IMG/VR virus record: IMGVR_UViG_3300021509_000003
Length of the DNA: 40,145 nt
Strand: one strand, 5' to 3'
Source: a virus
Part shown: piece by piece, positions 1 to 40,145 of the stretch
How positions within the stretch are numbered: the first letter of the stretch is position 1
How the letters are laid out: each line of letters begins with the position of its first letter
Notes under the pieces: generated by a model
Database searches by the model: none
What the model saw: the letters and a program-made list of their open reading frames with translations, nothing else
Told to the model about the DNA's origin: nothing
Translations under genes and position numbers: made by a program

Positions 1-127
1 CCTGCATTGTCCACCAAAATTGAATTTTCATTTTTAAGACCTTCAGTAGCGGACACAATAGCCTCAGCCATAGACAAATGGCCTTGCCTATTGACTGCTG
101 CTGCATCTTTTAATCTATTTAACAAAG
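1..127. repeat. Terminal direct repeat, copy 1; identical to 40019-40145 (circular closure overlap)
   Basis: Bases 1-127 match 40019-40145 exactly by direct comparison. Confidence 0.95.
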
Positions 128-587
128 TGATAGCTTCTTCTATGCCATATCCACGCATCAAAAGGTTTTGTAAGGCTTTGGCTGCGTTACCTACATCTAT
201 CAAGCCATCTGCCGATAACTGAGAGGCGGCTTGAAAAGCACGGGCCACTTCAATGCCCTTAAATTTAGCAATACTGGCCAGCCCAATCATGGCCATTTTG
301 AACTCATTAGCGCTTTTAATGCTATGTCTAAAAAATTGCTGGCCACGGTAAATAATTAAAACAGACAATACGTTTTGCAATGCCACTTCTAAATCGCTGA
401 CTTGGAGTTTGAAGCTTTGAAGTTCTCTCCTTGTCCTTCTAAAATTATTATTCAAATTTCTTGTGCTTTCACCAGCCCTTTTTGTTCTTTCTCCTAGCTG
501 CCTGATGGCAGAAGATGTTGACTTGATTTTTTCTAGCGCATCTGCTACTTTAGCTCTTATAAGCAATATTAAGGAGGTATCCGCCAT
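1..587 (-). CDS. Tail tape measure protein, N-terminal part (same gene as 38512-40145; 1-127 is the duplicated overlap)
   Basis: Minus-strand frame of ORF 38512-40143 stays open through the overlap up to ATG at 585-587, which is preceded by GAGGTG (592-597) and an in-frame stop (591-593). Whole gene is 2094 nt, 697 aa. Confidence 0.7.
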   Translation of the reverse strand, partial: MADTSLILLIRAKVADALEKIKSTSSAIRQLGERTKRAGESTRNLNNNFRRTRRELQSFKLQVSDLEVALQNVLSVLIIYRGQQFFRHSIKSANEFKMAMIGLASIAKFKGIEVARAFQAASQLSADGLIDVGNAAKALQNLLMRGYGIEEAITLLNRLKDAAAVNRQGHLSMAEAIVSATEGLKNENSILVDNA

Positions 588-798
588 GTCTCACCTCAAA
601 AAGTTTTTATGGGATGTAATAAAAGGGTTTTTTGTATTTTTCTTTTTGTATTTTTTGTTTATATATTTTGGTGCTCATCATGAAGGTTTTCTCGGTCTTA
701 TTATTATTGTGTCTGGTGTTATTGCCATCATTGGAATTGCTTTAGGGCTATTCAAAGGTATTATTCGTTTCATTGCTCGTTCTGCACGAAACGATTAA
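586..798 (+). CDS. Small membrane protein, 70 aa, two predicted TM helices (holin-like or toxin-like candidate)
   Basis: AAGGAGGT at 571-578, then ATG at 586 after a 7-nt spacer; in-frame internal start of track ORF 463-798. Product MSHLKKFLWDVIKGFFVFFFLYFLFIYFG...IIIVSGVIAIIGIALGLF is strongly hydrophobic. Sits in a ~350-bp stretch with no minus-strand ORF. Confidence 0.4.
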   Translation: MSHLKKFLWDVIKGFFVFFFLYFLFIYFGAHHEGFLGLIIIVSGVIAIIGIALGLFKGIIRFIARSARND

Positions 799-951
799 AT
801 TGTTTTGCATCTGCCCAAACTGCTGCTCTAATCAGAAGTGCCAGTTCTTTATCTCTTTTTATCGCCGATTTAACCGCTTTTTTAAAATAGCTCATTCCAT
901 ACTCCCATGCGTGAATGTGTCCCCGCTCAATCAAAAAAGATATTGCATCCT

Positions 952-1266
952 CTATTTGCCCCCCATCGCCACTGCTTCCATCTGGGTAGGCAGTTGGACG
1001 AAAAAATCTTTATTTACCTCTTTAAAGGCCTCTAAAACTTTTGTGTAGTTGTTAGCGCTTTCAACAAGATCTTCTAATTTGGTTCCTTCTGGCAATTCTA
1101 TACAATTTTTCCATACTTTGATCATTGTGTCGTAATCACCGACTAAAATATTGGCCAAAAATTCTGTCTCTTCAAACCAAATCTTGGCCTGGTAAATATC
1201 TTTTGCTGAAAGTTCCTTTACTTTTATTTCTTTACCATCAATTACAATAGTTTTTTCTAGCCTCAT
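952..1266 (-). CDS. Hypothetical protein (possible tail assembly chaperone by position, immediately upstream of tape measure)
   Basis: 104-aa ORF, last late gene before the tape measure start. No recognisable motif. Confidence 0.3.
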   Translation of the reverse strand: MRLEKTIVIDGKEIKVKELSAKDIYQAKIWFEETEFLANILVGDYDTMIKVWKNCIELPEGTKLEDLVESANNYTKVLEAFKEVNKDFFVQLPTQMEAVAMGGK

Positions 1267-1284
1267 TTACTCCTCCCTGCCTGC

Positions 1285-1647
1285 CTATTGTATATTATAT
1301 TTTTTTTCATCATAAATAATTTCTTCCTCAACTTGCATTTGCTTTTCAGCTTCTGTTACTGGGATTGCCTCAAGTAAAAACTCAATATCTTTAATAAGTA
1401 ATCCTATACAAAATTCCATAGGTTGTTGTGGGCTGTCAAAACATAATGTCCATAAATTTTCTTTTTTACCGCTTTCTTCATAGGCCTTCATAATTGTTTG
1501 CAATTTTTTATAAAATATTAATTTTTCCTTTCTACCGTGTAGATAAAATGTATATCTTCCTGTGCCTTTTGTAAGAGCATATTCTTCCTCTCCTGTTTCA
1601 GTCCTTACCCGCACCCGCCAATTCTCATTTTGTGCTATAAGTCCCAT
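1285..1647 (-). CDS. Hypothetical protein
   Basis: 120-aa ORF overlapping the upstream gene by 13 nt, suggesting an operon. Confidence 0.4.
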   Translation of the reverse strand: MGLIAQNENWRVRVRTETGEEEYALTKGTGRYTFYLHGRKEKLIFYKKLQTIMKAYEESGKKENLWTLCFDSPQQPMEFCIGLLIKDIEFLLEAIPVTEAEKQMQVEEEIIYDEKKYNIQ

Positions 1648-2285
1648 TTTTTAAAATCAAGTTGTCCATTATCCAATTTTATATATGTGCAACTATCAAG
1701 CCAGTCGCCACAATCAGCTATAATTTGACCGCTCTCTATTCTCATTATGCCTGCATAATGAGTGTGCCCTATCACTATTAGATTATAAGTATGGTGTTCC
1801 GCAAACCCGAACACATTGCTGTATATCGCACCAATTGACTTATGCCATTTTTTTCTATTATATTGTTTCCAATGTGAAGGGGGTTTGAAAAACCAAGGGG
1901 CAATCTTTTTCAAAAACCGCCACGGTGCCCAGCTACAAGCAGCGTCAAATTGATATCCATGTGTAAAAAATATATTATTAATAATAAAATAAGGAGGAGT
2001 TTCACAGCTGATGCCTAACAACTTTTGAATTGTTTTGTCTAAATCTGGGTCGTGATTTCCTTTTAGCAAATAACATTTACCACTTAAAATAAGTTTCTTT
2101 AATGCTTTCAATAATAAAGGACCTGTTTTTGATTCCATTATTTCTTTTTCTGTGCAACGCACTCTGTCTATTATGTCCCCTACACCCACTATTAAATCTG
2201 CCTCATCCAAAGCATAATCCACAAAACTTAAAAATTTTTTATTTGTATAAGGAATATGAATATCTGAAAAAGCGATTATTTTCAT
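1635..2285 (-). CDS. Calcineurin-like metallophosphoesterase
   Basis: Motifs in order: FSDIH (DxH), GVGDIIDR (GDxxDR), LKGNHD (GNHD), GHTH. Confidence 0.7.
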   Translation of the reverse strand: MKIIAFSDIHIPYTNKKFLSFVDYALDEADLIVGVGDIIDRVRCTEKEIMESKTGPLLLKALKKLILSGKCYLLKGNHDPDLDKTIQKLLGISCETPPYFIINNIFFTHGYQFDAACSWAPWRFLKKIAPWFFKPPSHWKQYNRKKWHKSIGAIYSNVFGFAEHHTYNLIVIGHTHYAGIMRIESGQIIADCGDWLDSCTYIKLDNGQLDFKKWDL

Positions 2286-2665
2286 AACATCCCTATAAAT
2301 TTAACCATATAAGGAGTGACTTGCTCTATTAACTCCTTTGTTACTAATCCAGCAAATCGTTGCCACAAACCCAGTACTTCTGCCTTTTCACATTCACTCA
2401 GTTCATCAACTGTTTTCCCCCGCACAATTTGGTCAATTCGGTCAAGACACTCTAATGCCTCAACAGGAAGTTTTTTTATATCTTCTCCCAATGCTGACCT
2501 CCAATAACATACAGAAAACTCACTGTGTTCACAGAGCACTTCTGCTAATTCATCTGCTTGAATCATTAACTTATTGTAATTTTTATTAAATTTTTTAAAG
2601 TTGCTTCCAGGACCGGCACAACCTAATCCTAATAATATGCAGAGAAAAAGTATTATTCTTTTCAT
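2282..2665 (-). CDS. Small lipoprotein (lipobox LLGLGC)
   Basis: N-terminus MKRIILFLCILLGLGCAG is a signal peptide with a lipobox cysteine. Start and stop overlap neighbours by 4 nt (ATGA). Confidence 0.55.
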   Translation of the reverse strand: MKRIILFLCILLGLGCAGPGSNFKKFNKNYNKLMIQADELAEVLCEHSEFSVCYWRSALGEDIKKLPVEALECLDRIDQIVRGKTVDELSECEKAEVLGLWQRFAGLVTKELIEQVTPYMVKFIGML

Positions 2666-3675
2666 ATTACCACCTCTATTTCTAACAATTGAATAACATT
2701 AAATATTTTATTAGCGATGGTTACTTTATCGCTACCTGCAAAGAGCAATCCAATTAAAGACAAACCATTTTTAGTCTCTTTAACAACAGCACTACCGCTA
2801 TCTCCTGGAGCACTAAATTTTTGTGGTTTGTGGTCAATCAATATCTGGTCAACAAAATACGCTATATGGCCTTCTTTATCTATTTGAACTTGACATTCGT
2901 AATCAACTGCCCTCACCAATCCTTCTGTTACTCCAGTAGTGCGGCCAGATTTCATAACGGATTCGCCAAGTTTAACCGTGTCCACAGAGATAATATGCCC
3001 CAACTCAAGCAGTTCAGGATCAGCTGTATTATTACGCAATTTTGCTATTGCACAGTCAACTTTATTCTCTGGCATTTCCCCAAATACTTCTATTCCATAT
3101 TTAAAACGAAATTTACTGCCCAAGCAGTGGGCAAGAAAATTCAAAATATGTGTAACAGCTCGTGAATATGGACAATCAGCCGTTTTTATAGGAACAAATT
3201 TAAGAAGCTCTGCTACTTTATCTTCCAGCTTCCCTCCATCATAAGGACCTGGCTGTAAAATGGCATCCCCAATTTTACCTTTATTTACATTGGCAAGAAC
3301 ATGGTTATTGGAAACTAAAACTAATTCGCCTTTATGATATGCCAGAAATCCCGCTGTGCCAGCCGTTATATCCTTATGCCCAACTGAAACGCCCATTTTA
3401 AAAGGACGATATCTTTTTGTGCGGTCAATGGCTACTAATTTTTCTGCTACTTCTAAAAAAGTAATATCTCCTACCTCCATCACATCAGTAGGGATATTTT
3501 CAACTTCTCGTGGGACAACATCTTGGGGTTTGAGTTGGTCCAGAGGCAATTTTTTTCGCACAGTTATTACCAATCCTTCACCTGTAATTTGTCCTTTTCG
3601 GACGAGCAATCCTCTGCCCATTCCCAATACATTTTTCTTTTTATAAAGCGCTTTTTTTGCTTCTTTGCTTATCAT
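2662..3675 (-). CDS. Trypsin/chymotrypsin-fold (S1) serine protease with ~110-aa N-terminal extension
   Basis: Catalytic residues in canonical order: His in VSNNHVLANV, Asp in KVDCAIAKL, Ser in APGDSGSAVV. Confidence 0.6.
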   Translation of the reverse strand: MISKEAKKALYKKKNVLGMGRGLLVRKGQITGEGLVITVRKKLPLDQLKPQDVVPREVENIPTDVMEVGDITFLEVAEKLVAIDRTKRYRPFKMGVSVGHKDITAGTAGFLAYHKGELVLVSNNHVLANVNKGKIGDAILQPGPYDGGKLEDKVAELLKFVPIKTADCPYSRAVTHILNFLAHCLGSKFRFKYGIEVFGEMPENKVDCAIAKLRNNTADPELLELGHIISVDTVKLGESVMKSGRTTGVTEGLVRAVDYECQVQIDKEGHIAYFVDQILIDHKPQKFSAPGDSGSAVVKETKNGLSLIGLLFAGSDKVTIANKIFNVIQLLEIEVVI

Positions 3676-3960
3676 TTATTCTCCTACATAATACATAGTA
3701 AAATCAAACCATTTTTCATTTCTAACATACATTGTTCCTTTTAAAGCATGCTCGTTTATTTTTTCTAAGACATCTCGCACAGGCCAATATTTATAGTGCA
3801 GTTCCATATCTTTAATTTTAAAATCTGCCAAAAATAATTCGCTCCCCCAAGGAAGAAAGTTTTTCCCACTATCTCCTTCTATTTTTTTGGTCAGGATGTG
3901 TGTTTCCCCGATGTAAACTTTCCAATATCCATCAAGTATTTTATTCATTTTATTTGACAA
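3676..3960 (-). CDS. Hypothetical protein
   Basis: 94-aa ORF tightly packed in the same operon. Confidence 0.4.
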   Translation of the reverse strand: MSNKMNKILDGYWKVYIGETHILTKKIEGDSGKNFLPWGSELFLADFKIKDMELHYKYWPVRDVLEKINEHALKGTMYVRNEKWFDFTMYYVGE

Positions 3961-4465
3961 TTTCCTTTTTAATTAACTTACCACCAGCAGCTTGAATTAT
4001 GCAGATAAATATTTCGGGCGTTACCAGCCACGGTTTGATGTGACTCCATCCAAATATCTTTACCAATGGAGCAACACAGCCTTCACTGCAAAAATATTGT
4101 CCTTCTTTTTCCTTTCTCCATTTAGTAAAAAGTCCAAAAGCCGCTATATAATCAAAATATGCTCCTTTATTGGCAAGCCCCTGCATAAAATTATGTATAA
4201 AAACTTGCTGTGCTTCAGAAACTTCCAATTTCCATATTTCATATTTACTTCCTTTAGGGTAGCCTTTTAAAAATGGCCTAATAGCCCATTTTACTTTAAA
4301 AATTTTCCAAATATTTTCTGGCCAACATTCTATGGCATAATCAGGTCCTGCCTGTTCGGCAGGAATTAAATAGGCAATGTGGCTGTATTCACTTTGTGTT
4401 TGATACTCAATTACTTTTGCCAACCAATCATTACCTTTTAAAGCAATATATTTAATTTCAGCCAT
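3950..4465 (-). CDS. Permuted papain-fold cysteine peptidase/amidase (YiiX/C92-like, NlpC/P60 superfamily)
   Basis: His-containing EYSHIAYLIP precedes Cys-containing YFCSEGCV, the permuted order of this family. Contains an in-frame copy of the 16-mer cctgcctgttcggcag. Confidence 0.45.
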   Translation of the reverse strand: MAEIKYIALKGNDWLAKVIEYQTQSEYSHIAYLIPAEQAGPDYAIECWPENIWKIFKVKWAIRPFLKGYPKGSKYEIWKLEVSEAQQVFIHNFMQGLANKGAYFDYIAAFGLFTKWRKEKEGQYFCSEGCVAPLVKIFGWSHIKPWLVTPEIFICIIQAAGGKLIKKEIVK

Positions 4466-4482
4466 TTGAAACCCGCAAAATG

Positions 4483-4519
4483 CCTGCCCGACGGCAGGCG
4501 GGCCTGCCCGCAGACGGGC
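4483..4519 (-). terminator. Two tandem GC-rich hairpins immediately 3' of gene 4519-5271
   Basis: cctgcccgacggcagg (4483-4498, 6-bp stem) and gcccg-caga-cgggc (4506-4519); a short U-tract follows on the minus-strand RNA. Confidence 0.5.
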
Positions 4520-5271
4520 TATACATTATAATCTTCTACTACATAAGGCTCACTCTGCCCGGAAGGAGTAACTAATGTTCCTTCAAATTCAAGAGTGCCA
4601 AAATCATCAGCTAAAAAGTCAATTTCTGAAGAAGGTGTAAATACTGCTTTATAGACACGCACCTTGCAGTTTTTCCCATTTGCCCAATTTTTGCCGTTTA
4701 AAACAAATGCACCCTGCACTGTAGGTTTCTTTGAACCTGCCACTTTTTGATATGTTTTTGCCTCATAGCTGTAGTCCACTTTTAAAACTTGTCCTTCTGT
4801 AATATCTCCGCTAGATAGTGCTTTTATCATTCCCATGTCGTAATCTACTACATAGTCTTCATTTTCTGTATATGTAGTGTCTCCGCCTTCATTTGTTACT
4901 ATTGGTGCTGGGTCTTTCTTCACTCTGTCGTGTGCAAGGGCTACATATTTATCTAGCTTTGCATTGATAGTCTCATCAGTAACAGAACCCTCGCTAACAT
5001 CTTGAAGTGATGCCTCTCCTAAAAGTGCCATAGCTAAAGTATCTTTATCAAAATCATCCAGCGTGAAACTTATTTTTGCAGGCTGATGTAAATAAACAGT
5101 ATCAAGTGCTTGGCCATATGTATCCTTCATTTTGGAAAGACGTTCCTTTTTTTCAGTTGCTTCCTGAATAGCAAATTTAGTAGCATTGCCAATTTGCACC
5201 CAACCTGTGCTATTGCCCTCATCGTCAAATCTATCAAACCAAAGGTCTCCAGCTCCTATAAATCCAGCCAT
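4519..5271 (-). CDS. Putative major tail (tube) protein
   Basis: 250-aa acidic Thr/Gly-rich ORF with GGAGG RBS, followed by hairpins. Size and position resemble lambda gpV-type proteins; no motif-level proof. Confidence 0.35.
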   Translation of the reverse strand: MAGFIGAGDLWFDRFDDEGNSTGWVQIGNATKFAIQEATEKKERLSKMKDTYGQALDTVYLHQPAKISFTLDDFDKDTLAMALLGEASLQDVSEGSVTDETINAKLDKYVALAHDRVKKDPAPIVTNEGGDTTYTENEDYVVDYDMGMIKALSSGDITEGQVLKVDYSYEAKTYQKVAGSKKPTVQGAFVLNGKNWANGKNCKVRVYKAVFTPSSEIDFLADDFGTLEFEGTLVTPSGQSEPYVVEDYNV

Positions 5272-5321
5272 TTATTTCCCCTCCTCTTATTTAGTTTTTT
5301 ATAGTTATTTTCTGCATTCTC

Positions 5322-6335
5322 CTATGGAACATAAATCCCTCCTTGTGTCTGCTTCCAAGGCACTTTCGTGTATATCATGCTATGTGGCAAGCCTCTTAAC
5401 ATGCGGTAGACTGGACTGCGATACATATTTTCACGGATTTCATCCGATGACCACGCACGGTTTTCAATAACAAGAGCAGCAATCAGGCCCTTAAAAGGGT
5501 ATTTAACAGTATGCAAAACATTTGCACCAACGAAGAGCTGTCTTTCGCTATTATCAATAGTATGTGGACCAATATTCAAACTTGCCTCTTCCAACCCATC
5601 TAAATAAACTTTCATATATGCCCCGTCATAAATCGCTGTAACATATATCAATCTCCCTTTAGGCAAAGTATATTCAACTCTTTTATATCCATCAGGATAA
5701 CCTAACCCATCAATATATAAAGAGAAATATTTTGTTACTAAATCATAATCCCCATCACCGTAAGAAGGCCTGTATTTACATACTATGTGACCTCTATCAA
5801 CTTGAGATATTACCCACACCCCTATTGTAATTCGATTAACAACAGCTAAGCTTGTGTCATCTCCGCAATCTACATAGCCACTATCTCCATCAATCTCAAA
5901 TCCCATTACCCCAGGGGTAACCATATATGGCCTTGCACCACCATGAGGCACACCGTGATTGCCGCTTCCTGACAAGTCAACCCACCCACTAGACCTACAA
6001 TCCAGTGGGTAGCATGATAAGTCCAAAACAGATTGTTTTTTACTCACTTTTTCAACTCCTATTACACCATTATTCACAATTACCTGCCAAATATCGCCAG
6101 CGAGGTCCCGAAGATAAAATTGCGTATCTGGCTGTGCTGTGGTATCCGCTAGAACCAGACGGCCATTGTCGATAGAAAGCACCCATGTAGTTGTTCCATC
6201 TTTATCGTTTATGACTGGATTAGATTCACTTTCAGCCTCCGTGTTTTCCTCTAGTTGCAGCTTGCCATTGATAACTTTCAGTTTCCAGTATTGTTCAACT
6301 GCTGCATCTTCTAGAGGATAATATTCCTTTATCAA
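5322..6335 (-). CDS. LamG/concanavalin-A-like lectin-fold domain protein
   Basis: C-terminal FKGLIAALVIENRAWSSDEIRENMY matches the LamG signature; upstream GD/ITIGVWV beta-sandwich pattern. Confidence 0.5.
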   Translation of the reverse strand: MIKEYYPLEDAAVEQYWKLKVINGKLQLEENTEAESESNPVINDKDGTTTWVLSIDNGRLVLADTTAQPDTQFYLRDLAGDIWQVIVNNGVIGVEKVSKKQSVLDLSCYPLDCRSSGWVDLSGSGNHGVPHGGARPYMVTPGVMGFEIDGDSGYVDCGDDTSLAVVNRITIGVWVISQVDRGHIVCKYRPSYGDGDYDLVTKYFSLYIDGLGYPDGYKRVEYTLPKGRLIYVTAIYDGAYMKVYLDGLEEASLNIGPHTIDNSERQLFVGANVLHTVKYPFKGLIAALVIENRAWSSDEIRENMYRSPVYRMLRGLPHSMIYTKVPWKQTQGGIYVP

Positions 6336-7825
6336 TTATTGCTCCTTCCTATTTCCACCCATCTATCTTCGACATAAACTAAGCTTAAAGTATCGTTTTG
6401 ACCCATGACAAAATCACCTGCCAATTCACTCACCCCTGCTGTATCGCTGAAATTGCATACATTAGCAGAAACATTCACAATCGTAACAACCGTTCCGTCT
6501 ATCACATCTGCCTCCCCCATAATAATGTCACAGCCATCTGCATCATTGCAGATTAACTTCACAGAGCTGGTTGAAGGAGTAAGAGTATAAGAAGCAGGAT
6601 TAGCATCGCCTGAGTCTGTAACAGTAACTTCGTCTGGGGACGAGCCGATGACTCCATTTACCTCTATACTCCTCAATTTTCTTCTGGTTGCAAAGTGGAC
6701 TAACGCCTCCCTCAATGTCACAACTTTAATACCTCTTTCCCTTGCCCAGTCGATAGTGTTTGCAATTCTCTCTTCAGTTAAAGTAGAGAGATTAGCATGA
6801 CCATACAACAAGCCAAGCTCGTTATTTGTGGCTATGGTATCCAGAAAATTTTGAAGCTCCGAATCACTCAGTTTGTCAGTTTCAAAACTTTTTCGAGGCA
6901 GGGCATAAAGCTCGTCAGTCCCAATAGGAAAAGAAACCCTTCCATCACCACCCTTACAAGCAGCCCTGTAAAAATGCGAGACCCAAACTCTCGCCTCTGG
7001 ATTCTCGCTATTGTAAGGATAAACAAAAGCTCCTATCCTCAAATCCATCTCAGACAAAATCCTTTTGGACTCATATAGCTCCTTGTATGCATAGTCCTCA
7101 TGAATCTTCAGAACTGCACCATCCGATACTTGATACGAATTCGCAAGCCCATTTTCAATCGTAACATAATTACCGTTGTCATCTGACCCTGTCCCAGTTA
7201 CCGTTACATTTTCAGGCCCTGCGTTGTCGTCCCAGACTCTGTAGACGTATCCAACTTTGATGGGGCTAAGATACTCTATATAGAGTTTGGTATCTCCTGT
7301 GTTCGCATCTTGGGTCAAATCAGTAGAATAGAAGGCAAGATGATTTAAGCCATGGCTCGCAATTTCCCAGCCCGCATCTTGCATCTCCCGCAGCTGATGA
7401 GGTAATATTCCTGACGGGCCTTCCATTCCATTGATGTTTATTGCTGCCACTGCAGGAACACCTTTCTCCTGGTGAATAGGATAAGCTTTCGTCCAGGTAG
7501 CCCTGACAGCGTCATCATAAACGATAACAAGCATAGGTCTTACCGAAAAATTCCCCAAGTTACAACACAAATCATTTATCAGCACTGAAGAATTTGAAAG
7601 AGAAAGTCGTTTCCATTCCGACGCACTGTTGCACAAGCCATCAGCAGTATCGCAGACGTATAAAACTTTATCGTCTTCTTCGTAACATAAATCACCTGCT
7701 CTACCATCTGTAATAGATGTGCAATCTGTCGTATGTGTTCTATAACGCCAAAAATACCAAGTGGCTGCACTAATAGATGTAACTAGAAACAGGATAAGAA
7801 TCAGTAAAGATAAAATTTTTTTCAT
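6332..7825 (-). CDS. Secreted polysaccharide deacetylase (CE4/NodB-homology domain) with Cys-rich N-region and C-terminal extension
   Basis: Signal/TM segment MKKILSLLILILFLVTSISA. NodB motifs IVYDDA (DD), ASHGLNH (HxxxH), VYPYNSE (xPY). Confidence 0.6.
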   Translation of the reverse strand: MKKILSLLILILFLVTSISAATWYFWRYRTHTTDCTSITDGRAGDLCYEEDDKVLYVCDTADGLCNSASEWKRLSLSNSSVLINDLCCNLGNFSVRPMLVIVYDDAVRATWTKAYPIHQEKGVPAVAAININGMEGPSGILPHQLREMQDAGWEIASHGLNHLAFYSTDLTQDANTGDTKLYIEYLSPIKVGYVYRVWDDNAGPENVTVTGTGSDDNGNYVTIENGLANSYQVSDGAVLKIHEDYAYKELYESKRILSEMDLRIGAFVYPYNSENPEARVWVSHFYRAACKGGDGRVSFPIGTDELYALPRKSFETDKLSDSELQNFLDTIATNNELGLLYGHANLSTLTEERIANTIDWARERGIKVVTLREALVHFATRRKLRSIEVNGVIGSSPDEVTVTDSGDANPASYTLTPSTSSVKLICNDADGCDIIMGEADVIDGTVVTIVNVSANVCNFSDTAGVSELAGDFVMGQNDTLSLVYVEDRWVEIGRSNN

Positions 7826-7837
7826 TTCAAAACTCCA

Positions 7838-8476
7838 TTATTGCAAAAATATTTGCATAAAACTGTCAAAACTACCTCTTGAAAGATATAGTCTGACTTC
7901 GCCTTTCTCAGTGGTAGCAATTTTGTTGTATATTTGAACTCTCAAAGCAAGTCTTTCAGTTGCAGCAATCTCAAATCCATTTGTTAAATTTAAAAACGCT
8001 AGCCCAGAGCATTTTTGATATGTAGTTGAATTAGTAGAAAAATTAGGCGTGGCTTCTCCATTTACTTTGCTTGTAAAATTGTCTGAAGCATCCATTATTC
8101 CTAAGTTGAAAACACCTTTTGTCCAATAGACGTCCCCCTCCGTACTACCAGTTCGAACAATTCCAACGCAGCAGATACAAGGAATAATCTGAGCTGGAAC
8201 TATTATTTTTCTTGGAACAGATAAGGCTAAAACAAAGGTTTTATCTATTTTTAAAGTTTCATCAGTTTCTGTAATTTCTGCTTCCTCATAATCTAAAGCA
8301 CAACTCTCTGGATTTTCTAAGTCTGATGGATTAGGGGTAGTCTTTAAAATGTAGCTTTGCCCATCTCCAAAAGGCCACTTATCATTGACCTTTTGAAGAC
8401 AAAATATTTTAAATGGAGAATCTATTTTAAATGCTTCTCCATCAAAAACTTTTCTTAATATTTCCACAGTTATCAT
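7838..8476 (-). CDS. Hypothetical virion structural protein (neck/tail region)
   Basis: 212-aa ORF in the head-tail joining region. Confidence 0.35.
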   Translation of the reverse strand: MITVEILRKVFDGEAFKIDSPFKIFCLQKVNDKWPFGDGQSYILKTTPNPSDLENPESCALDYEEAEITETDETLKIDKTFVLALSVPRKIIVPAQIIPCICCVGIVRTGSTEGDVYWTKGVFNLGIMDASDNFTSKVNGEATPNFSTNSTTYQKCSGLAFLNLTNGFEIAATERLALRVQIYNKIATTEKGEVRLYLSRGSFDSFMQIFLQ

Positions 8477-8949
8477 GTTCTTCTATCCTCCCTTATTTTT
8501 ATTTCCGCAGTCAGTAAATTCAGGAAAGTCGGATATTTTCGCAAGGTTAAATCTTCATCTACGCTAATGGTGCTGATTTCTTTAAAGAAAATAGGAGCCT
8601 CAACGGATTTAGAAATTTCCTGTCTAATTAACTGCCCTAAATGGTCTATCTCAAATTCTCCATTGTATTTTTTACCTTTGTCATCATTTTGGATATCGGT
8701 TTGAAAAATACACAGGAAAATAAAAATTTCATAATCAATTAGACGTTGCTCATTTTGTTCGTTCACTGTTCCTGTCTTCCATCCTAACAAGGCAAAAGGA
8801 CAATTTGATGTTTCAGGCAAATCATTTACATCTGCTCCTAAAAATACTTTTATGGGTTTGTTATAATAAAGTTGGCAAAAATCATCTATCAACTGGCTGT
8901 TTATTATTTGCGTTCTAATGTCATCTAAAATTTGTGTTATTCTTTTCAT
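8473..8949 (-). CDS. Hypothetical neck/tail-completion protein
   Basis: 158-aa ORF, 4-nt overlaps with both neighbours. Confidence 0.35.
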   Translation of the reverse strand: MKRITQILDDIRTQIINSQLIDDFCQLYYNKPIKVFLGADVNDLPETSNCPFALLGWKTGTVNEQNEQRLIDYEIFIFLCIFQTDIQNDDKGKKYNGEFEIDHLGQLIRQEISKSVEAPIFFKEISTISVDEDLTLRKYPTFLNLLTAEIKIREDRRT

Positions 8950-9281
8950 GTCCTGGGTCTTTCTCTCCTCTCACAGCTTAATTCCCAAATACCCATATTT
9001 TCTTTGCGGGCTAAAACTTCCCATTGCTTGGCCTGAGCATCTTCTATAAAATCATGGTTCTGTGGTTCGTTTAATCCAGCTTGGTCTAGGTCTTCTTTTT
9101 TTACCCAAATTTCAGCTTGTTCAGCAGTGGCAAGTTCTGCATCTGCATCTAATTCACGTTCAAAAATAACAGCAGTGAGAGATGTTGGAACACCGTCCCG
9201 AATATAAGAAACTGTTTGAGCTAATTCATTAGTATTAAAAAAAACAGCTATGTCTTGTTGTATTACATTTTGCAAACTCAT
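8946..9281 (-). CDS. Putative head-tail adaptor/connector protein
   Basis: 111-aa acidic ORF; call is by size and position only. Confidence 0.3.
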   Translation of the reverse strand: MSLQNVIQQDIAVFFNTNELAQTVSYIRDGVPTSLTAVIFERELDADAELATAEQAEIWVKKEDLDQAGLNEPQNHDFIEDAQAKQWEVLARKENMGIWELSCERRERPRT

Positions 9282-9562
9282 TGCCGTATCATAAAAAATA
9301 ATATCAAGTTAATTAAACCTCCGCCTGCTGTGCCTAAAAGAGCCGCTACAGCATAAACAATAGCTAGTCTTATCTCTACTTTCCGCAGACGTTTTTCTAT
9401 ATCGCCAATTTCATTTCTATTTTCTATAAAACGTACACTAGTATTTTCTAACTGCCCTTCTATCCGGCTAATTTTCACTATTAATTGCTCCTGGCCGTTC
9501 TTTAAATAACGAATATCCTCAGCTAATTGCTTGAGATAATCTTCAGAAAGATCCGGGGGCAT
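9278..9562 (-). CDS. XhlA-like small membrane protein (N-terminal coiled coil, C-terminal TM helix)
   Basis: Coiled-coil heptads then IVYAVAALLGTAGGGLINLILFFMI. ATG at 9560-9562; the track start at 9568 is a TTG two codons upstream. Confidence 0.45.
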   Translation of the reverse strand: MPPDLSEDYLKQLAEDIRYLKNGQEQLIVKISRIEGQLENTSVRFIENRNEIGDIEKRLRKVEIRLAIVYAVAALLGTAGGGLINLILFFMIRQ

Positions 9563-9583
9563 AAACAACCTCTCTTGCCTATC

Positions 9584-9637
9584 CCCGCCTGCCTGTCCCC
9601 GCCTGCCGTCGGGCAGGGGCAGACAGGCCTGCCTGTC
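9584..9637 (-). repeat. Composite GC-rich palindromic element between 9640-9999 and the next gene
   Basis: Contains cctgccgtcgggcagg (9602-9617) nested in a longer imperfect inverted repeat; same architecture as 36704-36752. Confidence 0.6.
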
Positions 9638-9639
9638 AG

Positions 9640-9999
9640 TTATGCCAGCATAACTTCTATCTCTGTAGTAGCACCAGCAGCTACTGTGCCCATTGCATAG
9701 CCAAAAAGAATGCCATTTGTAGCGTCTTTATTAATCTCGTCTCCATCTTTATATAGCTTATCCCAACGGGCAACGGCGCTATTGCCAGCGTCATCCTTTC
9801 CTGTAACATTCAATTTTACGACCACAGCATCACGGACAATTACTGTTGCCCCGCCATCATCATCTCTATCAGTCAAAGCAATTGCTGGAATTTCTGCTTT
9901 ATCTTCTCCTAATATAATAGGGTCTCCACTGTTCACACCTTCTGCAACAGAAGGTTCATAAAAAGTTGTGCCTTGTCCAAAGCTTATATTTTTTGCCAT
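9640..9999 (-). CDS. Putative capsid decoration/accessory head protein
   Basis: 119-aa Gly/Ala/Asp-rich ORF directly after the capsid gene, followed by a strong hairpin element. Confidence 0.3.
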   Translation of the reverse strand: MAKNISFGQGTTFYEPSVAEGVNSGDPIILGEDKAEIPAIALTDRDDDGGATVIVRDAVVVKLNVTGKDDAGNSAVARWDKLYKDGDEINKDATNGILFGYAMGTVAAGATTEIEVMLA

Positions 10000-10032
10000 T
10001 TTTTTATGCCTCCTTTTTCAATTTGTAAGGTT

Positions 10033-12390
10033 TTAAGCACCTGGATTCTTATATAAAGCTTTCCAGCTTATGGCTTTTGCGCCTGCTTCAATCCTTACCT
10101 TAAATTCTACGCCATCAACATGCCAGCCTTCCTTTTGTTCAAGAGTAGGGGCCTGTTTCCCATCCAGGAAGAAAATAGTTACAGTCTTTCCTTTTGGTCC
10201 AGCCACATACCAAGCAGTGCCAGCATCATCTAAGCGTCCATCACTAATAACCTTTAAGTTGTATTTACGAAGAATATTAGGTTTGGCCGATACTTTCCCA
10301 CCAGTAGTAGAAAAATCTACATATTGCATGCCAAGCAATTCTTCTACATCCATTCCATCTTCAATACGGACAATTATAAATTGTGGTCTAATGTGAAGTC
10401 TGCGTTTACCGCCAATGTCTTTTTGTTTAAGCATAGCTTTTATGGCTGCTTTAATGGTATCTGTGCTTGGGGCTGCCCCGGCGCCGGCTAAGTTACCATG
10501 ACTAGAATGAAAAAGTGCCACACCATCGCCCATAGTTGGGTTTGTGGTCAAAACTTTATACGCTAAATCGGCTATTTTTCGCCTGGCTGCTGCACCCATT
10601 TCCTTTGGGATTCCAGTTAAGGCATTTAAATCATCATTTATGATTGTTTGTCTTGTGATAGAGAAAAGCTTGCCATAGGTGGCAATTGAATACTTCTCTT
10701 GCTGTTCGCTAACCGTGCCATATTTGTATTCTGCCCCTTCTGGAATTTTATCCAGGTCATCAAATTCACCTGGGCGAACCAGTTTATTTTCTTTAAAATC
10801 GCTAACAGAACCTACACCGCACCATTCACGCCAAGTTTCTGGTTCTTCTTCAAAGCCCTGCATTAAGGCCTTGTTGGCTACATTTTGAAGGATAAGAGGA
10901 AAATCAGAGGAAGTGTGTGTAAAAGCACGTGCTACCATGTCCATTTTGCTTAAGCCTCTACATGGAATATTTGACCTGATAAGACACTCTCTAGCTATTT
11001 CTACCAGAGGACGGTTAGCAAAATCCTCAGCCCCGCTATCTTTAACCTCTTCAGCAGAGACAAAACCAACTCTTAAAAGCAATCCATTCTGAACGGCCCT
11101 ATTAAATTTATCTTTTTCATCCTTACCTGTTACAGGTTCACCAGTTTCCATCCTTCCAACTGGAGTATTTCTTTCAGCCAGTTTTTGAAGAATTAAATCT
11201 TTTGCCCTTTCCACGGTGTATTTTTGCTCAATCATCTCATCCATCAACTTCTCATCAATATTATGCATTTTGCAAAGAGACCTAATCTCCATTACTCGCT
11301 TGCGTTCTGCTTCTTCTCCTTTTTTCCTTGCTTCCTCTATCTCTTTTTGTATTTCTTCAGGATTTTTAATTTCTTCTTTTCTTTTTTCTTCTGCCATTGT
11401 TTTATCCTCCTTTTTATTTTCTTGTCCGACTGTTCGACCCACACCTACCGAGGCATCGGCAGGCACAGGAGTTAAAGAAAACTCAAAAACACTCCATCTT
11501 TGCGCTATGTATGCAGGCCCCTTAAATCCATTCCATTGCTCTTTTTCTTGCAGTTTGAGCCATTTATGAACTTGATATCCAACTGAAACGCCCCGTAATG
11601 TCTGATCTTTAATTTCTTGATATGCTTCCAGGGCCTTTTGTGTAGTGCCAAACTGAATTATGGCACGGCCTTTTTTGTCCTCTTCATCAAGCCAAATTTT
11701 TAAAGGTTTGGCCACTCTTTGATTTGGGTCATGATTTATCAAAATGCTGCCAACTTCTTTTATCGGTTTAAAATTAATAGCGTCTTTTGTATGAAGTAAG
11801 ATTTCTTTTCCATACCAGCGTTCTACTGGCTCTTCTGAGCTAAAGCTCACTTCTACAATGCGGTTTTCATCATCCAGGATGCCACGCATTTCACAAGGAA
11901 AAGTGCGCCGCATTCTGGCGTCAGTAGGAGGGAGGTCTCTTTCATCTTCACTAGTAGGAAGATATGAGTCAGCCTCAAAAGTATCTAGTTGTTTTTCAAC
12001 ATTTTTTTTAAGAGCTGGAGGTTCTTTCCCAAATTTTTCATAATATTTCACGATATGCTTATATACATCTTCTCTATCTTTATCTGGTATGTTTACTCCT
12101 TTCCTAGCCCCATTTAATACCTGCATAGCTAATCTAACGCCATGCCAAACAGCTTGTAATTCATCATTAATTACATCAGCAAATTTTAATTTATAACCTT
12201 GAAATTCTTGCTCATGTTCTGAATCATACCAAAAAAATGCCTTTCTAAATTTTTTCCAATCGATTTTATCTTTATCACCAGACCCATCGCTACTTGCCCA
12301 CTTCCGCACATTTTTTTCAGCTTCATCATGATGATATGGACGCTCTAAATCCTCACATATAGATAAATTAACAAATGGTGTTACCGGCAT
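10033..12390 (-). CDS. Fused prohead protease (HK97/S78-like) + coiled-coil scaffold + major capsid protein (HK97 fold, Mu gpT-like)
   Basis: Protease motifs INHD, LRGVSVGYQ, FEFSLTPVPADASVG; Glu/Lys-rich coiled coil in the middle; capsid-like motifs ALFHSSHGNL and RLHIRPQFIIV. One uninterrupted 785-aa frame with GGAGG RBS. Confidence 0.7.
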   Translation of the reverse strand: MPVTPFVNLSICEDLERPYHHDEAEKNVRKWASSDGSGDKDKIDWKKFRKAFFWYDSEHEQEFQGYKLKFADVINDELQAVWHGVRLAMQVLNGARKGVNIPDKDREDVYKHIVKYYEKFGKEPPALKKNVEKQLDTFEADSYLPTSEDERDLPPTDARMRRTFPCEMRGILDDENRIVEVSFSSEEPVERWYGKEILLHTKDAINFKPIKEVGSILINHDPNQRVAKPLKIWLDEEDKKGRAIIQFGTTQKALEAYQEIKDQTLRGVSVGYQVHKWLKLQEKEQWNGFKGPAYIAQRWSVFEFSLTPVPADASVGVGRTVGQENKKEDKTMAEEKRKEEIKNPEEIQKEIEEARKKGEEAERKRVMEIRSLCKMHNIDEKLMDEMIEQKYTVERAKDLILQKLAERNTPVGRMETGEPVTGKDEKDKFNRAVQNGLLLRVGFVSAEEVKDSGAEDFANRPLVEIARECLIRSNIPCRGLSKMDMVARAFTHTSSDFPLILQNVANKALMQGFEEEPETWREWCGVGSVSDFKENKLVRPGEFDDLDKIPEGAEYKYGTVSEQQEKYSIATYGKLFSITRQTIINDDLNALTGIPKEMGAAARRKIADLAYKVLTTNPTMGDGVALFHSSHGNLAGAGAAPSTDTIKAAIKAMLKQKDIGGKRRLHIRPQFIIVRIEDGMDVEELLGMQYVDFSTTGGKVSAKPNILRKYNLKVISDGRLDDAGTAWYVAGPKGKTVTIFFLDGKQAPTLEQKEGWHVDGVEFKVRIEAGAKAISWKALYKNPGA

Positions 12391-14174
12391 ATTATTCCCT
12401 CCCGCCTGCCTGTTTGCTCAACAGATAAGCCTACCTGCCTGTTCGGCAGATAGGTCTGTCCAATAGGCAAGCTATTTTTAGCCTTTTTTTCTTCTTGAGC
12501 CTTTGCCCAATTTTTGACCCATTGTTTGGCCTGGCTCACTGTCCATTTATCTTTATCAAAAATAAAAGAAATAATTTTTTTACAATCTATACAGTAACGG
12601 GCTTGTATTCCCTTTTTTTCACTGATTGTGATAGTGCGAATTTCATGACCTTTATGTTTTCCCTCTTCTCCAGGAACCGGCACATGAATTTTATTTTCTG
12701 TTACTTCAACTCGAGTTTGAATATCCTGAAATTTTACTTGCATTTGTGATATATCAGTGAGACCTAAATCATTTAAATATTGTTTTTCTTTTGCTCTTTG
12801 ATTGGCTATTTCTTGCCAATCTTTACCTTTAACAGCACATTCATCCGCCAAGCTAGTTAAACCAAGTTGCAGTTCTAACTTCTTTGCCTGAGCTTCTTTC
12901 AATGGGTCAACCCAATCAAAACCTTTGAAAATCCAGCGGTGTTTCAGCCAATTTTCAGGAGCCTTAATAAATCCCTGAACCTGCAAATAGCCGCTCACGA
13001 TGCCATATTTCACAAAGTCTTCCCAGATAGGTTGGAGAAAATATCTTTCAAGTGCTTTCCGGAATGGAAGCATATAATCCCGCAGTTCTAATTCACTATG
13101 CCGAGTAGAAGAATAATTTACATCTGATTTATCACCACTTATTTGTTCATATGAAAGATTTACGCCTCGGCCCATGCCCCGCAAAATAATTTTTACAAAA
13201 TCTGGGAAAGTGCTGCCTGGACGTTTAGGATTGATAACTTCTATTTCTTCTCCTGGGCCAAGATGTTCTACCATTCCAGGAGCTATCTCTATTTCTCTTT
13301 CTTTTGTTTCTGTATTTTGAGTGCTAGTTTGCATGCGTCCCCATATATCAGATGTCTTTATAATTATTCCAAAACAGGCAGCTACTTTGGCAGACATTAG
13401 TTCTGCTTCTAAAAGTTCTGAAAGGTGATAAGCGAGGGGAATAACAGGAGCTAAAAGTGGAATGCCCATCAATTGTCCAGGACGGCGAAAAGGAGAAAAG
13501 TGAATAATATCTTGGGCAGGAATGCGAATGGATTGTTGTTTCAAAATGAATGGATTAGAAATATCTACTTTCCAGAAATGATAAGCAACTATTTTACCTG
13601 TTTGGTCTATCTCAAAACCATTCCAGTTCCAATTATCCTTTTTAGGCGTGCCCATACCACATAAACGGCTATATTCCAGTGCTTCAAGACAAAAAGGGAA
13701 ATCTCTGGATTTATCTATAACTTTGTGGAAAAAAATGCCTCCATCTAAAAATAATTTTAAAATTGCCAGCCGTTCCAGGTCTCCAAAATGAAATTGGTCG
13801 TAATAATCGGCTACTCGTGCCCACTGTTTAAATACATTCTCAGCCTTAGAATTAAATTGTTCGTTATCTGTGAGAGCCTGTGGTGTGCTGCCTCCACCAA
13901 TCATGCGGTTAACAATCAGGTCGATACTGCCACGAACAAAAGATTCATTCCAATATAGATAATTGGCTCTAGCTCTGACTGTTTGCAGGTCTGAGAAATT
14001 ATCATTTGGACCTTCTGCGCTGGTAGTCCAATATGAAGACATGCGGTCTTTAGAAGCAGCTTTTAAATGCCTGCGAACTACTTTTTGAAGATATTCCCGC
14101 TTTGCCTTCCATTTTGGGAAAGCTGCCCAAAAAAAGGCGTCCAGGGCTTTTGAAATGGATTTTAAAATGTTCAT
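12381..14174 (-). CDS. Portal protein, lambda gpB family
   Basis: LSYEQISGDKS... and VKGKDWQEIANQRAKE align with lambda gpB VSYEQLSRNY... and KRGDDYQEIFAQQVRE. Follows a gpW-like gene with ATGA overlap. Confidence 0.85.
   Translation of the reverse strand: MNILKSISKALDAFFWAAFPKWKAKREYLQKVVRRHLKAASKDRMSSYWTTSAEGPNDNFSDLQTVRARANYLYWNESFVRGSIDLIVNRMIGGGSTPQALTDNEQFNSKAENVFKQWARVADYYDQFHFGDLERLAILKLFLDGGIFFHKVIDKSRDFPFCLEALEYSRLCGMGTPKKDNWNWNGFEIDQTGKIVAYHFWKVDISNPFILKQQSIRIPAQDIIHFSPFRRPGQLMGIPLLAPVIPLAYHLSELLEAELMSAKVAACFGIIIKTSDIWGRMQTSTQNTETKEREIEIAPGMVEHLGPGEEIEVINPKRPGSTFPDFVKIILRGMGRGVNLSYEQISGDKSDVNYSSTRHSELELRDYMLPFRKALERYFLQPIWEDFVKYGIVSGYLQVQGFIKAPENWLKHRWIFKGFDWVDPLKEAQAKKLELQLGLTSLADECAVKGKDWQEIANQRAKEKQYLNDLGLTDISQMQVKFQDIQTRVEVTENKIHVPVPGEEGKHKGHEIRTITISEKKGIQARYCIDCKKIISFIFDKDKWTVSQAKQWVKNWAKAQEEKKAKNSLPIGQTYLPNRQVGLSVEQTGRREGIICR
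12401..12460 (-). repeat. GC-rich palindromic element at the portal/capsid junction
   Basis: gcctgcctgtt (12404-12414) and cctgcctgttcggcag (12434-12449); lies in the 3' tail of the portal ORF and upstream of the capsid RBS. Confidence 0.55.
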
Positions 14175-14392
14175 AATGATGGAGAATATTTGGAAAATGT
14201 TCTTGTCTTATAATTCAAGAGCATGCGGTCATATTGTGCTTGCAACTGACGCCGTTCAGCATACAGAACCGCAAGGTCCGCTTTTCTGACTCGCCTGTCG
14301 CCTAAATCGTATGATTGAGCGCCATTTTCAATAGCTTCTATAGCTGCCTCAACAGCCTCTAGGCGCTCCTGAACGGTTTTGATATTTGCCAT
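14171..14392 (-). CDS. gpW-like head-tail joining protein
   Basis: 73-aa protein with the helical ERLEAVEAAIEAIENG...GDRRVRKADLAVL pattern of lambda gpW, directly upstream of the portal as in lambda. Confidence 0.5.
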   Translation of the reverse strand: MANIKTVQERLEAVEAAIEAIENGAQSYDLGDRRVRKADLAVLYAERRQLQAQYDRMLLNYKTRTFSKYSPSL

Positions 14393-14412
14393 ATTTTATA
14401 TATGGCAAAAAA

Positions 14413-14470
14413 AGGCAGAAAATACCCGCAAAAAATGCAAACTTTTTAAAAAATGCAGAAAATGCAAAAA
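14413..14470 (-). promoter_or_regulatory. A-tract plus TGCA repeat cluster upstream of the gpW-like gene
   Basis: AAAATGCA-like motif at about 14415, 14432, 14450 and 14459; reads as phased TTTGCATTTT on the minus strand. No SD in front of the ATG. Confidence 0.35.
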
Positions 14471-14481
14471 AAGAAAACTAA

Positions 14482-14802
14482 TTATTGGTTGCCGGTTGGT
14501 AGGTGAGAACAAGTATAAAAGGCAAAAATAGTATATTGCTTCCAGCGTTTTAAATCAGGATTGGCAGCAAGAGCATCAATAAGAGCTTGCATTTCACTTT
14601 CATTTTCCATTTCATCGTAAATATGCTCCCAAATAATTCCCTGTTCTGTTTTTCTTTTTTGGAGAGATAAAACAAGGGTCTGCCCCTGATAAATGTCATA
14701 TTTCATAACATCTTTATTAATATACATAGGTTTTAAATTTTGCAAGATTAATTTATTTATAAACTCATCATCAGGACATAATTCCTTTTTTTTATAGATC
14801 AT
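14482..14802 (-). CDS. Hypothetical protein
   Basis: 106-aa ORF in the small-gene island between large terminase and gpW. Confidence 0.4.
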   Translation of the reverse strand: MIYKKKELCPDDEFINKLILQNLKPMYINKDVMKYDIYQGQTLVLSLQKRKTEQGIIWEHIYDEMENESEMQALIDALAANPDLKRWKQYTIFAFYTCSHLPTGNQ

Positions 14803-14816
14803 ATTTCTTCACCAAT

Positions 14817-15035
14817 TTACTTATCTTCTATCTTCTCTATCTCACTTAACAATAAATAATATTTATCCCCATTTTGTAGTTGCACTTTTACTTGCTTAGG
14901 TCTTTCATTGGTATATGTTGATATTATTATGGCTTGTTGTCCACATATCTCAAGTCCTTTGGTATAAAAATTTGCCAAAATTCTTACCTTATCACCTACT
15001 CGTGGAAATTCTTGCAACTTTAGCTTTTCACTCAT
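14817..15035 (-). CDS. Hypothetical small protein
   Basis: 72-aa ORF. Confidence 0.4.
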   Translation of the reverse strand: MSEKLKLQEFPRVGDKVRILANFYTKGLEICGQQAIIISTYTNERPKQVKVQLQNGDKYYLLLSEIEKIEDK

Positions 15036-15044
15036 TATATTTCC

Positions 15045-15278
15045 TTACCACTTAAATGCATTTTCTATTATTCTCACTCTTGTCAGCAGTTTAGAATAAT
15101 CCTCTTTAAACAAATCTACTGCCTCTTGACTCATTAGGAAGCGATTTAATCTTTCTACATCTTCTAATCTAATAGAGCTACGCACAAGACTAATGGTTGA
15201 ATGAACCTGTCCTGCAATATGCAACCAATATTCTTTATCTGGATTTATTTTGTCTGCCGTTCTAGATTTAATGGACAT
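15045..15278 (-). CDS. Hypothetical small protein
   Basis: 77-aa ORF. Confidence 0.4.
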   Translation of the reverse strand: MSIKSRTADKINPDKEYWLHIAGQVHSTISLVRSSIRLEDVERLNRFLMSQEAVDLFKEDYSKLLTRVRIIENAFKW

Positions 15279-15458
15279 TTATCCCTCTATATTTTGTTTT
15301 AAAAAATTTTCTAAGCTTTTTTTAACGACATATCTTCTTTTGCCGATGCGGATTTCTTGTATTTTCCCTGTATCAAGCCAATCGTAAATTGTCCTAACGC
15401 TTCGCTGTAATTGTCTAGCTGCAATGCTCACTTCTAATAGTTCACCATTTTTAAGCAT
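15279..15458 (-). CDS. Excisionase/MerR-like HTH DNA-binding protein
   Basis: LEVSIAARQLQRSVRTIYDWLDTGKIQEIRIGKRRYVVKKSLENFL is typical of Xis-type HTH domains. Trimmed to ATG at 15456-15458; the longer track ORF overlaps the terminase 3' end. Confidence 0.5.
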   Translation of the reverse strand: MLKNGELLEVSIAARQLQRSVRTIYDWLDTGKIQEIRIGKRRYVVKKSLENFLKQNIEG

Positions 15459-15475
15459 TTTAATAATCTCATCTA

Positions 15476-17317
15476 TTATCGAAGCCACCCTGGCCTCCTG
15501 GACAACCAAGAATTTTTTAAATGGCGTCTTTGTTGTTGAATTATCTGTTGTGTCTGTTGTGGTGGAGATTCTGTTATAATAGGTTGTAAATATCGCACTT
15601 GAAGATGGTCCGCAGCACAAAAAGCATATACAGAAGCGTCTAAATAGTGATTTTGAGTTGCTACTTGCACCCACTCCTCATAATACCGCAACCCTTTTCT
15701 AATTCTTCTCTTTTCCTCAGCTATTATTTGAGTTGCGTAATCCATACCAGTAGCTTTGTGTAAATTCCAACTGCCTGATTGTCCACTTTCTATTTGAAGT
15801 TTTCTATTGATAGCATCTTTATAATAATCGGTGTTAATCAGAATAAGGCGTAATCCGCCGGGAATAGGTTTATTTTTACCTGGATATTTATCAATAATGC
15901 TTTCACGAAAAGGCACGCCACTCGTTTTAGTGCTCATGCCTTTGATTGCATATACAATACCTCTCCCATTGCGGCGCACCCATTCATAAACTTCATCTGT
16001 GCGATGACCACCGCTGTCAATAAAAGCACGCATAATAGGAATAGTTTTATCGTCCAAACGGTAGGCAGAATAAAACAAAATAAGTTCAAGTTCTTCCCAA
16101 TTATGGGCGAATCCATATCTAATCATCCATGTGGTTAAATCTAAATCATTAGCCCAGGCATGGATGACATAATAAAAACCATCTTCTTGAGTATCTACCC
16201 CAGCAGTGAGAGCCACAGCTTGTGGTGGAACTACTCCAGGGTCAAGATTTCCTCGCAAGCATAAAATTTCTTCTTCTTTACGTTTTTCTATAACTTCTTT
16301 CCAAGGCTCTGCTAAACGACTATTTACAAAATCCATCAGAAGAGCTGGATCATCTTTTGCTTCCAAAAATTCAGCCGCAATTTCTCCCCAAGTAACAAAA
16401 GGAGAATATAAACCAGATAAATGAAATCCTACCTTCCTTCTTTTTGTTGATTTTTCTTCTACAATTTCCCATTTTCCTTGGGTCAACATTTCTTGTTTTT
16501 CACTTTCTTTTATATGCGCATGACATTTTTCACATTCATACCAGGCAATATCTCGAATAATTTCAGGGTCCTTCTCTTCTTTAGGCCACTTAATGTTTTG
16601 AAATTGCAAAAATTGGTATTCTCCACAATATGGACAGGGAACAGCATAACGATATATCACATTACAAGATTGTAATTGCCTCCAAATATTCCCTGTCTCA
16701 AGAGTAGGTGTACTCGTATAAATAATTTTTTTAAAACTTTTAGTATATGTGCTGGTTCTTTTTTTTGCTAAAGCAATTGGGTCGGCTTCTTTGCCAGAAA
16801 ATGGTGGATATTTATCTATTTCATCTAAGATTAGATAGCGTATAGGACGTGAAGATAAAACAGCCGGGGAATTTGACCAGCCTAAAAAAACTGTCATAGA
16901 TTGAAATTTCATTTCTAAAAGCTGGAAGTCAAAAGCGTTTGGAGTTTTCCTATCTCGCAGAACACTACAAGCATCTATACTTGGCTGTAATCTATTTCTA
17001 GAAAAACCCTCTGCTACATCTTGAGTAGGAAAGACAAAAAGAAGTGGACCAGGGTCTTGATGTATAACATATCCAATAAAATTAATTTCTGCTTCTGTTT
17101 TCCCTAATTGAGCAGCGGCGCAAAATACAATTTCTTCTACTTCTATATCGCAAAAAGTATCCATAATAGTACGTAAATATGGAGTTCTTTCTGTTCTCCA
17201 AGGACCTGGCTCTTTTGATGATCTAGGCACAAGCACACGATAGCGGTCAGCCCATTCACTTACTGTGATACCTTCAGGCAATTGAAGAACTCTTTTTTCT
17301 CGTTCAGTCAAATTCAT
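15476..17317 (-). CDS. Terminase large subunit, lambda gpA family
   Basis: Blocks shared with lambda gpA: VSEWAD, CPYCGEYQFLQF...YECEKCHAHI (gpA ACPHCGEEQYLKF...YLCEHNAC), LYSPFVTW (gpA YSPFTTW), LDASVYAFCAA (gpA LDCFVYALAA). Confidence 0.9.
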   Translation of the reverse strand: MNLTEREKRVLQLPEGITVSEWADRYRVLVPRSSKEPGPWRTERTPYLRTIMDTFCDIEVEEIVFCAAAQLGKTEAEINFIGYVIHQDPGPLLFVFPTQDVAEGFSRNRLQPSIDACSVLRDRKTPNAFDFQLLEMKFQSMTVFLGWSNSPAVLSSRPIRYLILDEIDKYPPFSGKEADPIALAKKRTSTYTKSFKKIIYTSTPTLETGNIWRQLQSCNVIYRYAVPCPYCGEYQFLQFQNIKWPKEEKDPEIIRDIAWYECEKCHAHIKESEKQEMLTQGKWEIVEEKSTKRRKVGFHLSGLYSPFVTWGEIAAEFLEAKDDPALLMDFVNSRLAEPWKEVIEKRKEEEILCLRGNLDPGVVPPQAVALTAGVDTQEDGFYYVIHAWANDLDLTTWMIRYGFAHNWEELELILFYSAYRLDDKTIPIMRAFIDSGGHRTDEVYEWVRRNGRGIVYAIKGMSTKTSGVPFRESIIDKYPGKNKPIPGGLRLILINTDYYKDAINRKLQIESGQSGSWNLHKATGMDYATQIIAEEKRRIRKGLRYYEEWVQVATQNHYLDASVYAFCAADHLQVRYLQPIITESPPQQTQQIIQQQRRHLKNSWLSRRPGWLR

Positions 17318-17319
17318 TT

Positions 17320-17922
17320 CTATCTAATCTTGCCTTTTACTTCCACCACAATTTTTTTATATTTTTTTGTAGGTAATGCCTGTATTTTTTGCCAAAACTG
17401 CGATAAAGCTTCTTCCTGTAGATGTATTGGTAAATTATCAGTTATAACAGGTATATATTTACCTTCTCGACAATAACTTTGTAATAACTCTAATACCTCT
17501 TTTTTAAGAATTTGACGCACTATTGGTATAGTTTTTCCACTCTTATCAGCCAAAATTGTGGCTAAGCGAAACTCAAGTGCAAGTAAACTTTGTTTAAATT
17601 CACTTGCACGGGTAGCCCATTCCATTTCTATTTTTTCACGCTCAACATATTTACCCCTTAATGCTTCAAGCTCCAGTTTTTCTTTTTCTAACTTAATCAA
17701 ATTGAGAGCATCTTTTATTTTTGAACTATCAGCTCGTTTTTTAATACCAAAGTTTTCTTCAAAACAGCGAATTATATCAGGCAAGTAATATTTACTCCCA
17801 TCCTGCCTAATCTTTTGCCTCCATTTACCAAGCCAATCCCGGATAGTGCGGTCAGAACGATTAAAAGCAAGAGCAAGTTGCGGCACAGTTAGAAAAAGAC
17901 TTTTAAATAATCTTGCCACCAT
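17320..17922 (-). CDS. Putative terminase small subunit
   Basis: N-terminal HTH LTVPQLALAFNRSDRTIRDWL, then coiled coil; ends 3 nt before the large terminase start. Confidence 0.5.
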   Translation of the reverse strand: MVARLFKSLFLTVPQLALAFNRSDRTIRDWLGKWRQKIRQDGSKYYLPDIIRCFEENFGIKKRADSSKIKDALNLIKLEKEKLELEALRGKYVEREKIEMEWATRASEFKQSLLALEFRLATILADKSGKTIPIVRQILKKEVLELLQSYCREGKYIPVITDNLPIHLQEEALSQFWQKIQALPTKKYKKIVVEVKGKIR

Positions 17923-18471
17923 TTATTTCTCCCATTTAAATCCACATTTTGGACATTGAATAAAATTCTTCTTTTTTTCTTCTTTTTCTTCTTGTCTTTT
18001 TTCATTTTCTTTATTCTTATCTAAAACTTCATCTACAAAATAAGTATTATAAAAATTTTCAAAATCAAAATCAGGAATAGATAATTGGAGAAGTAATTTA
18101 TCTATATCAACATCATGTTCATAGATAAATTTATATAATCCCTCATCAGATATCTTTCCAAAACAACTATTTAAAAGAAGCAACTTTTCAGCCGCTTCCT
18201 GTTCATTGGCCGCTTCAATTTCCACAACTGGAATTTTGTCAATTGTGTAGCCTTCTTCAAGAAGCTTGCGCACAATAAAAAGCCGTTGGTGACCATCCAA
18301 AATATTGTTTTGCCAAACAAAAACAGGAAAGCTAAATCCATAGTCCAAAATAGCCTGCTTCAATTTTTTAAACTCTTCTTCGCCAAGTTCTTTAAGATTG
18401 CCTTGAAAATCTTTAAGTTTATTTATGGGAATATATTTTTGACTTTTACATGTAATCTTAATTTTTTTCAT
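17923..18471 (-). CDS. ParB N-terminal (nuclease-like) domain protein with C-terminal zinc ribbon
   Basis: ParB/Srx-type motif ILDGHQRL; C-terminal CPKCGFKW. Confidence 0.55.
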   Translation of the reverse strand: MKKIKITCKSQKYIPINKLKDFQGNLKELGEEEFKKLKQAILDYGFSFPVFVWQNNILDGHQRLFIVRKLLEEGYTIDKIPVVEIEAANEQEAAEKLLLLNSCFGKISDEGLYKFIYEHDVDIDKLLLQLSIPDFDFENFYNTYFVDEVLDKNKENEKRQEEKEEKKKNFIQCPKCGFKWEK

Positions 18472-18579
18472 AACCGATTATCTCTGTTTGGTAATTACAT
18501 TTTTGGATTTCAAACTCGGTCAAACTGTGAACCGGGGCGATCCGTATCAGGGAGTTTTCTAGGAAGGACCCAAAATTTT

Positions 18580-19185
18580 TTATTTTTTGTTTGTATAATA
18601 ATGATAACTGTGCCACCATTGATTTATAAATGTCTTTTCTGTTTTTTCTTTTATAATTGGCCAAATCCGGCGGTTTTGAAATAGCTTAGATATAGTTATG
18701 CCAGTCGCTTTCAGTTCTACAATAGGCGTCCGTTTTTTCCCTTTTCTTCTAAATACTCTTTGGCCTAACCAAGATCCTGCTTTCACCATGCGATAAATCC
18801 ATTTACCAGTTTTCATCTTTCTGACTCTTATAGGTAAATATCCACCAATAAATGCACTTTTTATAAATGTTCTTTTACTTCCTTTTTTTATCTTGACCGT
18901 AACTCCTTTTTTTATTTGTCTTGGAGCAAAATATTTAAAAGGAATGGGACCACCTATTATTGTCAATGCAGCTTCAAAATTCCCTCGTGTTGCTTTTTTT
19001 ATAGTTGCTGCCTTTTTAACATCTCCGGCTTTAATATTATATTGTTTGCGAATTTCTTTACTTCCGGTGGTAAACATAGTTTTAGCGGCTCTATTCAAAG
19101 CCGCTACTGTTGCTTGATTAACTGCCCAAGGATTCATTAAAGCTTCTGCAGTAGATATATTTTTTATTTTTAATTCTAAAAACAT
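18580..19185 (-). CDS. Hypothetical basic protein
   Basis: 201-aa Lys/Arg-rich ORF; no recognisable motif. Confidence 0.4.
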   Translation of the reverse strand: MFLELKIKNISTAEALMNPWAVNQATVAALNRAAKTMFTTGSKEIRKQYNIKAGDVKKAATIKKATRGNFEAALTIIGGPIPFKYFAPRQIKKGVTVKIKKGSKRTFIKSAFIGGYLPIRVRKMKTGKWIYRMVKAGSWLGQRVFRRKGKKRTPIVELKATGITISKLFQNRRIWPIIKEKTEKTFINQWWHSYHYYTNKK

Positions 19186-19700
19186 TTCTCTACGAAAAAT
19201 ACATGTTGACCAATTATTTTAGTCATTCGCATCCCTTTTATCCATTCAGGCATAGCCCAATAAGTTGCGATATAATGTGTGGCTCCTGTTGTAATATCTT
19301 GGCATCCTTTCATAACTGCTAGTGCACACGTATAACAATCAAACAGTGCCCCTTCTCCTAATAATGTTTTATCAAGCCGATTAAAAATTTCTTCTGTAAA
19401 TTTCTGCTCTTCTTTTTTTCGCTGTATAGGTGGGAGTGACTCCTTAAAATATTCAATTTTTTTTGCAATGCGTTCTAATAACTCCCTATTTGGGTCCCCA
19501 GGATTAAAACAGCTAAATTGATAAGGTTTAAGAATTTCAATTTTGTAATTTGTCTTATTTTTCATAACTCTATTTCTAACCACGCAGCCAACAGCTAAAC
19601 GGCCACAATGATCTAATCCTCTAGCTTCTCCAAAGATAACAAGGGTCAAAAGTTCTAATTCATTTAATTTATCTAACATTTTGTCCCCCTTTTTCCCCAA
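19176..19700 (-). CDS. SleB-like cell wall hydrolase (endolysin candidate)
   Basis: LTLVIFGEARGLDHCGRLAVGCVVRNRV ... YQFSCFNPGDP matches the SleB/CwlJ hydrolase signature. No signal peptide. Confidence 0.55.
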   Translation of the reverse strand: MGKKGDKMLDKLNELELLTLVIFGEARGLDHCGRLAVGCVVRNRVMKNKTNYKIEILKPYQFSCFNPGDPNRELLERIAKKIEYFKESLPPIQRKKEEQKFTEEIFNRLDKTLLGEGALFDCYTCALAVMKGCQDITTGATHYIATYWAMPEWIKGMRMTKIIGQHVFFVEKCF

Positions 19701-19915
19701 TACATTGTAATTATTTTATTTTTCCCTTCATCTACTTTAAATATTAAATTGTGTTCGACATTCCAATAAATAGCTGGTACACACAAATCATTTGGCACAA
19801 CACGGTAAAATTGAACTTTAAATGATTGTTTAATTAGTTGCTCAATTTCTTTTTGAGTAGGCCGATAACCAGTAAAATCAATCCATTTTTTAATAAAATA
19901 CCTACTTAATCGCAT
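19673..19915 (-). CDS. Hypothetical protein
   Basis: 80-aa ORF. Confidence 0.35.
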   Translation of the reverse strand: MRLSRYFIKKWIDFTGYRPTQKEIEQLIKQSFKVQFYRVVPNDLCVPAIYWNVEHNLIFKVDEGKNKIITMYWGKRGTKC

Positions 19916-19917
19916 TT

Positions 19918-20247
19918 TTAACTCATCACTTCTTTAATAATCCATTGTTTTTTCTTTTTTTGAGCAAGAATAAATTTAAACCAAGGAAACATCTTTGCAG
20001 CTACTTTCAATTTTACCATTGCATCTTCACGAATAAATCCACCTTTTACTTCGTGAATTTCAAAATGTCCTGGAAATACTACTAGAAAATCAGGCTTATA
20101 ATAGGTTTTGCCTGCCAGTTTCAAGCTAAATGGTTCATATTTCCAATCCAATATTTCCCCGGCTTTTTTGCGCAATTCAAGCTCTTTGGCATATTCTATC
20201 TCGGTTTTATTCATTGCCCTATCTGTGACATGAACAATGGGACGCAT
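19918..20247 (-). CDS. PD-(D/E)xK nuclease, VRR-NUC-like
   Basis: YKPDFLVVFPGHFEIHEVKGG carries the D...E.K catalytic pattern of small VRR-NUC nucleases. Confidence 0.45.
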   Translation of the reverse strand: MRPIVHVTDRAMNKTEIEYAKELELRKKAGEILDWKYEPFSLKLAGKTYYKPDFLVVFPGHFEIHEVKGGFIREDAMVKLKVAAKMFPWFKFILAQKKKKQWIIKEVMS

Positions 20248-20314
20248 TATCGTTCAACTCCTATCCTAAAAACTGTTTCTTCATCTGTAGGAATGTATTT
20301 TTCAAATTCATGTT

Positions 20315-20623
20315 TCAAATAGTTTCCAATTTCTTTAAATTTTTTAAATATAATTTTTCCTGAAACATAATATGGTTCATAATACTCCCAATTTCTTGAG
20401 TAGCTTTCTTGGCCTCATTCACACTTTGTAGAGAAACCGTCTGTATTTCAATCTCATTAAAAGGTTTTTTGCCTTCAAGTTTATAGGTATCTTCTAAAGA
20501 TTTTCCTTGCACTATTTCCCGATGAACTGGAATATCCACTTTAATTTCTGCCTCTGTTTCAATATAGATATAGATGACAATACCATTTTTTTCCCTTATA
20601 ACCTCAAATTTTTTTACCTGCAT
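20315..20623 (-). CDS. Hypothetical protein
   Basis: Trimmed to internal ATG (MQVKKFEV) because the upstream part of the track ORF is better explained by the Zn-ribbon ORF in another frame. Confidence 0.4.
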   Translation of the reverse strand: MQVKKFEVIREKNGIVIYIYIETEAEIKVDIPVHREIVQGKSLEDTYKLEGKKPFNEIEIQTVSLQSVNEAKKATQEIGSIMNHIMFQEKLYLKNLKKLETI

Positions 20624-20780
20624 TTTGTCTTTCCTCTTCCTCGTATAATTTTCTCCAACATTCCCAGGAACATGTGCCTTTGCTTGGAACTTTCTTCCCA
20701 CATACAGGACACTTATAACCCTTTTTTCTGCGACCCATTACTATTCGGTCGTAACTTCCATGAATTCTAACTTTTCTCAT
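20604..20780 (-). CDS. Small zinc-ribbon protein, 58 aa (below the ORF-track cutoff)
   Basis: MRKVRIHGSYDRIVMGRRKKGYKCPVCGKKVPSKGTCSWECW...; its ATG overlaps the upstream stop as ATGA. Confidence 0.4.
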   Translation of the reverse strand: MRKVRIHGSYDRIVMGRRKKGYKCPVCGKKVPSKGTCSWECWRKLYEEEERQNAGKKI

Positions 20781-21667
20781 TTTTTCTCGTCTCCTAAAGA
20801 AACTAACGAAGATTTATTTTTTTCTAAAAATGCTATTTTTTCTCTTAATTTTTCAGCTTCTTCTTTGTAGCCTGAATCATATGAATATTTTTCCAACATT
20901 TTCAGCCTTTGCCTCATTGCTTCAATTTTAGCCTCAGAACTTATTTTTGATTTGGTAGGAGGTGATTTATTATTTTTTCTCTTAATCCAGTTTAGTAAAG
21001 TAGCATAATGTGATTTATATTTTTTTCCTTTACTTGCTATATACGCACCTAACTCTTCTATTGCCTCATCAACTATTTGTTTATCAAAACGAGATTGCAA
21101 TTTTTGATATTCTTTTTCAGTTAATTTTACATTTTTAAATTCAGATAAATATAAGCAAGCGTGAGAATCCATGCTTGCGTCAGGTTTTTGTCCTTCAAAA
21201 TCTTCTGAAAGGCTTTTTTCTTCTTTCTTTTTTATTTCTTTCTTCTTTTTATATTTAACTTTAACTTCTACTTTAATATTCCAAAGGGTTTGGCAATGCT
21301 TTAAAAGCCTTTGAAAGCCTTTGAAAGCCTTTATACTATCTGGGGCTTCTTCAAGCTCTTTTTTTACTGCCTTAATCATATTAGGATTAAGGCTTTGATA
21401 TTTAGGATAATTAGGCAAAATAATAAATCCTTCATAATAAAAAACTTTTTCATCTTTCTCAAATCTTTTGATAATTTTTAAAATCATTTCTTTATCTATA
21501 CCTGTATCAAATGCGATGCGTTTTAAAGAAATTTCATAAAAACCACTAATGCGACTTAACGGATTGGTGAGAAAATATAAAAAAAGCAATTTCTCAATAG
21601 GGTCTAAATTAACTATATAATTATCATCCCAAAAATGAGATGATACATATCTTTTTACATAGCTCAT
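20777..21667 (-). CDS. Putative replication initiation/replisome organiser protein (DnaD-like)
   Basis: N-terminal winged-helix-like region LLFLYFLTNPLSRISGFYEISLKRIAFDTGI and Lys-rich linker; contains internal 10-bp tandem repeats. Confidence 0.45.
   Translation of the reverse strand: MSYVKRYVSSHFWDDNYIVNLDPIEKLLFLYFLTNPLSRISGFYEISLKRIAFDTGIDKEMILKIIKRFEKDEKVFYYEGFIILPNYPKYQSLNPNMIKAVKKELEEAPDSIKAFKGFQRLLKHCQTLWNIKVEVKVKYKKKKEIKKKEEKSLSEDFEGQKPDASMDSHACLYLSEFKNVKLTEKEYQKLQSRFDKQIVDEAIEELGAYIASKGKKYKSHYATLLNWIKRKNNKSPPTKSKISSEAKIEAMRQRLKMLEKYSYDSGYKEEAEKLREKIAFLEKNKSSLVSLGDEKK
21304..21333. repeat. Three tandem 10-bp repeats (aaagcctttg) inside the replication gene; iteron-like origin candidate
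   Basis: aaagcctttg x2 then aaagccttta, read directly. Confidence 0.6.
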
Positions 21668-21678
21668 TTTTTACCCCA

Positions 21679-22428
21679 TTAATCAGAATATGGCATAATC
21701 CGCCCATATTTTTCACTTCCTTTAAAATCAGTGTTAGGGGACATTTCCTTTTTTTGTTGTTTATCCATTGCCTTCCCGTCTGTCCGACAGGTAATCCCTA
21801 GCGACTTCTTTATTTCCCACACTATCTGTGTCTCTAGCGACCTTAGTTCTTCAGCTGCTTTCTGTTCTAACTTCTCGAATGTCTCCGGGGATACGCTAAA
21901 ATCAACCCAAATCCGATATTTACTTACAGCAGGTCCTTGTTTTCGCTGTATAGGTGGTAATTGGCCCCTCTTTTTCAACCTTTCATAACAAGCAGCGCAA
22001 AGCCCTCTAGCCTTATGGGTCTTTCTCCGCCCACATTCTGCACAAATTACTATTTTCTTACTTTCTGCCATTATCTTCTCCTTTCTCTTATAAACTTCTT
22101 CACAGAGCACTTTCCACTCTGTGCAATCTTCACATACCCCAGGCATAGGAAATATATTAGGGTTTGTCCATTGGCCAATTTCTTTCAGCCTGGGCCTTTT
22201 TCTGTTTGCCTCACATTGTTTAGGACTAATCCGTCCTAAACCATGCGGGCATATGAAAGTATTGGCCTCTAGCCAACGTATCTTATCTTCGTCAACCTGC
22301 CCAACTCCTGAACCACTTCTTGGCGGGTTAGATGTATCTAAATTTCCTTTTATTGGTTGATATCCTTTTTCTCTCTTATATTTCTTTGCTTTCCCCAAAG
22401 GATGCTGCTCTTTACTCAATTCAATCAT
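21679..22428 (-). CDS. Cys-rich hypothetical protein (multiple CxxC pairs)
   Basis: 249-aa ORF with CEDC, CAEC and CAAC pairs; basic. Confidence 0.4.
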   Translation of the reverse strand: MIELSKEQHPLGKAKKYKREKGYQPIKGNLDTSNPPRSGSGVGQVDEDKIRWLEANTFICPHGLGRISPKQCEANRKRPRLKEIGQWTNPNIFPMPGVCEDCTEWKVLCEEVYKRKEKIMAESKKIVICAECGRRKTHKARGLCAACYERLKKRGQLPPIQRKQGPAVSKYRIWVDFSVSPETFEKLEQKAAEELRSLETQIVWEIKKSLGITCRTDGKAMDKQQKKEMSPNTDFKGSEKYGRIMPYSD

Positions 22429-22525
22429 AATAATTCATCATATCTCCAAGCATCCAAAAGAAATGCCCAGAAAATTTGTTTAATTACCTTTTTTAATTGA
22501 GAGGCCCCCTCCCTTTTTGGGTTCA

Positions 22526-22717
22526 TTATGAAACCTCTTTCCTTCCAAATTCCTTAAGAATGCACTCCATATAATAGAGTGCTCCCATGATTCCTAATTC
22601 CCTTTGTTTAGGTAGTTTTTTTTCTAGCTCTAATTCCTTCTCTAACTTTTCATGCCACTCTCTTTTTTTTCTCTCCCATATTTCTTTGCTTTCCCCAAAA
22701 ATTGCTTTTTTCTTCAT
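22526..22717 (-). CDS. Hypothetical small protein
   Basis: 63-aa ORF. Confidence 0.3.
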   Translation of the reverse strand: MKKKAIFGESKEIWERKKREWHEKLEKELELEKKLPKQRELGIMGALYYMECILKEFGRKEVS

Positions 22718-22731
22718 TTCTACTTTTTTAG

Positions 22732-22817
22732 CGGAGGGGGCAGGATTTGAACCTGCAGAGTTTTTAAAAACTCGTGGTTCTCAAGACCACTGCTTTAAAC
22801 CACTCGGCCACCCCTCC
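22732..22817 (-). tRNA. tRNA-Ser (anticodon UGA), type II with long variable arm; CCA not encoded
   Basis: Manual fold: acceptor GGAGGGG/CCCCTCC, anticodon stem GTGGT/ACCAC with loop CTTGAGA, variable arm GAGTTTTTAAAAACTC, T-arm GCAGG-TTCAAAT-CCTGC, discriminator G. D-stem is weak (GCC/AGC). Confidence 0.8.
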
Positions 22818-22849
22818 CTTTTTGTCTTTCTTTAAAAATTTTAAAATAT

Positions 22850-23137
22850 TCATTTTGAACTTATTTCTTCTAATTCTAGTATTTCCTCCCTTTTTTTCTT
22901 ATGTAAAGCACAATACCCTCCGCCATATCGCATGCTTATTCGACAACCCACGCAATCTTTCACTTCTTTGTTAAATTGAATCCATTGAGCTTCAATTAAC
23001 TTTTTAAGTATTAAAGTTATGGCATCTATCCTCTTTTCCAACTCGTTTATTTTTTCTTGAATCTCCATTTTTTTTCCTTTACCTATAAAATAATCAACAC
23101 CAAAAAAAAGAACACTGCCCAAAAAACAACACTCCAT
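22850..23137 (-). CDS. Small zinc-binding protein
   Basis: 95 aa with coiled coil and C-terminal CVGC...C..H cluster. Confidence 0.4.
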   Translation of the reverse strand: MECCFLGSVLFFGVDYFIGKGKKMEIQEKINELEKRIDAITLILKKLIEAQWIQFNKEVKDCVGCRISMRYGGGYCALHKKKREEILELEEISSK

Positions 23138-23187
23138 AAAATTGCCCTAAACACTCCCATTTTCTTTTCCTATTTGTATTTTAAAAT

Positions 23188-23222
23188 GGGCCGGTATTTT
23201 CTAACCCGACAACCCCCGGCCC
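23188..23222 (-). terminator. GC hairpin downstream of gene 23239-23760
   Basis: Inverted repeat GGGCCGG (23188-23194) and CCGGCCC (23216-23222); A/U-rich sequence follows on the minus-strand RNA. Confidence 0.35.
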
Positions 23223-23238
23223 CTGGGCGGCTAAGAGT

Positions 23239-23760
23239 TTAAGGAGGTGTAGGTATGCCAGCCAACTTTTGTCCTTTATTTTTCCTTAATGCTTCCACCA
23301 TAAGCCATAATTTTGTTAAAGCAGTTAATGCCTCGTAATATTCTTTTTCAAACTGTTTGCTTTCGGCATTAGAAACATTTCCATCTGCTACTACCTCAAC
23401 AAACTTATTCAGACACTCAGTGCTCTCTTTGAGTGCCTGGCTAACAAGTATTAAAGCTTTCTTATCCACTTTCCCTTCTATTTTGGGCTGTGGCACTAAA
23501 AGAAATCCGGCTTGATTAACTAAATATTCCAAAACTTCTTTTCCAACTTGTTTAGTCAAATAAGGCAAAAGAAAAGCAGGCAAATTATTGAAAGGATTTT
23601 CAGGATTGAGCCATTTATACATAGTATCTGGGCGAATGCCCAGGTGGGAAGCTACTCCATTGATTGGTAATCTTTTCAAATAGAAAACATCATTTAAAAA
23701 CCGCTTGAATTGTCTTGACCATTCTACATGATCCCAATTAATGTAGCGGATATTACCCAT
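23239..23760 (-). CDS. HTH DNA-binding regulatory protein
   Basis: INGVASHLGIRPDTMYKWL HTH near the N-terminus; overlaps the Cro-like gene by 8 nt. Confidence 0.4.
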   Translation of the reverse strand: MGNIRYINWDHVEWSRQFKRFLNDVFYLKRLPINGVASHLGIRPDTMYKWLNPENPFNNLPAFLLPYLTKQVGKEVLEYLVNQAGFLLVPQPKIEGKVDKKALILVSQALKESTECLNKFVEVVADGNVSNAESKQFEKEYYEALTALTKLWLMVEALRKNKGQKLAGIPTPP

Positions 23761-23986
23761 TATCTACTTCCTTGTGAAATTTGGATTTATGATAACAATT
23801 TTTTCTGGTAATCTTTTGTAAAAGATGAGGAAAATCTTGTGGTGATGCCCAAAATTCCAATGGAAATTCAGAAATCATTGCAAGTTTTCGAGCAACAGTG
23901 AGGGATGGTTTCTTGCGGTTGTGCAAAATATCATTTAAATGCTGGGGTGTTATCCCAGCTTTTAATGCTATGTCTTTTTGTTTCAT
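23753..23986 (-). CDS. Cro-like XRE-family HTH regulator
   Basis: DIALKAGITPQHLNDILHNRKKPSLTVARKLAMI is an XRE HTH; divergent from the repressor gene. Start lies 10 bp from the -10 hexamer, so the mRNA is probably leaderless. Confidence 0.6.
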   Translation of the reverse strand: MKQKDIALKAGITPQHLNDILHNRKKPSLTVARKLAMISEFPLEFWASPQDFPHLLQKITRKNCYHKSKFHKEVDNG

Positions 23987-23995
23987 TGTAAAATG

Positions 23996-24035
23996 ATTAT
24001 ACAGCTATTAGTTTAATTTGTCAAGGGGGAAATTA
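23996..24035 (-). promoter_or_regulatory. Perfect consensus sigma70-type promoter on the minus strand (copy 1 of a 40-bp exact repeat)
   Basis: Minus strand reads TTGACA (plus 24019-24024), 17-nt spacer, TATAAT (plus 23996-24001). Identical 40-mer at 28110-28149. Confidence 0.6.
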
Positions 24036-24049
24036 TACTAAAAGGGGAA

Positions 24050-24784
24050 TTGCAAATTAATATAGCTAGAGATTATATTGAAAATGTGAAAAAAAGAAAA
24101 AGATACTCATTGACATATCAATATTGGCTAGCTGCTTTCAAAAAAGAAATTAAAAAAAGACCACGAGGATTTCAAAAAGAATTAGCAAAACGATTACATA
24201 AAACAGCAGTACATATCAATGATATTCTGGGGCAAAGAAAAGGAGCCTCTTTAGAATTACAAGAAAAAATTGCTCAAGATCTTGGTTATTCATATAAAGA
24301 AATGATAGAAATAGGAAAACAAATTTTAGAAGAAGCAAACTTTCAACCTATTTGTTATGAAACTATCTATTTAAAAACAGAAAAAAGACCAAAAGAAAAA
24401 ATAGGGCAACGACTAAAACAAGCTAGATTAGCATTAAACCTCACCCAAAAACAATTTGCGGAACGCTTAGGACTTAAATGGCATCAAATTAAAGATATGG
24501 AATCAGGGAAGCTATTAATTAAGCCAGAAATAGCTGAACAAATAGAAAAAATTTTCTCTATAAATTTTCGTTGGCTTTTAATAGGTGAAAATGAAATGTT
24601 TTTGAAACCAGAAATTAGAGAACCTAAAGCACTTTATAAAACATTAAAAAATGATAGAGATATTGTTACTGAAAAAATAATAACCATGCTTCAAGACATG
24701 TCAGATGAGCAAAAACGAGAGATTCTACGGTATATTGAAGAAAAGAAACTTTTAACAGACTTGCTAAAAGAACGCAGGAAATAG
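24050..24784 (+). CDS. Repressor-like protein with two XRE-type HTH domains
   Basis: Two HTH units: ELAKRLHKTAVHINDILGQRKGASLELQEKIAQDLG and IGQRLKQARLALNLTQKQFAERLGLKWHQIKDMESG. No in-frame ATG near the 5' end, so start is TTG at 24050 or GTG at 24089. Confidence 0.55.
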   Translation: MQINIARDYIENVKKRKRYSLTYQYWLAAFKKEIKKRPRGFQKELAKRLHKTAVHINDILGQRKGASLELQEKIAQDLGYSYKEMIEIGKQILEEANFQPICYETIYLKTEKRPKEKIGQRLKQARLALNLTQKQFAERLGLKWHQIKDMESGKLLIKPEIAEQIEKIFSINFRWLLIGENEMFLKPEIREPKALYKTLKNDRDIVTEKIITMLQDMSDEQKREILRYIEEKKLLTDLLKERRK

Positions 24785-24860
24785 AATTAAATGTGGGTGG
24801 GTACATTTTGGGTACAAAATTGCCTCTATTTTTCACTTTATTGCTTTTTTTTGCTTCTTA

Positions 24861-24889
24861 TTGACATTTATTAAAATACTTACTACACT
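24861..24889 (+). promoter_or_regulatory. Sigma70-like promoter (TTGACA-17-TACACT) pointing into the tRNA-like att segment
   Basis: TTGACA at 24861-24866, 17-nt A/T-rich spacer, TACACT at 24884-24889. Confidence 0.35.
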
Positions 24890-24904
24890 TAAAAAATATG
24901 ATTT

Positions 24905-24946
24905 GGAGAGATGCCCGAGAGGCCGAAGGGGCACGACTGGAAATCG
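24905..24946 (+). other. attP candidate: 5' half of a type II tRNA (Ser, anticodon GGA)
   Basis: Acceptor GGAGAGA, TG, D-arm CCC-GAGAGGCCGAA-GGG, anticodon stem CACGA, loop CTGGAAA, then TCG; tRNA-likeness ends there. No T-arm or 3' acceptor strand. About 40 bp past the integrase stop. Confidence 0.45.
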
Positions 24947-24988
24947 GCTAGAAAAGTTAATAATAATAAATATTTTAGGAGATAGTGG

Positions 24989-26014
24989 TTACCCTGTGGG
25001 TCTTTTTAGTTTTTTAATTGCATTAATTAAATGTTCTTTTGTTAAATGTGAATAAATAAGTGTAGTAGATATATCACTATGCCCTAAAAGTTCTTGCACT
25101 GTTCTTAAATCCACCCCCGCCATGATAAGTTTGCTAGCAAAAGTATGTCTAAGACAATGTAAAGTGTAACCTTCAAGACCTGCTTGTTTAAACCAGGTAG
25201 AGAATTTTTTACTTACATATTTAGGGTCAAAACTTTTAAATATTTTGCCAATTTTAATAACTTCCGGATCATTATTCATTTCTTGGATAATTTCTTTCAA
25301 TTCAGAACTAATTGGTACATATCTTATTTTCTTGGTTTTGGTTTTTCTAAAAAGGATAAAACCATCTTTTATGTCTTGCCAATTAAGATTAAGCACTTCG
25401 TTTCTTCTGGCTCCTGTATTTAGATAAAATTCAAATAGCCAACGCCATTGTGTGTCTTTGATTTGCTTTCTCACAGCATTTATTTGTTTATCTGTAAGAA
25501 ATTTAAGCGGTTTTTCCTGGATTGATAGTTGTTTATAACCTGATAATTGATTATACTTTAAATATCCCCATTCAACTGCTTTTGAAAAAGCAGCCTTTAT
25601 GGTGCGGATGTCTATATTACATGTAGCTCTGGATTGGCCTTGTTTAAGCCTCATGTTAACTAATTTATCTAAATGTTTCTTATTGATTGCTTTAATATCT
25701 AAATTGCCAGTAATCTGTCTGAGTAATCTAAAAGCATTCTGAGCAATACGATAGCTGGCTTCAGATAAATATTTTTCAATATAGTCAAGATATTCTTGAA
25801 CAAAATCGTCTAGTCTAACAGTTCTTTCAAGAAGGCTAAGTTTTCTTAATAAATATTCCCTTTTTGCTTTGGTGAAAATAACCTGGGCCTCAGCTTTATT
25901 TTTTGTGCCGAGGCTTTTTTTCCGCCGTCGGCCATTCTCAGACCAATAAATATACCATACGCCATTGTCTCTCTTTTTTAGGCGCATGATTATGCTTAGC
26001 CTATCAGGAATCAT
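24989..26014 (-). CDS. int: Tyrosine site-specific integrase
   Basis: C-terminal catalytic region HCLRHTFASKLIMAGVDLRTVQELLGHSDISTTLIYSHL with the R...HxxR...Y signature. Confidence 0.9.
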   Translation of the reverse strand: MIPDRLSIIMRLKKRDNGVWYIYWSENGRRRKKSLGTKNKAEAQVIFTKAKREYLLRKLSLLERTVRLDDFVQEYLDYIEKYLSEASYRIAQNAFRLLRQITGNLDIKAINKKHLDKLVNMRLKQGQSRATCNIDIRTIKAAFSKAVEWGYLKYNQLSGYKQLSIQEKPLKFLTDKQINAVRKQIKDTQWRWLFEFYLNTGARRNEVLNLNWQDIKDGFILFRKTKTKKIRYVPISSELKEIIQEMNNDPEVIKIGKIFKSFDPKYVSKKFSTWFKQAGLEGYTLHCLRHTFASKLIMAGVDLRTVQELLGHSDISTTLIYSHLTKEHLINAIKKLKRPTG

Positions 26015-26017
26015 TTG

Positions 26018-26806
26018 TCAAATTCCTAAAATTTTTTCTAATTTAGGTAATTCCTGTAATTTGGGGAAATTAGGGAATTCTTGCAATTCAGGTAAATCAG
26101 GATATGCCCTAAAAAGATTATCCTTTAAAAATACTGGTATATTATTTTCTTTTGCTTTTTTAATTATTTTCTCTACCCACTCACGCTTAGGCGGTTTATA
26201 TGGATTTGTTTGAGCACCAATAATAACCCAATTAGGAAATTGCTCCCCTTCAAAATTATTAAAATAATCCACAAAAACTTCAGCTAGTAAGGGTTCAAAA
26301 GAAATGAACTTAATATTGTCATTTTTCAAAAATCGTCTTAAAACTACATCCCTTCTTTCTCCATAAGTAATTGTAACCCCTAACCAGCAATTCTTTGGGA
26401 ATTTATATTTTGTATATGTCCCAGGAAATTTAGTAAGGAATTGAAAAATGTGTTGTGGATAACGTTCAATCTTATCTAGCACAAAAGACATCCATTCTTT
26501 TTTCCACCATCTAATATCACTCATAGAATTTACAAAAATCCGTAAACGTTTTAAGGGATATAAAAGTTTGCCATAATTTTTAAACATAAAAATAGGTTCA
26601 AATTGTTTTATTTGTGCCCGTAAAAGAGGTTTTGTAAGAGGTGAAGTTTCAATATTATGCCTTTTCCTATATTCAAATTCTGCATCTGCAATTTTCTTAA
26701 AAAATCTTTTGGCTATTTTACGAGCATAACAATACTCACACCCTGTTTTACATCCCCAAACTGGGTTCCAAACCCTATCACACCATTCTATTTTTGTTTT
26801 ACCCAT
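26018..26806 (-). CDS. Gp37/Gp68-like protein with N-terminal CxxxCxxC cluster and C-terminal PELQEFP repeats
   Basis: N-terminus TKIEWCDRVWNPVWGCKTGCEYCYA; C-terminus DLPELQEFPNFPKLQELPKL encoded by DNA repeats. Family name is from memory of the motif. Confidence 0.4.
   Translation of the reverse strand: MGKTKIEWCDRVWNPVWGCKTGCEYCYARKIAKRFFKKIADAEFEYRKRHNIETSPLTKPLLRAQIKQFEPIFMFKNYGKLLYPLKRLRIFVNSMSDIRWWKKEWMSFVLDKIERYPQHIFQFLTKFPGTYTKYKFPKNCWLGVTITYGERRDVVLRRFLKNDNIKFISFEPLLAEVFVDYFNNFEGEQFPNWVIIGAQTNPYKPPKREWVEKIIKKAKENNIPVFLKDNLFRAYPDLPELQEFPNFPKLQELPKLEKILGI
26021..26087. repeat. Three copies of a 13-bp AATTCYTNNAATT motif at ~27-bp spacing just upstream of int
   Basis: aattcctaaaatt (26021), aattcctgtaatt (26049), aattcttgcaatt (26075). 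Confidence 0.5.
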
Positions 26807-27122
26807 CTTTTTCTATTTCCTTTGTTGGTTTTTTAAAGTATTGCATAACACTATCATACCAGTTTATTTTTCTTATTTCTTCTTTTGTAAACCTCAGTTC
26901 TCCTTCATGATACCGAAGAAGATTAATTAGCTCAGAGAAAGCCTTCCCTATTTTGTTTAATTTAATTCTTCCAACGGGGTCATCAGTAATTTTTTCAGGG
27001 CATTCTCGCATTTGTGTTGCTAAAGCCCATAATCTCATAATCACTAAATGTTTATTCATACGCCAATCTTTATTTTTAATATTTCCTGTATTACTTCCTC
27101 TTTGTATCTTTATTTCTTTCAT
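26799..27122 (-). CDS. Hypothetical protein
   Basis: 107-aa ORF in the lysogeny module. Confidence 0.4.
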   Translation of the reverse strand: MKEIKIQRGSNTGNIKNKDWRMNKHLVIMRLWALATQMRECPEKITDDPVGRIKLNKIGKAFSELINLLRYHEGELRFTKEEIRKINWYDSVMQYFKKPTKEIEKDG

Positions 27123-27126
27123 AGTT

Positions 27127-27468
27127 TTACCATTCTGTTATTACTTCTACATTCCATCCCCACTTCGCTAACCAACTTTGTAAATAACGCTGAAGATTAT
27201 GGGCGGTGGGGTCAGCTTCATCTACATAAGCAATCCACCTTCCATCCAACTCTTCTACTTCAAAACATTTCAGGTCTCCCCAATTAATAGCGTCCATATC
27301 AAGACTAAGTTTTTGAATTAACTCCTCGTTAACCGCTTTTATTAGATCTTTATCAGGAACATAAAGACTAGTTATTAACCAGTTAACTAAAGATTGAATA
27401 ATCTTCTTTGCGTCCTCTTTTCTCCTTAATCCTAACCGAACAAACCGGTCAAATTCCTTTTTTTTCAT
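27127..27468 (-). CDS. Hypothetical protein
   Basis: 113-aa ORF. Confidence 0.4.
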   Translation of the reverse strand: MKKKEFDRFVRLGLRRKEDAKKIIQSLVNWLITSLYVPDKDLIKAVNEELIQKLSLDMDAINWGDLKCFEVEELDGRWIAYVDEADPTAHNLQRYLQSWLAKWGWNVEVITEW

Positions 27469-27604
27469 TTCTTGGTTTATATAAATAACAATGATGTTTC
27501 AAAAGATAGCCAAAAATAGAACAACACTTTCCTTTTTTATCCCAATGGGAACATTTATAACATCTCATTAAAACTCCAAAGTTTATTACCTTTTGCCTCA
27601 TTTT

Positions 27605-27811
27605 TTATATTTCTGTCAATATTTTTTTAAGTCTATATTCTTGTTCGCTAGTGTCTTCCATGAATTTTTTTAGCTCTTTTATGCTAAAATAAATCGACCT
27701 GCCTATTCGTTTGTGGGGCACATATGGGCGAACCGCTTTTTTAAAAGTATTTACGCTCATACCACAAAAAGCAGCAGCCTGTTTTTGTTTTATGAAATTT
27801 TTATTTTTCAT
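27605..27811 (-). CDS. AlpA/Xis-like HTH DNA-binding protein (excisionase candidate)
   Basis: QAAAFCGMSVNTFKKAVRPYVPHKRIGRSIYFSIKELKKFM is typical of AlpA-type HTH. Confidence 0.5.
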   Translation of the reverse strand: MKNKNFIKQKQAAAFCGMSVNTFKKAVRPYVPHKRIGRSIYFSIKELKKFMEDTSEQEYRLKKILTEI

Positions 27812-28001
27812 AATATTTTACCAATTCCAACACTACATTTATATGTAAAATTTTATGTTGATAAGAAGGCAGGAATGAATTTGCATAAACCTTTCTCACA
27901 AATTTAACATAGTTTTTATTCTTGATTCCCCTAAAAGCTTGATATCCTGTTAACTGAGCATATGTTTTACATGCCTTTTTCTCTTTATAAGTCAACTTCA
28001 T
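27801..28001 (-). CDS. Hypothetical small protein, first gene downstream of promoter repeat copy 2
   Basis: 66-aa ORF, 11-nt overlap with the next gene. Confidence 0.35.
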   Translation of the reverse strand: MKLTYKEKKACKTYAQLTGYQAFRGIKNKNYVKFVRKVYANSFLPSYQHKILHINVVLELVKYYEK

Positions 28002-28109
28002 TTATTACCTATTTTTTAAAATTAAAATAACACCTCCAAATATCCACAGATAAAGGCAAATACTCAAAAATTCTAACATTTCTATTACCCCCTTTCGTAA
28101 ATTATCAAA

Positions 28110-28149
28110 ATTATACAGCTATTAGTTTAATTTGTCAAGGGGGAAATTA
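28110..28149 (-). promoter_or_regulatory. Perfect consensus sigma70-type promoter (copy 2 of the 40-bp repeat)
   Basis: Identical 40-mer to 23996-24035; about 110 bp upstream of the start at 28001. Confidence 0.55.
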
Positions 28150-28243
28150 ATCCAATAGTTATATTAAAGAAAAAATTTATTCATATTTAGCCGTAGAGAC
28201 AATTTCTTGTATAAGAAGGTAGTTTATGTCATGTTAAGGCAAA

Positions 28244-28260
28244 CCTGCCCGCAGACAGGC
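28244..28260 (-). terminator. GC-rich palindrome at the end of the tail operon
   Basis: cctgcccgcagacaggc; differs at one position from the 17-mer at 4503-4519; followed by UUU on the minus-strand RNA. Confidence 0.4.
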
Positions 28261-28276
28261 AAATATGAAGGTGTTT

Positions 28277-28606
28277 TTACGCTGGTTCATTGCAACTCAT
28301 AAGTTTTTTGAATATACTAGGCTTGCATGGATAAAATCCATCTTCACCTTTAACTATATAGTCTCCTATATTGGCTTTCCTTGCTCCTTTAGGTGTAAAT
28401 ATCTTCAATCCATTTTTTCTCACCACGTTTTCAAACTCTTCCCAAGTCCACTTTCTTGCTGAGGGGTGCAATCCTGTAAAGCCAATAACTTCTCTTAAAT
28501 TATCACCAGTCCATTGTATTGCCTCTATTACAATCGGCTTTTTTCTATACTTTTTAATTGGCATAATGTTCCTCCTGTTAAAGGTATTTTTACGCTGCTC
28601 CTTCAA
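28277..28606 (-). CDS. Hypothetical protein (last gene of tail operon)
   Basis: 109-aa ORF. Confidence 0.4.
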   Translation of the reverse strand: MKEQRKNTFNRRNIMPIKKYRKKPIVIEAIQWTGDNLREVIGFTGLHPSARKWTWEEFENVVRKNGLKIFTPKGARKANIGDYIVKGEDGFYPCKPSIFKKLMSCNEPA

Positions 28607-30953
28607 AATGTCCTGCTGTGAGATATGTATTTGCTACTCCTGGGATTTGTCCTAACCAAAGCAAGTTGCCATCAAAATCAAAGAAGGCAAAAATCCTTGC
28701 TATTATTTCTTCTTGAAAAACATGTTCTGTCCAATCATTAGGATATCCTTCTTGATACCATTTTTCGTCAAGTTCTTTGCTGATTTGCACTATTGCATAT
28801 GTTATTAATATTTTTTCTTCTCCAATAGCTATCCCTACATCTCTAATTTCTGTGCCGCTGCATCCCCAACTTGAGCCATAATAATTTCCATTATATTTTA
28901 AAGCTTCAACAAAAATATATTCTGCGTCTGTAATGTTTTGTATTTCTTTATCAGCAAAATCACATGTAATCTTCCATTTTCCTTGTTCCTCATCGTATGC
29001 ATACCCTATACCAAGTCTTGTAAATCCCGAATTTAAAATATTTGCTCTGTGTCCTTCTGATTGCATCCATTCATTAAAAAGTGTTTCAATTGCTTCTTCT
29101 GTCAAATCTTCATTAACTACTTCTCCTATGTTTTCTCCCCATACATTATATATTATTCCCTGTTCATCATATCGTTGTTGAGGATTTTTACCATCACTAC
29201 CAGTATGAGAGAAAAAATGATTTCTAGCCATATCATTTGAATGCCTTTGTGCGACTACATCTAATGCCCCATCTTCTTCAAGTGCTTCCAATCCTTCATC
29301 AGCTCTTGCCTGATTATGCAATTCTAAAAATTTACTTCTGATATTATCACTTTGAAGTTGTGCTACTTCTTTTGGGATTTCCAGCCTTACTACTTTGCTT
29401 CCTATTTTTACAAAATATTCAAGTTTGAATTTCTGGAATGCCTTAAATTCATCCCAATAATCATCATTATCACTATCTACAAGTTCATTCCAATAGTCAA
29501 AAGCTCTGCTGACAGTATAAACACAAACTTCAATCCAATCCATTCCTATTTGTTTTCTACAATAATTTAAGATAGTTGCATGACAGGGATGGGGAAAGCG
29601 TTCTGATCCCATATCCAGAATTGCAGGATATTTAGCACTATATGTAGTAGTTCCAGCTACAGTGCGAATTTTTGTTTGATGTTCTACATCTATATATCTC
29701 ACAGGAACAGGCATTGCATTTTCTACAGGAGTAGCTGTCCAGTCTTGATATGCTTCGGTCCAACAATCAAAATTGATTTGTAATTTTGCTTCCAGTGTTC
29801 GATGATTATCTTCGTCATTTATGGTCATTACATTTTCTATACTGTGTGGGTAAACCGTGCCATTTACAATGTCAAATCTATGTTTACGAATTCGTTTGAC
29901 AAATGGTGACATCATATGTGGAGAGGCTTCAATTAAATTTATTTCCCAGTCATGATCATCTATAATGTCTGTATATATAGGAATAAAACTAAATATAGTT
30001 TCAAGACTTATCTCACCTCCCATTAAAGGGTAATCTGGTATTTCATTATTAAATTCTTCTTGATGTTCATTCACATAGTTTTGAACATATTGTTTACAAA
30101 AATCTTCTAAATTTATGTCTTGTTCTTTTGTTTTATTGAGTAGATTAAAAGCCTGAAGTTTCATTTTGTTATAATCTGCCCAATATGTCCAGGACCCGTT
30201 TTGCACTTCTTTTATTTTTAAATCAAAATCACTTTTGATAATTATCAACCTGTCATCGCTTACCACTGCAGAATCTACAAATCCATATCCTGTTCTAACA
30301 AATAGTGATGTCATATTATTGTCTCGTTCTCTTCTGTTTGATGCCCATCCCCCATATTCTCTAAACATATCAGGAAGCCAGCCTGAAACATCTACTTCTG
30401 CGATTTGAATTTTCGCAAAAGGGCGCCTTTCACAGGTTCTCATAGTATCAAGCACAGTCGGCTCGTAGTTTATTGAGATGTATTCATAGAAATTTTTTAT
30501 ATCATAGAAAGGCTCGCCTAGCAGAAATTTATATTTTCCTTGATGCTCCCACCAATGGAAAAGGTGAGTTTTGGGCACAACAATTCCTTCGTTCTTAAAC
30601 TCCTTTTCCAAATCAATCAGTTTTTCCCTCAACTCCTCTTTTATTCTAAAATCATTTAATCCGCTTAATTGGACTACTTTCCCACTCTCAAGGCAAAGAC
30701 AAAAATAGCTCTTTGCGCCTCCTCTATATCTTACAATCAAAAGCATACTTCCTTCAGGGCAACTTTCTTGTGGCCTCACTGCTCCAGCAGAAATAAAAAC
30801 CCTTCCCTTTCTACTTGTATGAAGCAAAACAAGGTCGTTAAGGACCACTACATAGTCTCCTACTCTAAATTTGTATTTACTTGCAGGACGCCTTATATGG
30901 CCATCGCTACATAAAATTAATCCATTGTCTAAAACTTTAACTATATAAATCAT
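28590..30953 (-). CDS. Large tail-associated protein with C-terminal CAP/SCP (YkwD-like) domain
   Basis: C-terminal third: HNQARADEGLEAL...HSNDMARNHFFSHTGSDG...WGENIGE...WMQSEGHRANILNSGFTRLGIGYA matches the CAP signature. Confidence 0.55.
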   Translation of the reverse strand: MIYIVKVLDNGLILCSDGHIRRPASKYKFRVGDYVVVLNDLVLLHTSRKGRVFISAGAVRPQESCPEGSMLLIVRYRGGAKSYFCLCLESGKVVQLSGLNDFRIKEELREKLIDLEKEFKNEGIVVPKTHLFHWWEHQGKYKFLLGEPFYDIKNFYEYISINYEPTVLDTMRTCERRPFAKIQIAEVDVSGWLPDMFREYGGWASNRRERDNNMTSLFVRTGYGFVDSAVVSDDRLIIIKSDFDLKIKEVQNGSWTYWADYNKMKLQAFNLLNKTKEQDINLEDFCKQYVQNYVNEHQEEFNNEIPDYPLMGGEISLETIFSFIPIYTDIIDDHDWEINLIEASPHMMSPFVKRIRKHRFDIVNGTVYPHSIENVMTINDEDNHRTLEAKLQINFDCWTEAYQDWTATPVENAMPVPVRYIDVEHQTKIRTVAGTTTYSAKYPAILDMGSERFPHPCHATILNYCRKQIGMDWIEVCVYTVSRAFDYWNELVDSDNDDYWDEFKAFQKFKLEYFVKIGSKVVRLEIPKEVAQLQSDNIRSKFLELHNQARADEGLEALEEDGALDVVAQRHSNDMARNHFFSHTGSDGKNPQQRYDEQGIIYNVWGENIGEVVNEDLTEEAIETLFNEWMQSEGHRANILNSGFTRLGIGYAYDEEQGKWKITCDFADKEIQNITDAEYIFVEALKYNGNYYGSSWGCSGTEIRDVGIAIGEEKILITYAIVQISKELDEKWYQEGYPNDWTEHVFQEEIIARIFAFFDFDGNLLWLGQIPGVANTYLTAGHFEGAA

Positions 30954-31126
30954 TTTTTGGATGCCCCTAACACATAACGATTTGTCCCAGAGATTAAAAT
31001 TACTACTTTTTCCCCTTCTTTTATATGTTCATCAGTTAATGGCTTTGCTATTTTCAACATGCCATCTTTTCTTACTAACCAAGTTCCATCCGGCAGTTTT
31101 TTTATGAGCTTTGCTTCACTATACAT
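30950..31126 (-). CDS. Small hypothetical protein, 58 aa (below the ORF-track cutoff)
   Basis: MYSEAKLIKKLPDGTWLVRKDG...; start overlaps the upstream stop (TAATG) and its stop overlaps the next start (ATGA). Confidence 0.4.
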   Translation of the reverse strand: MYSEAKLIKKLPDGTWLVRKDGMLKIAKPLTDEHIKEGEKVVILISGTNRYVLGASKK

Positions 31127-32787
31127 TAATCACCATATCCCTCAGCTGTTATTCTTGATAACAATTCTGTGCCTTCTGTTGTCTTCTGCATTGTTATTTC
31201 TACATTCTTTACTCGTAAAGGCGGGAGGGCAGCTAGAATGTCATGTAGATCAATTTCTTTTTCTTCTGCTCCTTCTACTTGTTTATTTACACATACATCC
31301 TCATCAATAGAAAGTTCTACATCCGTTCCAGCTTCTATATCATATTGCCCGGGGCCCTCGATTACTACTTGATATTTACATTTTGTTATCCTTTCAATAA
31401 TAGCTGAGAGGTCAGGACATTCTCCCTCAAATTCAATTTCTTTATCTTCTCCTTCACTCCCTATCTCAATAATTATTGTTTCGGTAGCAATTCTATCTTC
31501 ACTTTGTGCAAAAGGTAATGTGGGAATATTGGGTTGAGGTGACATGATTGTCTTTTCACTATCTGCTCTTTCCTGGGCAATCTGTGAAACTTTTTTCCAT
31601 TCTCCGCCTTCATATTCATATACTACCGTCCAATGCACTTCGCTATTTGATATACGCACTATATCCTCTGACACTTTTGAGTATTCAGTATTGCTTTCAT
31701 ATATAACAGCTTCTTGGGGGGTGTTTGGTAAGGCAATTGATTTTGTTGTTACTTCTTGTTTTAAAAAGTCATCTTCATAGAAATATTGTGTATCTTCTAT
31801 ATTTGTTTGGGTTAATTCCTGATTAGTGTATATTTCTTCTTCTGTATGCTTTTTAACAAGTTTTCGGCTTCTAATGAAATATTTATTAACATCATCAATT
31901 TCAGGGTCATATTCAAAAGTAACAATCTTTCTTTTAACCATCCCAAGCTTCCATTTAAGATTATAATTTGCATCTCTATAATATACTTTCCCATAATGTT
32001 CCTCTTTTTCTTCCAGCGTAAATCCTGCCTCTGATGTTACATATCTTACAATCCTATTTATTATTTTTCCTTTGTTGTTATATCTTTCCTCTACTGTACG
32101 CTTTGTTTCTTGATCAATTGTTCTTGGGCTATAGACATTCACAATTAAATTACGCACTCTAGGCGGTTGACTTTTTGTTATAGAAAGTGATTTCAACCAG
32201 AATCCATCTCCAAACTTTAAATTATATGGGCTTCCTATTTCCTGACAATATAAAACCTTTACAGCATTTTTAGTAATGTACACATCAGCCGTTCTCACAA
32301 TCTGATTGAATGGCGCTAATAATTCTTCAAGACATTTTTTGAACGTGCCCACATAGCTTTTAACAGGATTTATAAGAGATACAACTTTGTAATTAAGCCG
32401 GCTGTCCCAATACAAATCCACTCCTGCCTGTTCGGCAAGCAATTTAGCTACTTGCCCAGATGTAATATCTCCAATCAATACAGGAGATAATCCTTCTGCT
32501 AATCTGCCATCATAACATACATAACACATAACCTCTTTTTGTATTTTTTGTGAAATATTGCTTAAAAATTCAACTGTTGCTACATATTCTTGATTCCGCA
32601 AAGATAAATTTATTCTCTGCCACTTACCATCTAAAGATATAGTTTTTGCAGTCCCAGGAATATTGATTGTAACTTCACATTCTTGAGTTTTTGCATATTT
32701 TATGCACTCCCAGTCAGGAATTTCATATTCCCCTATGGGTGCTATATTTACATCATATCTTATAGACTTACGCTTGACTTCGCTCAT
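31126..32787 (-). CDS. Tail/baseplate structural protein
   Basis: 553-aa ORF in the distal tail block, ATGA-coupled to the upstream gene; contains an in-frame CCTGCC-N5-GGCAaG copy at 32423-32439. Confidence 0.4.
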   Translation of the reverse strand: MSEVKRKSIRYDVNIAPIGEYEIPDWECIKYAKTQECEVTINIPGTAKTISLDGKWQRINLSLRNQEYVATVEFLSNISQKIQKEVMCYVCYDGRLAEGLSPVLIGDITSGQVAKLLAEQAGVDLYWDSRLNYKVVSLINPVKSYVGTFKKCLEELLAPFNQIVRTADVYITKNAVKVLYCQEIGSPYNLKFGDGFWLKSLSITKSQPPRVRNLIVNVYSPRTIDQETKRTVEERYNNKGKIINRIVRYVTSEAGFTLEEKEEHYGKVYYRDANYNLKWKLGMVKRKIVTFEYDPEIDDVNKYFIRSRKLVKKHTEEEIYTNQELTQTNIEDTQYFYEDDFLKQEVTTKSIALPNTPQEAVIYESNTEYSKVSEDIVRISNSEVHWTVVYEYEGGEWKKVSQIAQERADSEKTIMSPQPNIPTLPFAQSEDRIATETIIIEIGSEGEDKEIEFEGECPDLSAIIERITKCKYQVVIEGPGQYDIEAGTDVELSIDEDVCVNKQVEGAEEKEIDLHDILAALPPLRVKNVEITMQKTTEGTELLSRITAEGYGD

Positions 32788-35528
32788 GATAATAATTGCT
32801 CCTGTGGAGTTGGTGTTGGGGGAGGTGGTGAAGGTGGTTCAGGAGGCGGGACAACAGAAGGACAAAGGCTTACTTCAGCCTTTACCCAGTGGTGTTCAAG
32901 TGTAGTTTCTACAGCAAATCCTTCCTTTTCATGCATTAAAATCATATTTTTAAATTTAATGTTTCCATTCTCATCATAATTAAATATATCCTGCCAATAT
33001 TCTGGTTTTTTCTTCCAAACTAAACTTTCAAAAACAGCCGGGTAATAATATTGCCCATATCTAAAACACGGTTTGATATAACCTAACAAATTGCCTTCAT
33101 AATCAAAAAATAATGGTCCTTGATGCTTTTGTATATAGTTAGATTGAGACCCTAGCCATTCTTCATATTGCCAGATAGCTGCATATGGCCGTAATATAAA
33201 AAAGTCCCTCCCGCAATACCATAGACGCCATTCGTTAGAAGTTGGTTTATCCCCTGCCATGATTTGCGTTTCTGAAATCAAACTTAAGAATTCATCATAT
33301 TTCAATAACCACAAGCTTCCCGGATCTTTTCTAGCTAACATATATAAATATTCACCATCTGTGTTTAAAGAAAACACAGATTTATATTCATTTTTCAGCC
33401 AAGTACTTATTGGAATATGATATTGTTCATTTTCCCCGCCTGCCTGTCGGGCAGGGTTCCATATTATTGTCATTCCTGTTACTTCGTCTGTAATTGAGGA
33501 AGCAAAATAAAATATTTTTTCTTTTAGCTTAATTAGTGCAAAAGCAGGGTCATTTAACTCCTGGGCAGGAGGTTTATTTTCAATGTTTATTTCCCAAACA
33601 ACTTCTTTTTTCATTAAATCATAACAAAAAAGCTTCGGATTATCTGAATCTATATCAGCAAAACCAAAAGCTGATGTATTCTCCACAAAACTTATATTTC
33701 CAGGCAAATTAGGGAGGATTCCCCAGTCTGATGTGCTACTTTCTCCTATATATGATATAGCTTCCCATCCATTCCCAATTACAACCCTCAATGGGATTTG
33801 AAAATCTGCTTTCTGTAAGTCAGTTCGGGATTTTACTGCATAATCAACAAATTCAACACTGCATCTAATACCATCTTGAGCCAATGTCGTTGTTGAGGAG
33901 ACTCCACATAACACATTATCTGCAAAAGATAATGTAGTTTTAACACCCTCTAAATTTGGGATAGACAATAAAATTTGTGATATAAGTCCTTGTTTTTCGG
34001 CATTTAAATTAATTTTAGCCTGTATTGCCTTCCAATCTGTAGTATATTTTATGGCAAATGGCTGTTCTATATATCTTTCATAATCCGTTGTAATAGTAGT
34101 AGGGTCAACTAATTCATTATCAACAGCATTATCTTCCCAGGCCTCAGTAATTACAAAAGCCCTTTCTCCTACTTCATAGGCAGGTCTAAAATTACCTATA
34201 TATACTTTATGACAATCATATCTATCCCAACAAAAGCCCGTAAATCTTCGCTGCCCATATTGACTAGAGCTGTAATAATGCCAGATAGTGTGCCCATCTT
34301 CTAAATTAATATTGTAATCTTCAACAAAAAATTCTGTGCAATCTTGACATACAGCACTTCTATACAGCCCAATTCTAATTTCACCGTTTGAATTTCTTTT
34401 AAATAAATCAATACCAATTGCTTCTTCTGTCCCACCAACCTTAAAAGTCTTTCCATCTACAGCTATTTCTTCCCCATCCGTATTAACAGGCATATTTTTG
34501 ACCCATTCAAATTGCTCTTTTTCTTTGTCATACAGAGCAAGTCGAGTTTGGGCAGGATTGCCATATCGCCATGCATATACAATATATTTATCACAAGCAC
34601 TGATATGTATTTCTGAGACATATTCTCCCCATATTTCATCAAGCGGCGGAGAACAAGCCACTCCTTCCTTGTCCTGCATAATATCAAGCGTAATTTTTGA
34701 AGCTACACCATCTTCGGCAAATGCAGCTTTTGAAGCCACACCATCTTCAGCAAAAGAACATTTACAGGGGATTAAAGATTGATAGCAAGGCGCCAGAAAG
34801 GTTGAAGCTTTTATTCCTGCTGTTTTTTCTATATTTGTGTCATCTGTTTTGTATGAATATACCTGCTGGGGCCGATAACTTCCTTTTGCACATATTAATA
34901 CATCTACTCTTTTTTGACTAAGTGCCACATCTACAGCATGATAATCTGCATTATTAAACTTCTCCTCAACAATTGTTTTCTTTAGATTGCCTTCTAAGTC
35001 ATAAATAAAAACAATCCTTCTATTTGGCTCTAAAATTGCGATTTCTTGATTTTCAGGGTCATAATCATATCTTGCCAATCTAGCAAAATATTCAAGCGCT
35101 CCTGAATGATATAACTGTTCTTGATATGTATAATTGGTCCCTTGTTGTTTTTTCCATTTCGTAATCGCCCCAAAATTTGAAAGAGTATAAAGATAATCAT
35201 TTCTATAAAGATAGTCAGGCTCCTTAAGATGGTCACAGTTTGTTTTTGTGCCATTTATACCTGTAGATAAAAGTAGAGCATCACCTTTTACGCCTGATTT
35301 CCCTACATTCAAAAGATAGCAGCTAGATTTTGCTGCCTCAACCAATATATATGTATGTGATTTTACACCAGAATAAACAGAAGGAAGAACAAGTATTGCT
35401 TGTGATTTTACGCCTTGTCTTTTACTTTCACCTTCACTGAGAGTGCAAAAGTATCCTTTATATTTTCTCTTTGTTCTTTCTCCAATGCGAGCCTTTTTAT
35501 TAGCCTGTATTCCTTCATATTCTGCCAT
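32784..35528 (-). CDS. Large tail fibre/host-specificity candidate
   Basis: 914-aa Trp/Tyr-rich ORF, the largest in the tail block; Pro-rich C-terminus, internal 11-aa tandem repeat, and an in-frame palindrome copy at 33439-33455. Confidence 0.45.
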   Translation of the reverse strand: MAEYEGIQANKKARIGERTKRKYKGYFCTLSEGESKRQGVKSQAILVLPSVYSGVKSHTYILVEAAKSSCYLLNVGKSGVKGDALLLSTGINGTKTNCDHLKEPDYLYRNDYLYTLSNFGAITKWKKQQGTNYTYQEQLYHSGALEYFARLARYDYDPENQEIAILEPNRRIVFIYDLEGNLKKTIVEEKFNNADYHAVDVALSQKRVDVLICAKGSYRPQQVYSYKTDDTNIEKTAGIKASTFLAPCYQSLIPCKCSFAEDGVASKAAFAEDGVASKITLDIMQDKEGVACSPPLDEIWGEYVSEIHISACDKYIVYAWRYGNPAQTRLALYDKEKEQFEWVKNMPVNTDGEEIAVDGKTFKVGGTEEAIGIDLFKRNSNGEIRIGLYRSAVCQDCTEFFVEDYNINLEDGHTIWHYYSSSQYGQRRFTGFCWDRYDCHKVYIGNFRPAYEVGERAFVITEAWEDNAVDNELVDPTTITTDYERYIEQPFAIKYTTDWKAIQAKINLNAEKQGLISQILLSIPNLEGVKTTLSFADNVLCGVSSTTTLAQDGIRCSVEFVDYAVKSRTDLQKADFQIPLRVVIGNGWEAISYIGESSTSDWGILPNLPGNISFVENTSAFGFADIDSDNPKLFCYDLMKKEVVWEINIENKPPAQELNDPAFALIKLKEKIFYFASSITDEVTGMTIIWNPARQAGGENEQYHIPISTWLKNEYKSVFSLNTDGEYLYMLARKDPGSLWLLKYDEFLSLISETQIMAGDKPTSNEWRLWYCGRDFFILRPYAAIWQYEEWLGSQSNYIQKHQGPLFFDYEGNLLGYIKPCFRYGQYYYPAVFESLVWKKKPEYWQDIFNYDENGNIKFKNMILMHEKEGFAVETTLEHHWVKAEVSLCPSVVPPPEPPSPPPPTPTPQEQLLS
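34697..34762. repeat. Two tandem 33-bp units inside the 914-aa gene
   Basis: tgaagctacaccatcttcggcaaa... repeated with about 3 mismatches; encodes SKAAFAEDGVA twice. Confidence 0.6.
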
Positions 35529-35689
35529 TTATGCAAATCTCGTTATATATGCCCTATATCCTTTTAAATCTCTCTTTGTTCTTTCTCCAATACGAGCCTT
35601 TTTATTTGCTCGCAACCCATCAAAATTGCGAGCAGCTCTTTTACCACAGCAAGTTTTTTTATCAGCTCTTAATCCTTTATATTCTGCCA

Positions 35690-36691
35690 TCAGACTGTCC
35701 TAGGAATAACTATAACATAATCACTTGTGCCTATAACAAACACATCATATGTCTTCCCGTCATAAGTAATAGTATCTTCAGACACAACTGATTGCTTACT
35801 CTTATCAAAAGTAAAAATATATTTTAAATATCCCAGCATTTCTTCATATGAAGCATTGTTGTTTACTATAGCTATCGGGAAAAAGTATCTTCTACCACTG
35901 TATCTATGTGCATTGTCAATATATCCTTCTAGTTGAGGGTCAATACCTTCATGGGTTCTTACATAATAGTTTATCCCAGGCGTACCATCGTAATAAAACT
36001 GTTGAAACAATGCATTGGTTTTAGAACCATCAAGGTTACTTACAGAAATAACATTTGGTATAGGGTCTTCTCCTACCCTTGCCCCTGAACCATACGAATT
36101 ATCCAAATGCTCAAATGTAATTGTATTTCCAGAAATGCTGCTTATTTTAGCCCGTTCACAATTTGTATCATCCATAATGAGATACCATTCACCTTCTGAA
36201 AGACAACTTGCATCATCTACATCTACAGAAACATTATCACCACTACTAACAGCAGCCTGTGTGGTTGTATAATCTTTGTTATATACTGTGTCATAACGCC
36301 CGCCATAGAAACAATAATATGTAGTGCCTACTTTAGTGATTACTTTTATATGGTCTTTATCTCCATATAACCAACAGATATGAGTGCTACCAGAAGAATA
36401 AATATAGCTATATGTTACTTTTCCGCTTTGTTTTTTCCCGGTATGAGTTCCATTATCCCAGCTCAAAAACTGCAATACCTCAATTCTGTGCGATGAAGTA
36501 TTTTTCCTGAATTTCATGCATAATTTCCCTTTACCATCCTCTCCTGAACTAGTAACTACAAAATAATCACTCCCGCTTCTCTGGTCGTCATGGTCAGTCC
36601 AGCCTAATGTTGTAACTAAAAAATCATGCAATTTATCAAGTAAATCACTTTCATTGTTAACTGTTTGATTTAATAAATTTGAATATGCCAT
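35690..36691 (-). CDS. Tail structural protein (hypothetical)
   Basis: 333-aa ORF in the distal tail block. Confidence 0.4.
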   Translation of the reverse strand: MAYSNLLNQTVNNESDLLDKLHDFLVTTLGWTDHDDQRSGSDYFVVTSSGEDGKGKLCMKFRKNTSSHRIEVLQFLSWDNGTHTGKKQSGKVTYSYIYSSGSTHICWLYGDKDHIKVITKVGTTYYCFYGGRYDTVYNKDYTTTQAAVSSGDNVSVDVDDASCLSEGEWYLIMDDTNCERAKISSISGNTITFEHLDNSYGSGARVGEDPIPNVISVSNLDGSKTNALFQQFYYDGTPGINYYVRTHEGIDPQLEGYIDNAHRYSGRRYFFPIAIVNNNASYEEMLGYLKYIFTFDKSKQSVVSEDTITYDGKTYDVFVIGTSDYVIVIPRTV

Positions 36692-36701
36692 TATTGCCTC
36701 C

Positions 36702-37049
36702 TTACCTGCCTGTTCCCTGCCCGACTGGCAGGCGGGGGCAGACAGGCTTGCCTAGTTTTAAAACATTTTTATATGGAAAATATGAAAGACTATAAAAGAC
36801 CTCAAGCACTTTCTCTCCTTTAAATATGTATCCCCTAACACTATCTCCGAACACTCCTCCAAATTCCACTCCTATTATTTGTCCTTTTCCACCCATACTT
36901 GCTATTGCATGCCTTACAAAATAATAGCTATCTGCATTCGTGATTTTTTTGCCATTTAGTTCAAGCTCAACAATAGGTTTAGAAATATCAGGAAAATAAC
37001 CATCTTTTTCTGTCCATACACTACCATCTATTAACGTTGCTTTCCACAT
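36702..37049 (-). CDS. Hypothetical tail protein
   Basis: 115-aa ORF with AAGGAG RBS; its last 12 codons run through the palindromic element. Confidence 0.4.
   Translation of the reverse strand: MWKATLIDGSVWTEKDGYFPDISKPIVELELNGKKITNADSYYFVRHAIASMGGKGQIIGVEFGGVFGDSVRGYIFKGEKVLEVFYSLSYFPYKNVLKLGKPVCPRLPVGQGTGR
36704..36752 (-). repeat. Composite GC-rich palindromic element (paralogue of 9584-9637)
   Basis: Contains cctgcccgactggcagg (36716-36732); flanks parallel those of 9584-9637. Confidence 0.6.
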
Positions 37050-37062
37050 ATTTTTTCTCCTT

Positions 37063-37105
37063 CCTGCCCCCGACTATCGGCAAGTTATGTTACCCAAAGG
37101 GCAGG
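37063..37105 (-). repeat. GC-rich inverted repeat CCTGCCC...GGGCAGG spanning the stop of 37085-37708
   Basis: cctgccc (37063-37069) and gggcagg (37099-37105), with inner palindrome ccgactatcgg. Confidence 0.5.
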
Positions 37106-37708
37106 GTTATCCAATGTTCCTTCAGCTGGTTTATGCAGCACTATATTGTCTGAGCTACAATTTGCATCAGCTGGTTTCAATGTATTACCACTGCTCCCCG
37201 GTGTTAGCTGTGTCCATACCGGTGTGTCTTCTGTTCCTCCAGCACTAGCGTCATTAAAATACCATGTTAGTGTCGGCGCTGCTCCAGAATAACTATATCT
37301 AACAAATATCACACAATCTAAATCAGCAGGCACGCTGGCATCATAAGGTATTTCCCAACAGAGATTAAATCGAACACTTTCATTTTGTCCTGGTGCAGCA
37401 GCGGATAAATTTACATAACTATCACTTCCCTTTAATCTGTTTGCCGTGGCTCCACCTGCTGTAGCATTTGCAGGCTTCCAATCGGCATTTGAAGGCGGAT
37501 TATCAGTAGTAGCTACAGCGCATAACATAGGTTTATTCCCATTTCCAGCAGTCCCAGTGAAAATTTCATGATTAGTGCTATTAACATTAAAGTCGTCCCA
37601 TGCTTCCAGTTTGGGCGGTTCTGCCAGTGCTTCTGAAAACTGCACCCGAAGAACATTTTGTGCCGTGCTGTTATTTCCTGCTCCTTTTACTTCGCTTGGT
37701 ATTGCCAT
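37085..37708 (-). CDS. Virion structural protein (hypothetical)
   Basis: 207-aa Ala/Gly/Thr/Asn-rich ORF with strong RBS (GGGAGGA); flanked by hairpin elements on both sides. Confidence 0.4.
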   Translation of the reverse strand: MAIPSEVKGAGNNSTAQNVLRVQFSEALAEPPKLEAWDDFNVNSTNHEIFTGTAGNGNKPMLCAVATTDNPPSNADWKPANATAGGATANRLKGSDSYVNLSAAAPGQNESVRFNLCWEIPYDASVPADLDCVIFVRYSYSGAAPTLTWYFNDASAGGTEDTPVWTQLTPGSSGNTLKPADANCSSDNIVLHKPAEGTLDNPALWVT

Positions 37709-37720
37709 TTTAATCCTCCC

Positions 37721-37760
37721 CGCCTGCCTGCCTGCCAGTTGGGCAGGTTAAGCAGGCCTT
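37721..37760 (-). repeat. GC-rich palindrome CCTGCC-agttg-GGCAGG between tail genes
   Basis: cctgccagttgggcagg at 37731-37747, preceded by gcctgcctg. Confidence 0.55.
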
Positions 37761-37762
37761 AG

Positions 37763-38086
37763 CTATTCTAAAATTATCAGGCTTGCCCCACCATCTCTAA
37801 AATCAGTGATAGGGGGTAATTCTTTTATTGACAGACTTAAAAAATATACATTATAATTTCTTCCATAAATATCAGTATATGTTGTTTTTTTTGCTACTTT
37901 GCTTTTTAAAGTATCCATATCACTTTTTTTAATCCTAAAAGATATATCAATTCTTTTTTTTGCTTTCTCTGCATATTGCACAACAGTTGAACCACAAACC
38001 AATTCGTGTTCTGTTGCTTCCCCCTCCAGTCCCTCATCAATTGTCTTTACATCATATATAGACACACCAGCCAATGTAGCAATCAT
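37763..38086 (-). CDS. Hypothetical tail protein
   Basis: 107-aa ORF. Confidence 0.4.
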   Translation of the reverse strand: MIATLAGVSIYDVKTIDEGLEGEATEHELVCGSTVVQYAEKAKKRIDISFRIKKSDMDTLKSKVAKKTTYTDIYGRNYNVYFLSLSIKELPPITDFRDGGASLIILE

Positions 38087-38512
38087 TTACACCTCTGTAA
38101 TAGATACAAAATTTCCGCCTTCCTGTCTGAACCGTGCTATAAAAGGCAATTTTAACCAATCTTCTGAAACTACATCAGTAGATGCATCAGGCTTCAATAT
38201 AGCAGGCCCTTCAATTTTTATAGAAGAGCCTTTCAGGTAAGAAGAAACAAATTTGAATGTGCATTTTTTTGGTTTTTCCATTAAAAAATCCTGCCATCTT
38301 GAAACAGACAGTTTATCAACACTGAATCGCAATCTTACATCCGTCGCCCGAGCCACTTCATCTTCAAGCCTCATTATATATTTACCGTTGATATTAACTG
38401 GTTTTTTTATTTCTTCTGTTTCAAAATCAATTTCTAACACACAATCTACAGCTTCTCCCCAATTTTCTTCATCTATATATATTTCACCTCCACCTAAACA
38501 AAATGCAGCCAC
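38087..38512 (-). CDS. Hypothetical tail protein immediately after tape measure
   Basis: 141-aa ORF; GTG start overlapping the tape measure stop. Confidence 0.4.
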   Translation of the reverse strand: MAAFCLGGGEIYIDEENWGEAVDCVLEIDFETEEIKKPVNINGKYIMRLEDEVARATDVRLRFSVDKLSVSRWQDFLMEKPKKCTFKFVSSYLKGSSIKIEGPAILKPDASTDVVSEDWLKLPFIARFRQEGGNFVSITEV

Positions 38513-40145
38513 TATGTTCCCCCTCTTGCCTGATACAACTCAAATTCTTCTGATAGCCGTTCCATCAAGTTTTGCATCCGCATAGGCATATTTTTTGTGA
38601 TATTGCCAATATGAAGATGGAAATTTTTTTGCATACTTTGTGGGCCTGCCATTGGAAAAGAAAAAGAAGGAGAAAGATGTGGTAAATTGAATCTCAATGT
38701 TAAGTCTTTTACTCCGCTTATAGCAGTTATTTTTTGGCCAACATCACGCAGAGTTTCAGATATAGGCCTTATTGGAGATGCTCTCCCTTTTATATCAATA
38801 ATAACTTCCTGGTTTTTTATTTCTTTTAATTTGGCTTTAAGTTCTTCTATTTTAGCTTTTGCTTTATTTATATCTGCATCTATTTCAGTTAATGTTTTCT
38901 TTTTAGACAATTCATCTAATTGTCCTTTTATATTTGCTAATTTTTCTTCATACTTTTTAAGTTGTGCATTTAAATCCTCTGTATTTTTTTGTTGAGTTGC
39001 AAGATTTTCCTCGGCCTTTGCCTTCATTTCTTCATGTATGCGGAGTAGCAAATTGCCTGCATCCTGCACCCCTCTTTCTGCCTCTTCCTGGTCTTTTAGA
39101 CCCTCAGCTATGTTTTGTGCTTCCTGGGCCAATTTAGCTGCCTTTTCCAGTGAACCCCCATAATATGCCTCAGCTGCTGCGGCCAGTTTCTCTTGATATT
39201 GTCTTTGTCTATCCAGGGCACGTTCTTCTTCAGACATACCTCTTTGGCGAATAGCATGGATTTTATCCTGGGTAGTCTGAACGATATTTTCAATGGCTTC
39301 CTGTTGCTTCTTAACTTCTGCAGCATATTGTTTTTCAAGTTGTATGGCAGCATTATATTTTTGTCTAATGGTTCTAATAAGGCTTTGAATATTTTTTTCT
39401 TCTTCCTTTATTGCCCCCTGACGCAACTTTCCTAACTGATTTAATTCTTGTTGTGCCTGCTTTAATTCATTTGAGGCTTGCACTAGTTGTTTTTGATTTT
39501 GAGTAAGTTTTTGAGCACTCTCAGCCGCTTTTTCAAATGGGTCCTTTTCCATTTCTTCAGCCAAATCCGTCAGCATTTCTTCGCCAAGACGATCAAGTTC
39601 CTCCAATTCTTTCTTGAGACGGCCAATGCCACCCTTAAAGCCTGTCTTCAACCAATTGGCAATTATTTTAAATTTTTCTATCCAGGTAGCAAATTTTATT
39701 CCAAGAGCTTTTACTCCCCAAAACATTGGAGTAATTACATTTTTTAAAAACCAATTAGCAGCACTTGTGACTTCTTGCAGTGCTGGCAATAATGCTTCAC
39801 CTAAACGAGCTTTAAAGATTTTGATTTCCTGATTTAATTTAGCCTGTTGACCTTGAAATTCACCTGCCATTTTGGCTGCATTACCAACCATTGGCTCAGT
39901 TTCTTGCAGAATACCTAAATATTCTGCTTGCCTTTTTTCGGCTAAAGTCAATTGCCCTACGGTCTTGCCTATTTTTTCTGCATATTCCTTCCACATTACT
40001 GAAACATTTTTAGTGACGCCTGCATTGTCCACCAAAATTGAATTTTCATTTTTAAGACCTTCAGTAGCGGACACAATAGCCTCAGCCATAGACAAATGGC
40101 CTTGCCTATTGACTGCTGCTGCATCTTTTAATCTATTTAACAAAG
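38512..40145 (-). CDS. Tail tape measure protein, C-terminal part (continues into 1-587)
   Basis: Long Ala/Gln/Lys/Glu-rich coiled-coil protein, open at the window edge, followed by distal tail genes. Confidence 0.75.
   Translation of the reverse strand, partial: LLNRLKDAAAVNRQGHLSMAEAIVSATEGLKNENSILVDNAGVTKNVSVMWKEYAEKIGKTVGQLTLAEKRQAEYLGILQETEPMVGNAAKMAGEFQGQQAKLNQEIKIFKARLGEALLPALQEVTSAANWFLKNVITPMFWGVKALGIKFATWIEKFKIIANWLKTGFKGGIGRLKKELEELDRLGEEMLTDLAEEMEKDPFEKAAESAQKLTQNQKQLVQASNELKQAQQELNQLGKLRQGAIKEEEKNIQSLIRTIRQKYNAAIQLEKQYAAEVKKQQEAIENIVQTTQDKIHAIRQRGMSEEERALDRQRQYQEKLAAAAEAYYGGSLEKAAKLAQEAQNIAEGLKDQEEAERGVQDAGNLLLRIHEEMKAKAEENLATQQKNTEDLNAQLKKYEEKLANIKGQLDELSKKKTLTEIDADINKAKAKIEELKAKLKEIKNQEVIIDIKGRASPIRPISETLRDVGQKITAISGVKDLTLRFNLPHLSPSFSFPMAGPQSMQKNFHLHIGNITKNMPMRMQNLMERLSEEFELYQARGGT
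40019..40145. repeat. Terminal direct repeat, copy 2; identical to 1-127
   Basis: Exact 127-bp identity with the window start. Confidence 0.95.

Follow-up and report, generated by a model that had tools for sequence, protein, structure and literature searches.

A putative antisense gene for a two-helix membrane protein at the tail chaperone/tape measure junction of a temperate siphovirus

Small membrane proteins within phage structural operons are readily missed, and the few studied ones (HK97 gp15, T4 Imm and TP-J34 Ltp) act in exclusion and target the tape measure protein (TMP). As described for HK97 by Cumby et al. (2012, via PMC3594210), gene 15 is flanked by the chaperone/frameshift genes 13/14 and the TMP gene 16, and its product is a small inner-membrane superinfection exclusion protein. 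HK97 gene 15 has the sense orientation and an annotated terminator, and gp15 is a YebO-related protein of 62 aa with a single N-terminal transmembrane (TM) helix. T4 Imm and TP-J34 Ltp are small phage envelope proteins that halt genome translocation by acting on the TMP; Imm binds the TMP, and phages escape gp15 and Ltp through changes that map to the tail or the TMP. Imm, a protein with a multi-helix core, comes from a lytic myovirus, in which its gene is an early one; Ltp is a lipoprotein, and neither is encoded beside the TMP gene; the mechanism proposed below is drawn from these two proteins by analogy. The putative gene described here resembles HK97 gene 15 in that both are small membrane-protein genes at the junction of the GT and TMP genes of a temperate siphovirus, and both are extra DNA relative to phages whose GT abuts the TMP. 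It differs in being antisense, in overlapping the TMP start codon by 2 nt, and in encoding two predicted TM helices.

Other small phage membrane proteins are also relevant to the comparison. Morons have varied functions. The bor gene of lambda encodes an envelope protein expressed from the prophage, as is proposed for the gene described here, and both genes lie antisense within the late region; on the other hand, bor specifies a lipoprotein of unrelated sequence, is located beside the lysis genes and is not known to overlap the start codon of a structural gene. Class II holins, including the pinholin S21, have about 70 aa, two TM helices, an N-in/C-in topology and a charged C-terminus, and their genes are late genes that are adjacent to and co-oriented with the endolysin gene and in many cases have a dual start. 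Prophages commonly carry type I toxins, which usually have fewer than 60 aa and one TM helix. Tail assembly chaperones of the gpG/gpGT type are reportedly produced by programmed −1 frameshift (Xu et al. 2004); HK97 gp13/gp14 belong to this type.

We analysed a stretch of 40,145 nucleotides, the window (IMG/VR record IMGVR_UViG_3300021509_000003), which is a complete circular temperate siphovirus genome carrying integrase, CI-like, Cro-like and CII-like genes. As shown in Table 1, a small plus-strand ORF begins at the start codon of the TMP gene and ends within the 3' part of the chaperone region; its translation is MSHLKKFLWDVIKGFFVFFFLYFLFIYFGAHHEGFLGLIIIVSGVIAIIGIALGLFKGIIRFIARSARND. An initial annotation had called this ORF together with its Shine-Dalgarno (SD) sequence, the 7-nt spacer and the overlap with the TMP ATG, and our reading agrees on each point: the spacer is ATCCGCC (579-585), and the two genes overlap head to head by 2 nt, 586-587 being common to both ATGs within CATG. 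Both start codons are kept in the same CATG arrangement in L086, a contig of a Ca. Desulfofervidaceae MAG whose chaperone is 67% identical to that of the window. L086 has AAAGGGGC where the small gene of the window has AAGGAGGT, and GGTGGAG at the place equivalent to the SD-like GAGGTG of the TMP gene. Note that AAGGAGGT occurs twice in the genome against 1.17 occurrences expected, which is not significant by itself; SD-like motifs precede 22 of the 35 other genes checked in the window. The ORF was also annotated by the JGI/ENA pipelines (P0001, P0006, P0007 and P0008). A 111-aa version starting from GTG 463 was disfavoured, as the SD, the ATG and the N-terminal MS are conserved; it stays conceivable, since its additional part overlaps TMP coding sequence.

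Table 1. Positions of the small gene, its neighbours and the lysogeny-control genes in the window.
Feature	Position	Strand	Remarks
Small gene, 70 codons + stop	586..798	+	ORF reading, hydropathy, AlphaFold2, L086 conservation
SD AAGGAGGT of small gene	571..578	+	Within TMP codons 4-6
CATG with both start codons	585..588	both	Plus ATG 586-588, minus TMP ATG 587-585
TMP gene, 5' part	1..587	−	Runs over circular junction into 40145..38512
SD-like GAGGTG of TMP gene	592..597	−	Within small-gene codons 3-4; upstream string TTGAGGTGAGAC
Convergent 3'-end overlap, small gene/GT extension, 29 nt	770..798	both	
−1 frame extension, gpT-like	770..1009	−	Open frame, conserved in L086 and L090
Slippery heptamer T_TTT_TTC	1000..1006	−	Right after −1-frame stop 1012-1010
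Tail assembly chaperone, gpG-like, 104 aa	952..1266	−	Directly upstream of TMP; phrog_7608 match
CII-like	23239-23760	−	Divergent from CI-like repressor
Cro-like	23753-23986	−	Divergent from CI-like repressor
CI-like HTH repressor	24050..24784	+	Pfam HTH_3 1.5e-12, Phage_CP76 1.8e-11

The initial annotation had also held that the minus strand is closed in all three frames from 598 to 951, leaving no room for a −1 frameshift extension of the chaperone. Both statements have to be withdrawn. The −1 frame (codon starts 1 mod 3) is free of stops between 1012-1010 and 772-770, a run of 79 codons that spans 773-951 fully, which leaves just 588-769 (182 nt) without any open minus frame. The equivalent place in L086 has the slippery site T_TTT_TTA, likewise two codons past a −1-frame stop, and L090 retains KDFF at this site. 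Amino-acid identity of the extension is ~59-60% to L086, ~60% to contigs of the L086 type and 89.6% to L090. The predicted GT fusion of 165 aa matches phrog_14432 over residues 35-163 (E=5.8e-6), that is, across the junction at residue 89. The chaperone homologues P0003 (89% identical) and P0004 (67%) occupy the equivalent position, and the downstream gene matches phrog_7078 and tape-measure PHROGs as well as, weakly, PF10145, with 282 tblastn relatives in viral contigs. Judged from these sequence features, a normal G/GT-type frameshift chaperone is predicted, and the two coding segments fit the gpG/gpGT scheme in their place before the TMP gene, the slippery heptamer and the conserved extension. 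Unlike in that scheme, the extension does not reach the TMP gene but stops 182 nt short of it, and the antisense gene shares the final 29 nt of the extension (26 nt in L086). Nucleotide identity to L086 is 83% in this shared part and 54% in 589-769.

We then compared the spacing with that of 63 TMP-related loci, in which TMP starts are approximate. The gap before the TMP gene was <90 nt in most of these loci, and in several an extension ends at the TMP start. An antisense two-TM ORF before the TMP gene was found in 0 of the 63; one locus has an antisense ORF with a single TM helix. The 182-nt space between GT and TMP that is filled by the small ORF thus appears to be extra DNA between genes that are adjacent in relatives. 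L086 has the insertion too, indicating that it predates the split of the two lineages.

The comparison with L086 provides the main evidence that the small ORF is coding. Its counterpart there (5466-5702, minus strand of the contig) is likewise antisense to the TMP gene and encodes 78 aa, with an amino-acid identity of 56% and a nucleotide identity of ~54%. Within 589-769, the part of the small gene where nothing else is coded, the differences at the three codon positions number 29/14/40 (chi-square p=1e-5), a pattern that resembles those of the neighbouring genes (19/8/47 for the chaperone; 19/6/28 for the extension in 799-951). The small-gene frame is the sole stop-free frame of six in both genomes, and the indels between them are both 12 nt long and in frame. 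Column shuffles kept this frame open in both genomes in 68 of 20,000 trials and attained the observed amino-acid identity in none of 20,000. In addition, the stretch ALGLFKGIIRFIAR is preserved despite ~11 synonymous changes, CGT to AGA among them. The pN/pS against L086 is 0.40-0.45 for the small gene and 0.26-0.33 for the chaperone, the extension and the TMP. Among close variants, L093 (98% identical) has 0 changes in 468-807 and 20 in 1-467; the near-identical contigs L001, L082 and L083 have too few substitutions to be informative on selection. The evidence for selection therefore consists of one pairwise comparison plus near-identical variants, because just two diverged lineages exist. 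GC skew in this part of the genome is positive solely over ~481-810, the sign expected from plus-strand coding. The small-gene region has a GC content of 0.31, lower than the 0.36 of the whole genome and the 0.39-0.45 of the flanks, and the skew is inverted; plus-strand hydrophobic coding would also account for both. Taken as a reading of the sequence, the ORF is very probably a genuine, independently translated gene.

The two hydrophobic helices noted initially were recovered when TM segments were predicted. Kyte-Doolittle analysis with 19-residue windows gives two hydrophobic segments at residues 11-29 and 35-53, and the AlphaFold2 model (pLDDT 86) shows helices 3-31 and 35-69 arranged as a helical hairpin. 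On these models, the product is likely a two-helix membrane hairpin with a basic C-terminal tail. The positive-inside rule, the sole basis for the topology, places the N-terminus (K5, K6 and K13) and the basic, conserved C-terminal tail KGIIRFIARSAR in the cytoplasm and the short GAHHEG loop on the periplasmic side; the inner-membrane location is likewise a prediction.

Searches for relatives returned no known family. The 70/78-aa protein had no significant match in Pfam, PHROGs, NCBIfam or PADLOC, and the best matches, both far below the cut-offs, were to DUF2975 (E=0.033) and TIGR04073 (E=0.011). When the 70-aa protein was compared with Pfam at E<=1, neither a YebO-type nor an Imm-type family turned up, and BLASTP against HK97 gp15 gave no alignment at E<=100. 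Only the two lineages of the small protein were found by a word-indexed search of 5.8 billion proteins and by phmmer against 1.84 billion representatives; one extra phmmer match, P0005, was set aside as it has no BLASTP alignment. Similarly, nothing matched in a six-frame tblastn search of 50,697 phage records, the window type and the L086 type were all that pattern scans recovered from viral, genome and metagenome contigs, and a fold search of the AlphaFold2 hairpin against BFVD gave nothing below E=1. The small gene thus represents an orphan family in phages of uncultivated hydrothermal-sediment bacteria.

Given this isolation, the proposed function is based on orientation, location and analogy. 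Our survey of gaps and strands found that the small gene and the CI-like repressor gene are the plus-strand genes of the window, with no others. We infer a prophage-expressed moron, because the small gene is oriented as the CI-type repressor gene and against every lytic gene, and its mRNA would be fully complementary to the late transcript. The best reading of the locus, which we hold with evenly balanced confidence, is an antisense moron encoding an inner-membrane hairpin protein that would probably be expressed from the prophage and may block genome entry of related phages. Expression in lysogeny, considered separately, is plausible, the small gene being transcribed in this reading from the prophage while the late operon is silent. 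Activity in superinfection exclusion is a more tentative proposal: by analogy with HK97 gp15 and T4 Imm, the membrane protein may interfere with TMP-dependent channel formation and genome entry of related long-tailed phages. As a pointer to a TMP-directed function, the GT/TMP adjacency is circumstantial. Scans for promoter and terminator consensus sequences around the small gene gave no excess over shuffles. No terminator was found after the small gene in the window, and the single terminator-like site in L086 is not conserved. A TTGATT-N17-TAyTyT block at 523-551 is conserved; it is weak (7/12 matches) and overlaps conserved TMP codons.

The same size and topology could suggest a class II holin or pinholin, which would accumulate late in the inner membrane and release the Hydrolase_2 endolysin. 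With its ~70 aa and two TM helices, its basic C-terminal tail and the N-in/C-in topology predicted for it, the product resembles S21; no TM protein adjoins the endolysin gene (19176-19700, minus strand), and no other gene of the window could be assigned unambiguously as a holin. However, the small gene is on the opposite strand to the endolysin and all late genes, lies ~18 kb from the endolysin gene, and would yield an mRNA fully complementary to the late GT/TMP mRNA exactly when a holin is needed. The dual-start motif is absent, with a single N-terminal Met in both lineages, TM1 is Phe/Leu-rich and not SAR-like, and no holin family of Pfam, PHROGs or NCBIfam matched. Moreover, membrane proteins on the late strand are encoded after the capsid genes, namely an XhlA/hemolysin-like ORF at 9278-9568 in the window (phrog_1193, E=0.004) and a GTA_holin_3TM gene in the corresponding region of L086. 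We therefore regard a holin as unlikely. Of the initial suggestion of a small antisense membrane moron, possibly holin-like or toxin-like, the moron part is upheld by the coding substitution pattern against the diverged L086, whereas the holin part agrees with size and topology only and fails on strand, position and family searches; the findings speak neither for nor against the toxin-like part.

A membrane toxin working in a type-I-like, an addiction or an abortive-infection system, where pairing with the late transcript or with some other antisense RNA would curb its translation, appears improbable to us. The protein is small and very hydrophobic, prophages often carry type I toxins, and antisense pairing would be automatic since the SD and the start codon lie within a region transcribed from the other strand. 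On the other hand, 70-78 aa with two TM helices exceeds the typical size of a type I toxin, and PADLOC gave no match. No dedicated antitoxin RNA, promoter or terminator was detectable: the best Rfam match in the gap, L20_leader, scored 21 bits against a gathering score of 58.7, and the late-strand RNA of the gap is unstructured, its folding being no stronger than that of shuffled sequences (z=+0.26). In addition, the complementary RNA would be confined to lytic growth, the phase with the least need for an antitoxin.

The alternative offered by the initial annotation, a T-rich regulatory spacer with an accidental ORF, was rejected on the protein-coding substitution pattern against the diverged relative; we consider such a non-coding spacer, whether it would regulate TMP translation or late transcription, very improbable. 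A T-rich plus strand alone yields hydrophobic codons, the SD sequence is not enriched, and frames antisense to TMP genes tend to lack stops (335 codons open in L086). Against this reading stand the codon-position differences, the in-frame indels, the only frame open in both genomes and an amino-acid identity far above that of column shuffles; the gap has no significant RNA structure, Rfam family or terminator, and most relatives lack any spacer before the TMP gene. That the minus (late) strand is the coding strand of the gap, with a small sense ORF at 678-773 (31 aa) in the window and of 57 aa in L086, is scarcely credible, for although its start overlaps the GT stop as ATGA (773-770) and the codon-complement frame is open for 57 codons in L086, the frame has stops at 680, 677 and 593 in the window, 18/55 of its amino acids are identical as compared with 28/56 in the plus frame, and codon position 1 would be the most variable, which is not a coding pattern.

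Returning to the antisense exclusion moron, the arrangement of the two genes allows a more specific proposal. Each ribosome-binding site of the pair sits in the first codons of the other gene. The small membrane protein and the TMP might thus form a genetically locked pair of immunity protein and pore-former, comparable to colicin systems, with a built-in lysis/lysogeny switch, a proposal that is speculative and, in our estimate, rather unlikely to hold. Under it, late transcription would shut off the exclusion protein via antisense pairing and promoter collision, the GT/TMP junction would be locked in lysogeny by the antisense transcript of the exclusion gene, and the small protein would neutralise the TMP of its own type, specifically at the step of insertion into the membrane. 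If true, the locked pair would represent a new family of TMP-directed exclusion proteins. If the small protein is an exclusion protein at all, the GT/TMP junction would be a recurrent home of anti-entry genes across very distant phages, and the block of TMP-mediated genome entry could be studied in this locus with a compact system of two genes. As regards annotation, the locus illustrates that a seeming 'ORF-free gap' before the TMP gene may conceal an antisense gene along with a frameshift extension.

Apart from the small gene, the window carries a six-gene accessory insert just upstream, which is absent from L086.

[quoted passage not shown] Furthermore, the small gene's Shine-Dalgarno sequence (SD) falls within TMP codons 4-6, and that of TMP within small-gene codons 3-4. 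The two hydrophobic helices noted from the sequence were recovered as strongly hydrophobic segments at residues 11-29 and 35-53, and the AlphaFold2 model of the 70-aa product is a helical hairpin (helices 3-31 and 35-69, mean pLDDT 86) joined by a loop of 4-6 residues. The N-terminus is basic (K5, K6, K13), and the C-terminal tail, the best-conserved part, is strongly basic (K57, R61, R65, R68); by the positive-inside rule, both termini would be cytoplasmic. The second and last genomic copy of AAGGAGGT is at 23241-23248 (+), preceded by a G+C-rich stretch (23206-23232). The start codon of a short ORF, judged by eye at about 24 codons, follows it after 6 nt (ATG at 23255), and this ORF runs antisense to the CII-like gene over the latter's 3' end; the arrangement is probably due to chance.

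Near-identical contigs were uninformative for a coding test of 586-798, and the decisive comparison was with L086, a contig binned in a Ca. Desulfofervidaceae (Thermodesulfobacteriota) MAG, together with its near-identical contigs L087-L089; the L086 chaperone is 67% identical to that of the window. The 388-nt interval from chaperone stop to TMP start in L086 carries a 78-codon antisense ORF, which shares its start CATG with TMP, is preceded at a distance of 8 nt by the purine-rich AAAGGGG and overlaps the end of the chaperone extension convergently by 26 nt. The two small proteins are 56% identical, and the DNA of 589-769 just 54%. When the test was rerun on an alignment made from nucleotides alone, differences in 589-769 by plus-frame codon position 1/2/3 were 29/14/40 (chi-square p=1e-5), the same shape as in the chaperone (19/8/47). 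Among the six frames, the plus frame alone was stop-free in both genomes, and its amino-acid identity was 28/56 against 10-18 in the others. This identity was reached in none of 20,000 alignment-column shuffles (mean 13.5, maximum 23), and both frames stayed open in only 68 of the 20,000. The two indels are 12 nt each, and ALGLFKGIIRFIAR is kept despite about 11 third-position or synonymous changes, CGT to AGA among them. The pN/pS of the small gene was 0.40-0.45, close to the values for chaperone, extension and TMP (0.26, 0.32 and 0.33, respectively), with synonymous sites saturated in all four. In addition, JGI/ENA gene callers called the ORF as a gene in both lineages. With this coding-type conservation, seen between the only two diverged lineages there are, the antisense ORF of the initial annotation is very probably a real protein-coding gene.

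Also in favour of a gene, the contig L093 (DXJV01000024.1, 2153 bp; 94-98% identical to the window phage) has no changes in 468-807 at 98% identity, versus 20 in 1-467 and 6 in 808-1276, and its TMP divergence is 6.3% in 39225-40145 versus 0% in 468-807, the small-gene region. It was binned in a 'Candidatus Heimdallarchaeota' MAG, and for so short a contig the archaeal assignment seems to be an artefact of binning. A long open frame antisense to TMP is not in itself coding evidence, since one extends 335 codons beyond the small-gene ATG on its upstream side in L086 (5466-6470, minus strand) and back to at least 463 in the window.

The initial annotation also held that all minus-strand frames are closed over 598-951, leaving no place for a chaperone extension. 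This is wrong, because one minus frame (codon starts at 1 mod 3), which is -1 relative to the chaperone ORF (952-1266), is open for 79 codons from the stop at 1012-1010 to that at 772-770. At its beginning lies a textbook slippery heptamer, T_TTT_TTC (1006-1000), matched in L086 by T_TTT_TTA, likewise two codons past the -1-frame stop. The extension is about 59-60% identical in L086 and 89.6% in a closer relative, L090, and differences by codon position in 799-951 were 19/6/28. The predicted 165-aa fusion gave a single match to phrog_14432 (E=5.8e-6) over residues 35-163, spanning the junction. Open frame, slippery site, conserved extension and this match argue that a normal G/GT-type frameshift chaperone is encoded in the window. 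All three minus frames are closed only over 588-769 (182 nt). A minus-strand ORF at 678-773 (31 aa; 57 aa in L086) was rejected as a codon-complement frame with stops in the window, lower identity and position 1 as its most variable codon position.

The window represents one circular phage genome in full, with a unique length of 40,018 bp, because its ends are identical over 127 nt (1-127 and 40019-40145) and related contigs read across the junction. The TMP gene, starting at 587 (-), is split by the ends (38512-40145 plus 1-587). Nearly all genes are on the minus strand; a survey of stretches without minus-strand ORFs gave just two plus-strand genes, the small gene and the CI-like repressor. 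This gene orientation makes GC skew negative nearly everywhere; its turn to positive over about 481-810 likewise points to a gene on the plus strand there.

Features of the window and of the related contig L086
Feature	Coordinates	Strand	Remarks
Accessory gene	1285-1647	-	
Metallophosphoesterase	1635-2285	-	
Lipoprotein	2282-2665	-	lipobox
Trypsin/Nal1-like serine protease	2662-3675	-	
Accessory gene	3676-3960	-	
Accessory gene	3950-4465	-	match to phrog_1128
Major tail protein	4519-5271	-	
XhlA/hemolysin-like ORF	9278-9568	-	96 aa; phrog_1193 'hemolysin', E=0.004
Protease-capsid fusion	10033-12390	-	one 785-aa ORF
Peptidase_S78 prohead protease domain	residues 215-313 of 10033-12390 ORF		
Phage_capsid_4 major capsid domain	residues 465-782 of 10033-12390 ORF		
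Portal	12381-14174	-	
Large terminase	15476-17317	-	
Hydrolase_2 endolysin	19176-19700	-	
CII-like gene	23239-23760	-	
Cro-like gene	23753-23986	-	
CI-like HTH repressor	24050-24784	+	
Integrase	24989-26014	-	
Cement protein gene		-	
GTA_holin_3TM gene	L086 651-1079		after capsid gene

An mRNA of the small gene would pair perfectly with the late GT/TMP message. Together with the strand, shared only with the CI-like repressor, and the interlocked SDs, this would suit expression from the prophage, when the late operon is silent, and fits a late function poorly. The site is a known one for such genes: as described in PMC3594210, the original 'moron' of HK97, gene 15, is flanked by the frameshifted chaperone genes 13/14 and by TMP gene 16, and its product is a small inner-membrane protein that stops the genomes of HK97-like phages from entering. 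For both gp15 and TP-J34 Ltp, escape maps to tail or TMP, and T4 Imm binds TMP directly. The segment is also extra DNA, because in most of the sampled TMP relatives the spacer ahead of TMP is short or missing. An antisense moron for a predicted inner-membrane protein is thus the reading with the best support. Scans for a promoter and a terminator of its own, another mark of a moron besides extra DNA, gave no excess of sites over shuffled sequence, and no terminator was found. By analogy, the most likely function of the protein would be superinfection exclusion at the genome-entry step, a role we propose tentatively.

The small gene resembles HK97 gene 15 in position and kind, but sequence, number of transmembrane (TM) helices and orientation set it apart. 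Searches with its product against Pfam, PHROGs, NCBIfam and PADLOC, against 50,697 phage genomes in six frames and, by fold, against viral structures gave no match, and no known family turned up among 5.8 billion clustered proteins or 1.84 billion representatives. It is an orphan two-TM family, antisense at the GT/TMP junction with a conserved head-to-head start overlap, in phages linked to Thermodesulfobacteriota of hydrothermal sediments. The gene is very probably real and its architecture unusual, but the family is tiny and exclusion a putative function.

The holin-like role considered in the initial annotation is in keeping with the protein's size and topology only, and the window yielded no unambiguous holin. 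This role is nevertheless unlikely, given that the gene is on the wrong strand, 18 kb from the endolysin, without a dual start or any holin family match, and that late-strand membrane proteins follow the capsid genes in both phages. The one in the window, which sits among head-tail genes, begins with a coiled coil and has its TM helix at the C-terminus. Both it and the GTA_holin_3TM protein of L086 are candidates for lysis proteins encoded at a great distance from the endolysin, which has no TM neighbour. A type-I-toxin-like or abortive-infection role is possible yet unsupported, and we consider it slightly less probable still. An accidental ORF in a regulatory spacer, the other option in the initial annotation, is essentially excluded by the coding pattern and the lack of RNA structure: late-strand RNA from the gap was no more stably folded than shuffled sequences (z=+0.26), and an Rfam search of the gap gave only a chance-level match.

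The major tail homologue of L086 (29% identical) is directly followed by the chaperone. The six-gene accessory block of about 3.2 kb that separates these genes in the window (1285-4465, minus strand), absent from L086, has therefore been inserted into the tail operon. Immediately upstream of the window's major tail gene are a Laminin_G_3 protein (5322-6335) and a polysaccharide deacetylase-like secreted protein (497 aa, 6332-7825). A 787-aa protein of the tail/baseplate region (28590-30953, minus strand) has a CAP (cysteine-rich secretory protein) domain (E=1.7e-20).

Follow-up and report, generated by a model that had tools for sequence, protein, structure and literature searches.

Phage morons are among the closest described counterparts of the gene block reported here. 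Typical morons are single genes, and those found in late operons include lom and bor of lambda as well as cor, which phi80 and N15 carry in their tail regions. In P22 and lambda, the lysis genes directly precede those for packaging and portal. Three of the proteins encoded by the block can be compared with enzymes that have been characterized elsewhere. The plant protease NAL1 (NARROW LEAF 1) forms a hexameric cage which is needed for its activity (PMC12012508). The permuted NlpC/P60 enzymes (YaeF/YiiX-like, MEROPS C92) share a further conserved Tyr and, as third residue, a polar one (PMC3142127) and constitute a branch of lipid-directed enzymes (PMC3142127, PMC12994826), among which LnsA acylates lipoproteins (PMC3142127, PMC12994826, PMC7387801) and toxins disrupt membranes by phospholipase activity (PMC12994826). 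In lipid A synthesis, LpxH acts as UDP-2,3-diacylglucosamine pyrophosphatase.

The window, that is, the whole stretch of 40,145 nucleotides analysed, is a circular contig whose ends share a repeat of 127 nt, and contig L049 spans the join of its ends and bridges both. It is the circular genome of a siphovirus of ~40 kb, and the presence of an integrase and a repressor indicates that the phage is temperate. The tail-tube protein shares 35% identity with the major tail protein annotated in Curvibacter phage PCA1. Cultured phages that encode a homologous tail-tube protein all have Gram-negative hosts, and in those of the same tail-tube family the tail-tube gene is immediately followed by that of the tape measure. 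After circularising the contig, the tape measure ORF was 697 aa long and matched phrog_339 "tape measure" (E 4.6e-6). This gene does not adjoin the block in linear coordinates, as had been assumed, since its start is at 586 and the remainder of the gene lies at the opposite end of the window. The features of the locus are collected in Table 1.

Table 1: Features of the cassette and of the neighbouring tail genes in the window.
Feature	Position	Strand	Remarks
Tape measure protein, N-terminal part	1..586	-	gene start at 586
Antisense 70-aa protein, two transmembrane segments	588..798	+	between GT stop and tape measure start
-1 frame extension (T part of GT)	770..1009	-	slippery heptamer T_TTT_TTC at 1006-1000
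Tail assembly chaperone G, 104 aa	952..1266	-	99% identical in L003, directly after the tail-tube gene there
o120, 120 aa, orphan, sixth cassette member	1285..1647	-	homologues with 40-58% identity
MPE, 216 aa, calcineurin-like phosphoesterase of LpxH-like architecture (core + lid insertion)	1635..2285	-	PF00149, E 1.8e-10
LIPO, 127 aa, predicted secreted lipoprotein with all-helical mature domain, new family	2282..2665	-	signal and lipobox Cys
NAL1-like trypsin-fold serine protease, 337 aa	2662..3675	-	Pfam Nal1_C, E 8e-9; phrog_20754 "protease", E 7e-60
o94, 94 aa, small orphan domain linked to the protease	3676..3960	-	homologues adjoin the protease in L016, L029, L031, L041, L042
o171, 171 aa, YiiX-like permuted NlpC/P60 cysteine hydrolase or acyltransferase	3950..4465	-	no signal peptide
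Intergenic region with left insertion junction	4466..4518	-	L003 homology stops at ~4503; GC-rich hairpin
Major tail (tube) protein	4519..5271	-	phrog_807 "major tail protein with Ig-like domain", E 4e-53; flanks the cassette on its upstream side
Tape measure protein, C-terminal part	38512..40145	-	last 127 nt = repeat of window 1-127

The initial annotation had described a seven-gene enzyme operon at 952-4465. Seven tightly packed, overlapping minus-strand ORFs were indeed found at exactly these coordinates (171, 94, 337, 127, 216, 120, and 104 aa from the tail-tube side), and six of them are cargo, the seventh being the tail assembly chaperone G/GT. From the tail-tube gene through o171, o94, protease, LIPO, MPE, and o120 to G, the successive junctions measured +53, -11, 0, -4, -4, -13, and +18 nt, and the overlaps suggest translational coupling. 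All six ORFs upstream of G have full-length homologues in other contigs with 35-65% identity, and they are therefore real genes and not chance ORFs.

The six ORFs, at window ~1284-4502, form an inserted, horizontally moving accessory cassette. In the relative L003 the tail-tube gene (96-98% nucleotide identity) is joined to G/T (99%) by a 25-nt spacer, with no cassette between them; in blastn, window 4855-4503 corresponded to L003 5130-5482 with 98% identity. The insertion breakpoints lie at 4503 and 1283 in the window and show short CAGGCAGG-type microhomology. The L003 relative may be defective, because its tail-tube gene has a 121-nt frameshifting deletion. The GC content of the cassette block was 34-36%, versus 39-43% in the adjoining structural genes. 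The hairpin at the left junction had a folding energy of -29.5 kcal/mol, yet a z-score of merely -1.4. Neither a promoter nor a terminator of its own was detected in the cassette, and promoter-like sites were fewer than the shuffled expectation. Like the morons of late operons, the cassette is a non-structural insert in a structural operon, absent from a near-identical relative and with a GC content below that of its neighbours. It differs from them in being a six-gene unit, apparently coupled, without promoter or terminator of its own, whose set is kept across unrelated phages.

The ORF at 952-1266, together with its -1 extension, is an ordinary tail assembly chaperone G/GT and not cargo. This assignment is based on the in-frame slippery site with the -1 ORF, on a PHROG match that spans the junction and on the tape measure gene lying just downstream. 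The heptamer, of the X_XXY_YYZ type, is located near the 3′ end of G and reads GA[T TTT TTC] in the G frame; the -1 ORF spans 1009-770 without a stop. A -1 frameshift predicted at this site would yield a GT fusion of 165 aa, which matched phrog_14432, a family of unknown function, over residues 35-163 (E 5.8e-6), on both sides of the frameshift point. G by itself gave a weak match to phrog_1442 "tail assembly chaperone" (E 0.079). By comparison with lambda-type gpG/gpGT, the position just upstream of the tape measure gene and the slippery heptamer near the 3′ end of G are shared, whereas the similarity in sequence to annotated chaperone families is marginal, six foreign genes lie between G and the tail-tube gene, and GT is set apart from the tape measure gene by an antisense ORF for a membrane protein, in a gap of 183 nt from the end of the extension (770) to the tape measure start (586). 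The earlier statement that none of the seven ORFs looks like a canonical tail component was thus wrong for this one, and the tail-assembly genes have not been displaced, since G/GT occupies its normal place. Considering the near-identical tail module without the block, and the recurrence of the gene set in unrelated phages, the claim that the block is cargo and not tail machinery held for the six other ORFs.

The six families were found together in at least 15 viral contigs (L010, L014-L016, L018, L020-L026, L029, L031, and L041) and in at least 5 arrangements, although these counts are not independent, since many of the module loci belong to related phages of one habitat. The backbones that bear the module there, with P22-like portal and NHL or pectate-lyase-like fibres, are unlike that of the window. 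LIPO was directly upstream of o171 in 11 loci, and a seventh small Cys-rich protein (c4), absent from the window, often accompanies the module in relatives. The pairwise identities of o171, LIPO, and MPE were correlated (Spearman 0.86-0.92), and o171 homologues below 36% identity had none of the partner genes. Judging by the recurrence with unrelated structural genes, the several gene orders and the correlated divergences, the six-gene set is a mobile accessory module and neither a tail-assembly unit nor a chance cluster. Partial sets were also seen: MPE alone in L003, LIPO with c4 and o120 in L048, and o171 with the protease, with or without o94, in L006 and L042. The cassette genes are thus not strictly interdependent. 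No PADLOC defence-system model was matched by any of the seven proteins at E <= 0.1, and the cassette fits no known defence system. The suggestion of a possible unrecognised multi-component system was borne out to the extent that the same gene set is present in unrelated phages.

The protease scored 35.4 bits with Nal1_C, versus a gathering cutoff of 26.1, and was matched to PDB NAL1 chains with E 4e-5. Its His/Asp/Ser triad (H125, D207, and S293) was invariant in 20 sequences and it has more than 6500 homologues. The NAL1 N-terminal domain PF25608 is recorded for many of them and was undetected by Pfam search in the window protein. These features resemble plant NAL1, but the window protease is viral and shorter, just ~80 residues align by sequence, and it is paired with the 94-aa domain. 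In L010 the o94 homologue forms an in-frame fusion with the N-terminus of the protease; o94 itself gave no match in Pfam, PHROG or PDB. By analogy with NAL1, the protease probably forms a closed cage, for which o94 would serve as adaptor or regulator.

In o171, H29 and C126 were invariant in 45 diverse members, with the catalytic His N-terminal to the catalytic Cys, and Y104 and E46 were kept in at least 90% of the members. The fold matches those of YiiX and BcPPNE, the structure model having low confidence around the catalytic Cys. The order of His before Cys, the fold and the conserved Tyr and polar residue are those of the permuted NlpC/P60 enzymes, from which the o171 family (632 representatives) differs in being phage-borne and in lacking a Pfam match (no family at E <= 0.1), a signal peptide and a CPBP-type LnsB partner. 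Given the lipid-directed character of this branch, o171 is probably a lipid acyl-hydrolase or transferase rather than a peptidase.

In LIPO, residues 1-23 are hydrophobic, C16 is invariant and follows G15, which is kept in at least 90% of the members, and the -3 position is atypical; we predict that it is a signal peptidase II substrate, that is, a bacterial lipoprotein. The metal-binding residues of MPE (D8, H10, D37, N77, H78, H109, H174, and H176) were invariant. Its family profile matched LpxH structures (8qjz and others) over the full length with E 1.2e-7, the next match being YfcE with 0.02, and profile positions 8-215 were aligned to LpxH residues 4-235, including the lid between the HG and GHTH motifs. 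MPE therefore shares with LpxH the lid and all the metal-binding motifs, but it is ~30 residues shorter and phage-encoded, scored 27.9 bits with the NCBIfam LpxH equivalog (cutoff 134), and has an invariant GNHD where LpxH has GNRD with the LpxH-specific Arg. Database searches with o120 gave no match; its homologues (L015, L016, L020, L022, L024, L025, L029, L031, L041, and L048) mostly adjoin the protease or MPE. The identities first proposed for the S1-type protease, the lipoprotein and the metallophosphoesterase were therefore confirmed. The "permuted-papain peptidase" was right as to the permuted fold and the invariant His and Cys and doubtful as to "peptidase", so that instead of two peptidases there is probably one protease and one lipid acyl-hydrolase or transferase.

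Taking into account all these features, we consider the best explanation to be a mobile cassette in the late operon, whose products would act as a set, late in infection, on the envelope of the host cell and not in tail assembly (probability about 0.55). By analogy with their relatives, o171 probably cleaves or transfers lipid acyl chains, and MPE, with its aromatic and basic lid, probably works at the membrane surface hydrolysing a lipid-linked or nucleotide-linked pyrophosphate. For LIPO, export is predicted, with the periplasm or the outer membrane as destination; the cassette enzymes and orphans have no signal peptide, LIPO being the exception, so any action of the other proteins on the outer envelope would be indirect. 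Most likely, the cassette would serve to weaken or restructure an envelope of the Gram-negative type, as a lysis aid or else for receptor masking and the exclusion of other phages. The functions proposed initially, envelope modification, exclusion and lysis accessory, agree with the domain assignments as predicted from sequence. We tentatively propose, as a possible and more specific reading, that the six families and c4 make up an undescribed multi-component phage system which attacks or rewires Gram-negative-type envelope lipids from inside, by means of an enzyme that hydrolyses or transfers lipid acyl groups, a lipid-pyrophosphate hydrolase resembling LpxH, a caged protease together with its own adaptor domain, and an exported helical lipoprotein. 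If true, this would be a new route of membrane disruption at lysis without holin or spanins or, alternatively, a new receptor-masking mechanism transferred as a unit among unrelated phages.

It is doubtful that the block is strictly a lysis cassette or accessory, in which the lipid hydrolase would replace the holin at the inner membrane and the lipoprotein and other enzymes the spanins at the outer membrane. Such a role would agree with the failure to recognise any holin or spanin across the complete window genome, with the co-transcription of the cassette with late genes and with the module lying directly upstream of packaging and portal genes in the phages with P22-like portal; the membrane-breaking phospholipase activity of permuted NlpC/P60 toxins (PMC12994826) also points in this direction. 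The likeness to spanin/holin lysis cassettes lies in the lipoprotein, the late expression and, elsewhere, the adjacency to fibre or packaging genes. However, the six proteins gave no match to lysis PHROGs, and no transmembrane segment was found in them other than the LIPO signal, so a transmembrane holin is lacking. LIPO, as a helical bundle of 105 aa, has no similarity to the spanin and holin families, differs from the o-spanins, which are short and rich in proline, and has no i-spanin partner; the sole endolysin-like gene of the genome (SleB-like, PF07486, 19176-19700) is ~15 kb away, and L006 has o171 and the protease besides a separate GH108 lysozyme. Superinfection exclusion or lysogenic conversion, where the lipoprotein would mask or alter a receptor in the manner of Llp of T5, Cor, and Ltp, and the enzymes would alter LPS or lipid A and so block adsorption of related phages, is unlikely. 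In its favour, the phage is temperate, the cassette combines a lipoprotein with an LpxH-like enzyme, and elsewhere the module is located after tail fibre or tailspike genes and before divergent genes, the usual slot of conversion genes. One CRISPR array, moreover, has spacers against the window phage (44/44) and, with a less exact match, against a second module-bearing phage type, L048 (34/37), which suggests that the two compete in one common host. Against exclusion, no promoter for expression in the lysogen was detectable, LIPO has no similarity to the known exclusion lipoproteins, and the cytoplasmic protease and two orphan proteins are left unaccounted for.

Counter-defence or host takeover, with the protease destroying defence proteins, the phosphoesterase degrading nucleotide messengers and the cysteine hydrolase stripping conjugates, is improbable, even though these enzyme classes are typical of phage counter-defence and the cassette moves between phages in a variable accessory region. 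Expression from a late operon comes too late against early defences, the nearest structural relatives of MPE are LpxH and not cyclic-nucleotide phosphodiesterases, o171 falls in a lipid-directed branch, and the secreted lipoprotein would have no role; the lack of PADLOC matches also speaks against it, in a library that covers defence and not anti-defence systems. More improbable still is that the products are tail or ejection proteins packaged in the virion and delivered at infection. The cassette lies within the structural operon here and adjoins fibre genes elsewhere, and L004 and L008 have NAL1-like proteases close to genes for tape measure or fibres, but the 96-99% identical tail module does without it between the tail-tube and chaperone genes, a lipoprotein with a signal peptide cannot enter a virion assembled in the cytoplasm, and L006, L042, and L047 place the genes among metabolic or small accessory genes. 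The least probable of all these readings is that unrelated morons have accumulated by chance, without any functional tie. The partial sets, the unconserved gene order and the interspersed transposase and radical-SAM genes would be expected from it; what weighs against it is the joint recurrence of six families in several arrangements on unrelated backbones, the fusion of o94 to the protease, the correlated divergences of o171, LIPO, and MPE and the gene overlaps that suggest translational coupling. The mobile, envelope-directed cassette remains our preferred reading.

It is noted that the bins carrying the module are labelled archaeal in some cases and bacterial in others. The antisense 70-aa protein gave no match in the PHROG search, and its ORF has AAGGAGGT 7 nt upstream of the ATG.

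The seven ORFs that the initial annotation had read as an enzyme operon standing in place of tail-assembly genes were found exactly where it put them, but only six of them qualify as cargo. The seventh (952-1266) lies shortly upstream of the tape measure gene and carries in its zero frame a slippery heptamer followed by an open -1 frame, and the predicted 165-aa fusion spans the frameshift point in one PHROG family match (phrog_14432, of unknown function, E 5.8e-6). By comparison with the gpG/gpGT layout of long-tailed phages, which shows the same arrangement, we identify this ORF and its -1 extension as the putative tail assembly chaperone G/GT. Considering this arrangement, the tail-assembly genes are present in their normal place beside the tape measure gene, and the annotation was corrected accordingly to a cargo of six genes. 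On the opposite strand, the gap from the GT stop to the start of the tape measure gene is occupied by a 70-aa ORF that overlaps the end of the T frame; no PHROG match was found for it, and its product could be a moron, a holin-like protein or an exclusion protein.

A 127-nt direct repeat is present at both ends of the window, which was therefore taken to be circular, at about 40,018 bp; the ends were bridged by an independent metagenome contig (L049). Nearly all genes are on the minus strand, and PHROG and Pfam scans identify the phage, from its predicted genes, as a temperate siphovirus. The SleB-like hydrolase and gpZ-like genes are located upstream of the small terminase gene, with a ParB-like gene between, far from the tail module.

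Positions of the features in the window and in the compared contigs
Feature	Sequence	Positions	Strand	Remarks
Tape measure	window	586, via the far window end, to 38512		697 aa once circularised; phrog_339, E 4.6e-6
70-aa ORF	window	588-798	plus	two predicted transmembrane segments; strong AAGGAGGT ribosome-binding site
-1 ORF (T)	window	1009 to 770
Slippery heptamer	window	1006-1000		T_TTT_TTC
Putative chaperone G	window	952-1266
o120	window	1285-1647	minus	orphan protein
MPE	window	1635-2285	minus	calcineurin-like phosphoesterase
LIPO	window	2282-2665	minus	lipoprotein; hydrophobic signal and invariant Cys after Gly
Protease	window	2662-3675	minus	NAL1-like, trypsin-fold; Nal1_C above Pfam cutoff
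o94	window	3676-3960	minus	orphan domain
o171	window	3950-4465	minus	YiiX-like permuted NlpC/P60 cysteine hydrolase/acyltransferase
Major tail (tail-tube) protein	window	4519-5271		phrog_807, E 4e-53
Second unusual gene stretch	window	5322-8476	minus	212-aa protein; 497-aa polysaccharide deacetylase with N-terminal signal or transmembrane segment; 337-aa LamG/concanavalin-like protein
96-aa protein	window	9278-9568	minus	coiled-coil N-terminus, C-terminal transmembrane segment
Protease-capsid fusion	window	10033-12390
Portal	window	12381-14174
Large terminase	window	15476-17317
Small terminase	window	17320-17922
gpZ-like tail completion protein	window	within 18580-19700	minus	PF06763
SleB-like cell wall hydrolase, likely endolysin	window	19176-19700	minus	PF07486
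Repressor	window	24050-24784
Integrase	window	24989-26014
Member of 94-109-aa protein group	window	28277-28606	minus
Homologues of the preceding	L025; L031	6708-6992; 6708-6992		69% identical; between LIPO and o171
Tail-tube gene	L003	4835-5466		two ORFs
TnpB/IS605-like transposase	L015; L020; L022; L025	5908-6947; 1408-2586; 4118-5167; 5595-6644		inside module
Radical-SAM activating enzyme	L014; L022	5731-6417; 2082-2768		inside module
o171 homologue downstream of phosphatidylserine decarboxylase	L006; L042	5233-6557; 9083-10549		large phage contigs
7557-residue gene	L004	7957-9421 onward		44.5-kb contig
CRISPR arrays	L050; L051	1-1950; 1-2254		short metagenome contigs

The junctions of the seven ORFs measure +53, -11, 0, -4, -4, -13 and +18 nt, which suggests that the block is translationally coupled. 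Promoter-like sites within it were fewer than the shuffled expectation and terminator-like sites only slightly more, so that the scan of the block found no enrichment; a hairpin after the tail-tube gene was not significant. The GC content of the block is 34-36%, versus 39-43% in the adjacent structural genes. Its exact boundaries were defined with the viral contig L003, whose tail-tube gene has 96-98% and whose G and T frames have 99% nucleotide identity with those of the window, and in which G starts 25 nt past the tail-tube stop codon. By blastn against L003 the breakpoints fall at window positions 4503 and 1283, and both edges share a short CAGGCAGG-type motif. The six genes are thus best described, from this alignment, as an insertion between the tail-tube and chaperone genes, a junction unbroken in the related phages examined. 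Their absence from the L003 junction favours the cargo interpretation for these six genes and not for the seventh. In the cultured phages Curvibacter PCA1 and Shewanella MuM16-1, of the same tail-tube family, the tape measure gene directly follows the tail-tube gene.

L003 carries an MPE gene upstream of its tail-tube gene with only 84% identity, so that in this close relative one cargo member has another location. Its head genes (Mu-like protease or scaffold, capsid) are unrelated to those of the window, and both are therefore mosaics with only the tail segment in common. A 121-nt stretch (window 4856-4976) is missing from its tail-tube gene, which is thereby frameshifted and split; L003 may consequently be defective, unless the deletion arose in assembly.

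Profile searches left o94 and o120 as orphans and assigned the protease as NAL1-like and MPE as calcineurin-like. The protease matched PDB NAL1 chains (E 4e-5) with H125, D207 and S293 invariant, and its more than 6500 homologues had phage-like gene contexts in all five inspected. In plants, NAL1 has to assemble into a hexameric cage to be active (PMC12012508). The N-terminus of the 430-aa protease homologues showed no o94 domain. LIPO belongs to a family of only 79 members, and its mature domain has two invariant and one near-invariant Cys; its model is helical and confident (pLDDT 82), and no specific structural relative was found in PDB or BFVD. The MPE family profile aligned end to end with LpxH structures (E 1.2e-7; runner-up YfcE, 0.02), and this alignment covers the lid, an insertion separating the HG motif from the GHTH motif. 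MPE differs from LpxH, however, in scoring 27.9 bits against an NCBIfam cutoff of 134 and in having GNHD instead of GNRD, and by these sequence criteria is no orthologue of LpxH. Among PDB sequences, no significant profile match was found for LIPO, o120 or o94, and the NCBIfam scan of all seven proteins returned only weak sub-threshold MPE matches. In 50,697 deposited phage genomes, tblastn found no matches to o171, MPE or LIPO, and for the protease the only matches were in a 484-kb uncultured phage and the Aeropyrum coil-shaped virus. Three cassette families are without known relatives, and the remaining three suggest a link with membrane lipids and proteolysis.

The same block was sought in other phages by searching the o171 family against IMG/VR and species genomes, followed by tblastn mapping of all six proteins. 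The six families recur at 35-65% identity in at least 15 contigs, which are not independent samples since many come from related phages of one habitat. The orders were MPE-LIPO-o171-o94-o120-protease (L016, L018, L029, L041); o94-protease-o120-MPE-c4-LIPO-..-o171 (L031); protease-o120-MPE-..-LIPO-..-o171 (L015, L022); protease-MPE-radical SAM-c4-LIPO-o171 (L014, L021, L023); protease-(homologue of the window's 212-aa protein)-..-LIPO-o171 (L026); MPE-LIPO-o171 followed by o94 fused in frame to the protease (L010); and o171..LIPO..MPE, dispersed (L027, L047). Partial sets comprise o171 and protease (L006, L042, the latter with o94), o120, LIPO and c4 (L048), and MPE alone (L003). The small Cys-rich protein c4, a seventh member usually placed before LIPO, is absent from the window, and some copies are interrupted by TnpB-like and radical-SAM genes. 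The backbones around the other copies are unlike the window, with a P22-like portal and with NHL-repeat or pectate-lyase-like fibres upstream of the module; outside the module they have only two small genes in common with the window. Across 12 loci, o171, LIPO and MPE diverge in step, their pairwise identities being strongly correlated (Spearman 0.86-0.92), and the distant o171 homologues (below 36% identity) all lack the partner genes. The window protease is 50-63% identical to those of L004, L006 and L008 versus 34-44% to others, which places it, by identity, in another NAL1-like subclade than the proteases of most module copies.

Of the four parts with a recognisable identity, three have features that connect them with membrane lipids and the envelope: o171 is probably a lipid-type acyl hydrolase or transferase, the aromatic and basic lid of MPE suggests peripheral membrane binding, and LIPO would be an exported lipoprotein. 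The enzymes have no signal peptides, and their genes form part of the late operon, which favours late action on the envelope from inside. The cassette products would thus act on the host envelope late in infection, while a putative caged protease with its 94-aa partner might degrade selected host proteins, the outcome being either help in lysis or receptor masking and exclusion. We consider it possible, at a probability of roughly 0.3, that the cassette constitutes a multi-component system, so far undescribed, that targets the envelope.

Of the two outcomes, help in lysis agrees with the lack of any recognisable holin or spanin genome-wide, and with the position of the module directly upstream of packaging and portal genes in phages with a P22-like portal; yet the cassette has no transmembrane protein, and the sole endolysin-like gene, the SleB-like hydrolase, is about 15 kb distant and weakens the cassette as the lysis module of this phage. 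Receptor masking and exclusion, or conversion, would suit a temperate phage whose module contains a lipoprotein and, in other phages, adjoins fibre genes, although no promoter for lysogen expression was detected. Weaker readings are that the products are virion proteins or that they counter host defences; a PADLOC scan of all seven proteins, whose models are of defence and not of anti-defence systems, found no matches. A chance cluster is also weaker, since the families occur in at least five arrangements, on three or more unrelated backbones, and with one fusion. Late operons are known to receive accessory ("moron") insertions, but the cassette differs in being a coupled six-gene unit, in sitting between tail-tube and chaperone genes, and in recurring, reshuffled, as a set common to unrelated phages of one habitat. 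The literature search found no paper on this gene combination. If its members act jointly on the envelope, the set would be open to testing as a new mechanism of assisting lysis or of exclusion and would give phage YiiX-like, NAL1-like and LpxH-like proteins their first functional context.

All cultured phages with the same tail-tube family have Gram-negative hosts. The MAG labels of module-bearing contigs are contradictory (Heimdallarchaeaceae, Bathyarchaeota, Methanosarcinales, Chloroflexi, Victivallales), and the Victivallales bin of L042 was rejected as host evidence owing to the synteny of this contig with L006, a phage contig. The CRISPR arrays, from the same sample series, have a 36-nt repeat (GTCGCAATCCCCTCAAATCGGGTCAATGTTTCTTAC) and 18 distinct spacers. 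A 44-nt spacer, present twice per array, matches the chaperone G gene at window 1085-1128 (44/44), and another matches the different phage L048 (34/37). The array contigs lack cas genes and the repeat has no Rfam family match.

Several minor observations were made. The gene of the 96-aa protein, which has a weak PHROG match to "hemolysin" (XhlA-like), lies between the capsid-decoration and connector genes. The second unusual stretch separates the head-tail connector genes from the tail-tube gene; considering that a 45% identical homologue of its 212-aa protein adjoins the protease in L026, the cargo may reach past the block first annotated. The protein encoded at 28277-28606 has homologues inside the modules of two other phages, which points, by homology, to a wider common accessory-gene pool. 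In L006 and L042 the o171 homologue directly follows a phospholipid synthesis gene, and glycosyltransferase, epimerase, GAPDH and nucleotide-metabolism genes are found in the neighbourhood. In L004 the 7557-residue product, encoded about 6.5 kb downstream of a NAL1-like protease, has PhageMin_Tail, cpYpsA and helix-hairpin-helix matches and is predicted to be an exceptionally long tape-measure-like protein.

Follow-up and report, generated by a model that had tools for sequence, protein, structure and literature searches.

Two sister hairpin units in the phage window

The window, that is, the whole 40,145-nt stretch of viral DNA analysed here (IMG/VR record IMGVR_UViG_3300021509_000003), carries its genes on the minus strand, among them a major tail gene, a portal gene followed by a protease/major head fusion, and ORFs of 171, 333, 553 and 914 aa. 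A preliminary description of this DNA had singled out a GC-rich 16-mer, CCTGCCTGTTCGGCAG, which reads CTGCCGAACAGGCAGG on the coding strand. Its two exact copies at 4347-4362 and 12434-12449 were confirmed, as was a copy matching at 15 of 16 positions at 32423-32438; the copy at 33439-33454 matches at 14 of 16, and further matches lie at 37731-37746 (14/16) and, on the opposite strand, at 36717-36732 (13/16). These six matches (two exact, four with one to three mismatches) compare with 0.07 expected from dinucleotide shuffles, which bears out the claim that the 16-mer recurs beyond chance. Similarly, CAGGCAGG occurs 11 times in the window versus 0.69 expected, and hairpins of the form CTGCC-N3-5-GGCAG occur eight times versus 0.06 expected.

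The repeat is therefore real, but its true unit is a 20-21-nt hairpin rather than the 16-mer. A 21-nt hairpin that we call SF1, with the coding-strand sequence CCTGTCTGCCGAACAGGCAGG, contains the 16-mer as its 3′ portion and is laid out as CCTG-TCTGCC-GAACA-GGCAGG. A sister unit, SF2 (CCCGCCTGCC-NNNN-GGGCAGG), is laid out as CCCG-CCTGCC-GGACG-GGCAGG with a variable loop, and the two are identical at 17 of 21 positions. Both are 20-21 nt long and free of stop codons, all six reading frames being open; each has a 4-nt tail joined to a 6-bp stem with a loop of 5 nt, and the CCTG/CAGG quartets of which they are built can pair in two registers. Contrary to the earlier picture of a motif within coding sequences, the two units occupy at least 12 sites across the window, and the majority of these lie between genes.

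All sites are on the minus strand except for a decayed SF2, CCCGTCTGTCCGACAGG, which is on the plus strand at 21775-21791 within a 249-aa ORF. A half unit, GGCAGGCAGGGAGG (1272-1285), overlaps a stop codon together with the ribosome-binding site that follows it. An SF1-type hairpin, CCTGCCGAACAGGCAGG, is found at 4347-4363 inside the 171-aa ORF (3950-4465), where it is read PAEQAG. Between this gene and the major tail gene lies a 20-nt SF2, CCCGCCTGCCGTCGGGCAGG (4483-4502), whose reverse complement is exactly the copy at 9598-9617; next to it, immediately past the major tail gene's stop codon, is a related hairpin, CCCGTCTGCGGGCAGG (4503-4518). At 9588-9627, an SF1-like 20-mer composed of CCTGTCTGCC and GACAGGCAGG has its loop split by the 20-nt SF2 at 9598-9617, in reverse orientation, and is preceded by an additional half unit at 9618-9637. 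Within the final 20 codons of the portal ORF lies an SF1 with one substitution, CCTATCTGCCGAACAGGCAGG, plus TAGG (12430-12454), forming a 10-bp hairpin; a further half unit, ACAGGCAGGCGGGAGGG (12397-12413), extends into the ribosome-binding site that serves the protease/major head gene (ATG at 12390). A related hairpin, GCCTGTCTGCGGGCAGG (28244-28260), is located in a non-coding stretch after the ORF at 28277-28606, and an SF1-type copy, CTTGCCGAACAGGCAGG (32423-32439), in the 553-aa ORF, read AEQAG. The 914-aa ORF contains a 21-nt SF2 in reverse orientation at 33435-33455 (coding strand CCTGCCCGACAGGCAGGCGGG), in frame and read PARQAGG; an internal translation start at 33444 was rejected, since the following ATG is out of frame and opens an ORF of only seven codons. 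An exact SF1 21-mer at 36705-36746, made up of CCTGTCTGCC and GAACAGGCAGG, has its loop split by a 21-nt SF2 (36716-36736); this composite overlaps the final codons of the ORF at 36702-37049 and reaches as far as the ribosome-binding site of the 333-aa gene. Finally, a degenerate unit, CTTGCCGATAGTCGGGGGCAGG (37063-37084), sits between two genes, and a hairpin, CCTGCCCAACTGGCAGG, followed by (CAGG)n-CGGGG (37718-37747) runs into a ribosome-binding site. In the late operon, the GC-rich blocks between genes are nested SF1 and SF2 copies, the composites resolving exactly into units, and SF2 occurs in both orientations within the operon.

Gain, loss and in-gene copies among relatives

Comparison with close relatives revealed a turnover of copies. 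In a 96%-identical phage (L321) the SF1-type copy at 4347-4363 is kept, the SF2 at 4483-4502 is absent (about 22 nt are missing) and the hairpin stretch at 4503-4518 is altered. The SF2 nested at 9598-9617 is absent from a 98%-identical phage (L068), in which the host unit is uninterrupted (CCTGTCTGCCGACAGGCAGG) and another extra insert is present; a MAFFT alignment of 9569-9639 proved misleading here, as two separate insertions account for the difference. The 21-nt unit at 33435-33455 is present in a 99.6%-identical phage (L320), occurs with other flanks in L333 and L335, and is absent with clean boundaries from the 914-aa gene of a 93%-identical phage (L080), which carries a GC-rich insert of 45 nt elsewhere in the gene. 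With no outgroup at hand for this indel, precise deletion would be a formal alternative to insertion. Such turnover between near-identical phages argues against a required recognition site. At bacterial orthologous loci, an extra 19-nt family member was found in one of three cases (in L296, not in L206 or L282).

At 21775-21791, the unit is intact in the mosaic relative L333 (CCCGCCTGCCTGTCGGGCAGG), and the window differs from it on both stem arms. These changes could stem either from selection to keep the arms paired or from conversion by another member of the family.

The copies within coding sequences had been said to keep the reading frame and to encode an A(E/R)QAG peptide. This holds for PAEQAGP in the 171-aa protein, AEQAGV in the 553-aa protein and PARQAGG in the 914-aa protein, whereas the copy in the portal tail reads LPNRQVG; the latter copy is located upstream of the protease/major head fusion, 44-59 nt from its ATG, and the stretch resembles the other intergenic elements. 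When homologues were aligned, the AEQAG-type copy corresponded to an insertion or indel in two of the three proteins. The 171-aa protein has five extra residues that are also present in the 96%-identical relative and in none of five homologues at 42-62% identity; phage relatives that carry the 171-aa gene and are divergent elsewhere lack the motif. The label of permuted papain peptidase that had been given to this protein found no backing, as there was no Pfam match and PHROG matches were weak. The second indel is that of the 914-aa gene. For the 553-aa copy there is no indel relative to the 90%-identical L080 protein, where the sequence is GCAAAACAGGCAGG (AKQAG), with two substitutions. Since only two relatives of the 553-aa protein were found among 5.8 billion proteins, this copy is not polarised; in IMG/VR, neither the 553-aa nor the 914-aa protein has relatives beyond the same phage. 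Homologues sharing the peptide through other codons, which would have pointed to protein-level conservation, were not what the alignments contained: the homologues lack the segment altogether.

Occurrence across bacteria and phages

Counting the units in other genomes, as had been proposed for the 16-mer, showed that SF1 and SF2 occur with unrelated flanks in many of them. The exact SF1 21-mer was found with unrelated flanks at at least 120 bacterial genome loci, versus about 0.3 expected by our estimate. Among the matches listed, the SF1 loci were mostly from Bacteroidota, isolates included, with other phyla represented as well, and hosts of the units comprised Bacteroidota, Firmicutes, other phyla and phages, with no cyanobacteria; some of the cross-phylum assignments derive from metagenome bins, possibly with mis-binned contigs. 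Isolates with matches included Arenibacter sp. P308M17, Gelidibacter japonicus, Galbibacter sp. EGI 63066, Aquiflexum lacus and Aequorivita xiaoshiensis. A sequencing adapter or assembly artefact was rejected, as the units occur both in genomes of isolates and in assemblies produced by different methods. Among metagenome matches to the 16-mer, 42 of 121 were preceded by CCTGT, five bases outside the query. In viral sequences, SF2 was detected in 35 stretches, with a maximum of 10 copies in 14 kb, and SF1 with a variable loop in 49. Nesting was also observed elsewhere (L311 and L274; L325 and L353).

Overall, a quarter to half of the copies are in open reading frames: 64-76% of SF1 copies are outside long open frames, and 24 of the 43 SF2 copies in viral contigs are within them. 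In-gene SF1 copies are read LSAEQAG in 21 of 30 cases, and in-gene SF2 copies mostly PARQAGG or PARPAGG. Intergenic copies show no preferred orientation relative to genes (14:13). The genes near copies are unremarkable, with 107 Pfam families represented in 93 ORFs, and an association with neighbouring transposases was rejected, no transposase family being enriched among these 93 ORFs. GenBank phages included no near relative of the window and gave no useful match to the units. A search of the window against Rfam with gathering and E-value thresholds returned only a tRNA-Ser, and at E-values up to 10 the units matched nothing in Rfam, its CRISPR repeat families included. Literature searches yielded nothing relevant on the unit sequences, and keywords retrieved only general papers on REP, MITE and RPE elements.

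Probable mobile repeats, competing explanations and known systems

Judging from this distribution, we consider it likely that the family of 20-21-nt GC-rich hairpins represents a non-autonomous selfish mobile repeat of the REP or SDR kind. The preliminary description had proposed that selection acts on the nucleotide sequence itself, for example as a small inserted palindromic element; the inserted element is supported by the indels and unrelated flanks, and the selection is better recast as selfish spread followed by filtering. Units would be copied to new sites without a target duplication of more than 1 nt, and neither target-site duplication nor excision footprint was evident at the copies. 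They would often enter the loop of an existing hairpin, including that of another copy, giving rise to nested composites; the preference for hairpin loops is modest (5.5 versus 4.6 cross pairs, p = 0.008). Because a unit is 21 nt long and stop-free in six frames, insertion into a gene keeps the frame, and the copies surviving in genes would be those with in-frame, stop-free and benign readings, the peptide being mostly harmless. In what appears to be a temperate siphovirus-like phage, units would have accumulated in this way in the short stretches between late-operon genes and inside three or four genes. The copying agent would act in trans and probably come from the host, because the phage has no transposase besides its integrase; no HUH enzyme or RAYT was seen in the phage, and RAYT genes were not enriched beside copies. 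As for that host, the phage's SleB-like hydrolase and its strong GGAGG sites suggest a spore-forming Firmicute. The tail-plus-hairpin design suggests, as a guess, an enzyme acting on folded single-stranded DNA, by analogy with the RAYT/IS200-type HUH enzymes that act on REPs.

An alternative that appears unlikely to us is that the hairpins are functional RNAs of the late operon kept by selection, acting as intercistronic stabilisers, processing sites, attenuators or modulators of translation initiation, with the in-gene copies being of the same kind. Stable nested hairpins do lie right past stop codons and right before ribosome-binding sites, five intergenic copies ending a few bases from such a site, so that a role in expression is possible. 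RNA folding gave z-scores of -4.15 for the copy at 4347-4363 and -4.1 for that at 12430-12454. In addition, the outer stems hold G-U pairs, which pair in the transcribed sense only, all 11 of the CAGGCAGG words are on the coding strand, and the changes at 21775-21791 may be compensatory. The scan for intrinsic terminators retained only the copy at 12454-12430; ATTTTG follows the copy at 4483-4502, and the other copies have no T-run, which speaks against this alternative. The lack of any Rfam match, the gain, loss and rearrangement of copies among genomes 93-99% identical, the two orientations of SF2 within one operon, and the presence of units in hundreds of unrelated contexts, in ordinary bacterial genes and with the balanced 14:13 orientation, likewise disagree with a conserved regulatory RNA. 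Under the mobile-repeat interpretation, effects of the hairpins on mRNA near ribosome-binding sites and stop codons would probably be a secondary consequence.

It is less probable still that no dedicated mobility is involved, and that the copies arose by recurrent template switching, slippage or gene conversion from (CCTG)n/(CAGG)n-like words, homogenised by recombination. The quartet make-up with its two pairing registers would fit such an origin, as would the pre-existing GGCAG that precedes two insertion sites and the two substitutions that bring the 553-aa site nearer to the consensus than its relative. Yet there is no GGCAG seed at the 33435 insertion, unit boundaries are exact in nested copies, and independent origin is impossible for a 21-mer that is identical, loop included, at at least 120 loci across phyla.

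We give little credence to the units being protein recognition sites, whether scattered repressor sites similar to mycobacteriophage stoperators, late activator or packaging sites, or mimics of a CRISPR-repeat hairpin. The strong over-representation, strand bias and hairpin form would suit such a site, but positions are not conserved between close relatives, and in-frame copies together with copies in the chromosomes of many phyla would make no sense for an anti-CRISPR or a phage operator. As to CRISPR mimicry, the stem-loop of the type I-F repeat, CTGCCGTACAGGCAG, is one base off the motif, sharing a 5-bp CTGCC/GGCAG stem and a 5-nt loop, a likeness confined to the 15-nt stem-loop. The boundaries of the units differ from those of the type I-F repeat and of Racr, the flanks are mismatched, copies occur in genes and bacterial chromosomes, no promoter-like site adjoins the copies, as one would for a Racr with its own promoter, and no whole-repeat similarity to a CRISPR array emerged from the Rfam repeat families at E-values up to 10. 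Solitary repeat units of phages are nevertheless known to inhibit CRISPR (PMC10651486).

Protein-level conservation of AEQAG, or chance, can be considered negligible: three copies do give a similar peptide in one frame, but the segment is wholly absent from homologues, the carrier proteins are mutually unrelated, the same DNA is also non-coding or read in another frame, and chance predicts only 0.07 matches. Two further candidates were dropped, namely a phage RNA polymerase promoter, as the phage encodes no such polymerase, and a DNA uptake sequence or Chi-like site, as the unit is a hairpin of variable orientation.

Returning to mobile repeats, the closest parallel may be the small dispersed repeats (SDR) of heterocyst-forming cyanobacteria, families SDR1-8, reportedly described by Elhai et al. 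in 2008. These are said to be 21-27 nt long, with near-identical copies, unrelated flanks, nesting and locations both in and between genes, and to have no element-encoded enzyme. Compared by description only, SF1 and SF2 share with them unit size, unrelated flanks, nesting and in-gene copies. SDRs are confined to Nostocaceae according to a paper citing that work, whereas SF1 and SF2 occur in Bacteroidota, Firmicutes, other phyla and phages. If the units do move, "very small mobile repeats", a little-studied class, would no longer be limited to a single family of cyanobacteria but would take in many phyla and phages, and cultured Flavobacteriia and a temperate phage would provide a tractable system for studying how a 21-nt DNA is copied. 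The GC clusters of yeast mitochondria are also mobile palindromes in AT-rich DNA, mostly intergenic with some in genes, and polymorphic among strains, but they belong to an organelle, have other sequences, measure about 30-60 nt and are not known to be shared across phyla.

REPs are short imperfect palindromes, GC-rich and 20-40 bp in length, with GTAG or CGTC at one end, dispersed and mostly intergenic, occasionally in genes, forming RNA hairpins and varying in distribution between strains (PMC3733652). The present units resemble REPs and REPINs in being short hairpin palindromes with a tail at one end and many dispersed copies. They differ in lacking GTAG or CGTC (the tails are CCTG in SF1 and CCCG in SF2, with GGCAGG at the other end) and in that the exact unit is common to several phyla while REPs are species-specific. 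The fraction of copies within ORFs may be a further difference, and no RAYT was detected in the phage or enriched among genes near copies. A broader proposition, that SF1 and SF2 form one superfamily now mobile across several phyla and phages, carried by phages and copied by a widely conserved host activity with no linked transposase, is tentative and in our view rather doubtful. If true, it would make these units the smallest horizontally spreading mobile DNA described, with harmless in-gene insertion built in through a length divisible by three and the lack of stops in any frame.

Rickettsia palindromic elements (RPE) are in-frame palindromes in genes that are still functional (PMC3733652), and SF1 and SF2 share this in-frame insertion into functional genes. 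RPE-1 is about five times longer (roughly 100-150 bp) and confined to one genus, whereas the 20-21-nt units occur in other taxa and a single insert adds only 5-7 residues. For annotation, the units add G/A/P/Q/R-rich protein inserts of 5-15 residues, lengthen or shift ORF ends, mimic terminators or regulatory hairpins, and raise the number of apparent "conserved motifs" in phage genomes that are AT-rich; in phage evolution, they are fast-evolving markers that separate near-identical phages.

Hairpin words in the phage genome

The window (30-43% G+C) is the genome of a temperate siphovirus-like phage, with nearly all genes on the minus strand. These include the large terminase (15476-17317), the portal (12381-14174), a protease/major head fusion (10033-12390), the major tail protein (4519-5271), the tape measure (38512-40143) and the integrase (24989-26014), as well as a cII-like regulator, a SleB-type cell wall hydrolase and a DnaD-like loader; no close relative was found among GenBank phages. 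Near-identical contigs, including L029 and L099, show that about 127 nt are repeated at the two ends (1-127 and 40019-40145), so the genome is circular or circularly permuted and its assembly carries a terminal repeat. Two perfect TTGACA-17-TATAAT promoters on the minus strand (28110-28138 and 23996-24024), each embedded in one and the same sequence of roughly 40 nt, tttcccccttgacaaattaaactaatagctgtataat, lie upstream of small ORFs at 28001 and of ORF 23753-23986, respectively, and appear to be two copies of one early or immunity promoter. The early region also carries, on the minus strand, a tRNA-Ser gene with anticodon TGA (22731-22817), whose acceptor/T-arm region includes a GGCAGG word by coincidence.

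The 16-mer CCTGCCTGTTCGGCAG, which reads CTGCCGAACAGGCAGG on the coding strand, is found exactly at 4347-4362 and 12434-12449, with near copies at 32423-32438 (one mismatch), 33439-33454 and 37731-37746 (two mismatches each) and an other-strand copy at 36717-36732 (three mismatches). The preliminary description had held that this repetition exceeds chance. The six matches compare with 0.07 expected from dinucleotide-preserving shuffles, which bears out that claim and refutes a chance origin of the copies. The word CAGGCAGG occurs 11 times, each time on the coding strand (0.69 expected), and CTGCC-N3-5-GGCAG hairpins and a stricter six-pair hairpin pattern occur 8 times each (0.06 and 0.025 expected, respectively). 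Five of the 13 most GC-rich islands of the window consist of these family words, which also fill most of the longer late-gene gaps (37709-37762, 37050-37084, 36692-36770, 9569-9639, 4466-4518 and 1267-1284).

A metagenome scan with the 16-mer returned at least 119 loci, one of them this phage. Among the matches listed, CCTGT directly precedes 42 of 121 sites (about 0.1 expected by chance), although these bases lay outside the query used. This delimits a 21-nt unit, SF1 (CCTGTCTGCCGAACAGGCAGG). A second unit, SF2 (CCCGCCTGCC-NNNN-GGGCAGG; commonest form in viral contigs, CCCGCCTGCCGGACGGGCAGG), emerges from the GC-rich blocks of both the window and a further phage contig (L108/L019). SF1 (CCTG-TCTGCC-GAACA-GGCAGG, with a T-G pair at the stem base) and SF2 (CCCG-CCTGCC-GGACG-GGCAGG) have a common layout, in which a 4-nt tail precedes a hairpin whose two arms form a 6-bp stem around a 5-nt loop. 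The two units match at 17 of 21 positions, and all six frames are stop-free in both.

Nesting, gain and loss of the units

At 36705-36746 a 21-nt SF2 (36716-36736) separates the CTGCC of an exact SF1 21-mer from its GAACA. A 20-nt SF1 variant, CCTGTCTGCC|GACAGGCAGG (9588-9627), is interrupted at the corresponding point by a reverse-oriented 20-nt SF2 (9598-9617), whose exact reverse complement stands at 4483-4502. The window further contains a 21-nt SF2 in reverse orientation (33435-33455), an SF1 with one substitution and four stem-lengthening bases (12430-12454), 17-nt SF1-type hairpins (4347-4363 and 32423-32439), half units or degenerate copies (12397-12413, 1272-1285, 37063-84, 37718-47 and 28244-60) and a decayed SF2 (21775-21791).

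Close relatives differ in these copies. Contig L080, with 93% DNA identity over 4.6 kb, lacks the 21 nt of 33435-33455 in the gene for the 914-aa protein: its empty site is GGAAC|GAAAAT, between the two parts of which the window has CCTGCCCGACAGGCAGGCGGG, with no duplication. About 450 nt downstream, L080 has a 45-nt insert of the same family words after TATTGGCAG, at a position where the window has nothing. Contig L320 (99.6% identity) is arranged as the window in this gene. Contig L321 (96% identical) lacks the SF2 of 4483-4502, yet retains the intragenic copy at 4347, and in L068 (98% identical) the SF1 variant is uninterrupted where the window has the nested SF2 (9598-9617), a different insert of about 30 nt lying a few bases beyond.

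It had been proposed that homologue alignments would tell whether the AEQAG segment is an insertion. For the 171-aa protein this is the case: the five residues PAEQA are present in this protein and a 96%-identical relative and absent from five homologues of 42-62% identity. The copy in the 553-aa protein is the exception: the protein's sole known relative has AKQAG, encoded at the same position by GCAAAACAGGCAGG, with two substitutions and no indel, and no more distant homologue turned up in the databases searched. The reading frame reported earlier is indeed common to PAEQAGP, AEQAGV and PARQAGG; the portal-tail copy, which adjoins the start of the next gene on its upstream side, reads LPNRQVG instead.

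In L080:1-3015, aligned to 32784-35528, the N-terminal part of the 914-aa homologue (first ~150 aligned residues) is unrelated and longer, and the remainder is >95% identical, as if a module of this tail protein had been exchanged. L080's homologue of the 553-aa protein has a 6-residue insert, DPGKGK, and lacks four residues near the C-terminus. A 53-nt direct repeat (35452-35504 and 35557-35609; 89% identical, 105 nt apart) sits at the 53-aa/914-aa ORF boundary and appears among the BLAST results of L029 and L320 as secondary hits. Two viral contigs from one sample series, L333 and L335, are mosaic relatives with the same SF2 variant; they have only two modules of about 500 nt in common with the window (88% identity; 19185-19683 and 21743-22275), covering the SleB-like hydrolase and a 249-aa ORF.

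Copies in other genomes

Assemblies of bacterial and archaeal genomes contain the exact SF1 21-mer in at least 120 stretches, against a chance expectation of about 0.3 estimated from the stated collection size; the exact 21-mer is absent from IMG/VR. Bacteroidota make up the majority of the records listed (isolates: Arenibacter, Galbibacter, Gelidibacter, Aquiflexum and Aequorivita); other labels are Balneolaceae, Defluviitaleaceae, Moraniibacteriota, Anaerolineae, Desulfobacterales, Nitrospirota, Phycisphaerae and more, although some bins may hold mis-assigned contigs. Among the matches listed the flanks are unrelated except at the borders, where C follows the unit in 89 of 124 and a purine precedes it. 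SF1 arms with a 2-3-nt centre, most frequently CCTGTCTGCCGACAGGCAGG, occur in 49 viral stretches (38-68% G+C), and SF2 in 35, with up to 10 copies per 14 kb and in both orientations. Nesting recurs as well: SF1 lies within CCTGCCTGCCGG^CAAGGCAGG at L311 and L274, and SF2 within SF2 at L325 and L353. Of three orthologous Bacteroidales loci, L296 has an extra 19-nt family member relative to L206 and L282. Flanks pair across the insertion point slightly more than in mismatched controls (5.5 versus 4.6 pairs, p = 0.008), suggesting that hairpin loops are favoured, but not required, as insertion sites.

Long open frames contain 30 of 124 SF1 genome sites (matches listed), 21 of these 30 reading LSAEQAG, one frame of six, and 24 of 43 distinct SF2 copies in low-GC viral contigs. 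The AEQAG and PARQAGG of the window are therefore usual readings of the units and not a protein motif. Protein-level conservation of AEQAG is refuted by the 171-aa homologues and the 914-aa relative that lack the segment. SF1 recurs at one codon boundary (GAGCG^CAAGC) within the conserved DITER|K linker of PAS sensor kinases; the contigs concerned (L210, L216, L223, L233, L256, L270, L276 and L280) are assigned to different phyla. This suggests either that the target sequence is preferred or that insertions survived repeatedly because the protein tolerates them there. SF1 is also recurrent in the N-terminus of DUF6090 proteins.

A separate array, in which at least 14 units repeat every 36 nt, was seen at L054:6005-6866 (IMGVR_UViG_3300021498_000001); each unit has a conserved AGCGAGCC and a conserved (A/C)AACCAT, separated by variable stretches. 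It directly follows a 307-aa ORF (5051-5974), whose only match is a weak Transposase_20; Pfam gave no Nop-like domain. The arrangement resembles the recently described tandem interspaced guide RNA (TIGR) arrays.

Mode of spread and likeness to known repeats

The only reading to which we commit is that SF1 and SF2 are probably trans-mobilised, selfish hairpin repeats. Apart from the tyrosine integrase, neither a transposase nor an HUH enzyme is encoded in the phage genome, and the 93 ORFs adjoining SF1 genome copies matched 107 ordinary Pfam families with no transposase enrichment (matches listed). The units resemble REPs and the IS200/IS605 family, which work on single-stranded DNA in folded form (PMC3733652), in that a tail is joined to a hairpin, the target is not duplicated and hairpin loops are favoured. 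Unlike REPs and REPINs, they carry no defining GTAG or CGTC tag.

As a secondary effect, the hairpins may act as regulatory RNA in the late operon, where the word-filled gaps fold as RNA into nested hairpins that extend to, or close to, the next gene's ribosome-binding site. Such a role leaves unexplained the turnover of copies, both orientations of SF2 and the spread in other genomes, and the orientation of intergenic SF1 copies relative to flanking genes (14:13 among the matches listed, no preference) speaks against their working as sense-strand RNA in bacteria. Sites for protein binding, whether stoperator-like or not, should persist between close relatives, which the unit copies do not. 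A CRISPR repeat mimic is brought to mind by the stem-loop, which resembles the type I-F repeat hairpin; the unit boundaries differ from that repeat, however, and Rfam gave no match even at E up to 10. Phage anti-CRISPR RNA (PMC10651486) also fits poorly with copies inside genes and in bacterial chromosomes. Repeated local origin by slippage could not yield identical 21-mers across phyla.

The interest of these putatively selfish repeats lies in an exact unit common to several phyla and phages, in a design that tolerates insertion into genes and in a mode of movement that is now a testable question. A literature search with the unit sequences themselves gave nothing relevant, and a description may exist beyond the literature searched. 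Among described systems the closest are the small dispersed repeats of Nostocaceae, reported by Elhai et al. in 2008 as 21-27 nt long, REP/REPIN elements, Rickettsia palindromic elements and mitochondrial GC clusters. The units behave like the small dispersed repeats and are much shorter than the Rickettsia elements.

Follow-up and report, generated by a model that had tools for sequence, protein, structure and literature searches.

Two hairpin elements between late genes of a temperate phage are isomeric composites of a short palindromic repeat that also occurs in many bacteria

REP elements are short (20 to 40 bp), GC-rich imperfect palindromes that fold into stem-loops, one end of which bears four unpaired nucleotides (Di Nocera et al., PMC3733652). 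They are dispersed and mostly intergenic, with some intragenic copies, and their units cluster or nest into larger hairpins; some families are common to distant taxa, and a role as stabilizers of mRNA 3′ ends has been proposed (PMC3733652). Here, we describe a comparable unit in the genome of a temperate phage (40,145 nucleotides, the whole of which we call the window), where it forms the core of two composite hairpins, el1 and el2. Like a REP, the phage unit is a GC-rich imperfect palindrome of 20/21 nt with a 6-bp stem, a 4- to 5-nt loop, and a terminal tag. Unlike members of the GTAG and CGTC superfamilies of REPs, however, it carries the tag CGGG (CCCG on the other strand), which lies within both of the unit-precise indels that we found, and the sole CGTC string of the unit spans the loop junction rather than a terminus. 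We therefore file it in neither of the described superfamilies. It also differs from REPs in that no link to a RAYT was found: There was none among the phage open reading frames (ORFs) scanned, and no gene recurred within 3 kb of 120 bacterial copies. Furthermore, one 20-mer recurs nearly unchanged across many phyla and in phage genomes, and unit-precise insertion is directly visible here between near-identical genomes.

Other families of short repeats share some of these properties. Rickettsia palindromic elements (RPEs) lie in frame within protein genes, to which they add a short peptide (PMC3733652). The phage unit can likewise be inserted in frame, as shown by the peptide PARQAGG, which is present in a protein encoded by the window and absent from its homolog P0126. 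RPEs are roughly 100 to 150 bp long and, to our knowledge, confined to Rickettsia, whereas the phage unit measures 20 to 21 bp (7 codons) and is found in phage and in many phyla. MITEs (70 to 300 bp, with terminal inverted repeats and target duplication) are also a poor match for a unit of 20 to 21 bp with no visible duplication. The GC clusters of yeast mitochondria are short, GC-rich palindromes that are mobile in an AT-rich genome, where they nest and can sit in frame; we know of no dedicated transposase identified for them. The phage unit is likewise a short, GC-rich mobile palindrome in an AT-rich genome, but the yeast clusters are eukaryotic, organellar, and unrelated in sequence.

Several intercistronic hairpins have functions at the RNA level, including the RNase III sites of phage T7, the Correia/NEMIS elements of Neisseria, which are processed by RNase III, and the REP in malEFG. 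Once transcribed, the phage copies would similarly be stable stem-loops between the cistrons of a polycistronic message. The T7, Correia/NEMIS, and malEFG sites are positionally conserved or have been shown experimentally to be processed, whereas the position of el1 is not conserved: It is absent from the related contigs L028 to L030 and L031, the last of which has no hairpin at this junction, and contigs L034 to L042 have no related hairpin. Mycobacterial MIRUs are tandem repeats of 46 to 100 bp that lie between cistrons in operons and overlap the flanking stop and start signals. They resemble the phage elements in this intercistronic position but are not palindromes.

Assembled as a circle, the window is the complete genome (~36% GC) of a siphovirus-like temperate phage: Positions 1-127 are repeated at 40019-40145, and contig L016 crosses the junction uninterrupted. 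Nearly all of its genes are on the minus strand (Table 1), and a tRNA-Ser-like attP fragment lies at 24905-24945. No match to GenBank phages was returned by a megablast search with 24 kb of the window, and no transposase, reverse transcriptase, or Rep gene was found among the phage ORFs scanned with PHROGs or Pfam.

The earlier note on this DNA described two paralogous composite hairpins, at 9584-9637 and 36704-36752. Both segments are present, and the plus strand reads as it described, namely CCTGCCTGTCCCC-GCCTGCC-GTCG-GGCAGG-GGCAGACAGGCCTGCCT in el1 and CCTGCCTGTTCC-CTGCC-CGACT-GGCAGG-CGGGGGCAGACAGGCTTGCCT in el2. On the transcribed strand, el1 is TAA-CT-GACAGGCAGG-CCTGTCTGCC-[CCTGCC CGAC GGCAGG CGGG]-GACAGGCAGG-CGGGGATAGGCAAGAGAGGTTGTTT-ATG, and el2 is GCAAG-CCTGTCTGCC-[CCCG CCTGCC AGTCG GGCAGG]-GAACAGGCAGG-TAAGGAGGCAATA-ATG. 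The two are copies of one element, as is evident from what they have in common: the 20/21-nt core, with its CCTGCC/GGCAGG stem, CGAC(N) loop, and unpaired CGGG tag at one end, and an outer palindrome of 10 + 10 nt around it (sense strand CCTGTCTGCC...GACAGGCAGG, the second arm reading G/AACAGGCAGG across the pair). Alignment extends their similarity past the short CCTGCC/GGCAGG cores into this outer palindrome and the CGGG tail, so the claim of paralogy stands. The pair are nevertheless not plain direct copies, because the core lies on the minus strand in el1 and on the plus strand in el2. Thus, el1 and el2 are isomers of one composite of ~41 to 44 bp, in which the core is centered in a second, related palindrome.

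Both elements are tightly fitted to the genes around them. The sense 3′ end of el1, CGGGGATAGGCAAGAGAGG, contains the Shine-Dalgarno (SD) sequence of the downstream gene. El2 supplies the final ~17 codons of the 115-aa ORF on its upstream side, together with the stop codon, and its 3′ end adjoins the SD TAAGGAGG. Stable folds are predicted for the sense-strand RNA of el1 (−41.2 kcal/mol) and el2 (−29.5 kcal/mol). The gene context given in the earlier note is also roughly right: El1 follows the 119-aa ORF that comes after the protease-capsid fusion gene, and el2 lies between the 115-aa ORF and the gene of a 333-aa structural protein in the tail-end module.

These are only two of at least seven units in the window. 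We built a covariance model (R1) from 45 bacterial copies and three variant copies from the window and searched the window with filters off. Seven units were significant, with E-values from 4 × 10−9 to 9 × 10−4; the training alignment included the units at 37724-37751, 12427-12454, and 4341-4367. The window also holds one relic and several half-sites. Four of the seven units have the canonical form CCTGCC-CGAC(N)-GGCAGG-CGGG, and five have the sense orientation and two the antisense. Four are found at intercistronic junctions, where two of them extend into the 3′-terminal part of the preceding ORF. Of the others, one lies at the end of the portal ORF, just before the capsid gene, and two are inside ORFs. 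All seven lie in the late region, a marginal bias that we estimate at ~0.05 by chance. The motif itself is strongly enriched, with seven matches to CCGCCTGCCTG at no more than one mismatch (0.13 expected) and 47 occurrences of CCTGCC (11.7 expected).

Table 1. Coordinates of the repeat units, composites, and main genes in the window. Outer-arm sequences are those of the sense strand; R1 positions and scores are those of the covariance model.
Feature	Position	Strand	Description
el1	9569-9639	−	Entire 71-nt GC-rich spacer from the stop of the 119-aa ORF to the ATG (9568) of a 96-aa ORF
el1, extra half-unit	9637-9628	−	GACAGGCAGG
el1, outer arm	9627-9618	−	CCTGTCTGCC
el1, core	9598-9617	−	Canonical 20-nt CCTGCC-CGAC-GGCAGG-CGGG; exact pattern; R1 9595-9621 (−), 35.2 bits
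el1, outer arm	9597-9588	−	GACAGGCAGG
el2	36704-36756	−	Composite between the body of the 115-aa ORF (36702-37049) and the ATG (36691) of the 333-aa structural protein gene
el2, outer arm	36737-36746	−	CCTGTCTGCC
el2, core	36716-36736	+	Canonical 21-nt CCTGCC-CGACT-GGCAGG-CGGG; inverted relative to transcription and to el1; R1 36712-36739 (+), 38.7 bits
el2, outer arm	36705-36714	−	AACAGGCAGG
In-frame core	33435-33455	−	Canonical 21-nt CCTGCCCGACAGGCAGGCGGG in the 914-aa ORF (32784-35528); codes PARQAGG; R1 33432-33459 (−), 38.8 bits
GC-rich double hairpin	4471-4526	−	Immediately follows the stop codon of the major tail gene
Core of double hairpin	4483-4502	+	Canonical, 20 nt, antisense; R1 4479-4505 (+), 38.4 bits
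Variant unit	37727-37747	−	CCTGCC-CAACT-GGCAGG-CAGG, nested in outer stem GGCCUGCUU/AGGCAGGC; R1 37724-37751 (−), 34.6 bits
Element 3 (el3)	12397-12462	−	Long hairpin within the portal ORF 3′ end; predicted −38.1 kcal/mol, z −4.1
el3, variant unit	12430-12450	−	TCTGCC-GAACA-GGCAGG-TAGG; R1 12427-12454 (−), 25.9 bits
el3, half-unit	12405-12414	−	AACAGGCAGG
Variant unit	4343-4363	−	CCTGCC-GAACA-GGCAGG, in frame in the 171-aa ORF (3950-4465); codes PAEQAG; R1 4341-4367 (−), 20.0 bits
Degenerate relic	21768-21795	−	Early region; R1 8.8 bits, E about 1.3, not significant alone
Half-site	1276-1285	−	GGCAGGCAGG, fused to the SD GGGAGGAG of ORF 952-1266
Half-site	32423-32432	−	AACAGGCAGG
Large terminase	15476-17317		
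Portal	12381-14174		
Protease-major capsid fusion	10033-12390		
119-aa ORF	9640-9999		Just after the protease-capsid fusion gene; homolog in contig L031 has a weak Phage_cement_2 match
Major tail protein	4519-5271		
Tape-measure-like ORF	38512-40143		Up to the window end; probably runs on across the circular junction
Tail-end module	38512-28590		
Lysogeny module	24989-26014 (integrase)		Also a cI-like repressor on the plus strand and a CII-like protein

Several copies run directly into the SD of the next gene, for example GGCAGGCAGGCGGGGAGGATTAAAATG. After the variant unit at 37727-37747 comes GGCGGGGAGGA, where a 207-aa ORF (ATG 37708) has its SD, and the half-unit of el3 runs into the capsid-gene SD GGGAGGG and the ATG at 12390. 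The double hairpin after the major tail gene is followed in the sense RNA by AUUUUGCGGGUUU. Across the window, the oriented 9- to 10-mer [G/A]ACAGGCAGG occurs eight times on the sense strand and never on the other, often just upstream of gene starts. At the site in phage contig L164 that is orthologous to the relic (7567-7593), an intact CCTGCCCGACAGGCAGGCGGG is followed by AAGG-N3-ATG. L164 and L165, mosaic phage contigs from the same sample series, both carry the unit, again fused to gene starts.

Comparisons with close relatives indicate that the unit is gained and lost whole. Such relatives are few: Capsid-based scans recovered only a small number in viral and metagenome collections and none in genome contigs. 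In contig L001, which is 98.2% identical to the window over 5.2 kb, exactly CCTGCCCGACGGCAGGCGGG (9598-9617) is missing from el1, and the outer palindrome is intact, joined as CCTGTCTGCC|GACAGGCAGG. Another 26-nt module of the same vocabulary lies downstream, and there are no indels outside el1. Over 9.7 kb, contig L016 differs from the window by seven substitutions and one indel, in which 17 nt are missing at 37733-37749. This indel is not unit-precise, and a hairpin-mediated deletion is possible. In both of these near-identical comparisons (9.7 and 5.2 kb), every indel falls within the elements. Relatives that are ~90% identical (L028, L029, and L030) have a 13-nt spacer with its own SD in place of the 71-nt el1 (AAAGGGGTTACCC in L028). 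Their portal/capsid junction carries an unrelated, AT-richer hairpin, which in L028 lies just before the capsid SD. When relatives were sought through the capsid or the 333-aa protein, the more distant ones lacked the family.

The coding copies give a matching picture. P0126, a close homolog of the C-terminal part of the 914-aa protein, reads ..IWN-------ENEQ.. at the site of the in-frame core and thus lacks PARQAGG (7 residues, or 21 nt, in this protein-level comparison). Elsewhere in the same protein, P0126 has a 15-aa insert, PVGQGTGGPARPAGG. Within this insert, PARPAGG is what would be translated from a core whose loop is CGACC, and PVGQGTG is also present in the part of the 115-aa ORF that el2 encodes; the corresponding site in the window adjoins a GGCAGG half-site. 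The PAEQAG loop of the 171-aa ORF is 5 to 6 residues shorter in most homologs. No target-site duplication is visible at either empty/filled pair, GCC|GAC (L001) or AAC|GAA (P0126).

The unit-precise presence and absence in these relatives identifies the mobile entity as the bare 20/21-nt tagged hairpin, often found in or beside existing copies. The unit is gained and lost as a discrete piece and has colonized the tight intercistronic spacers of the late operon, and copies whose length is divisible by three also occur within genes. The presence/absence patterns would be the traces of transposition of the unit.

The unit is also present in bacteria. A search with el1 against cultured phages and plasmids (blastn) gave only chance-level matches in high-GC records, and there were no copies in these collections; the same unit does occur in bacterial genomes. 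In a 596-Gb collection, the exact 20/21-mer was found at no fewer than 122 places in at least 120 bacterial genome stretches. At least 91 of these places are loci with less than 50% GC, where less than one match would be expected in 596 Gb. Among the matches listed, 60 of the 91 low-GC copies lie outside long ORFs, whereas the 31 high-GC matches are mostly within ORFs and are compatible with chance. Several metagenome-assembled genomes (MAGs) give three to five matches each among those listed; genomes with more than one match include Ca. Scalindua sediminis VSDH01, Saprospiraceae MAG-138 JAHDCQ01, Bacteroidales JAFGTR01, Lacibacter CP116002, and Cognataquiflexum. The low-GC hosts include Bacteroidota, Planctomycetota (several in Ca. 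Scalindua), Ignavibacteria, Omnitrophota, Nitrospirae, Neomarinimicrobiota, a Desulfotomaculum MAG (Firmicutes), and Patescibacteria; a few of the hosts are isolates (Lacibacter, Cognataquiflexum, and Maribacter). The composite arrangement recurs as well: The el1 type is identical over ~40 nt in the Desulfotomaculum MAG and at two Scalindua loci, Ca. Scalindua sediminis being represented, and the el2-type isomer occurs in three other MAGs. A perfect palindrome, CCTGCCTGCCGGCAGGCAGG, is found in several bacteria, and (GGCA)n runs also occur.

The bacterial copies show no orientation bias relative to neighboring genes, and no recurrent gene was found within 3 kb of 120 of them. Their flanks are complementary somewhat more often than those of controls (stems of at least five adjacent pairs in 8% versus 2.3%; minimum free energy −24.0 versus −22.6 kcal/mol). 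So modest an excess does not bear out a general rule by which every core would occupy the loop of a local hairpin. Some bacterial copies sit within larger genus-specific repeats. Some matches lie within ~100 nt of contig ends, as would be expected if the sequence is multi-copy in those genomes.

Known signals do not account for el1 and el2. An Rfam search of the whole window at E ≤ 1 returned only tRNAs and a sub-threshold sX4 hit overlapping the tRNA-Ser locus, with none at the elements, and at the gathering threshold nothing was found at the elements in 18 bacterial loci. Neither el1 nor el2 has a promoter or terminator consensus or the U-tract of an intrinsic terminator, and the copies at 33435 and 37727 gave no terminator-like call either. 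A loose terminator scan was passed only by the inner hairpin of el3 (12430-12454). We rejected a late promoter, for which no consensus sites were found: The motif lies 0 to 25 nt from start codons, which leaves no room for a transcription start and an SD. A put-like antiterminator, a DGR hairpin, an attC site, a CRISPR repeat, and an HUH replication origin were considered and set aside on copy number, context, loop size, or a lack of partner genes. Literature searches with the unit sequence strings found nothing relevant.

We consider that el1 and el2 are most probably nested composites of a selfish, REP-like repeat, a miniature palindrome whose end tag is new, mobilized in trans, whose RNA hairpins are a side effect; we put the probability of this reading at about 0.68. 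No transposase was found among the phage ORFs scanned, so the unit is probably mobilized in trans. The likeliest agent would be a host enzyme that works on hairpins in single-stranded DNA (a RAYT/IS200-type HUH transposase or something similar), active during phage replication or in the prophage state. The nested composites would arise from an apparent tendency to insert within or beside copies already present, and transcribed copies would form highly stable intercistronic stem-loops. Spacer insertions may persist because their G-rich tag and tail (GGCGGGGAGG) provide the SD of the following gene or adjoin it. Effects on the stability, processing, or translation of the mRNA are putative and would be secondary.

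The earlier note saw the hairpins as placed after highly expressed structural genes. As a statement of gene context this is roughly right, but a designed signal is not supported. Purpose-built intercistronic RNA structures could serve as 3′ stabilizers, attenuators, or processing sites for RNase III or RNase Y and so tune how much is made from the capsid, decoration, major tail, and neighboring genes relative to one another. The stable sense folds of the hairpins would fit this, as would their placement ahead of the capsid gene and behind both the decoration-like ORF and the major tail gene. Further support comes from the AUUUUG...UUU that follows the copy after the major tail gene (4483-4502), from the el3 inner hairpin that passes a simple terminator scan, and from the unrelated hairpin of L028 at the same place before the capsid SD. 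In both el1 and el2, moreover, the outer-stem strand capable of U·G pairing is the sense strand, and in six bacterial composites the orientation of flanking genes is mostly compatible with the same reading. Together with the 8:0 bias of [G/A]ACAGGCAGG and the L028 hairpin, this sense-strand bias hints at some selection at the RNA level, for a stabilizer, barrier, or attenuator. A design of this kind is nonetheless unlikely as the origin of the elements. The unit also sits in frame within the 914-aa and 171-aa ORFs, it is found where the portal ORF ends and ahead of several minor genes of the tail module, and it occurs in both orientations. A 90% identical relative manages with a 13-nt spacer at the el1 junction, and L031 has no hairpin there. 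Copies come and go whole among genomes that are 98 to 99.9% identical, el1 and el2 lack a U-tract, and the identical sequence occurs without orientation bias in unrelated bacteria.

Mutational hot spots could also be invoked, with template switching or slippage between CCTGCC/GGCAGG half-sites building and trimming (quasi-)palindromes that gene conversion then homogenizes. New sequence does appear beside existing GGCAGG half-sites (37733-37749, and the P0126 insert by TGGCAGGAT, window 32990-32995), target duplications were not seen, and the (GGCA)n runs and the perfect palindrome of several bacteria would fit. However, the core at 33435-33455 has no nearby half-site (flanks TGGAAC|GAAAAT) and is a full canonical 21-mer complete with loop and tag. 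Local template switching would not yield the same 20-mer with an asymmetric CGGG tag in many phyla, and we regard this explanation as quite unlikely. The 8:0 sense-strand bias of [G/A]ACAGGCAGG, often just upstream of gene starts, might instead reflect binding sites of a phage regulator, akin to stoperators or operators, across the late operon; with the same units in bacteria and within ORFs, dispensable in close relatives, and linked to no candidate binding protein, this is very improbable. Because the repeats are short and GC-rich and some bacterial matches are at contig ends, an assembly or chimera artifact also deserves mention, but it is hardly credible given that the same elements recur in independent assemblies from different samples (L001, L002/L015, L016, L164, and L165) and in the isolate genomes of Lacibacter, Cognataquiflexum, and Maribacter.

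Beyond the selfish-repeat interpretation of el1 and el2 themselves, we propose only tentatively, and at less than even odds, that the CGGG/CCCG-tagged hairpin of 20 to 21 bp represents an unclassified REP-type superfamily. Such a superfamily would be conserved nearly base for base across many bacterial phyla, with anammox Scalindua among the hosts, currently active without target duplication, inclined to insert at existing copies, and able to enter temperate phages. If so, phages may carry the unit between hosts, as its entry into temperate phage genomes, including in frame in virion genes, would allow. The way in which REP-like sequences move is still debated, as is whether they are parasites or tools, and direct before/after insertion sites are rare. 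Near-identical phages with clean 20/21-bp gain or loss, including a 7-codon in-frame case, define the mobile unit exactly, and finding it almost unchanged in phages and in numerous phyla prompts one to ask whether it has spread across phyla. These phages are also a natural system in which to study the effects of hairpins on polycistronic phage mRNAs. For annotation, GC-rich intercistronic hairpins in AT-rich phages are not necessarily terminators or regulatory sites. The ends of ORFs, here those of the portal and the 115-aa ORF, can themselves consist of repeat sequence.

Copies of the canonical core, the short CCTGCC/GGCAGG hairpin unit, lie in several distinct repeat contexts among the bacterial genome stretches that we retrieved by exact match. 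In the Bacteroidales MAG JAFGTR01, it occurs in tandem at a spacing of 36-44 nt (stretches L119, 797-860, and L136, 5370-5430), with AT-rich GATTTGATGA-type repeats between the copies, giving a small array. A triple hairpin, CCGCC-GAAG-GCGGATC-core-CGCC-TCTG-GCGGA, recurs at nine loci (L054, L057, L059, L064, L069, L100, L101, L117, and L132) from MAGs of Planctomycetia, Ignavibacteria, and Omnitrophota. Several of these loci have tRNA genes on the same 8-kb stretch. A core-related perfect palindrome, CCTGCCTGCC/GGCAGGCAGG, is likewise recurrent in these genomes, at L057 (three sites, 2873-3457), L058, L059, L117, and L158; the L158 copy of the canonical core is itself nested within a palindrome of this type. 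Among Saprospiraceae MAGs (L075, L131, L141, L143, and L151), the core lies inside larger repeats, about 100-150 nt in length, that are specific to the lineage, as it also does in Cognataquiflexum (L076, L085, and L093). These repeats have inverted-repeat ends and resemble MITEs that carry the core.

Within the phage genome, the portal C terminus and capsid N terminus are replaced relative to L028, a phage relative of ~90% identity. The portal ORF encodes 597 amino acids (aa) in the window versus 518 aa in L028, and the capsid fusion 785 versus 739 aa. This looks like a mosaic exchange with the hairpin element as its boundary. We also noted a further hairpin, with stem CCCUGCCC/GGGGGCAGG and a loop of ~30 nt, that was missed by the covariance model of the core when run on the window. 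The stop codon of a 207-aa ORF falls inside its loop, and the hairpin ends at the Shine-Dalgarno motif (AAGGAG) of the following gene. The positions of these and other features are collected in the table.

Further features of the phage genome
Feature	Position	Strand	Remarks
Terminal direct repeat, 127 bp	1-127; 40019-40145		100% identity
Portal/capsid replacement	11937-12657		L028 9460-9874
tRNA-Ser (UGA), complete gene	22731-22817	-	early region; overlapped by a sub-threshold Rfam sX4 match
49-nt direct repeat	23996-24044; 28110-28158	-	copies 92% identical
tRNA-Ser(GGA)-like stretch	24905-24945	+	GC-rich
66-nt repeat, three copies	35452-35679		82% and 61% identity to reference copy; around 333-aa gene/914-aa ORF boundary
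Hairpin	37055-37105	-
Sigma-70 match, TTGACA-18-TATAAT	37828-37857	+	12/12; antisense to late genes; ~80 nt from element at 37727-37747

The tRNA-Ser(GGA)-like stretch, GGAGAGATGCCCGAGAGGCCGAAGGGGCACGACTGGAAATCG, resembles the 5' half of the tRNA gene. Because this stretch adjoins the integrase gene, just past its 3' end, it is likely to be the attP core, and it could be a pointer to host identity. The 49-nt repeat contains a perfect minus-strand sigma-70 consensus (TTGACA-17 nt-TATAAT). One copy, beside the repressor gene, is directed at the early genes; the second lies 4.1 kb off, beyond the integrase module. This consensus also argues against a Bacteroidota host.

The near-identical phage contig L016 crosses the terminal repeat with a single copy, so the repeat is an overlap left by assembly, and the genome is circular or circularly permuted. 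We infer that the tape-measure-like ORF, which ends at 38512, runs on over the window junction.

Follow-up and report, generated by a model that had tools for sequence, protein, structure and literature searches.

The gene at positions 10033..12390 on the minus strand joins a prohead protease, a scaffold-like region and a major capsid protein in one frame, and we propose that it is a member of the NF045541 family, carried by a tailed phage with lambda-type packaging and portal genes, which is read from two in-frame starts with later processing of the products. We assign this reading a probability of roughly 70%. It lies within a window of 40,145 nucleotides (IMG/VR record IMGVR_UViG_3300021509_000003), the term being used here for the whole stretch of viral DNA that was analysed. 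The fusion as such is ordinary, and annotation pipelines would already name the family correctly; what is new is a conserved second in-frame start, which probably gives most capsid subunits without the protease. We found no description of internal initiation in protease-scaffold-capsid fusions in the searchable literature, the coverage of which is incomplete, and an earlier report may therefore exist.

The ORF encodes 785 aa (89.3 kDa), begins with ATG and has its stop codon within the coordinates. Some relatives, for example the Faecalibacterium phage FP_Epona, keep protease and capsid genes separate, and the long frame could accordingly be the product of a sequencing or assembly indel that joined two or three adjacent genes for protease, scaffold and capsid. 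However, three independently produced assemblies (ENA, JGI and Logan; different pipelines) all contain the identical 785-aa product with the same neighbours. In addition, the capsid domain lies within a similarly long chain in at least 241 homologues (580-877 aa), which are colinear wherever they were inspected; protease and capsid share one frame in 22 aligned homologues (alignment A2) and in 75 DNA-backed ORFs; and one continuous match spans the whole of the curated NCBIfam model NF045541 (scaf_prot_MCP2; 588.6 bits against a curated cut-off of 525; aa 172-785, profile positions 1-634 of 634). An artefact of this kind is thus extremely improbable, and the single uninterrupted frame given in the preliminary description, together with the frameshift or assembly error that it proposed to check for, can be settled in favour of a genuine gene.

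Judged by its sequence, the fusion ORF is a genuine member of the catalogued NF045541 'prohead protease/major capsid protein fusion protein' family. PHROG 4523, 'major head and protease protein', also matches it (E 2.4e-165), and the name 'major capsid and protease fusion protein' is used by SEA-PHAGES for such fusions. The architecture is not new as a kind; with an identity of only 30-33% to the cultured examples of NF045541, the window protein is a divergent metagenomic member of a known family. The layout of the protein, combining profile matches with an AlphaFold model of the 785 aa (mean pLDDT 86.5), is as follows.

10033..12390, minus strand: full-length ORF, comprising N-domain, S78 protease, scaffold-like helices and HK97-fold major capsid protein (profile matches)
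11998..12390, minus strand: accessory domain at the N-terminus (aa 1-131), which belongs to no named family and contains the conserved motif KWASSDGSGDKDKIDW (model)
11938..11997, minus strand: disordered linker 1, aa 132-151, a candidate cleavage region (pLDDT below 50)
11458..11937, minus strand: HK97-type (S78) prohead serine protease domain, aa 152-311 (PF04586; beta-rich in the model)
11731..11733, minus strand: His220 codon, for the presumed catalytic histidine of the ILINHDPNQ motif (invariant in alignment A2)
11584..11586, minus strand: Ser269 codon, for the presumed catalytic serine of the RGVSVGY motif (invariant in alignment A2)
11362..11457, minus strand: disordered Glu/Lys-rich linker 2, aa 312-343, which holds the internal start (pLDDT 29-40)
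11167..11361, minus strand: helical scaffold-like region, aa 344-408, with a conserved ERxRxxEIxxLC motif (model and alignment A2)
11128..11166, minus strand: disordered linker 3, aa 409-421, a candidate maturation cleavage region (pLDDT below 50)
10036..11127, minus strand: capsid region, aa 422-785 (Pfam, A2 profile and Foldseek)

The Pfam family Peptidase_S78 (PF04586) is matched over aa 215-313 with 28.7 bits against a cut-off of 21. His220 and Ser269, which are invariant among the 22 diverse homologues, we take to be the catalytic pair by analogy to His65 and Ser114 of HK97 gp4, a protease likewise of S78 type with the same His-Ser spacing of 49 residues. Linker 2, which follows the protease, varies in length and sequence among homologues. 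The preliminary description had placed a coiled coil of about 100 Glu/Lys-rich residues here; a scaffold-like helical segment is indeed present in the frame, but the Glu/Lys-rich stretch covers only about 45 aa (aa ~320-365, with 54% E+K over aa 320-362) and the helical part about 65 aa, with helices modelled at 344-375, 380-388 and 393-407.

The capsid region consists of a conserved helical N-terminal part (422-~490) followed by a Mu gpT-like HK97 fold (~490-785), and the predicted helices at 344-408 and 422-491 therefore lie directly N-terminal to the capsid fold in the same chain. Phage_capsid_4 (PF25209) matches aa 465-782 (E 2.6e-51), as does, weakly, Mu-like_gpT. A search of PDB sequences with the single 785-aa sequence gave no meaningful match; the 22-homologue profile was needed to reach the capsid proteins of Mu (9jod, E 8.7e-13) and JBD30 (8rkc, E 7e-11). 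Foldseek matched the capsid domain to the capsids of HK97, D3 and LME-1 with a probability of 1.00. Pfam, NF045541, the A2-profile search, AlphaFold and Foldseek all agree with the earlier claim that an HK97-type protease and a Mu gpT-like capsid reside in the same polypeptide. Given the intact His/Ser pair and the three disordered linkers, autoproteolytic freeing of the capsid domain is plausible.

The second start is located in linker 2, past the protease domain, and is compared here with the start of the full-length ORF.

12397..12403, minus strand: Shine-Dalgarno sequence (SD) serving the full-length start, GGGAGGG, with 6 nt between it and the ATG at 12390..12388 (anti-SD duplex -10.8 kcal/mol)
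11406..11412, minus strand: internal SD, a perfect AAGGAGG, with 8 nt between it and the ATG of Met332 (anti-SD duplex -11.6 kcal/mol)
11395..11397, minus strand: internal in-frame ATG (Met332), within disordered linker 2 (SD and conservation)
10033..11397, minus strand: predicted nested product Met332-Ala785, 454 aa and 50.8 kDa, consisting of the scaffold/delta-like region and the capsid protein

The ORF contains 18 in-frame ATGs, and a strong SD is found at Met1 and Met332 only, the one at Met332 being the strongest, while all others score -5.8 kcal/mol or weaker. A Met is present in the linker of 117 out of 120 homologues, mostly 9-30 residues past the VGVGR motif at the protease end, even though the linker is otherwise unconserved. 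We then scored the 39 non-redundant clusters (<60% identity) for which DNA was available, locating the end of the protease in each locus by hmmalign to the A2 profile. A linker ATG is present in all 39, with a median SD energy of -8.5 kcal/mol and 87% of the values at or below -6, compared with a median of -2.15 kcal/mol and 5.6% at or below -6 for 374 other in-frame ATGs of the same ORFs (Mann-Whitney p 8e-24). The difference persists (p 1.4e-18) when the first linker ATG at least 5 residues past the protease-end motif is used, which avoids picking the best candidate. The distance between SD and ATG is 5-11 nt in 37 of the 39 clusters, with a mode of 8. The mRNA from -30 to +30 around Met332 is also the least structured in the ORF (0.0 versus -9.1 +/- 3.5 kcal/mol), and low structure at the linker ATG recurs among the relatives (z >0 in 36 of 39, Wilcoxon p 2.5e-10). 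It should be noted that this scoring assumes SD-led initiation in the host, an assumption backed by the strong SD that precedes Met1.

Since the SD and ATG at Met332 are conserved across the family, we suggest that the gene probably makes two products, a minor full-length carrier of the protease and a major 454-aa scaffold and capsid protein. The picture of a single polyprotein would then be incomplete, with most capsid subunits probably made without the protease. The competing explanation is that only the 785-aa chain is made, with protease and capsid in a 1:1 ratio and processing after assembly, and that the SD and ATG are a by-product of composition or a relic; they could be left over from an ancestral two-gene state rather than form an active site. 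The frame is open throughout, so that ribosomes starting from Met1 must read into the capsid domain, and database annotations give one protein. Moreover, the Glu, Lys and Gly codons of the linker are intrinsically rich in purines, and composition alone should therefore produce a certain amount of SD-like signal and of low structure. However, non-ATG linker codons have an SD at or below -6 kcal/mol in just 15% of cases. Against this explanation there is also the ATG itself, which every cluster retains, 87% of them with a strong SD and 37 of 39 at the canonical distance, in a linker that is otherwise conserved in neither content nor length.

Two further points argue against a true single polyprotein. 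First, FP_Epona, a cultured phage, encodes a homologous protease (176 aa) and a homologous scaffold and capsid protein (530 aa) as two genes, in the same order and after a portal gene. The alignment of the 530-aa capsid gene covers aa 321-784 of the window protein, so that this gene begins in the same region as the internal start; because a stop codon separates the two genes, we regard FP_Epona as the unfused state of the same module. Second, a 1:1 ratio would place several hundred 34-kDa moieties of N-domain and protease in each prohead, a heavy load, whereas in HK97-type proheads proteases are far fewer than capsid subunits. Taken together, production of the 785-aa chain alone appears unlikely.

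Initiation at two in-frame sites has well-known parallels. Nested in-frame expression of protease and scaffold is established in lambda C/Nu3 (Shaw & Murialdo 1980, as cited in a later paper) and in HSV-1, and for HFTV1 gp17/gp17.5 by ribosome profiling. In lambda C/Nu3, Mu I/Z, HSV-1 UL26/UL26.5 and HFTV1, the long product carries the protease, and a shorter, more abundant in-frame product starts after the protease domain. The window gene shares with genes of the lambda C/Nu3 type, at the sequence level, an in-frame internal ATG with a ribosome-binding site past the protease domain. It differs in that their nested product is the scaffold alone, with a separate capsid gene, while the nested product predicted here would contain scaffold and capsid. 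If true, the strategy of lambda C/Nu3 and herpesvirus UL26/UL26.5 would be extended to the capsid protein itself, and the internal start would tie the NF045541 phages to the nested expression of lambda, herpesviruses and archaeal tailed viruses.

The predicted Met332-785 product would follow the same logic as HK97 gp5, in which a delta domain precedes the capsid protein, with a helical scaffold region placed before an HK97 fold. HK97 has separate genes for gp4 and gp5, and gp4 relies on non-covalent targeting via its C-terminus, whereas the window protease would be covalently tethered through read-through of one frame. The conserved internal start offers a concrete and testable explanation of how fused protease-capsid genes could keep the protease from being produced in equal number with the capsid subunits.

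A second family of fusions, NF045540 (scaf_prot_MCP1; MD8 gp5 and the vB_Pae_* phages), contains a homologous scaffold and capsid, matching window aa 320-784 (E 1.3e-127) with ~41% identity over aa 380-785, joined to a protease of another fold and family, ClpP/S49-like rather than S78. As these fusions and the window protein share only scaffold and capsid, we infer that the protease module was exchanged before a conserved scaffold-capsid unit. [quoted passage not shown] In a single sequence of a ClpP-type sister fusion (L089), Met185 and Met220 are candidate internal starts (SD energies of -11.4 and -6.9, respectively).

The genomic surroundings place the gene in a phage head module.

12381..14174, minus strand: lambda-family portal protein, 597 aa, directly upstream of the fusion (PF05136, E 2.2e-79; TIGR01539, 250.5 versus 172.7 bits)
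9640..9999, minus strand: decoration (cement) protein gene directly downstream (PF09956 Phage_cement_2, 24.2 bits against a cut-off of 24)

The start of the fusion overlaps the stop of the portal gene by 10 nt. The packaging and portal genes are of lambda type (a TerL with GpA_ATPase and GpA_nuclease, PF05876 and PF20454; a gpW-like protein, PHROG 118; and Phage_portal_2), and the same ~40-kb window encodes the small and large terminase subunits, the gpW-like adaptor and, among other tail genes, a major tail protein. Encapsulins are also among the Foldseek HK97-fold matches, and one could envisage a role outside the virion, as the shell of an encapsulin-like compartment or in a gene transfer agent or satellite. 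Yet its direct neighbours are a lambda-type portal gene and a cement gene, terminase, gpW-like and tail genes lie in the window, and in sequence it is closest to capsid genes from cultured phages, which leaves such a role with a negligible likelihood.

The module differs from the lambda head in two parts. The downstream gene matched no gpD family, Phage_cement_2 being its sole Pfam match, and a lambda gpC-type (S49/ClpP-like) protease is absent, the protease being S78 and the ClpP-type model NF045540 matching aa 320-784 only. The cement protein gene suggests that the capsid may be stabilised by decoration rather than by Lys-Asn isopeptide crosslinking ('chainmail'). The combination of lambda-type packaging and portal genes with an HK97/Mu-like capsid, which the preliminary description presented as a mosaic, is real but not special to this phage. 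In the cultured phages RcMeacham (Rhodobacter) and PBb002 (Bordetella), the same order of TerS, gpA-type TerL, gpW-like gene, lambda-family portal, fusion and Phage_cement_2 is found, and we therefore consider the 'mosaic' to be the normal head module of the lineage. The fusions of these two phages, RcMeacham gp10 and the PBb002 'major head subunit' (NF045541/PHROG 4523), resemble the window protein not only in their neighbours (gpA terminase, gpW-like, lambda-family portal and Phage_cement_2) but also in their S78 protease, variable linker, helical scaffold and Mu gpT-like capsid.

Based on these findings, we propose the following course of head assembly. The mRNA would be read from two in-frame starts, with the ATG at 12390 giving an 89-kDa chain of N-domain, S78 protease, scaffold and capsid, and the internal AAGGAGG-N8-ATG (Met332) giving a 51-kDa scaffold and capsid protein, the equivalent of HK97 gp5, as the bulk building block. 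A few full-length chains would co-assemble through their capsid and scaffold parts, so that the protease and N-domain would end up within the prohead and need no targeting signal of their own. Once the prohead has formed, the His220/Ser269 protease would cut exposed linkers (aa 132-151, 312-343, 409-421, or near ~490), removing the scaffold and leaving a mature capsid protein of 33-40 kDa, which the downstream cement protein would then decorate. Whether the same holds throughout NF045541 is a more speculative matter, for which we put the odds a little short of even: the 'fusion' would be a nested gene pair, with scaffold and capsid as the main product and the full-length chain as a minor, tethered means of protease delivery, here with a 131-aa domain in addition. 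In that case, one major isoform of a virion protein would be overlooked systematically by gene callers throughout the family.

The additional 131-aa domain at the N-terminus sets the window protein apart from the NF045541 family model, which begins at aa 172. It is a fourth, confidently folded domain (aa 1-131) that the preliminary description did not include, and neither a Pfam or PHROG family nor a relative among solved structures was found for it. The possibility that translation skips the domain by starting at Met160 or Met168 was rejected, as neither has an SD (+0.7 and -1.5 kcal/mol, respectively). The domain belongs to a large family (~5,900 clusters at 50% identity), whose members are usually joined to prohead proteases, on either side. 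The family is not restricted to head modules, since a stand-alone member (P0002) is flanked by DnaB and RuvC genes within a replication module; a suspected kinship between the C-terminal extension of the portal protein and the module that precedes the N-domain in P0002 was dismissed (BLASTP E 0.26). The domain is exchanged between relatives that are 92% identical, and linker 1 marks the boundary of an N-module swap relative to another homologue (P0023). As a large, unnamed and folded family that travels with prohead proteases and is swapped between close relatives, the N-domain could be a capsid-internal cargo or a regulator, possibly of the protease, and is worth characterising as such.

The start codon of the fusion gene, an ATG, is preceded at a spacing of 6 nt by GGGAGGG, and there is a 10-nt overlap with the stop of the portal gene upstream. 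The gene lies within a head module that is ordered as follows, with four small ORFs between TerL and the gpW-like gene:

17320..17922: TerS
15476..17317: TerL, gpA-type
14171..14392: gpW-like protein, between the small ORFs and the portal gene
12381..14174, minus strand: lambda-family portal protein, directly before the fusion gene
10033..12390, minus strand: protease-scaffold-capsid fusion ORF, 785 aa
9640..9999, minus strand: Phage_cement_2 protein, after the fusion gene

The preliminary description had reported a single uninterrupted frame of 785 aa at 10033-12390, and the ORF listing bears this out. The exact protein is found on three independently assembled contigs (ENA ERZ27248110, JGI 3300021488 and Logan SRR7051058), on all of which the neighbours of the gene are identical. 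Its homologues, of which there are at least 241, range from 580 to 877 aa, and protease, linker and capsid are colinear in the 22 that were aligned. Because of this identity across contigs and the colinear homologues, we conclude that the open frame is real, and that an assembly artefact, such as a frameshifting indel, is excluded.

The fusion is a divergent new member of a known, curated family. It matches the NCBIfam model NF045541, 'prohead protease/major capsid protein fusion protein', at 588.6 bits (curated cut-off 525) over aa 172-785, covering all 634 model positions, and PHROG 4523, 'major head and protease protein', at an E value of 2.4e-165. Over aa 320-784, its scaffold and capsid part, the protein also matches NF045540, a sister family that has a ClpP-like protease in place of S78. 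In that family, Evseev et al. (PMC8508860) described protease, scaffold and major capsid protein as the product of one gene; the phages concerned combine a lambda-like terminase with a Mu-like capsid protein. Using tblastn, 196 GenBank phage records were matched, among them Rhodobacter phages annotated as carrying a 'major capsid and protease fusion protein', a routine annotation term for several actinobacteriophage clusters, as well as Bordetella, Paenibacillus and Pseudomonas phages. All of these matches are at most 41% identical, and 30-33% where the protease is included. The residual interest lies in a putative family-wide nested start and in an unnamed, protease-associated N-terminal domain (N-domain).

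An AlphaFold2 model of the fusion protein (141 input sequences, mean pLDDT 86.5) has four folded units separated by three disordered linkers:

aa 1-131 (11998-12390, minus strand): N-domain
aa 132-151: disordered linker
aa 152-311: protease, beta-rich
aa 312-343: disordered linker
aa 344-408: helical region
aa 409-421: disordered linker
aa 422-785: capsid region

In Pfam, aa 215-313 match Peptidase_S78 (28.7 bits against a cut-off of 21) and aa 465-782 match Phage_capsid_4 (E 2.6e-51); a match to Mu-like_gpT is below threshold. His220 (ILINHDPNQ) and Ser269 (RGVSVGY) are invariant in the 22-homologue alignment and lie 49 residues apart, the spacing of His65 and Ser114 in HK97 gp4. The capsid part matches the capsid proteins of HK97, D3, LME-1, JBD30 and Mu in Foldseek, and the 22-homologue profile matches the capsid protein of Mu (9jod, E 8.7e-13) and the gpT-like capsid protein of JBD30 (8rkc, E 7e-11). 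The earlier reading of protease, scaffold and capsid is upheld, but its coiled coil of ~100 aa was overstated: the Glu/Lys-rich stretch proper is ~45 aa long and mostly disordered by prediction, and the helical, scaffold-like part spans ~65 aa.

The linker after the protease reads AAAAAGGAGGATAAAACAATG, placing a consensus Shine-Dalgarno (SD) sequence 8 nt upstream of the in-frame ATG of Met332, a predicted internal start that is absent from the preliminary description. Predicted anti-SD pairing is -11.6 kcal/mol at Met332 and -10.8 at Met1, while the other 16 of the 18 in-frame ATGs are at -5.8 or weaker. The linker is otherwise unconserved and variable in length, yet 117 of 120 homologues have a Met in it, mostly 9-30 residues past the VGVGR end of the protease; the residues before it are often E, G or K, with codons that spell out GGAG. 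We scored SD pairing for all in-frame ATGs in 80 IMG/VR loci, two cultured phages and the window, placing the linker by hmmalign and clustering at 60% identity. A linker ATG is present in 39/39 clusters, with a median SD energy of -8.5 kcal/mol (87% at or below -6), compared with -2.15 (5.6%) for 374 other downstream in-frame ATGs of the same ORFs (Mann-Whitney p = 8e-24). If the best-scoring linker ATG is replaced by the first one that lies at least 5 residues beyond the protease-end motif, the share is still 77% (p = 1.4e-18); of the non-ATG codons in the linker, 15% reach -6. The spacing from SD to ATG is most often 8 nt and lies within 5-11 nt in 37/39 clusters. RNA structure provides another signature, one that depends little on the SD scores: the 60 nt around the internal start are the least structured in the ORF (0.0 versus -9.1 +/- 3.5 kcal/mol in the window), with z above 0 in 36/39 clusters (Wilcoxon p = 2.5e-10).

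In Faecalibacterium phage FP_Epona (L088, 2438-4574) the module is unfused: a 176-aa protease gene ends at a stop and is followed, after a 13-nt gap, by a 530-aa scaffold and capsid gene that aligns to window aa 321-784. This split indicates that the unit from Met332 to residue 785 is a natural protein, and that both fusion and fission at the junction happen within the family. The ClpP-type fusion of Pseudomonas phage vB_Pae_BR213a (L089, 1628-3709) has SD-led in-frame ATGs near the end of its protease domain, at Met185 (AAGGAGGAG, -11.4 kcal/mol) and Met220 (-6.9), and nested initiation may also occur in that family.

From these sequence signals we infer that the gene yields two co-terminal products. 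The abundant one would be a 454-aa (50.8 kDa) scaffold and capsid protein equivalent to HK97 gp5 with its delta domain, and the rarer one the 785-aa (89.3 kDa) read-through chain, which would join the assembly by way of its capsid and scaffold parts, thereby tethering protease and N-domain within the prohead. Once the prohead is assembled, the protease would cut the exposed linkers and remove the scaffold, leaving a capsid protein of 33-40 kDa to be decorated by the cement protein. A strict 1:1 polyprotein is possible, but must explain away the conserved SD and ATG. Nested logic of this kind is known from lambda C/Nu3, Mu I/Z and HSV-1 UL26/UL26.5, and is here proposed to extend to the capsid protein. 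Nested expression was shown by ribosome profiling in the archaeal virus HFTV1; a limited literature search found no prior description of a nested start in these fusions.

The N-domain, omitted from the earlier list of domains, folds with a pLDDT of 92.7 and has an almost invariant motif, KWASSDGSGDKDKIDW. It is covered by no family model, whether in Pfam, PHROG or NCBIfam, and the PDB contains no relative of its fold. An exhaustive HMMER search recovered 5,912 cluster representatives (E <= 0.001); in most of the sampled members it adjoins a prohead protease of S78 or Mu-I type, on one side or the other and at times as repeats, and the domain also stands alone in a replication module. Two large polyproteins, P0146 (1135 aa) and P0237 (1749 aa), join it to a LigT/2H-phosphoesterase and a Mu-like I protease. 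Some anti-CBASS nucleases have the 2H phosphoesterase fold, and these polyproteins may represent capsid-delivered anti-defence cargo. The N-domain is swappable, since homologue P0023, which shares 92% identity with the window protein from aa ~150 on, has another N-module (LNxxGxxHAxxLIxxGKVD...YKFPYGKNGKVYR; the swap spans window ~11940-12390), whereas P0024, only 66% identical, has the N-module of the window. The two types are possibly distant homologues, judging from an hhalign probability of 81.5% over 43 columns. As guesses at its role, the N-domain could be head-delivered cargo, or it could regulate or anchor the protease.

The gene set and gene order of the window's head module recur in Rhodobacter phage RcMeacham and Bordetella phage PBb002 (GpA_ATPase/GpA_nuclease, a small gpW-like ORF, Phage_portal_2, fusion, Phage_cement_2). 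Lambda-type packaging and portal genes are indeed combined with a fused S78 protease and Mu-like capsid protein, as previously described, but because the order is shared, this is the standard head module of the lineage rather than a special mosaic or a product of local recombination. The presence of terminase, portal and tail genes in the window contradicts a reading of the ORF as part of an encapsulin, a gene transfer agent or a satellite.

Unlike in RcMeacham, where terminase and gpW-like genes are contiguous, 14482-15674 holds three small ORFs and an HTH_17 (excisionase-like) ORF, whose longest reading overlaps the 3' end of the terminase gene. The portal protein has a C-terminal extension of ~120 aa (12384-12752, aa ~475-597) past the TIGR01539 and Pfam models, with no family match; a suspected similarity to the module preceding the N-domain in the stand-alone protein P0002 was not confirmed (E 0.26). 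At 17923-19185, the gene next upstream of TerS encodes a ParB-like nuclease domain, as does gene 1 of RcMeacham, and the gene for a Neck1/tail-completion-type protein (PHROG 27) precedes the terminase instead of lying among the head-tail connector genes.

The region 5322-7825, which separates the head-completion genes from the major tail protein gene and is an unusual place for such enzymes, encodes a protein of 497 aa that has polysaccharide deacetylase/DUF2334 domains and a hydrophobic segment at its N-terminus, and a Laminin_G_3 (concanavalin-like) protein of 337 aa. Another two protease-like genes follow downstream of the tail protein gene (2662-4465), encoding a 337-aa protein with a Nal1_C domain that matches PHROG 20754 'protease' and a 171-aa protein with a weak match to the crotonase/ClpP-like PHROG 1128. 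In a 787-aa protein encoded at 28590-30953, aa 543-666 form a CAP/SCP domain (cysteine-rich secretory protein family), and the large ORFs around it that lack a family match are probably tail genes. A tRNA-Ser(TGA) gene is located at 22731-22817. The sole sizeable plus-strand gene (24050-24784) encodes a 244-aa HTH_3 repressor-like protein at the only sign change in GC skew, which suggests that the regulatory region is divergent and the phage temperate.

Follow-up and report, generated by a model that had tools for sequence, protein, structure and literature searches.

The TerL–gpW junction

The window analysed here is a viral contig of 40,145 nucleotides (IMG/VR record IMGVR_UViG_3300021509_000003) that closes, through a 127-bp overlap of its ends, into a 40,018-bp circle and represents a complete temperate phage. 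On the minus strand, the gene for a large terminase subunit of the GpA type (TerL) is followed by an HTH_17 gene, by ORFs of 77, 72 and 106 aa (o77, o72 and o106), by a spacer, and then by the gpW gene and a lambda-type portal gene (Table 1). An earlier note on this DNA had reported four small ORFs and a set of repeats separating the terminase gene from gpW and the portal gene; gene calls, Pfam and PHROGs searches and repeat scans bear this out. The gpW product has no Pfam match, and its assignment to the gpW family comes from the PHROGs match together with its position overlapping the portal gene, whose start codon shares an ATGA with the gpW stop (14171–14174). Its identity to the gpW proteins of two relatives used throughout, L044 and L007, is 92% and 48–51% respectively. 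The DNA of the region matched none of 50,697 phage records and no Rfam family, and two TerL scans of genome contigs found no prophage relative.

Table 1. Features of the TerL–portal interval (positions in the 40,145-nt window).
Feature	Position	Strand	Evidence
TerL, large terminase of GpA (lambda) type; conserved upstream flank	15476..17317	-	Pfam GpA_ATPase 6e-72, GpA_nuclease 4e-64; phrog_15
Resident small winged-helix DNA-binding protein, HTH_17 (Xis/BldC/gpNu1-DBD-like)	15279..15488	-	Pfam HTH_17 4e-9 to 5e-9
o77, 77 aa; cargo, left end-marker of shared module; predicted three-helix bundle	15045..15278	-	homologues, AF2
o72, 72 aa; cargo, right end-marker of shared module; predicted SH3/KOW-like beta-barrel (YorP/PetP-like)	14817..15035	-	homologues, AF2, Foldseek
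o106, 106 aa; lineage-restricted chimeric ORF	14482..14802	-	near-identical matches only, L001 alignment
T-rich spacer upstream of gpW; candidate control region for head genes	14393..14481 (89 bp)	-	repeat, composition, alignment, bend
9-bp units TTTT(C/T)TGC(A/C/G)	14471-14463, 14462-14454, 14435-14427, 14422-14414, 14412-14404	-	motif scan
Perfect 10-bp inverted repeat TTTGCCATAT-N5-ATATGGCAAA	14385..14409	-	inverted-repeat scan, RNA fold
gpW-like head-tail adaptor, without SD; conserved downstream flank	14171..14392	-	phrog_118 6e-10
Portal, lambda family	12381..14174	-	Pfam Phage_portal_2 2e-79

The island between TerL and gpW varies among close relatives

In a relative with 57% TerL identity and in Paenibacillus phage Pd_22F (gap of 6 bp), gpW directly follows TerL; the same is true of L018, and in L007 a 150-bp spacer is all that separates the two genes. 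Because gpW directly follows TerL in Pd_22F and L018, the separation seen in the window is due to insertion of the island. Across some 20 relatives the gap from TerL to gpW, or from TerL to the portal gene, ranges from 0 to > 2.5 kb, and it can hold unrelated cargo such as a GIY-YIG-like protein or zinc-ribbon ORFs.

Variation is also seen at much shorter range. Three distinct island contents occur among phages 94–100% identical in TerL, and a fourth occurs in a 77% relative. L001, which is 99.8% identical to the window across ParB, TerS, TerL and the HTH gene, lacks o77, has the start of o77 fused to o72, carries an o106 with a zinc-ribbon-like tail, and contains a 406-bp insert with a TTGACA-17-TATAAT promoter, a palindrome, an SD and an 84-aa ORF. 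The island of L044 consists of the HTH gene, a broken o77, an 88-aa ORF, an AAA_28 gene, a Cys-rich 72-aa ORF (Cys72), a deleted o72 and a truncated o106, while L047 provides a fourth island type that includes a UPF0150/HicB-like gene, and L048, a 99% twin of the window, has the window type. The contents thus differ between the window, L001, L047 and L044, whose flanking genes are 77–100% (TerL) and 92–100% (gpW) identical. Absence of the island from L007 and Pd_22F and its differences among near-identical phages support its being an insertion into a lambda-type TerL–gpW–portal module and not a set of core packaging genes. Since the relatives show other combinations, truncations, fusions and a promoter-bearing insert, we conclude that the slot turns over by recombination at gene boundaries.

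The island is not compositionally distinct (31–34% GC in an otherwise 36% GC genome), and no convincing promoter or terminator was found within 14482–15278 of the window. Judged from the comparison of sequences, o77, o72 and o106 appear to be dispensable accessory genes, some of them decaying. In this respect we regard the slot as a fairly ordinary phage hotspot, accompanied by a candidate control spacer. The TerL–gpW junction of lambda-type modules is now documented as a cargo slot with several natural variants; its ORFs should not be labelled packaging genes in annotation, and the slot is of use for mining accessory or counter-defence genes.

Two of the cargo genes are the ends of a module found in unrelated phages

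Homologues of o77 number 61, at 64–86% identity. The AF2 model of the protein (pLDDT 88) has no fold match in the PDB, with no neighbour at E < 3; the gene is missing from L001 and L047 and broken in L044. For o72 there are six homologues, and its AF2 model (pLDDT 75) is matched by Foldseek to PetP (2e-3) and YorP (1e-2). The modelled fold is probably a generic SH3/KOW-like barrel, and as such gives no pointer to function. The o72 N-terminus differs in L001 and L047, and the L044 copy has an internal deletion.

For o106 there are only three near-identical matches in 5.8e9 proteins, and HMMER against 1.84e9 representatives likewise returned three matches, of which the informative one is 43% identical over residues 33–86. 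The conserved core begins at Met33 (14706), and the 32 aa before it occur only in the window type, to which the window and L048 belong. Alignment with L001 indicates that the window o106 has lost a C-terminal CxxC...C...C tail; in L044 the ORF is truncated by a stop.

With Pfam and PHROGs, o77 had no match, and those of o72 and o106 were all below threshold; PADLOC, applied to the window ORFs and the variant cargo, gave nothing for any of the three. The earlier note had suggested that the island might contain a toxin or an anti-defence partner. Searches of the window ORFs with Pfam, PHROGs, PADLOC and fold comparison turned up no sign of a toxin, an antitoxin or an anti-defence gene, and lend the suggestion no support.

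Part of the cargo is shared with phages of a different kind. In unrelated phages of 58–82 kb with a P22-type portal, a module just upstream of the endolysin gene has the order o77, 88-aa ORF, AAA_28, Cys72, o72. In L049–L056, o77 opens the block that runs through AAA_28 to o72 and the endolysin gene, and in L052–L055, o72 lies directly upstream of an Amidase_3 endolysin. Within these donor-type phages the slot bounded by o77 and o72 also holds genes with Pfam matches to Csf1 and Csf3 of type IV CRISPR-Cas. The presence there of o77, o72, AAA_28, the 88-aa ORF and Cys72 indicates horizontal exchange, and defines one gene block exchanged between two unrelated phage groups. In the window, o77 and o72 are remnants of this module: its two end-pieces, with the middle missing.

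The HTH_17 gene is a resident of the terminase region

The earlier note had begun the HTH_17 gene at ATG 15458, giving a 59-aa product (15279–15458). The likelier start is GTG 15488, preceded by the SD AGGAGG at 15499–15494; the resulting gene overlaps the TerL stop by 13 nt and encodes 69 aa, with the HTH_17 domain at residues 23–66. Homologues adjoin terminase genes in L001, L044, L047, L048, L006, L007 and L013, and the gene has this position in four of the five lineages with TerL identity of at least 53%; in L014 (53% TerL) an HMM search found no homologue. Contrary to the proposal that an Xis-type HTH gene belongs to the island cargo, this gene is conserved and resident beside the terminase genes.

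Protein searches with HTH_17 and with o77 against the 50,697 phage records gave no match, and PADLOC gave only a weak mad1/MTase HTH-type match for the HTH_17 protein. Its profile matches, in the PDB, Pukovnik Xis (3.6e-4), BldC (0.1; 6ama/6amk), lambda Xis (0.15) and the gpNu1 DBD (0.35). As a small protein with an HTH_17/Xis winged helix, it is by family an Xis-type protein, the best PHROG is 'excisionase and transcriptional regulator', and the phage encodes a tyrosine integrase. We therefore considered that the gene might be the excisionase of the phage in an odd place; the interval would then amount to 'Xis plus morons', and the HTH protein would have nothing to do with the spacer. However, the integrase gene (24989–26014) is 9.5 kb away, and another HTH_17-like ORF (27605–27811) occupies the integrase operon and is the better excisionase candidate; the terminase-side position is kept in the four lineages over 53–100% TerL identity; and the 9-mer of the spacer, described below, is absent near the integrase. 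In position and motif, then, the gene does not look like one encoded next to an integrase whose product acts at attP arms, and we think it quite unlikely that excision is its role.

A T-rich spacer with 9-bp repeats precedes gpW

On the coding strand T makes up 56% of the spacer and 28% of the genome, and 53% of the spacer bases fall within A/T tracts of at least 4, as against 26% or less in any other intergenic region. The sequence AAAATGCA is present in three copies (14432, 14450 and 14459; spacings of 18 and 9) out of nine in the whole window. The minus-strand 9-mer TTTT[CT]TGC[ACG] has five matches on that strand in 40 kb, all five within 14404–14471, at spacings of 9, 27, 13 and 10; a degenerate copy, AAGTTTGCA at 14444–14436, lies inside the 27-bp gap, which divides into 18 + 9 if this copy is counted. 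TRF reports period 9, 4.9 copies, 65% matches and a score of 46 for the spacer, plus a period-10 piece. The repeats that had been noted at roughly helical spacing are real and unique in the genome; TRF and the motif spacings give them a period of 9–10 bp, and not 10.5.

How far the repeats exceed what such a composition would produce depends on the null model. The repeat count has P < 0.01 against mononucleotide shuffles, P = 0.08 against a first-order Markov model of the spacer composition (8-mers, up to 1 mismatch) and P = 0.26 against a first-order model of the same composition for 9-mers with up to 2 mismatches; given the T-richness of the spacer, its repeats are only marginally non-random, and the array of the window is a weak one. 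The spacer is unusual in its predicted shape too: a wedge-model calculation gives a bend of ∼91°, which ranks it among the highest 0.8% of 100-bp windows. By periodicity the spacer ranks in the top 1–7%, and its Fourier amplitude at 10.5 bp is in the top 2.5%.

Alignment with L001 places the breakpoint between variable and conserved DNA at 14469/14470, the distal edge of the array; the spacer belongs to the conserved gpW side. In L044 (∼90% identical) a 35-nt spacer core is unchanged and, from the alignment with L001 and L044, the T-tracts are kept. Four of the six GCA/GCC cores are mutated in L044, so that the TGCA part of the repeat as first described is not retained even at this distance. 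Since the divergence of the spacer (∼10%) equals that of the flanking coding DNA, it gives no sign of constraint outside the 35-nt core and the hairpin considered below.

Two other lineages have strong arrays at this position: nine 10-bp units of TCATTAAG in L007 (TRF score 109, P < 0.003) and eight 8-bp units of GGTATTTC in L035/L036 (P < 0.003). Among relatives in which gpW was identified, most lack an array, and none was found in L013 or FP_Epona. Array and HTH gene do not always go together, L035 having an array and no detectable HTH_17 gene, and L013 an HTH gene and no array. A viral-contig scan for TCATTA arrays of the L007 type gave unrelated matches only, including giant-virus contigs, and the L007 portal has no close viral relatives. 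We also considered the units as 'anti-start' sequences, as TTTGCC in the window and GGTCAT in L007 complement the gpW start; the L035 unit does not, and the idea was dropped.

The gpW start lies in a predicted hairpin

The lack of an SD at gpW, pointed out previously, is reflected in an anti-SD duplex energy of +1.4 kcal/mol, compared with a genome median of −5.8; nine of 55 genes are similarly bare. The inverted repeat that spans the start of the gene is predicted, as RNA, to fold into a hairpin whose 3′ arm contains the gpW AUG. Its folding energy is −11.3 kcal/mol (z −3.3) in the window and −9.0 kcal/mol (z −3.8) in L044, where all three substitutions retain pairing as G-U. In L035 a predicted hairpin likewise covers the start of gpW, and in L013 one covers the SD.

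These data bear on whether the spacer has any sequence-specific function. It might be an AT-biased, low-complexity scar or spacer left where recombination took place, with repeats that follow from its runs of T, and gpW might be poorly translated or re-initiated. Such an origin would fit the Markov P-values of 0.08–0.26, the decay of the GCA cores in L044, a divergence close to that of the flanks and the shortage of arrays among relatives. It accounts poorly for the fact that no other intergenic region is remotely as T-rich, for a 35-nt core unchanged in L044 (a chance of ∼2.5% at 10% divergence), for three compatible changes that preserve the hairpin, and for the highly significant arrays that two other lineages have at this site. 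We consider a scar rather unlikely.

Promoter and packaging functions for the spacer

The repeats had been proposed as a late-promoter activator site. A scan for sigma-70 promoters and intrinsic terminators stayed at background level, with none that fits the spacer, and lends this proposal no support in its simple form. A variant of it is that the spacer is a curved, UP-like element of an internal late promoter that acts with no dedicated binding protein, and that gpW would lack an SD because its mRNA is leaderless or has a very short leader. The predicted bend and the conservation of T-tracts rather than GCA cores would agree with this, as would TATATAAAAT directly upstream of the gpW ATG, TAAAAT 4 nt upstream of the ATG in L007, and a terminator followed by TTGACA upstream of gpW in L020 and L023; such a transcript, as in the case of T4 gene e, would also be missing the 5′ arm that the hairpin needs. 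Nevertheless, the consensus scan gives no −35/−10 pair in the spacer, the best −10-like hexamer, TAAAAT, puts the transcription start inside codons 2–3, and the bend itself is a wedge-model estimate. Moreover, because the L007 and L035 arrays contain no A-tracts, curvature is not the property that the arrays share. We judge this variant unlikely, somewhat more so than a scar.

Sites of the pac and cosB kinds typically contain bent repeat arrays, and the earlier note had also raised packaging-related bent DNA. The array adjoins the terminase genes, TerS has an N-terminal HTH, and there is a weak profile match (E 0.35) between the HTH_17 protein and the DNA-binding domain of gpNu1, so that a cosB- or pac-like site recognized by the small terminase or by a gpNu1-like HTH_17 protein can be envisaged. 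Yet in such sites the repeats adjoin the point of cleavage and precede the small terminase gene, whereas this array is downstream of TerL. Five independent relative contigs begin 550–573 bp upstream of TerL, and those of L004, L011, L016 and L035 begin 620–690 bp upstream; these ends agree with a lambda-like terminus located upstream of TerS, and in L035 such an end occurs together with a gpW array. In addition, the strongest predicted curvature in the window is in the 3′ part of terS, not in the spacer, and no GC-rich cosN-like element adjoins the array. A packaging site at this position is very unlikely.

A variable junction with a candidate control region for the head genes

We favour the view that this is a variable junction made up of the resident HTH_17 gene, a cargo slot and a T-rich spacer that acts as a control region for the head genes, and put its probability at roughly 55%. 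The HTH gene and the cargo slot are present as described, and the spacer exists, is unique in the genome and is partly conserved; what binds it, and how it would affect transcription and translation, we infer. Downstream of the cargo, we propose, the spacer serves to restart or to gate the expression of the gpW, portal and capsid genes, and the hairpin may, on the model of T4 gene e, prevent expression of gpW from read-through transcripts. With their phasing, the T-rich 9-bp units could provide a bent platform on which a small protein binds head-to-tail; given the analogies of BldC, lambda Xis and D29 Gp36, the most plausible binder would be the HTH_17 protein encoded nearby.

A bolder extension is that this is a clade-wide switch, in which a terminase-linked BldC/Xis-like protein polymerises on an array before gpW and, together with a start-hiding hairpin, separates packaging and cargo expression from that of the head genes, with the array sequence replaced from lineage to lineage (T4YTGCM × 5–6 in the window, TCATTAAG × 9, GGTATTTC × 8) and its position and architecture kept. 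This extension is tentative, and we would not expect it to be correct in full.

Comparison with known systems

In lambda, W overlaps the end of A. The window resembles the lambda Nu1-A-W-B arrangement in having a GpA-type TerL, a gpW-like adaptor and a lambda-family portal in that order, and in the overlap of gpW stop and portal start; it differs in the ∼1.08 kb between TerL and gpW, and in a gpW gene without coupling or SD.

The cargo slot is best compared with phage morons and hyper-variability hotspots (bioRxiv 10.1101/2024.10.15.618418), such as the HK97/lambda morons and the P2 old/tin and Z/fun loci. Variable genes lie between core genes, their content is polymorphic in near-identical phages, some cargo is common to unrelated phages and, in the L001 variant, it brings its own consensus promoter. 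The differences are that the slot of the window lies between TerL and gpW, within the packaging-head operon, and that its cargo is without convincing promoter or terminator, compositional contrast or recognisable defence or virulence function.

For the hairpin, the closest parallel is T4 gene e (and I-TevI), where a hairpin is combined with late promoters (PMC3014915). In both cases a late gene downstream of differently regulated genes has its start codon in a stable hairpin, which in gpW is a predicted one; the window, an unrelated phage type with an unrelated host, has no identifiable internal late promoter at the hairpin.

The HTH_17 protein shares with D29 Gp36, an Xis-type repressor acting on direct repeats (PMC12266134), and with 186 Apl and P2 Cox the character of a small Xis/MerR-like phage HTH protein with direct repeats as its likely target and tuning of late or structural genes as a plausible role. 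Those proteins are encoded near the integrase or switch region, whereas the window gene abuts TerL and a separate HTH_17-like ORF is found in the integrase operon.

A further likeness is to Streptomyces BldC, a 68-aa protein that binds 9-bp direct repeats, AATTxxxx(C), head-to-tail and bends DNA (PMC5859096). The HTH_17 protein, at 69 aa, is of similar size and has the same plan, a MerR-like wHTH of ∼70 aa with no coiled-coil, dimerisation or effector domain, and the window unit is likewise 9 bp long, with a G/C element coming after an AT-rich tract, and present in variable copy number. Against this, similarity to BldC is only at E 0.1, the candidate array lies ∼0.8 kb downstream of the HTH_17 gene, and the unit is T4YTGCM rather than AATTxxxxC. 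Were the link between HTH protein and array real, the control of phage late genes would gain a filament regulator of the BldC kind.

Genome organization around the TerL–gpW interval

Bases 1-127 of the window are identical to bases 40019-40145, so that the sequence closes into a 40,018-bp circle; an ORF for a 697-aa tape-measure protein runs through the circle junction (1-587 with 38512-40145). Judged by its gene content the phage is temperate, encoding a CI-like repressor (plus strand) and a CII-like regulator besides an integrase. Tandem repeats within the gene for a DnaD-like replisome organiser (21213-21332, including CTTTGAAAGC in 3.4 copies at 95% identity) are a probable replication origin. 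Three intergenic regions (9569-9639, 4466-4518 and 37709-37762) and several late-gene leaders have 59-72% G+C in a genome of 36% GC; GGCAGGC/ACAGGCAGGCGGGGA hairpins and repeats occur in two of these regions, and the same G-rich motif (CAGGCAGGCGGGGAGG) also precedes the capsid gene start and several tail genes. Curvature predicted with a wedge model peaks genome-wide at 17311-17590 (100-116 degrees per 100 bp), in the 3' part of terS and at the terS/terL junction, where it might bear on recognition of a packaging site.

On the minus strand the gene order is ParB-like, TerS, TerL, a small HTH_17 ORF, ORFs of 77, 72 and 106 aa (o77, o72 and o106), an 89-bp spacer, gpW-like adaptor, portal and protease-capsid fusion. 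All genes flanking the island of small ORFs lie on this strand, and the four ORFs that the earlier note had described between TerL and gpW are present.

Coordinates of the main features (window positions)
Feature	Position	Strand	Remarks
ParB-like	17923-18471	-	
TerS	17320-17922	-	
TerL	15476-17317	-	GpA_ATPase 6e-72, GpA_nuclease 4e-64
o77	15045-15278	-	77 aa
o72	14817-15035	-	72 aa
o106	14482-14802	-	106 aa
Spacer	14393-14481		T-rich, 89 bp
gpW-like adaptor	14171-14392	-	phrog_118, 6e-10
Portal, lambda-family	12381-14174	-	2e-79
tRNA-Ser	22731-22817	-	anticodon TGA
Tyrosine integrase	24989-26014		
Second HTH_17-like ORF	27605-27811	-	68 aa; Pfam E 8.5e-5, below gathering score; operon ending with integrase

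The island is a variable cargo slot

Relatives found by TerL-based scans were graded by identity (percentages refer to TerL unless stated otherwise). Contig L007 (TerL 57%, portal 52%, gpW 48%) lacks the island: TerS and TerL are followed by a spacer of 150 bp and then by gpW and portal; in Paenibacillus phage Pd_22F (42%) 6 bp separate TerL from gpW, and in contig L018 the two genes abut. In some 20 relatives, TerL is separated from gpW or portal by anything from 0 to > 2.5 kb, and the genes found there are unrelated, among them one for a GIY-YIG-like protein, ORFs for zinc ribbons, and an HTH gene accompanied by a 315-aa protein. A search of 50,697 phage records found no cultured phage with a DNA-level match to the region.

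Closer relatives carry different versions of the slot. Contigs L001 and L005 are 99.8% identical to the window from ParB through the HTH gene and lack o77, the opening codons of which are joined to the body of o72. They carry a 406-bp insert in which a perfect TTGACA-17-TATAAT promoter and a palindrome are accompanied by a strong SD and an ORF of 84 aa that has no Pfam or PADLOC homologues. Their o106 homologue begins at an internal Met and has a C-terminal CxxC...C...C tail. In L001 (3556-3690) the palindrome, TTATAACGCAaaTGCGTTATAA, forms the spacer of the promoter, and the insert looks like a self-contained, operator-controlled moron. Contigs L044-L046 (TerL DNA ∼79% and head genes 90% identical to the window) have the HTH gene together with a disrupted o77, an ORF of 88 aa, an AAA_28 protein of 178 aa and a Cys-rich ORF of 72 aa; their o72 has lost an internal segment, and a stop codon interrupts their o106 core. 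A further type, in L047, has 159-aa and 67-aa ORFs, another HTH gene and a UPF0150/HicB-like gene; L048 has the same type as the window.

Other cargo at this junction includes small zinc-ribbon proteins (CPxCG...CxxCG, NrdR/Ogr-like by eye; L020 7974-8252, L023 7974-8249, L028 7949-8146) and, in L041 (7786-8553), a protein of 255 aa that carries a GIY-YIG-like motif. In L006 (70%; 2636-3371) the HTH gene is followed by two overlapping genes, one an ORF of 90 aa and the other encoding a protein of 158 aa that weakly matches retropepsin-like aspartyl proteases (DTGAS motif).

The HTH gene behaves otherwise. A perfect AGGAGG lies 5 nt 5' of GTG 15488, from which the product would be 69 aa, the size called for the L047 gene, and the gene would overlap the TerL stop by 13 nt; GTG 15488, rather than ATG 15458, is therefore most likely the start. 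Homologues lie directly 3' of TerL in L001, L044, L047, L048 and L006, within the island in L013 (53%) and just upstream of TerS in L007; an HMM search found none in L014 (53%). By this distribution the gene is a resident, not cargo. A profile of the homologues matched Pukovnik Xis (3.6e-4) and, weakly, BldC, lambda Xis, the gpNu1 DNA-binding domain and RacA. The second HTH_17-like ORF, in the integrase operon, is a more conventional excisionase candidate, making that role unlikely for the terminase-linked copy.

The suggestion that the island is a moron thus holds for o77, o72 and o106, whose counterparts differ or are absent in relatives, and fails for the HTH gene; the island is not a conserved packaging core. 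On these comparisons the interval is an example of a phage accessory-gene hotspot, an already-known kind of feature.

Origin of the cargo genes

Homologues of o77 (61, at 64-86% identity) and o72 (six) were found. In 58-82 kb contigs with a P22-type portal the order is o77, (71 aa/88 aa), AAA_28, (Cys-rich 72 aa), o72 and an Amidase_3 endolysin; on this order L044 has most of a module of which the window retains just both ends. In one such lineage, genes with Csf1 and Csf3 Pfam matches (type IV CRISPR-Cas) and a PAPS reductase gene are inserted between the o77 and AAA_28 homologues (L049 6232-10027, JGI 3300021495 Ga0190352_1000003, 82.5 kb; also L050 and L051), that is, in the slot that supplied the window's cargo. 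The o77 homologue of L052 (JGI 3300033141 Ga0366833_1000781, 58 kb) is labelled at NCBI as from a 'Candidatus Heimdallarchaeaceae archaeon' MAG; given the P22-type portal and Amidase_3 endolysin genes on L052, the contig probably comes from a bacterial phage that was grouped with an archaeal MAG during binning.

Among 5.8 billion proteins, o106 had solely near-identical relatives, and an exhaustive HMMER search added one 43% match (residues 33-86) together with a doubtful one to a protein of 835 aa. We infer that the window's 106-aa ORF is a chimera around a core of ∼55-70 aa. A terminator-like hairpin (CAGGGGCAGACCCTTG then TTTTAT; 14673-14688, minus strand) lies inside this core in all variants.

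The predicted fold of o77 is a three-helix bundle, for which a fold search found no PDB neighbour, and that of o72 is an SH3/KOW-like barrel, similar to YorP and PetP; these models point to no function. The proposed toxin or anti-defence partner found no backing: searches of the window's ORFs with PADLOC, Pfam and PHROGs gave no signature of a toxin, an antitoxin or an anti-defence function.

The T-rich spacer and repeat arrays before gpW

The spacer is 56% T on the coding strand, with 53% in A/T tracts of at least 4 bp, and no other intergenic region of the phage is alike. Its predicted bend of ∼91 degrees ranks in the top 0.8% of 100-bp windows (wedge model), in line with the curvature anticipated in the earlier note; tract periodicity reaches the top 1-7% only. 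Of the nine occurrences of AAAATGCA in the window, three are in the spacer, and all five matches to the 9-mer TTTT(C/T)TGC(A/C/G) on the coding strand of the 40 kb fall in 14404-14471, with a repeat period of 9-10 (TRF). Given the T-richness, however, repeated 8-/9-mers are only marginally above expectation (P 0.08-0.26, first-order Markov model). The robust feature is therefore the T-tract-rich spacer, and the TGCA part of the repeats noted earlier is weaker; possibly, the window's own weak array is a functionless low-complexity scar.

The breakpoint between variable and conserved sequence relative to L001 (14469/14470) coincides with the distal edge of the array, so the spacer travels with gpW. 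In L044 the T-tracts are kept and 35 nt (TTTTTTAAAAAGTTTGCATTTTTTGCGGGTATTTT) are identical, four of the six GCA/GCC cores are mutated, and spacer divergence (∼10%) equals that of the flanks.

Highly significant short-period arrays occupy the same position in two other lineages: nine 10-bp units nnTCATTAAG in L007 (TRF score 109, the highest in that locus) and eight GGTATTT(C/T) units at 8- and 16-bp spacing in contigs L035/L036. These arrays are unrelated in sequence and lack A-tracts; the recurring trait is a set of direct repeats ahead of gpW rather than curvature itself. Co-occurrence with the HTH gene is imperfect: L013 has the gene without an array, L035 an array without a detectable HTH_17 gene.

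Could the array be a packaging site, as the bent-DNA proposal implied? We disfavour this, since contigs of relatives have ends upstream of TerL: five independent contigs of one group of relatives start 550-573 bp upstream, others start 620-690 bp upstream, and L035 has both an upstream contig end and an array before gpW. The spacer might also be a plain UP-element with a leaderless promoter; this is possible, although a promoter scan found no suitable -10/-35 pair in it.

A predicted hairpin at the gpW start

As the earlier note had observed, gpW lacks an SD, with an anti-SD duplex energy of +1.4 kcal/mol, while 62% of the phage genes reach -4 or better. A perfect 10-bp inverted repeat covers the gpW AUG and, as RNA, is predicted to fold at -11.3 kcal/mol (z -3.3). 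The L044 hairpin carries three substitutions, spread over both arms, all of which still pair as G-U (-9.0 kcal/mol, z -3.8), whereas the DNA palindrome has fallen to 7/10 matches; we estimate the chance of three out of three compatible changes at roughly P 0.02-0.04. Retention of pairing while the palindrome decays modestly favours a role at the RNA level. Hairpins are also predicted to occlude the gpW start region in L035 (2895-2937; -23 kcal/mol, z -3.5) and, with 12 bp, the gpW SD in L013 (8577-8608; -21.5 kcal/mol, z -3.2); none is predicted in L007, L020, Pd_22F or phage FP_Epona. Where gpW is not coupled to TerL, concealment of its initiation region may be a recurring trait.

A proposed control region and its likeness to known systems

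We propose, as the most economical reading, that gpW normally abuts TerL, as it does in lambda, and that, where cargo or a spacer lies between the two genes, gpW is preceded by a control region. The hairpin would silence gpW on read-through transcripts, for which T4 gene e and I-TevI provide a model (PMC3014915). The T-rich 9-bp units would form a bent platform on which a small protein binds head-to-tail, the adjacent 69-aa HTH_17 protein being the obvious candidate. Binding to the array is suggested by analogy: BldC, a 68-aa protein, binds 9-bp AATTxxxx(C) direct repeats of variable copy number and bends DNA (PMC5859096), and in phage D29 the Xis-type protein Gp36 acts at direct repeats to repress genes of the phage (PMC12266134). 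The BldC pairing of a 68-aa protein with AT-rich 9-bp repeats resembles the putative pairing of the 69-aa HTH_17 protein with T-rich 9-bp units in the window.
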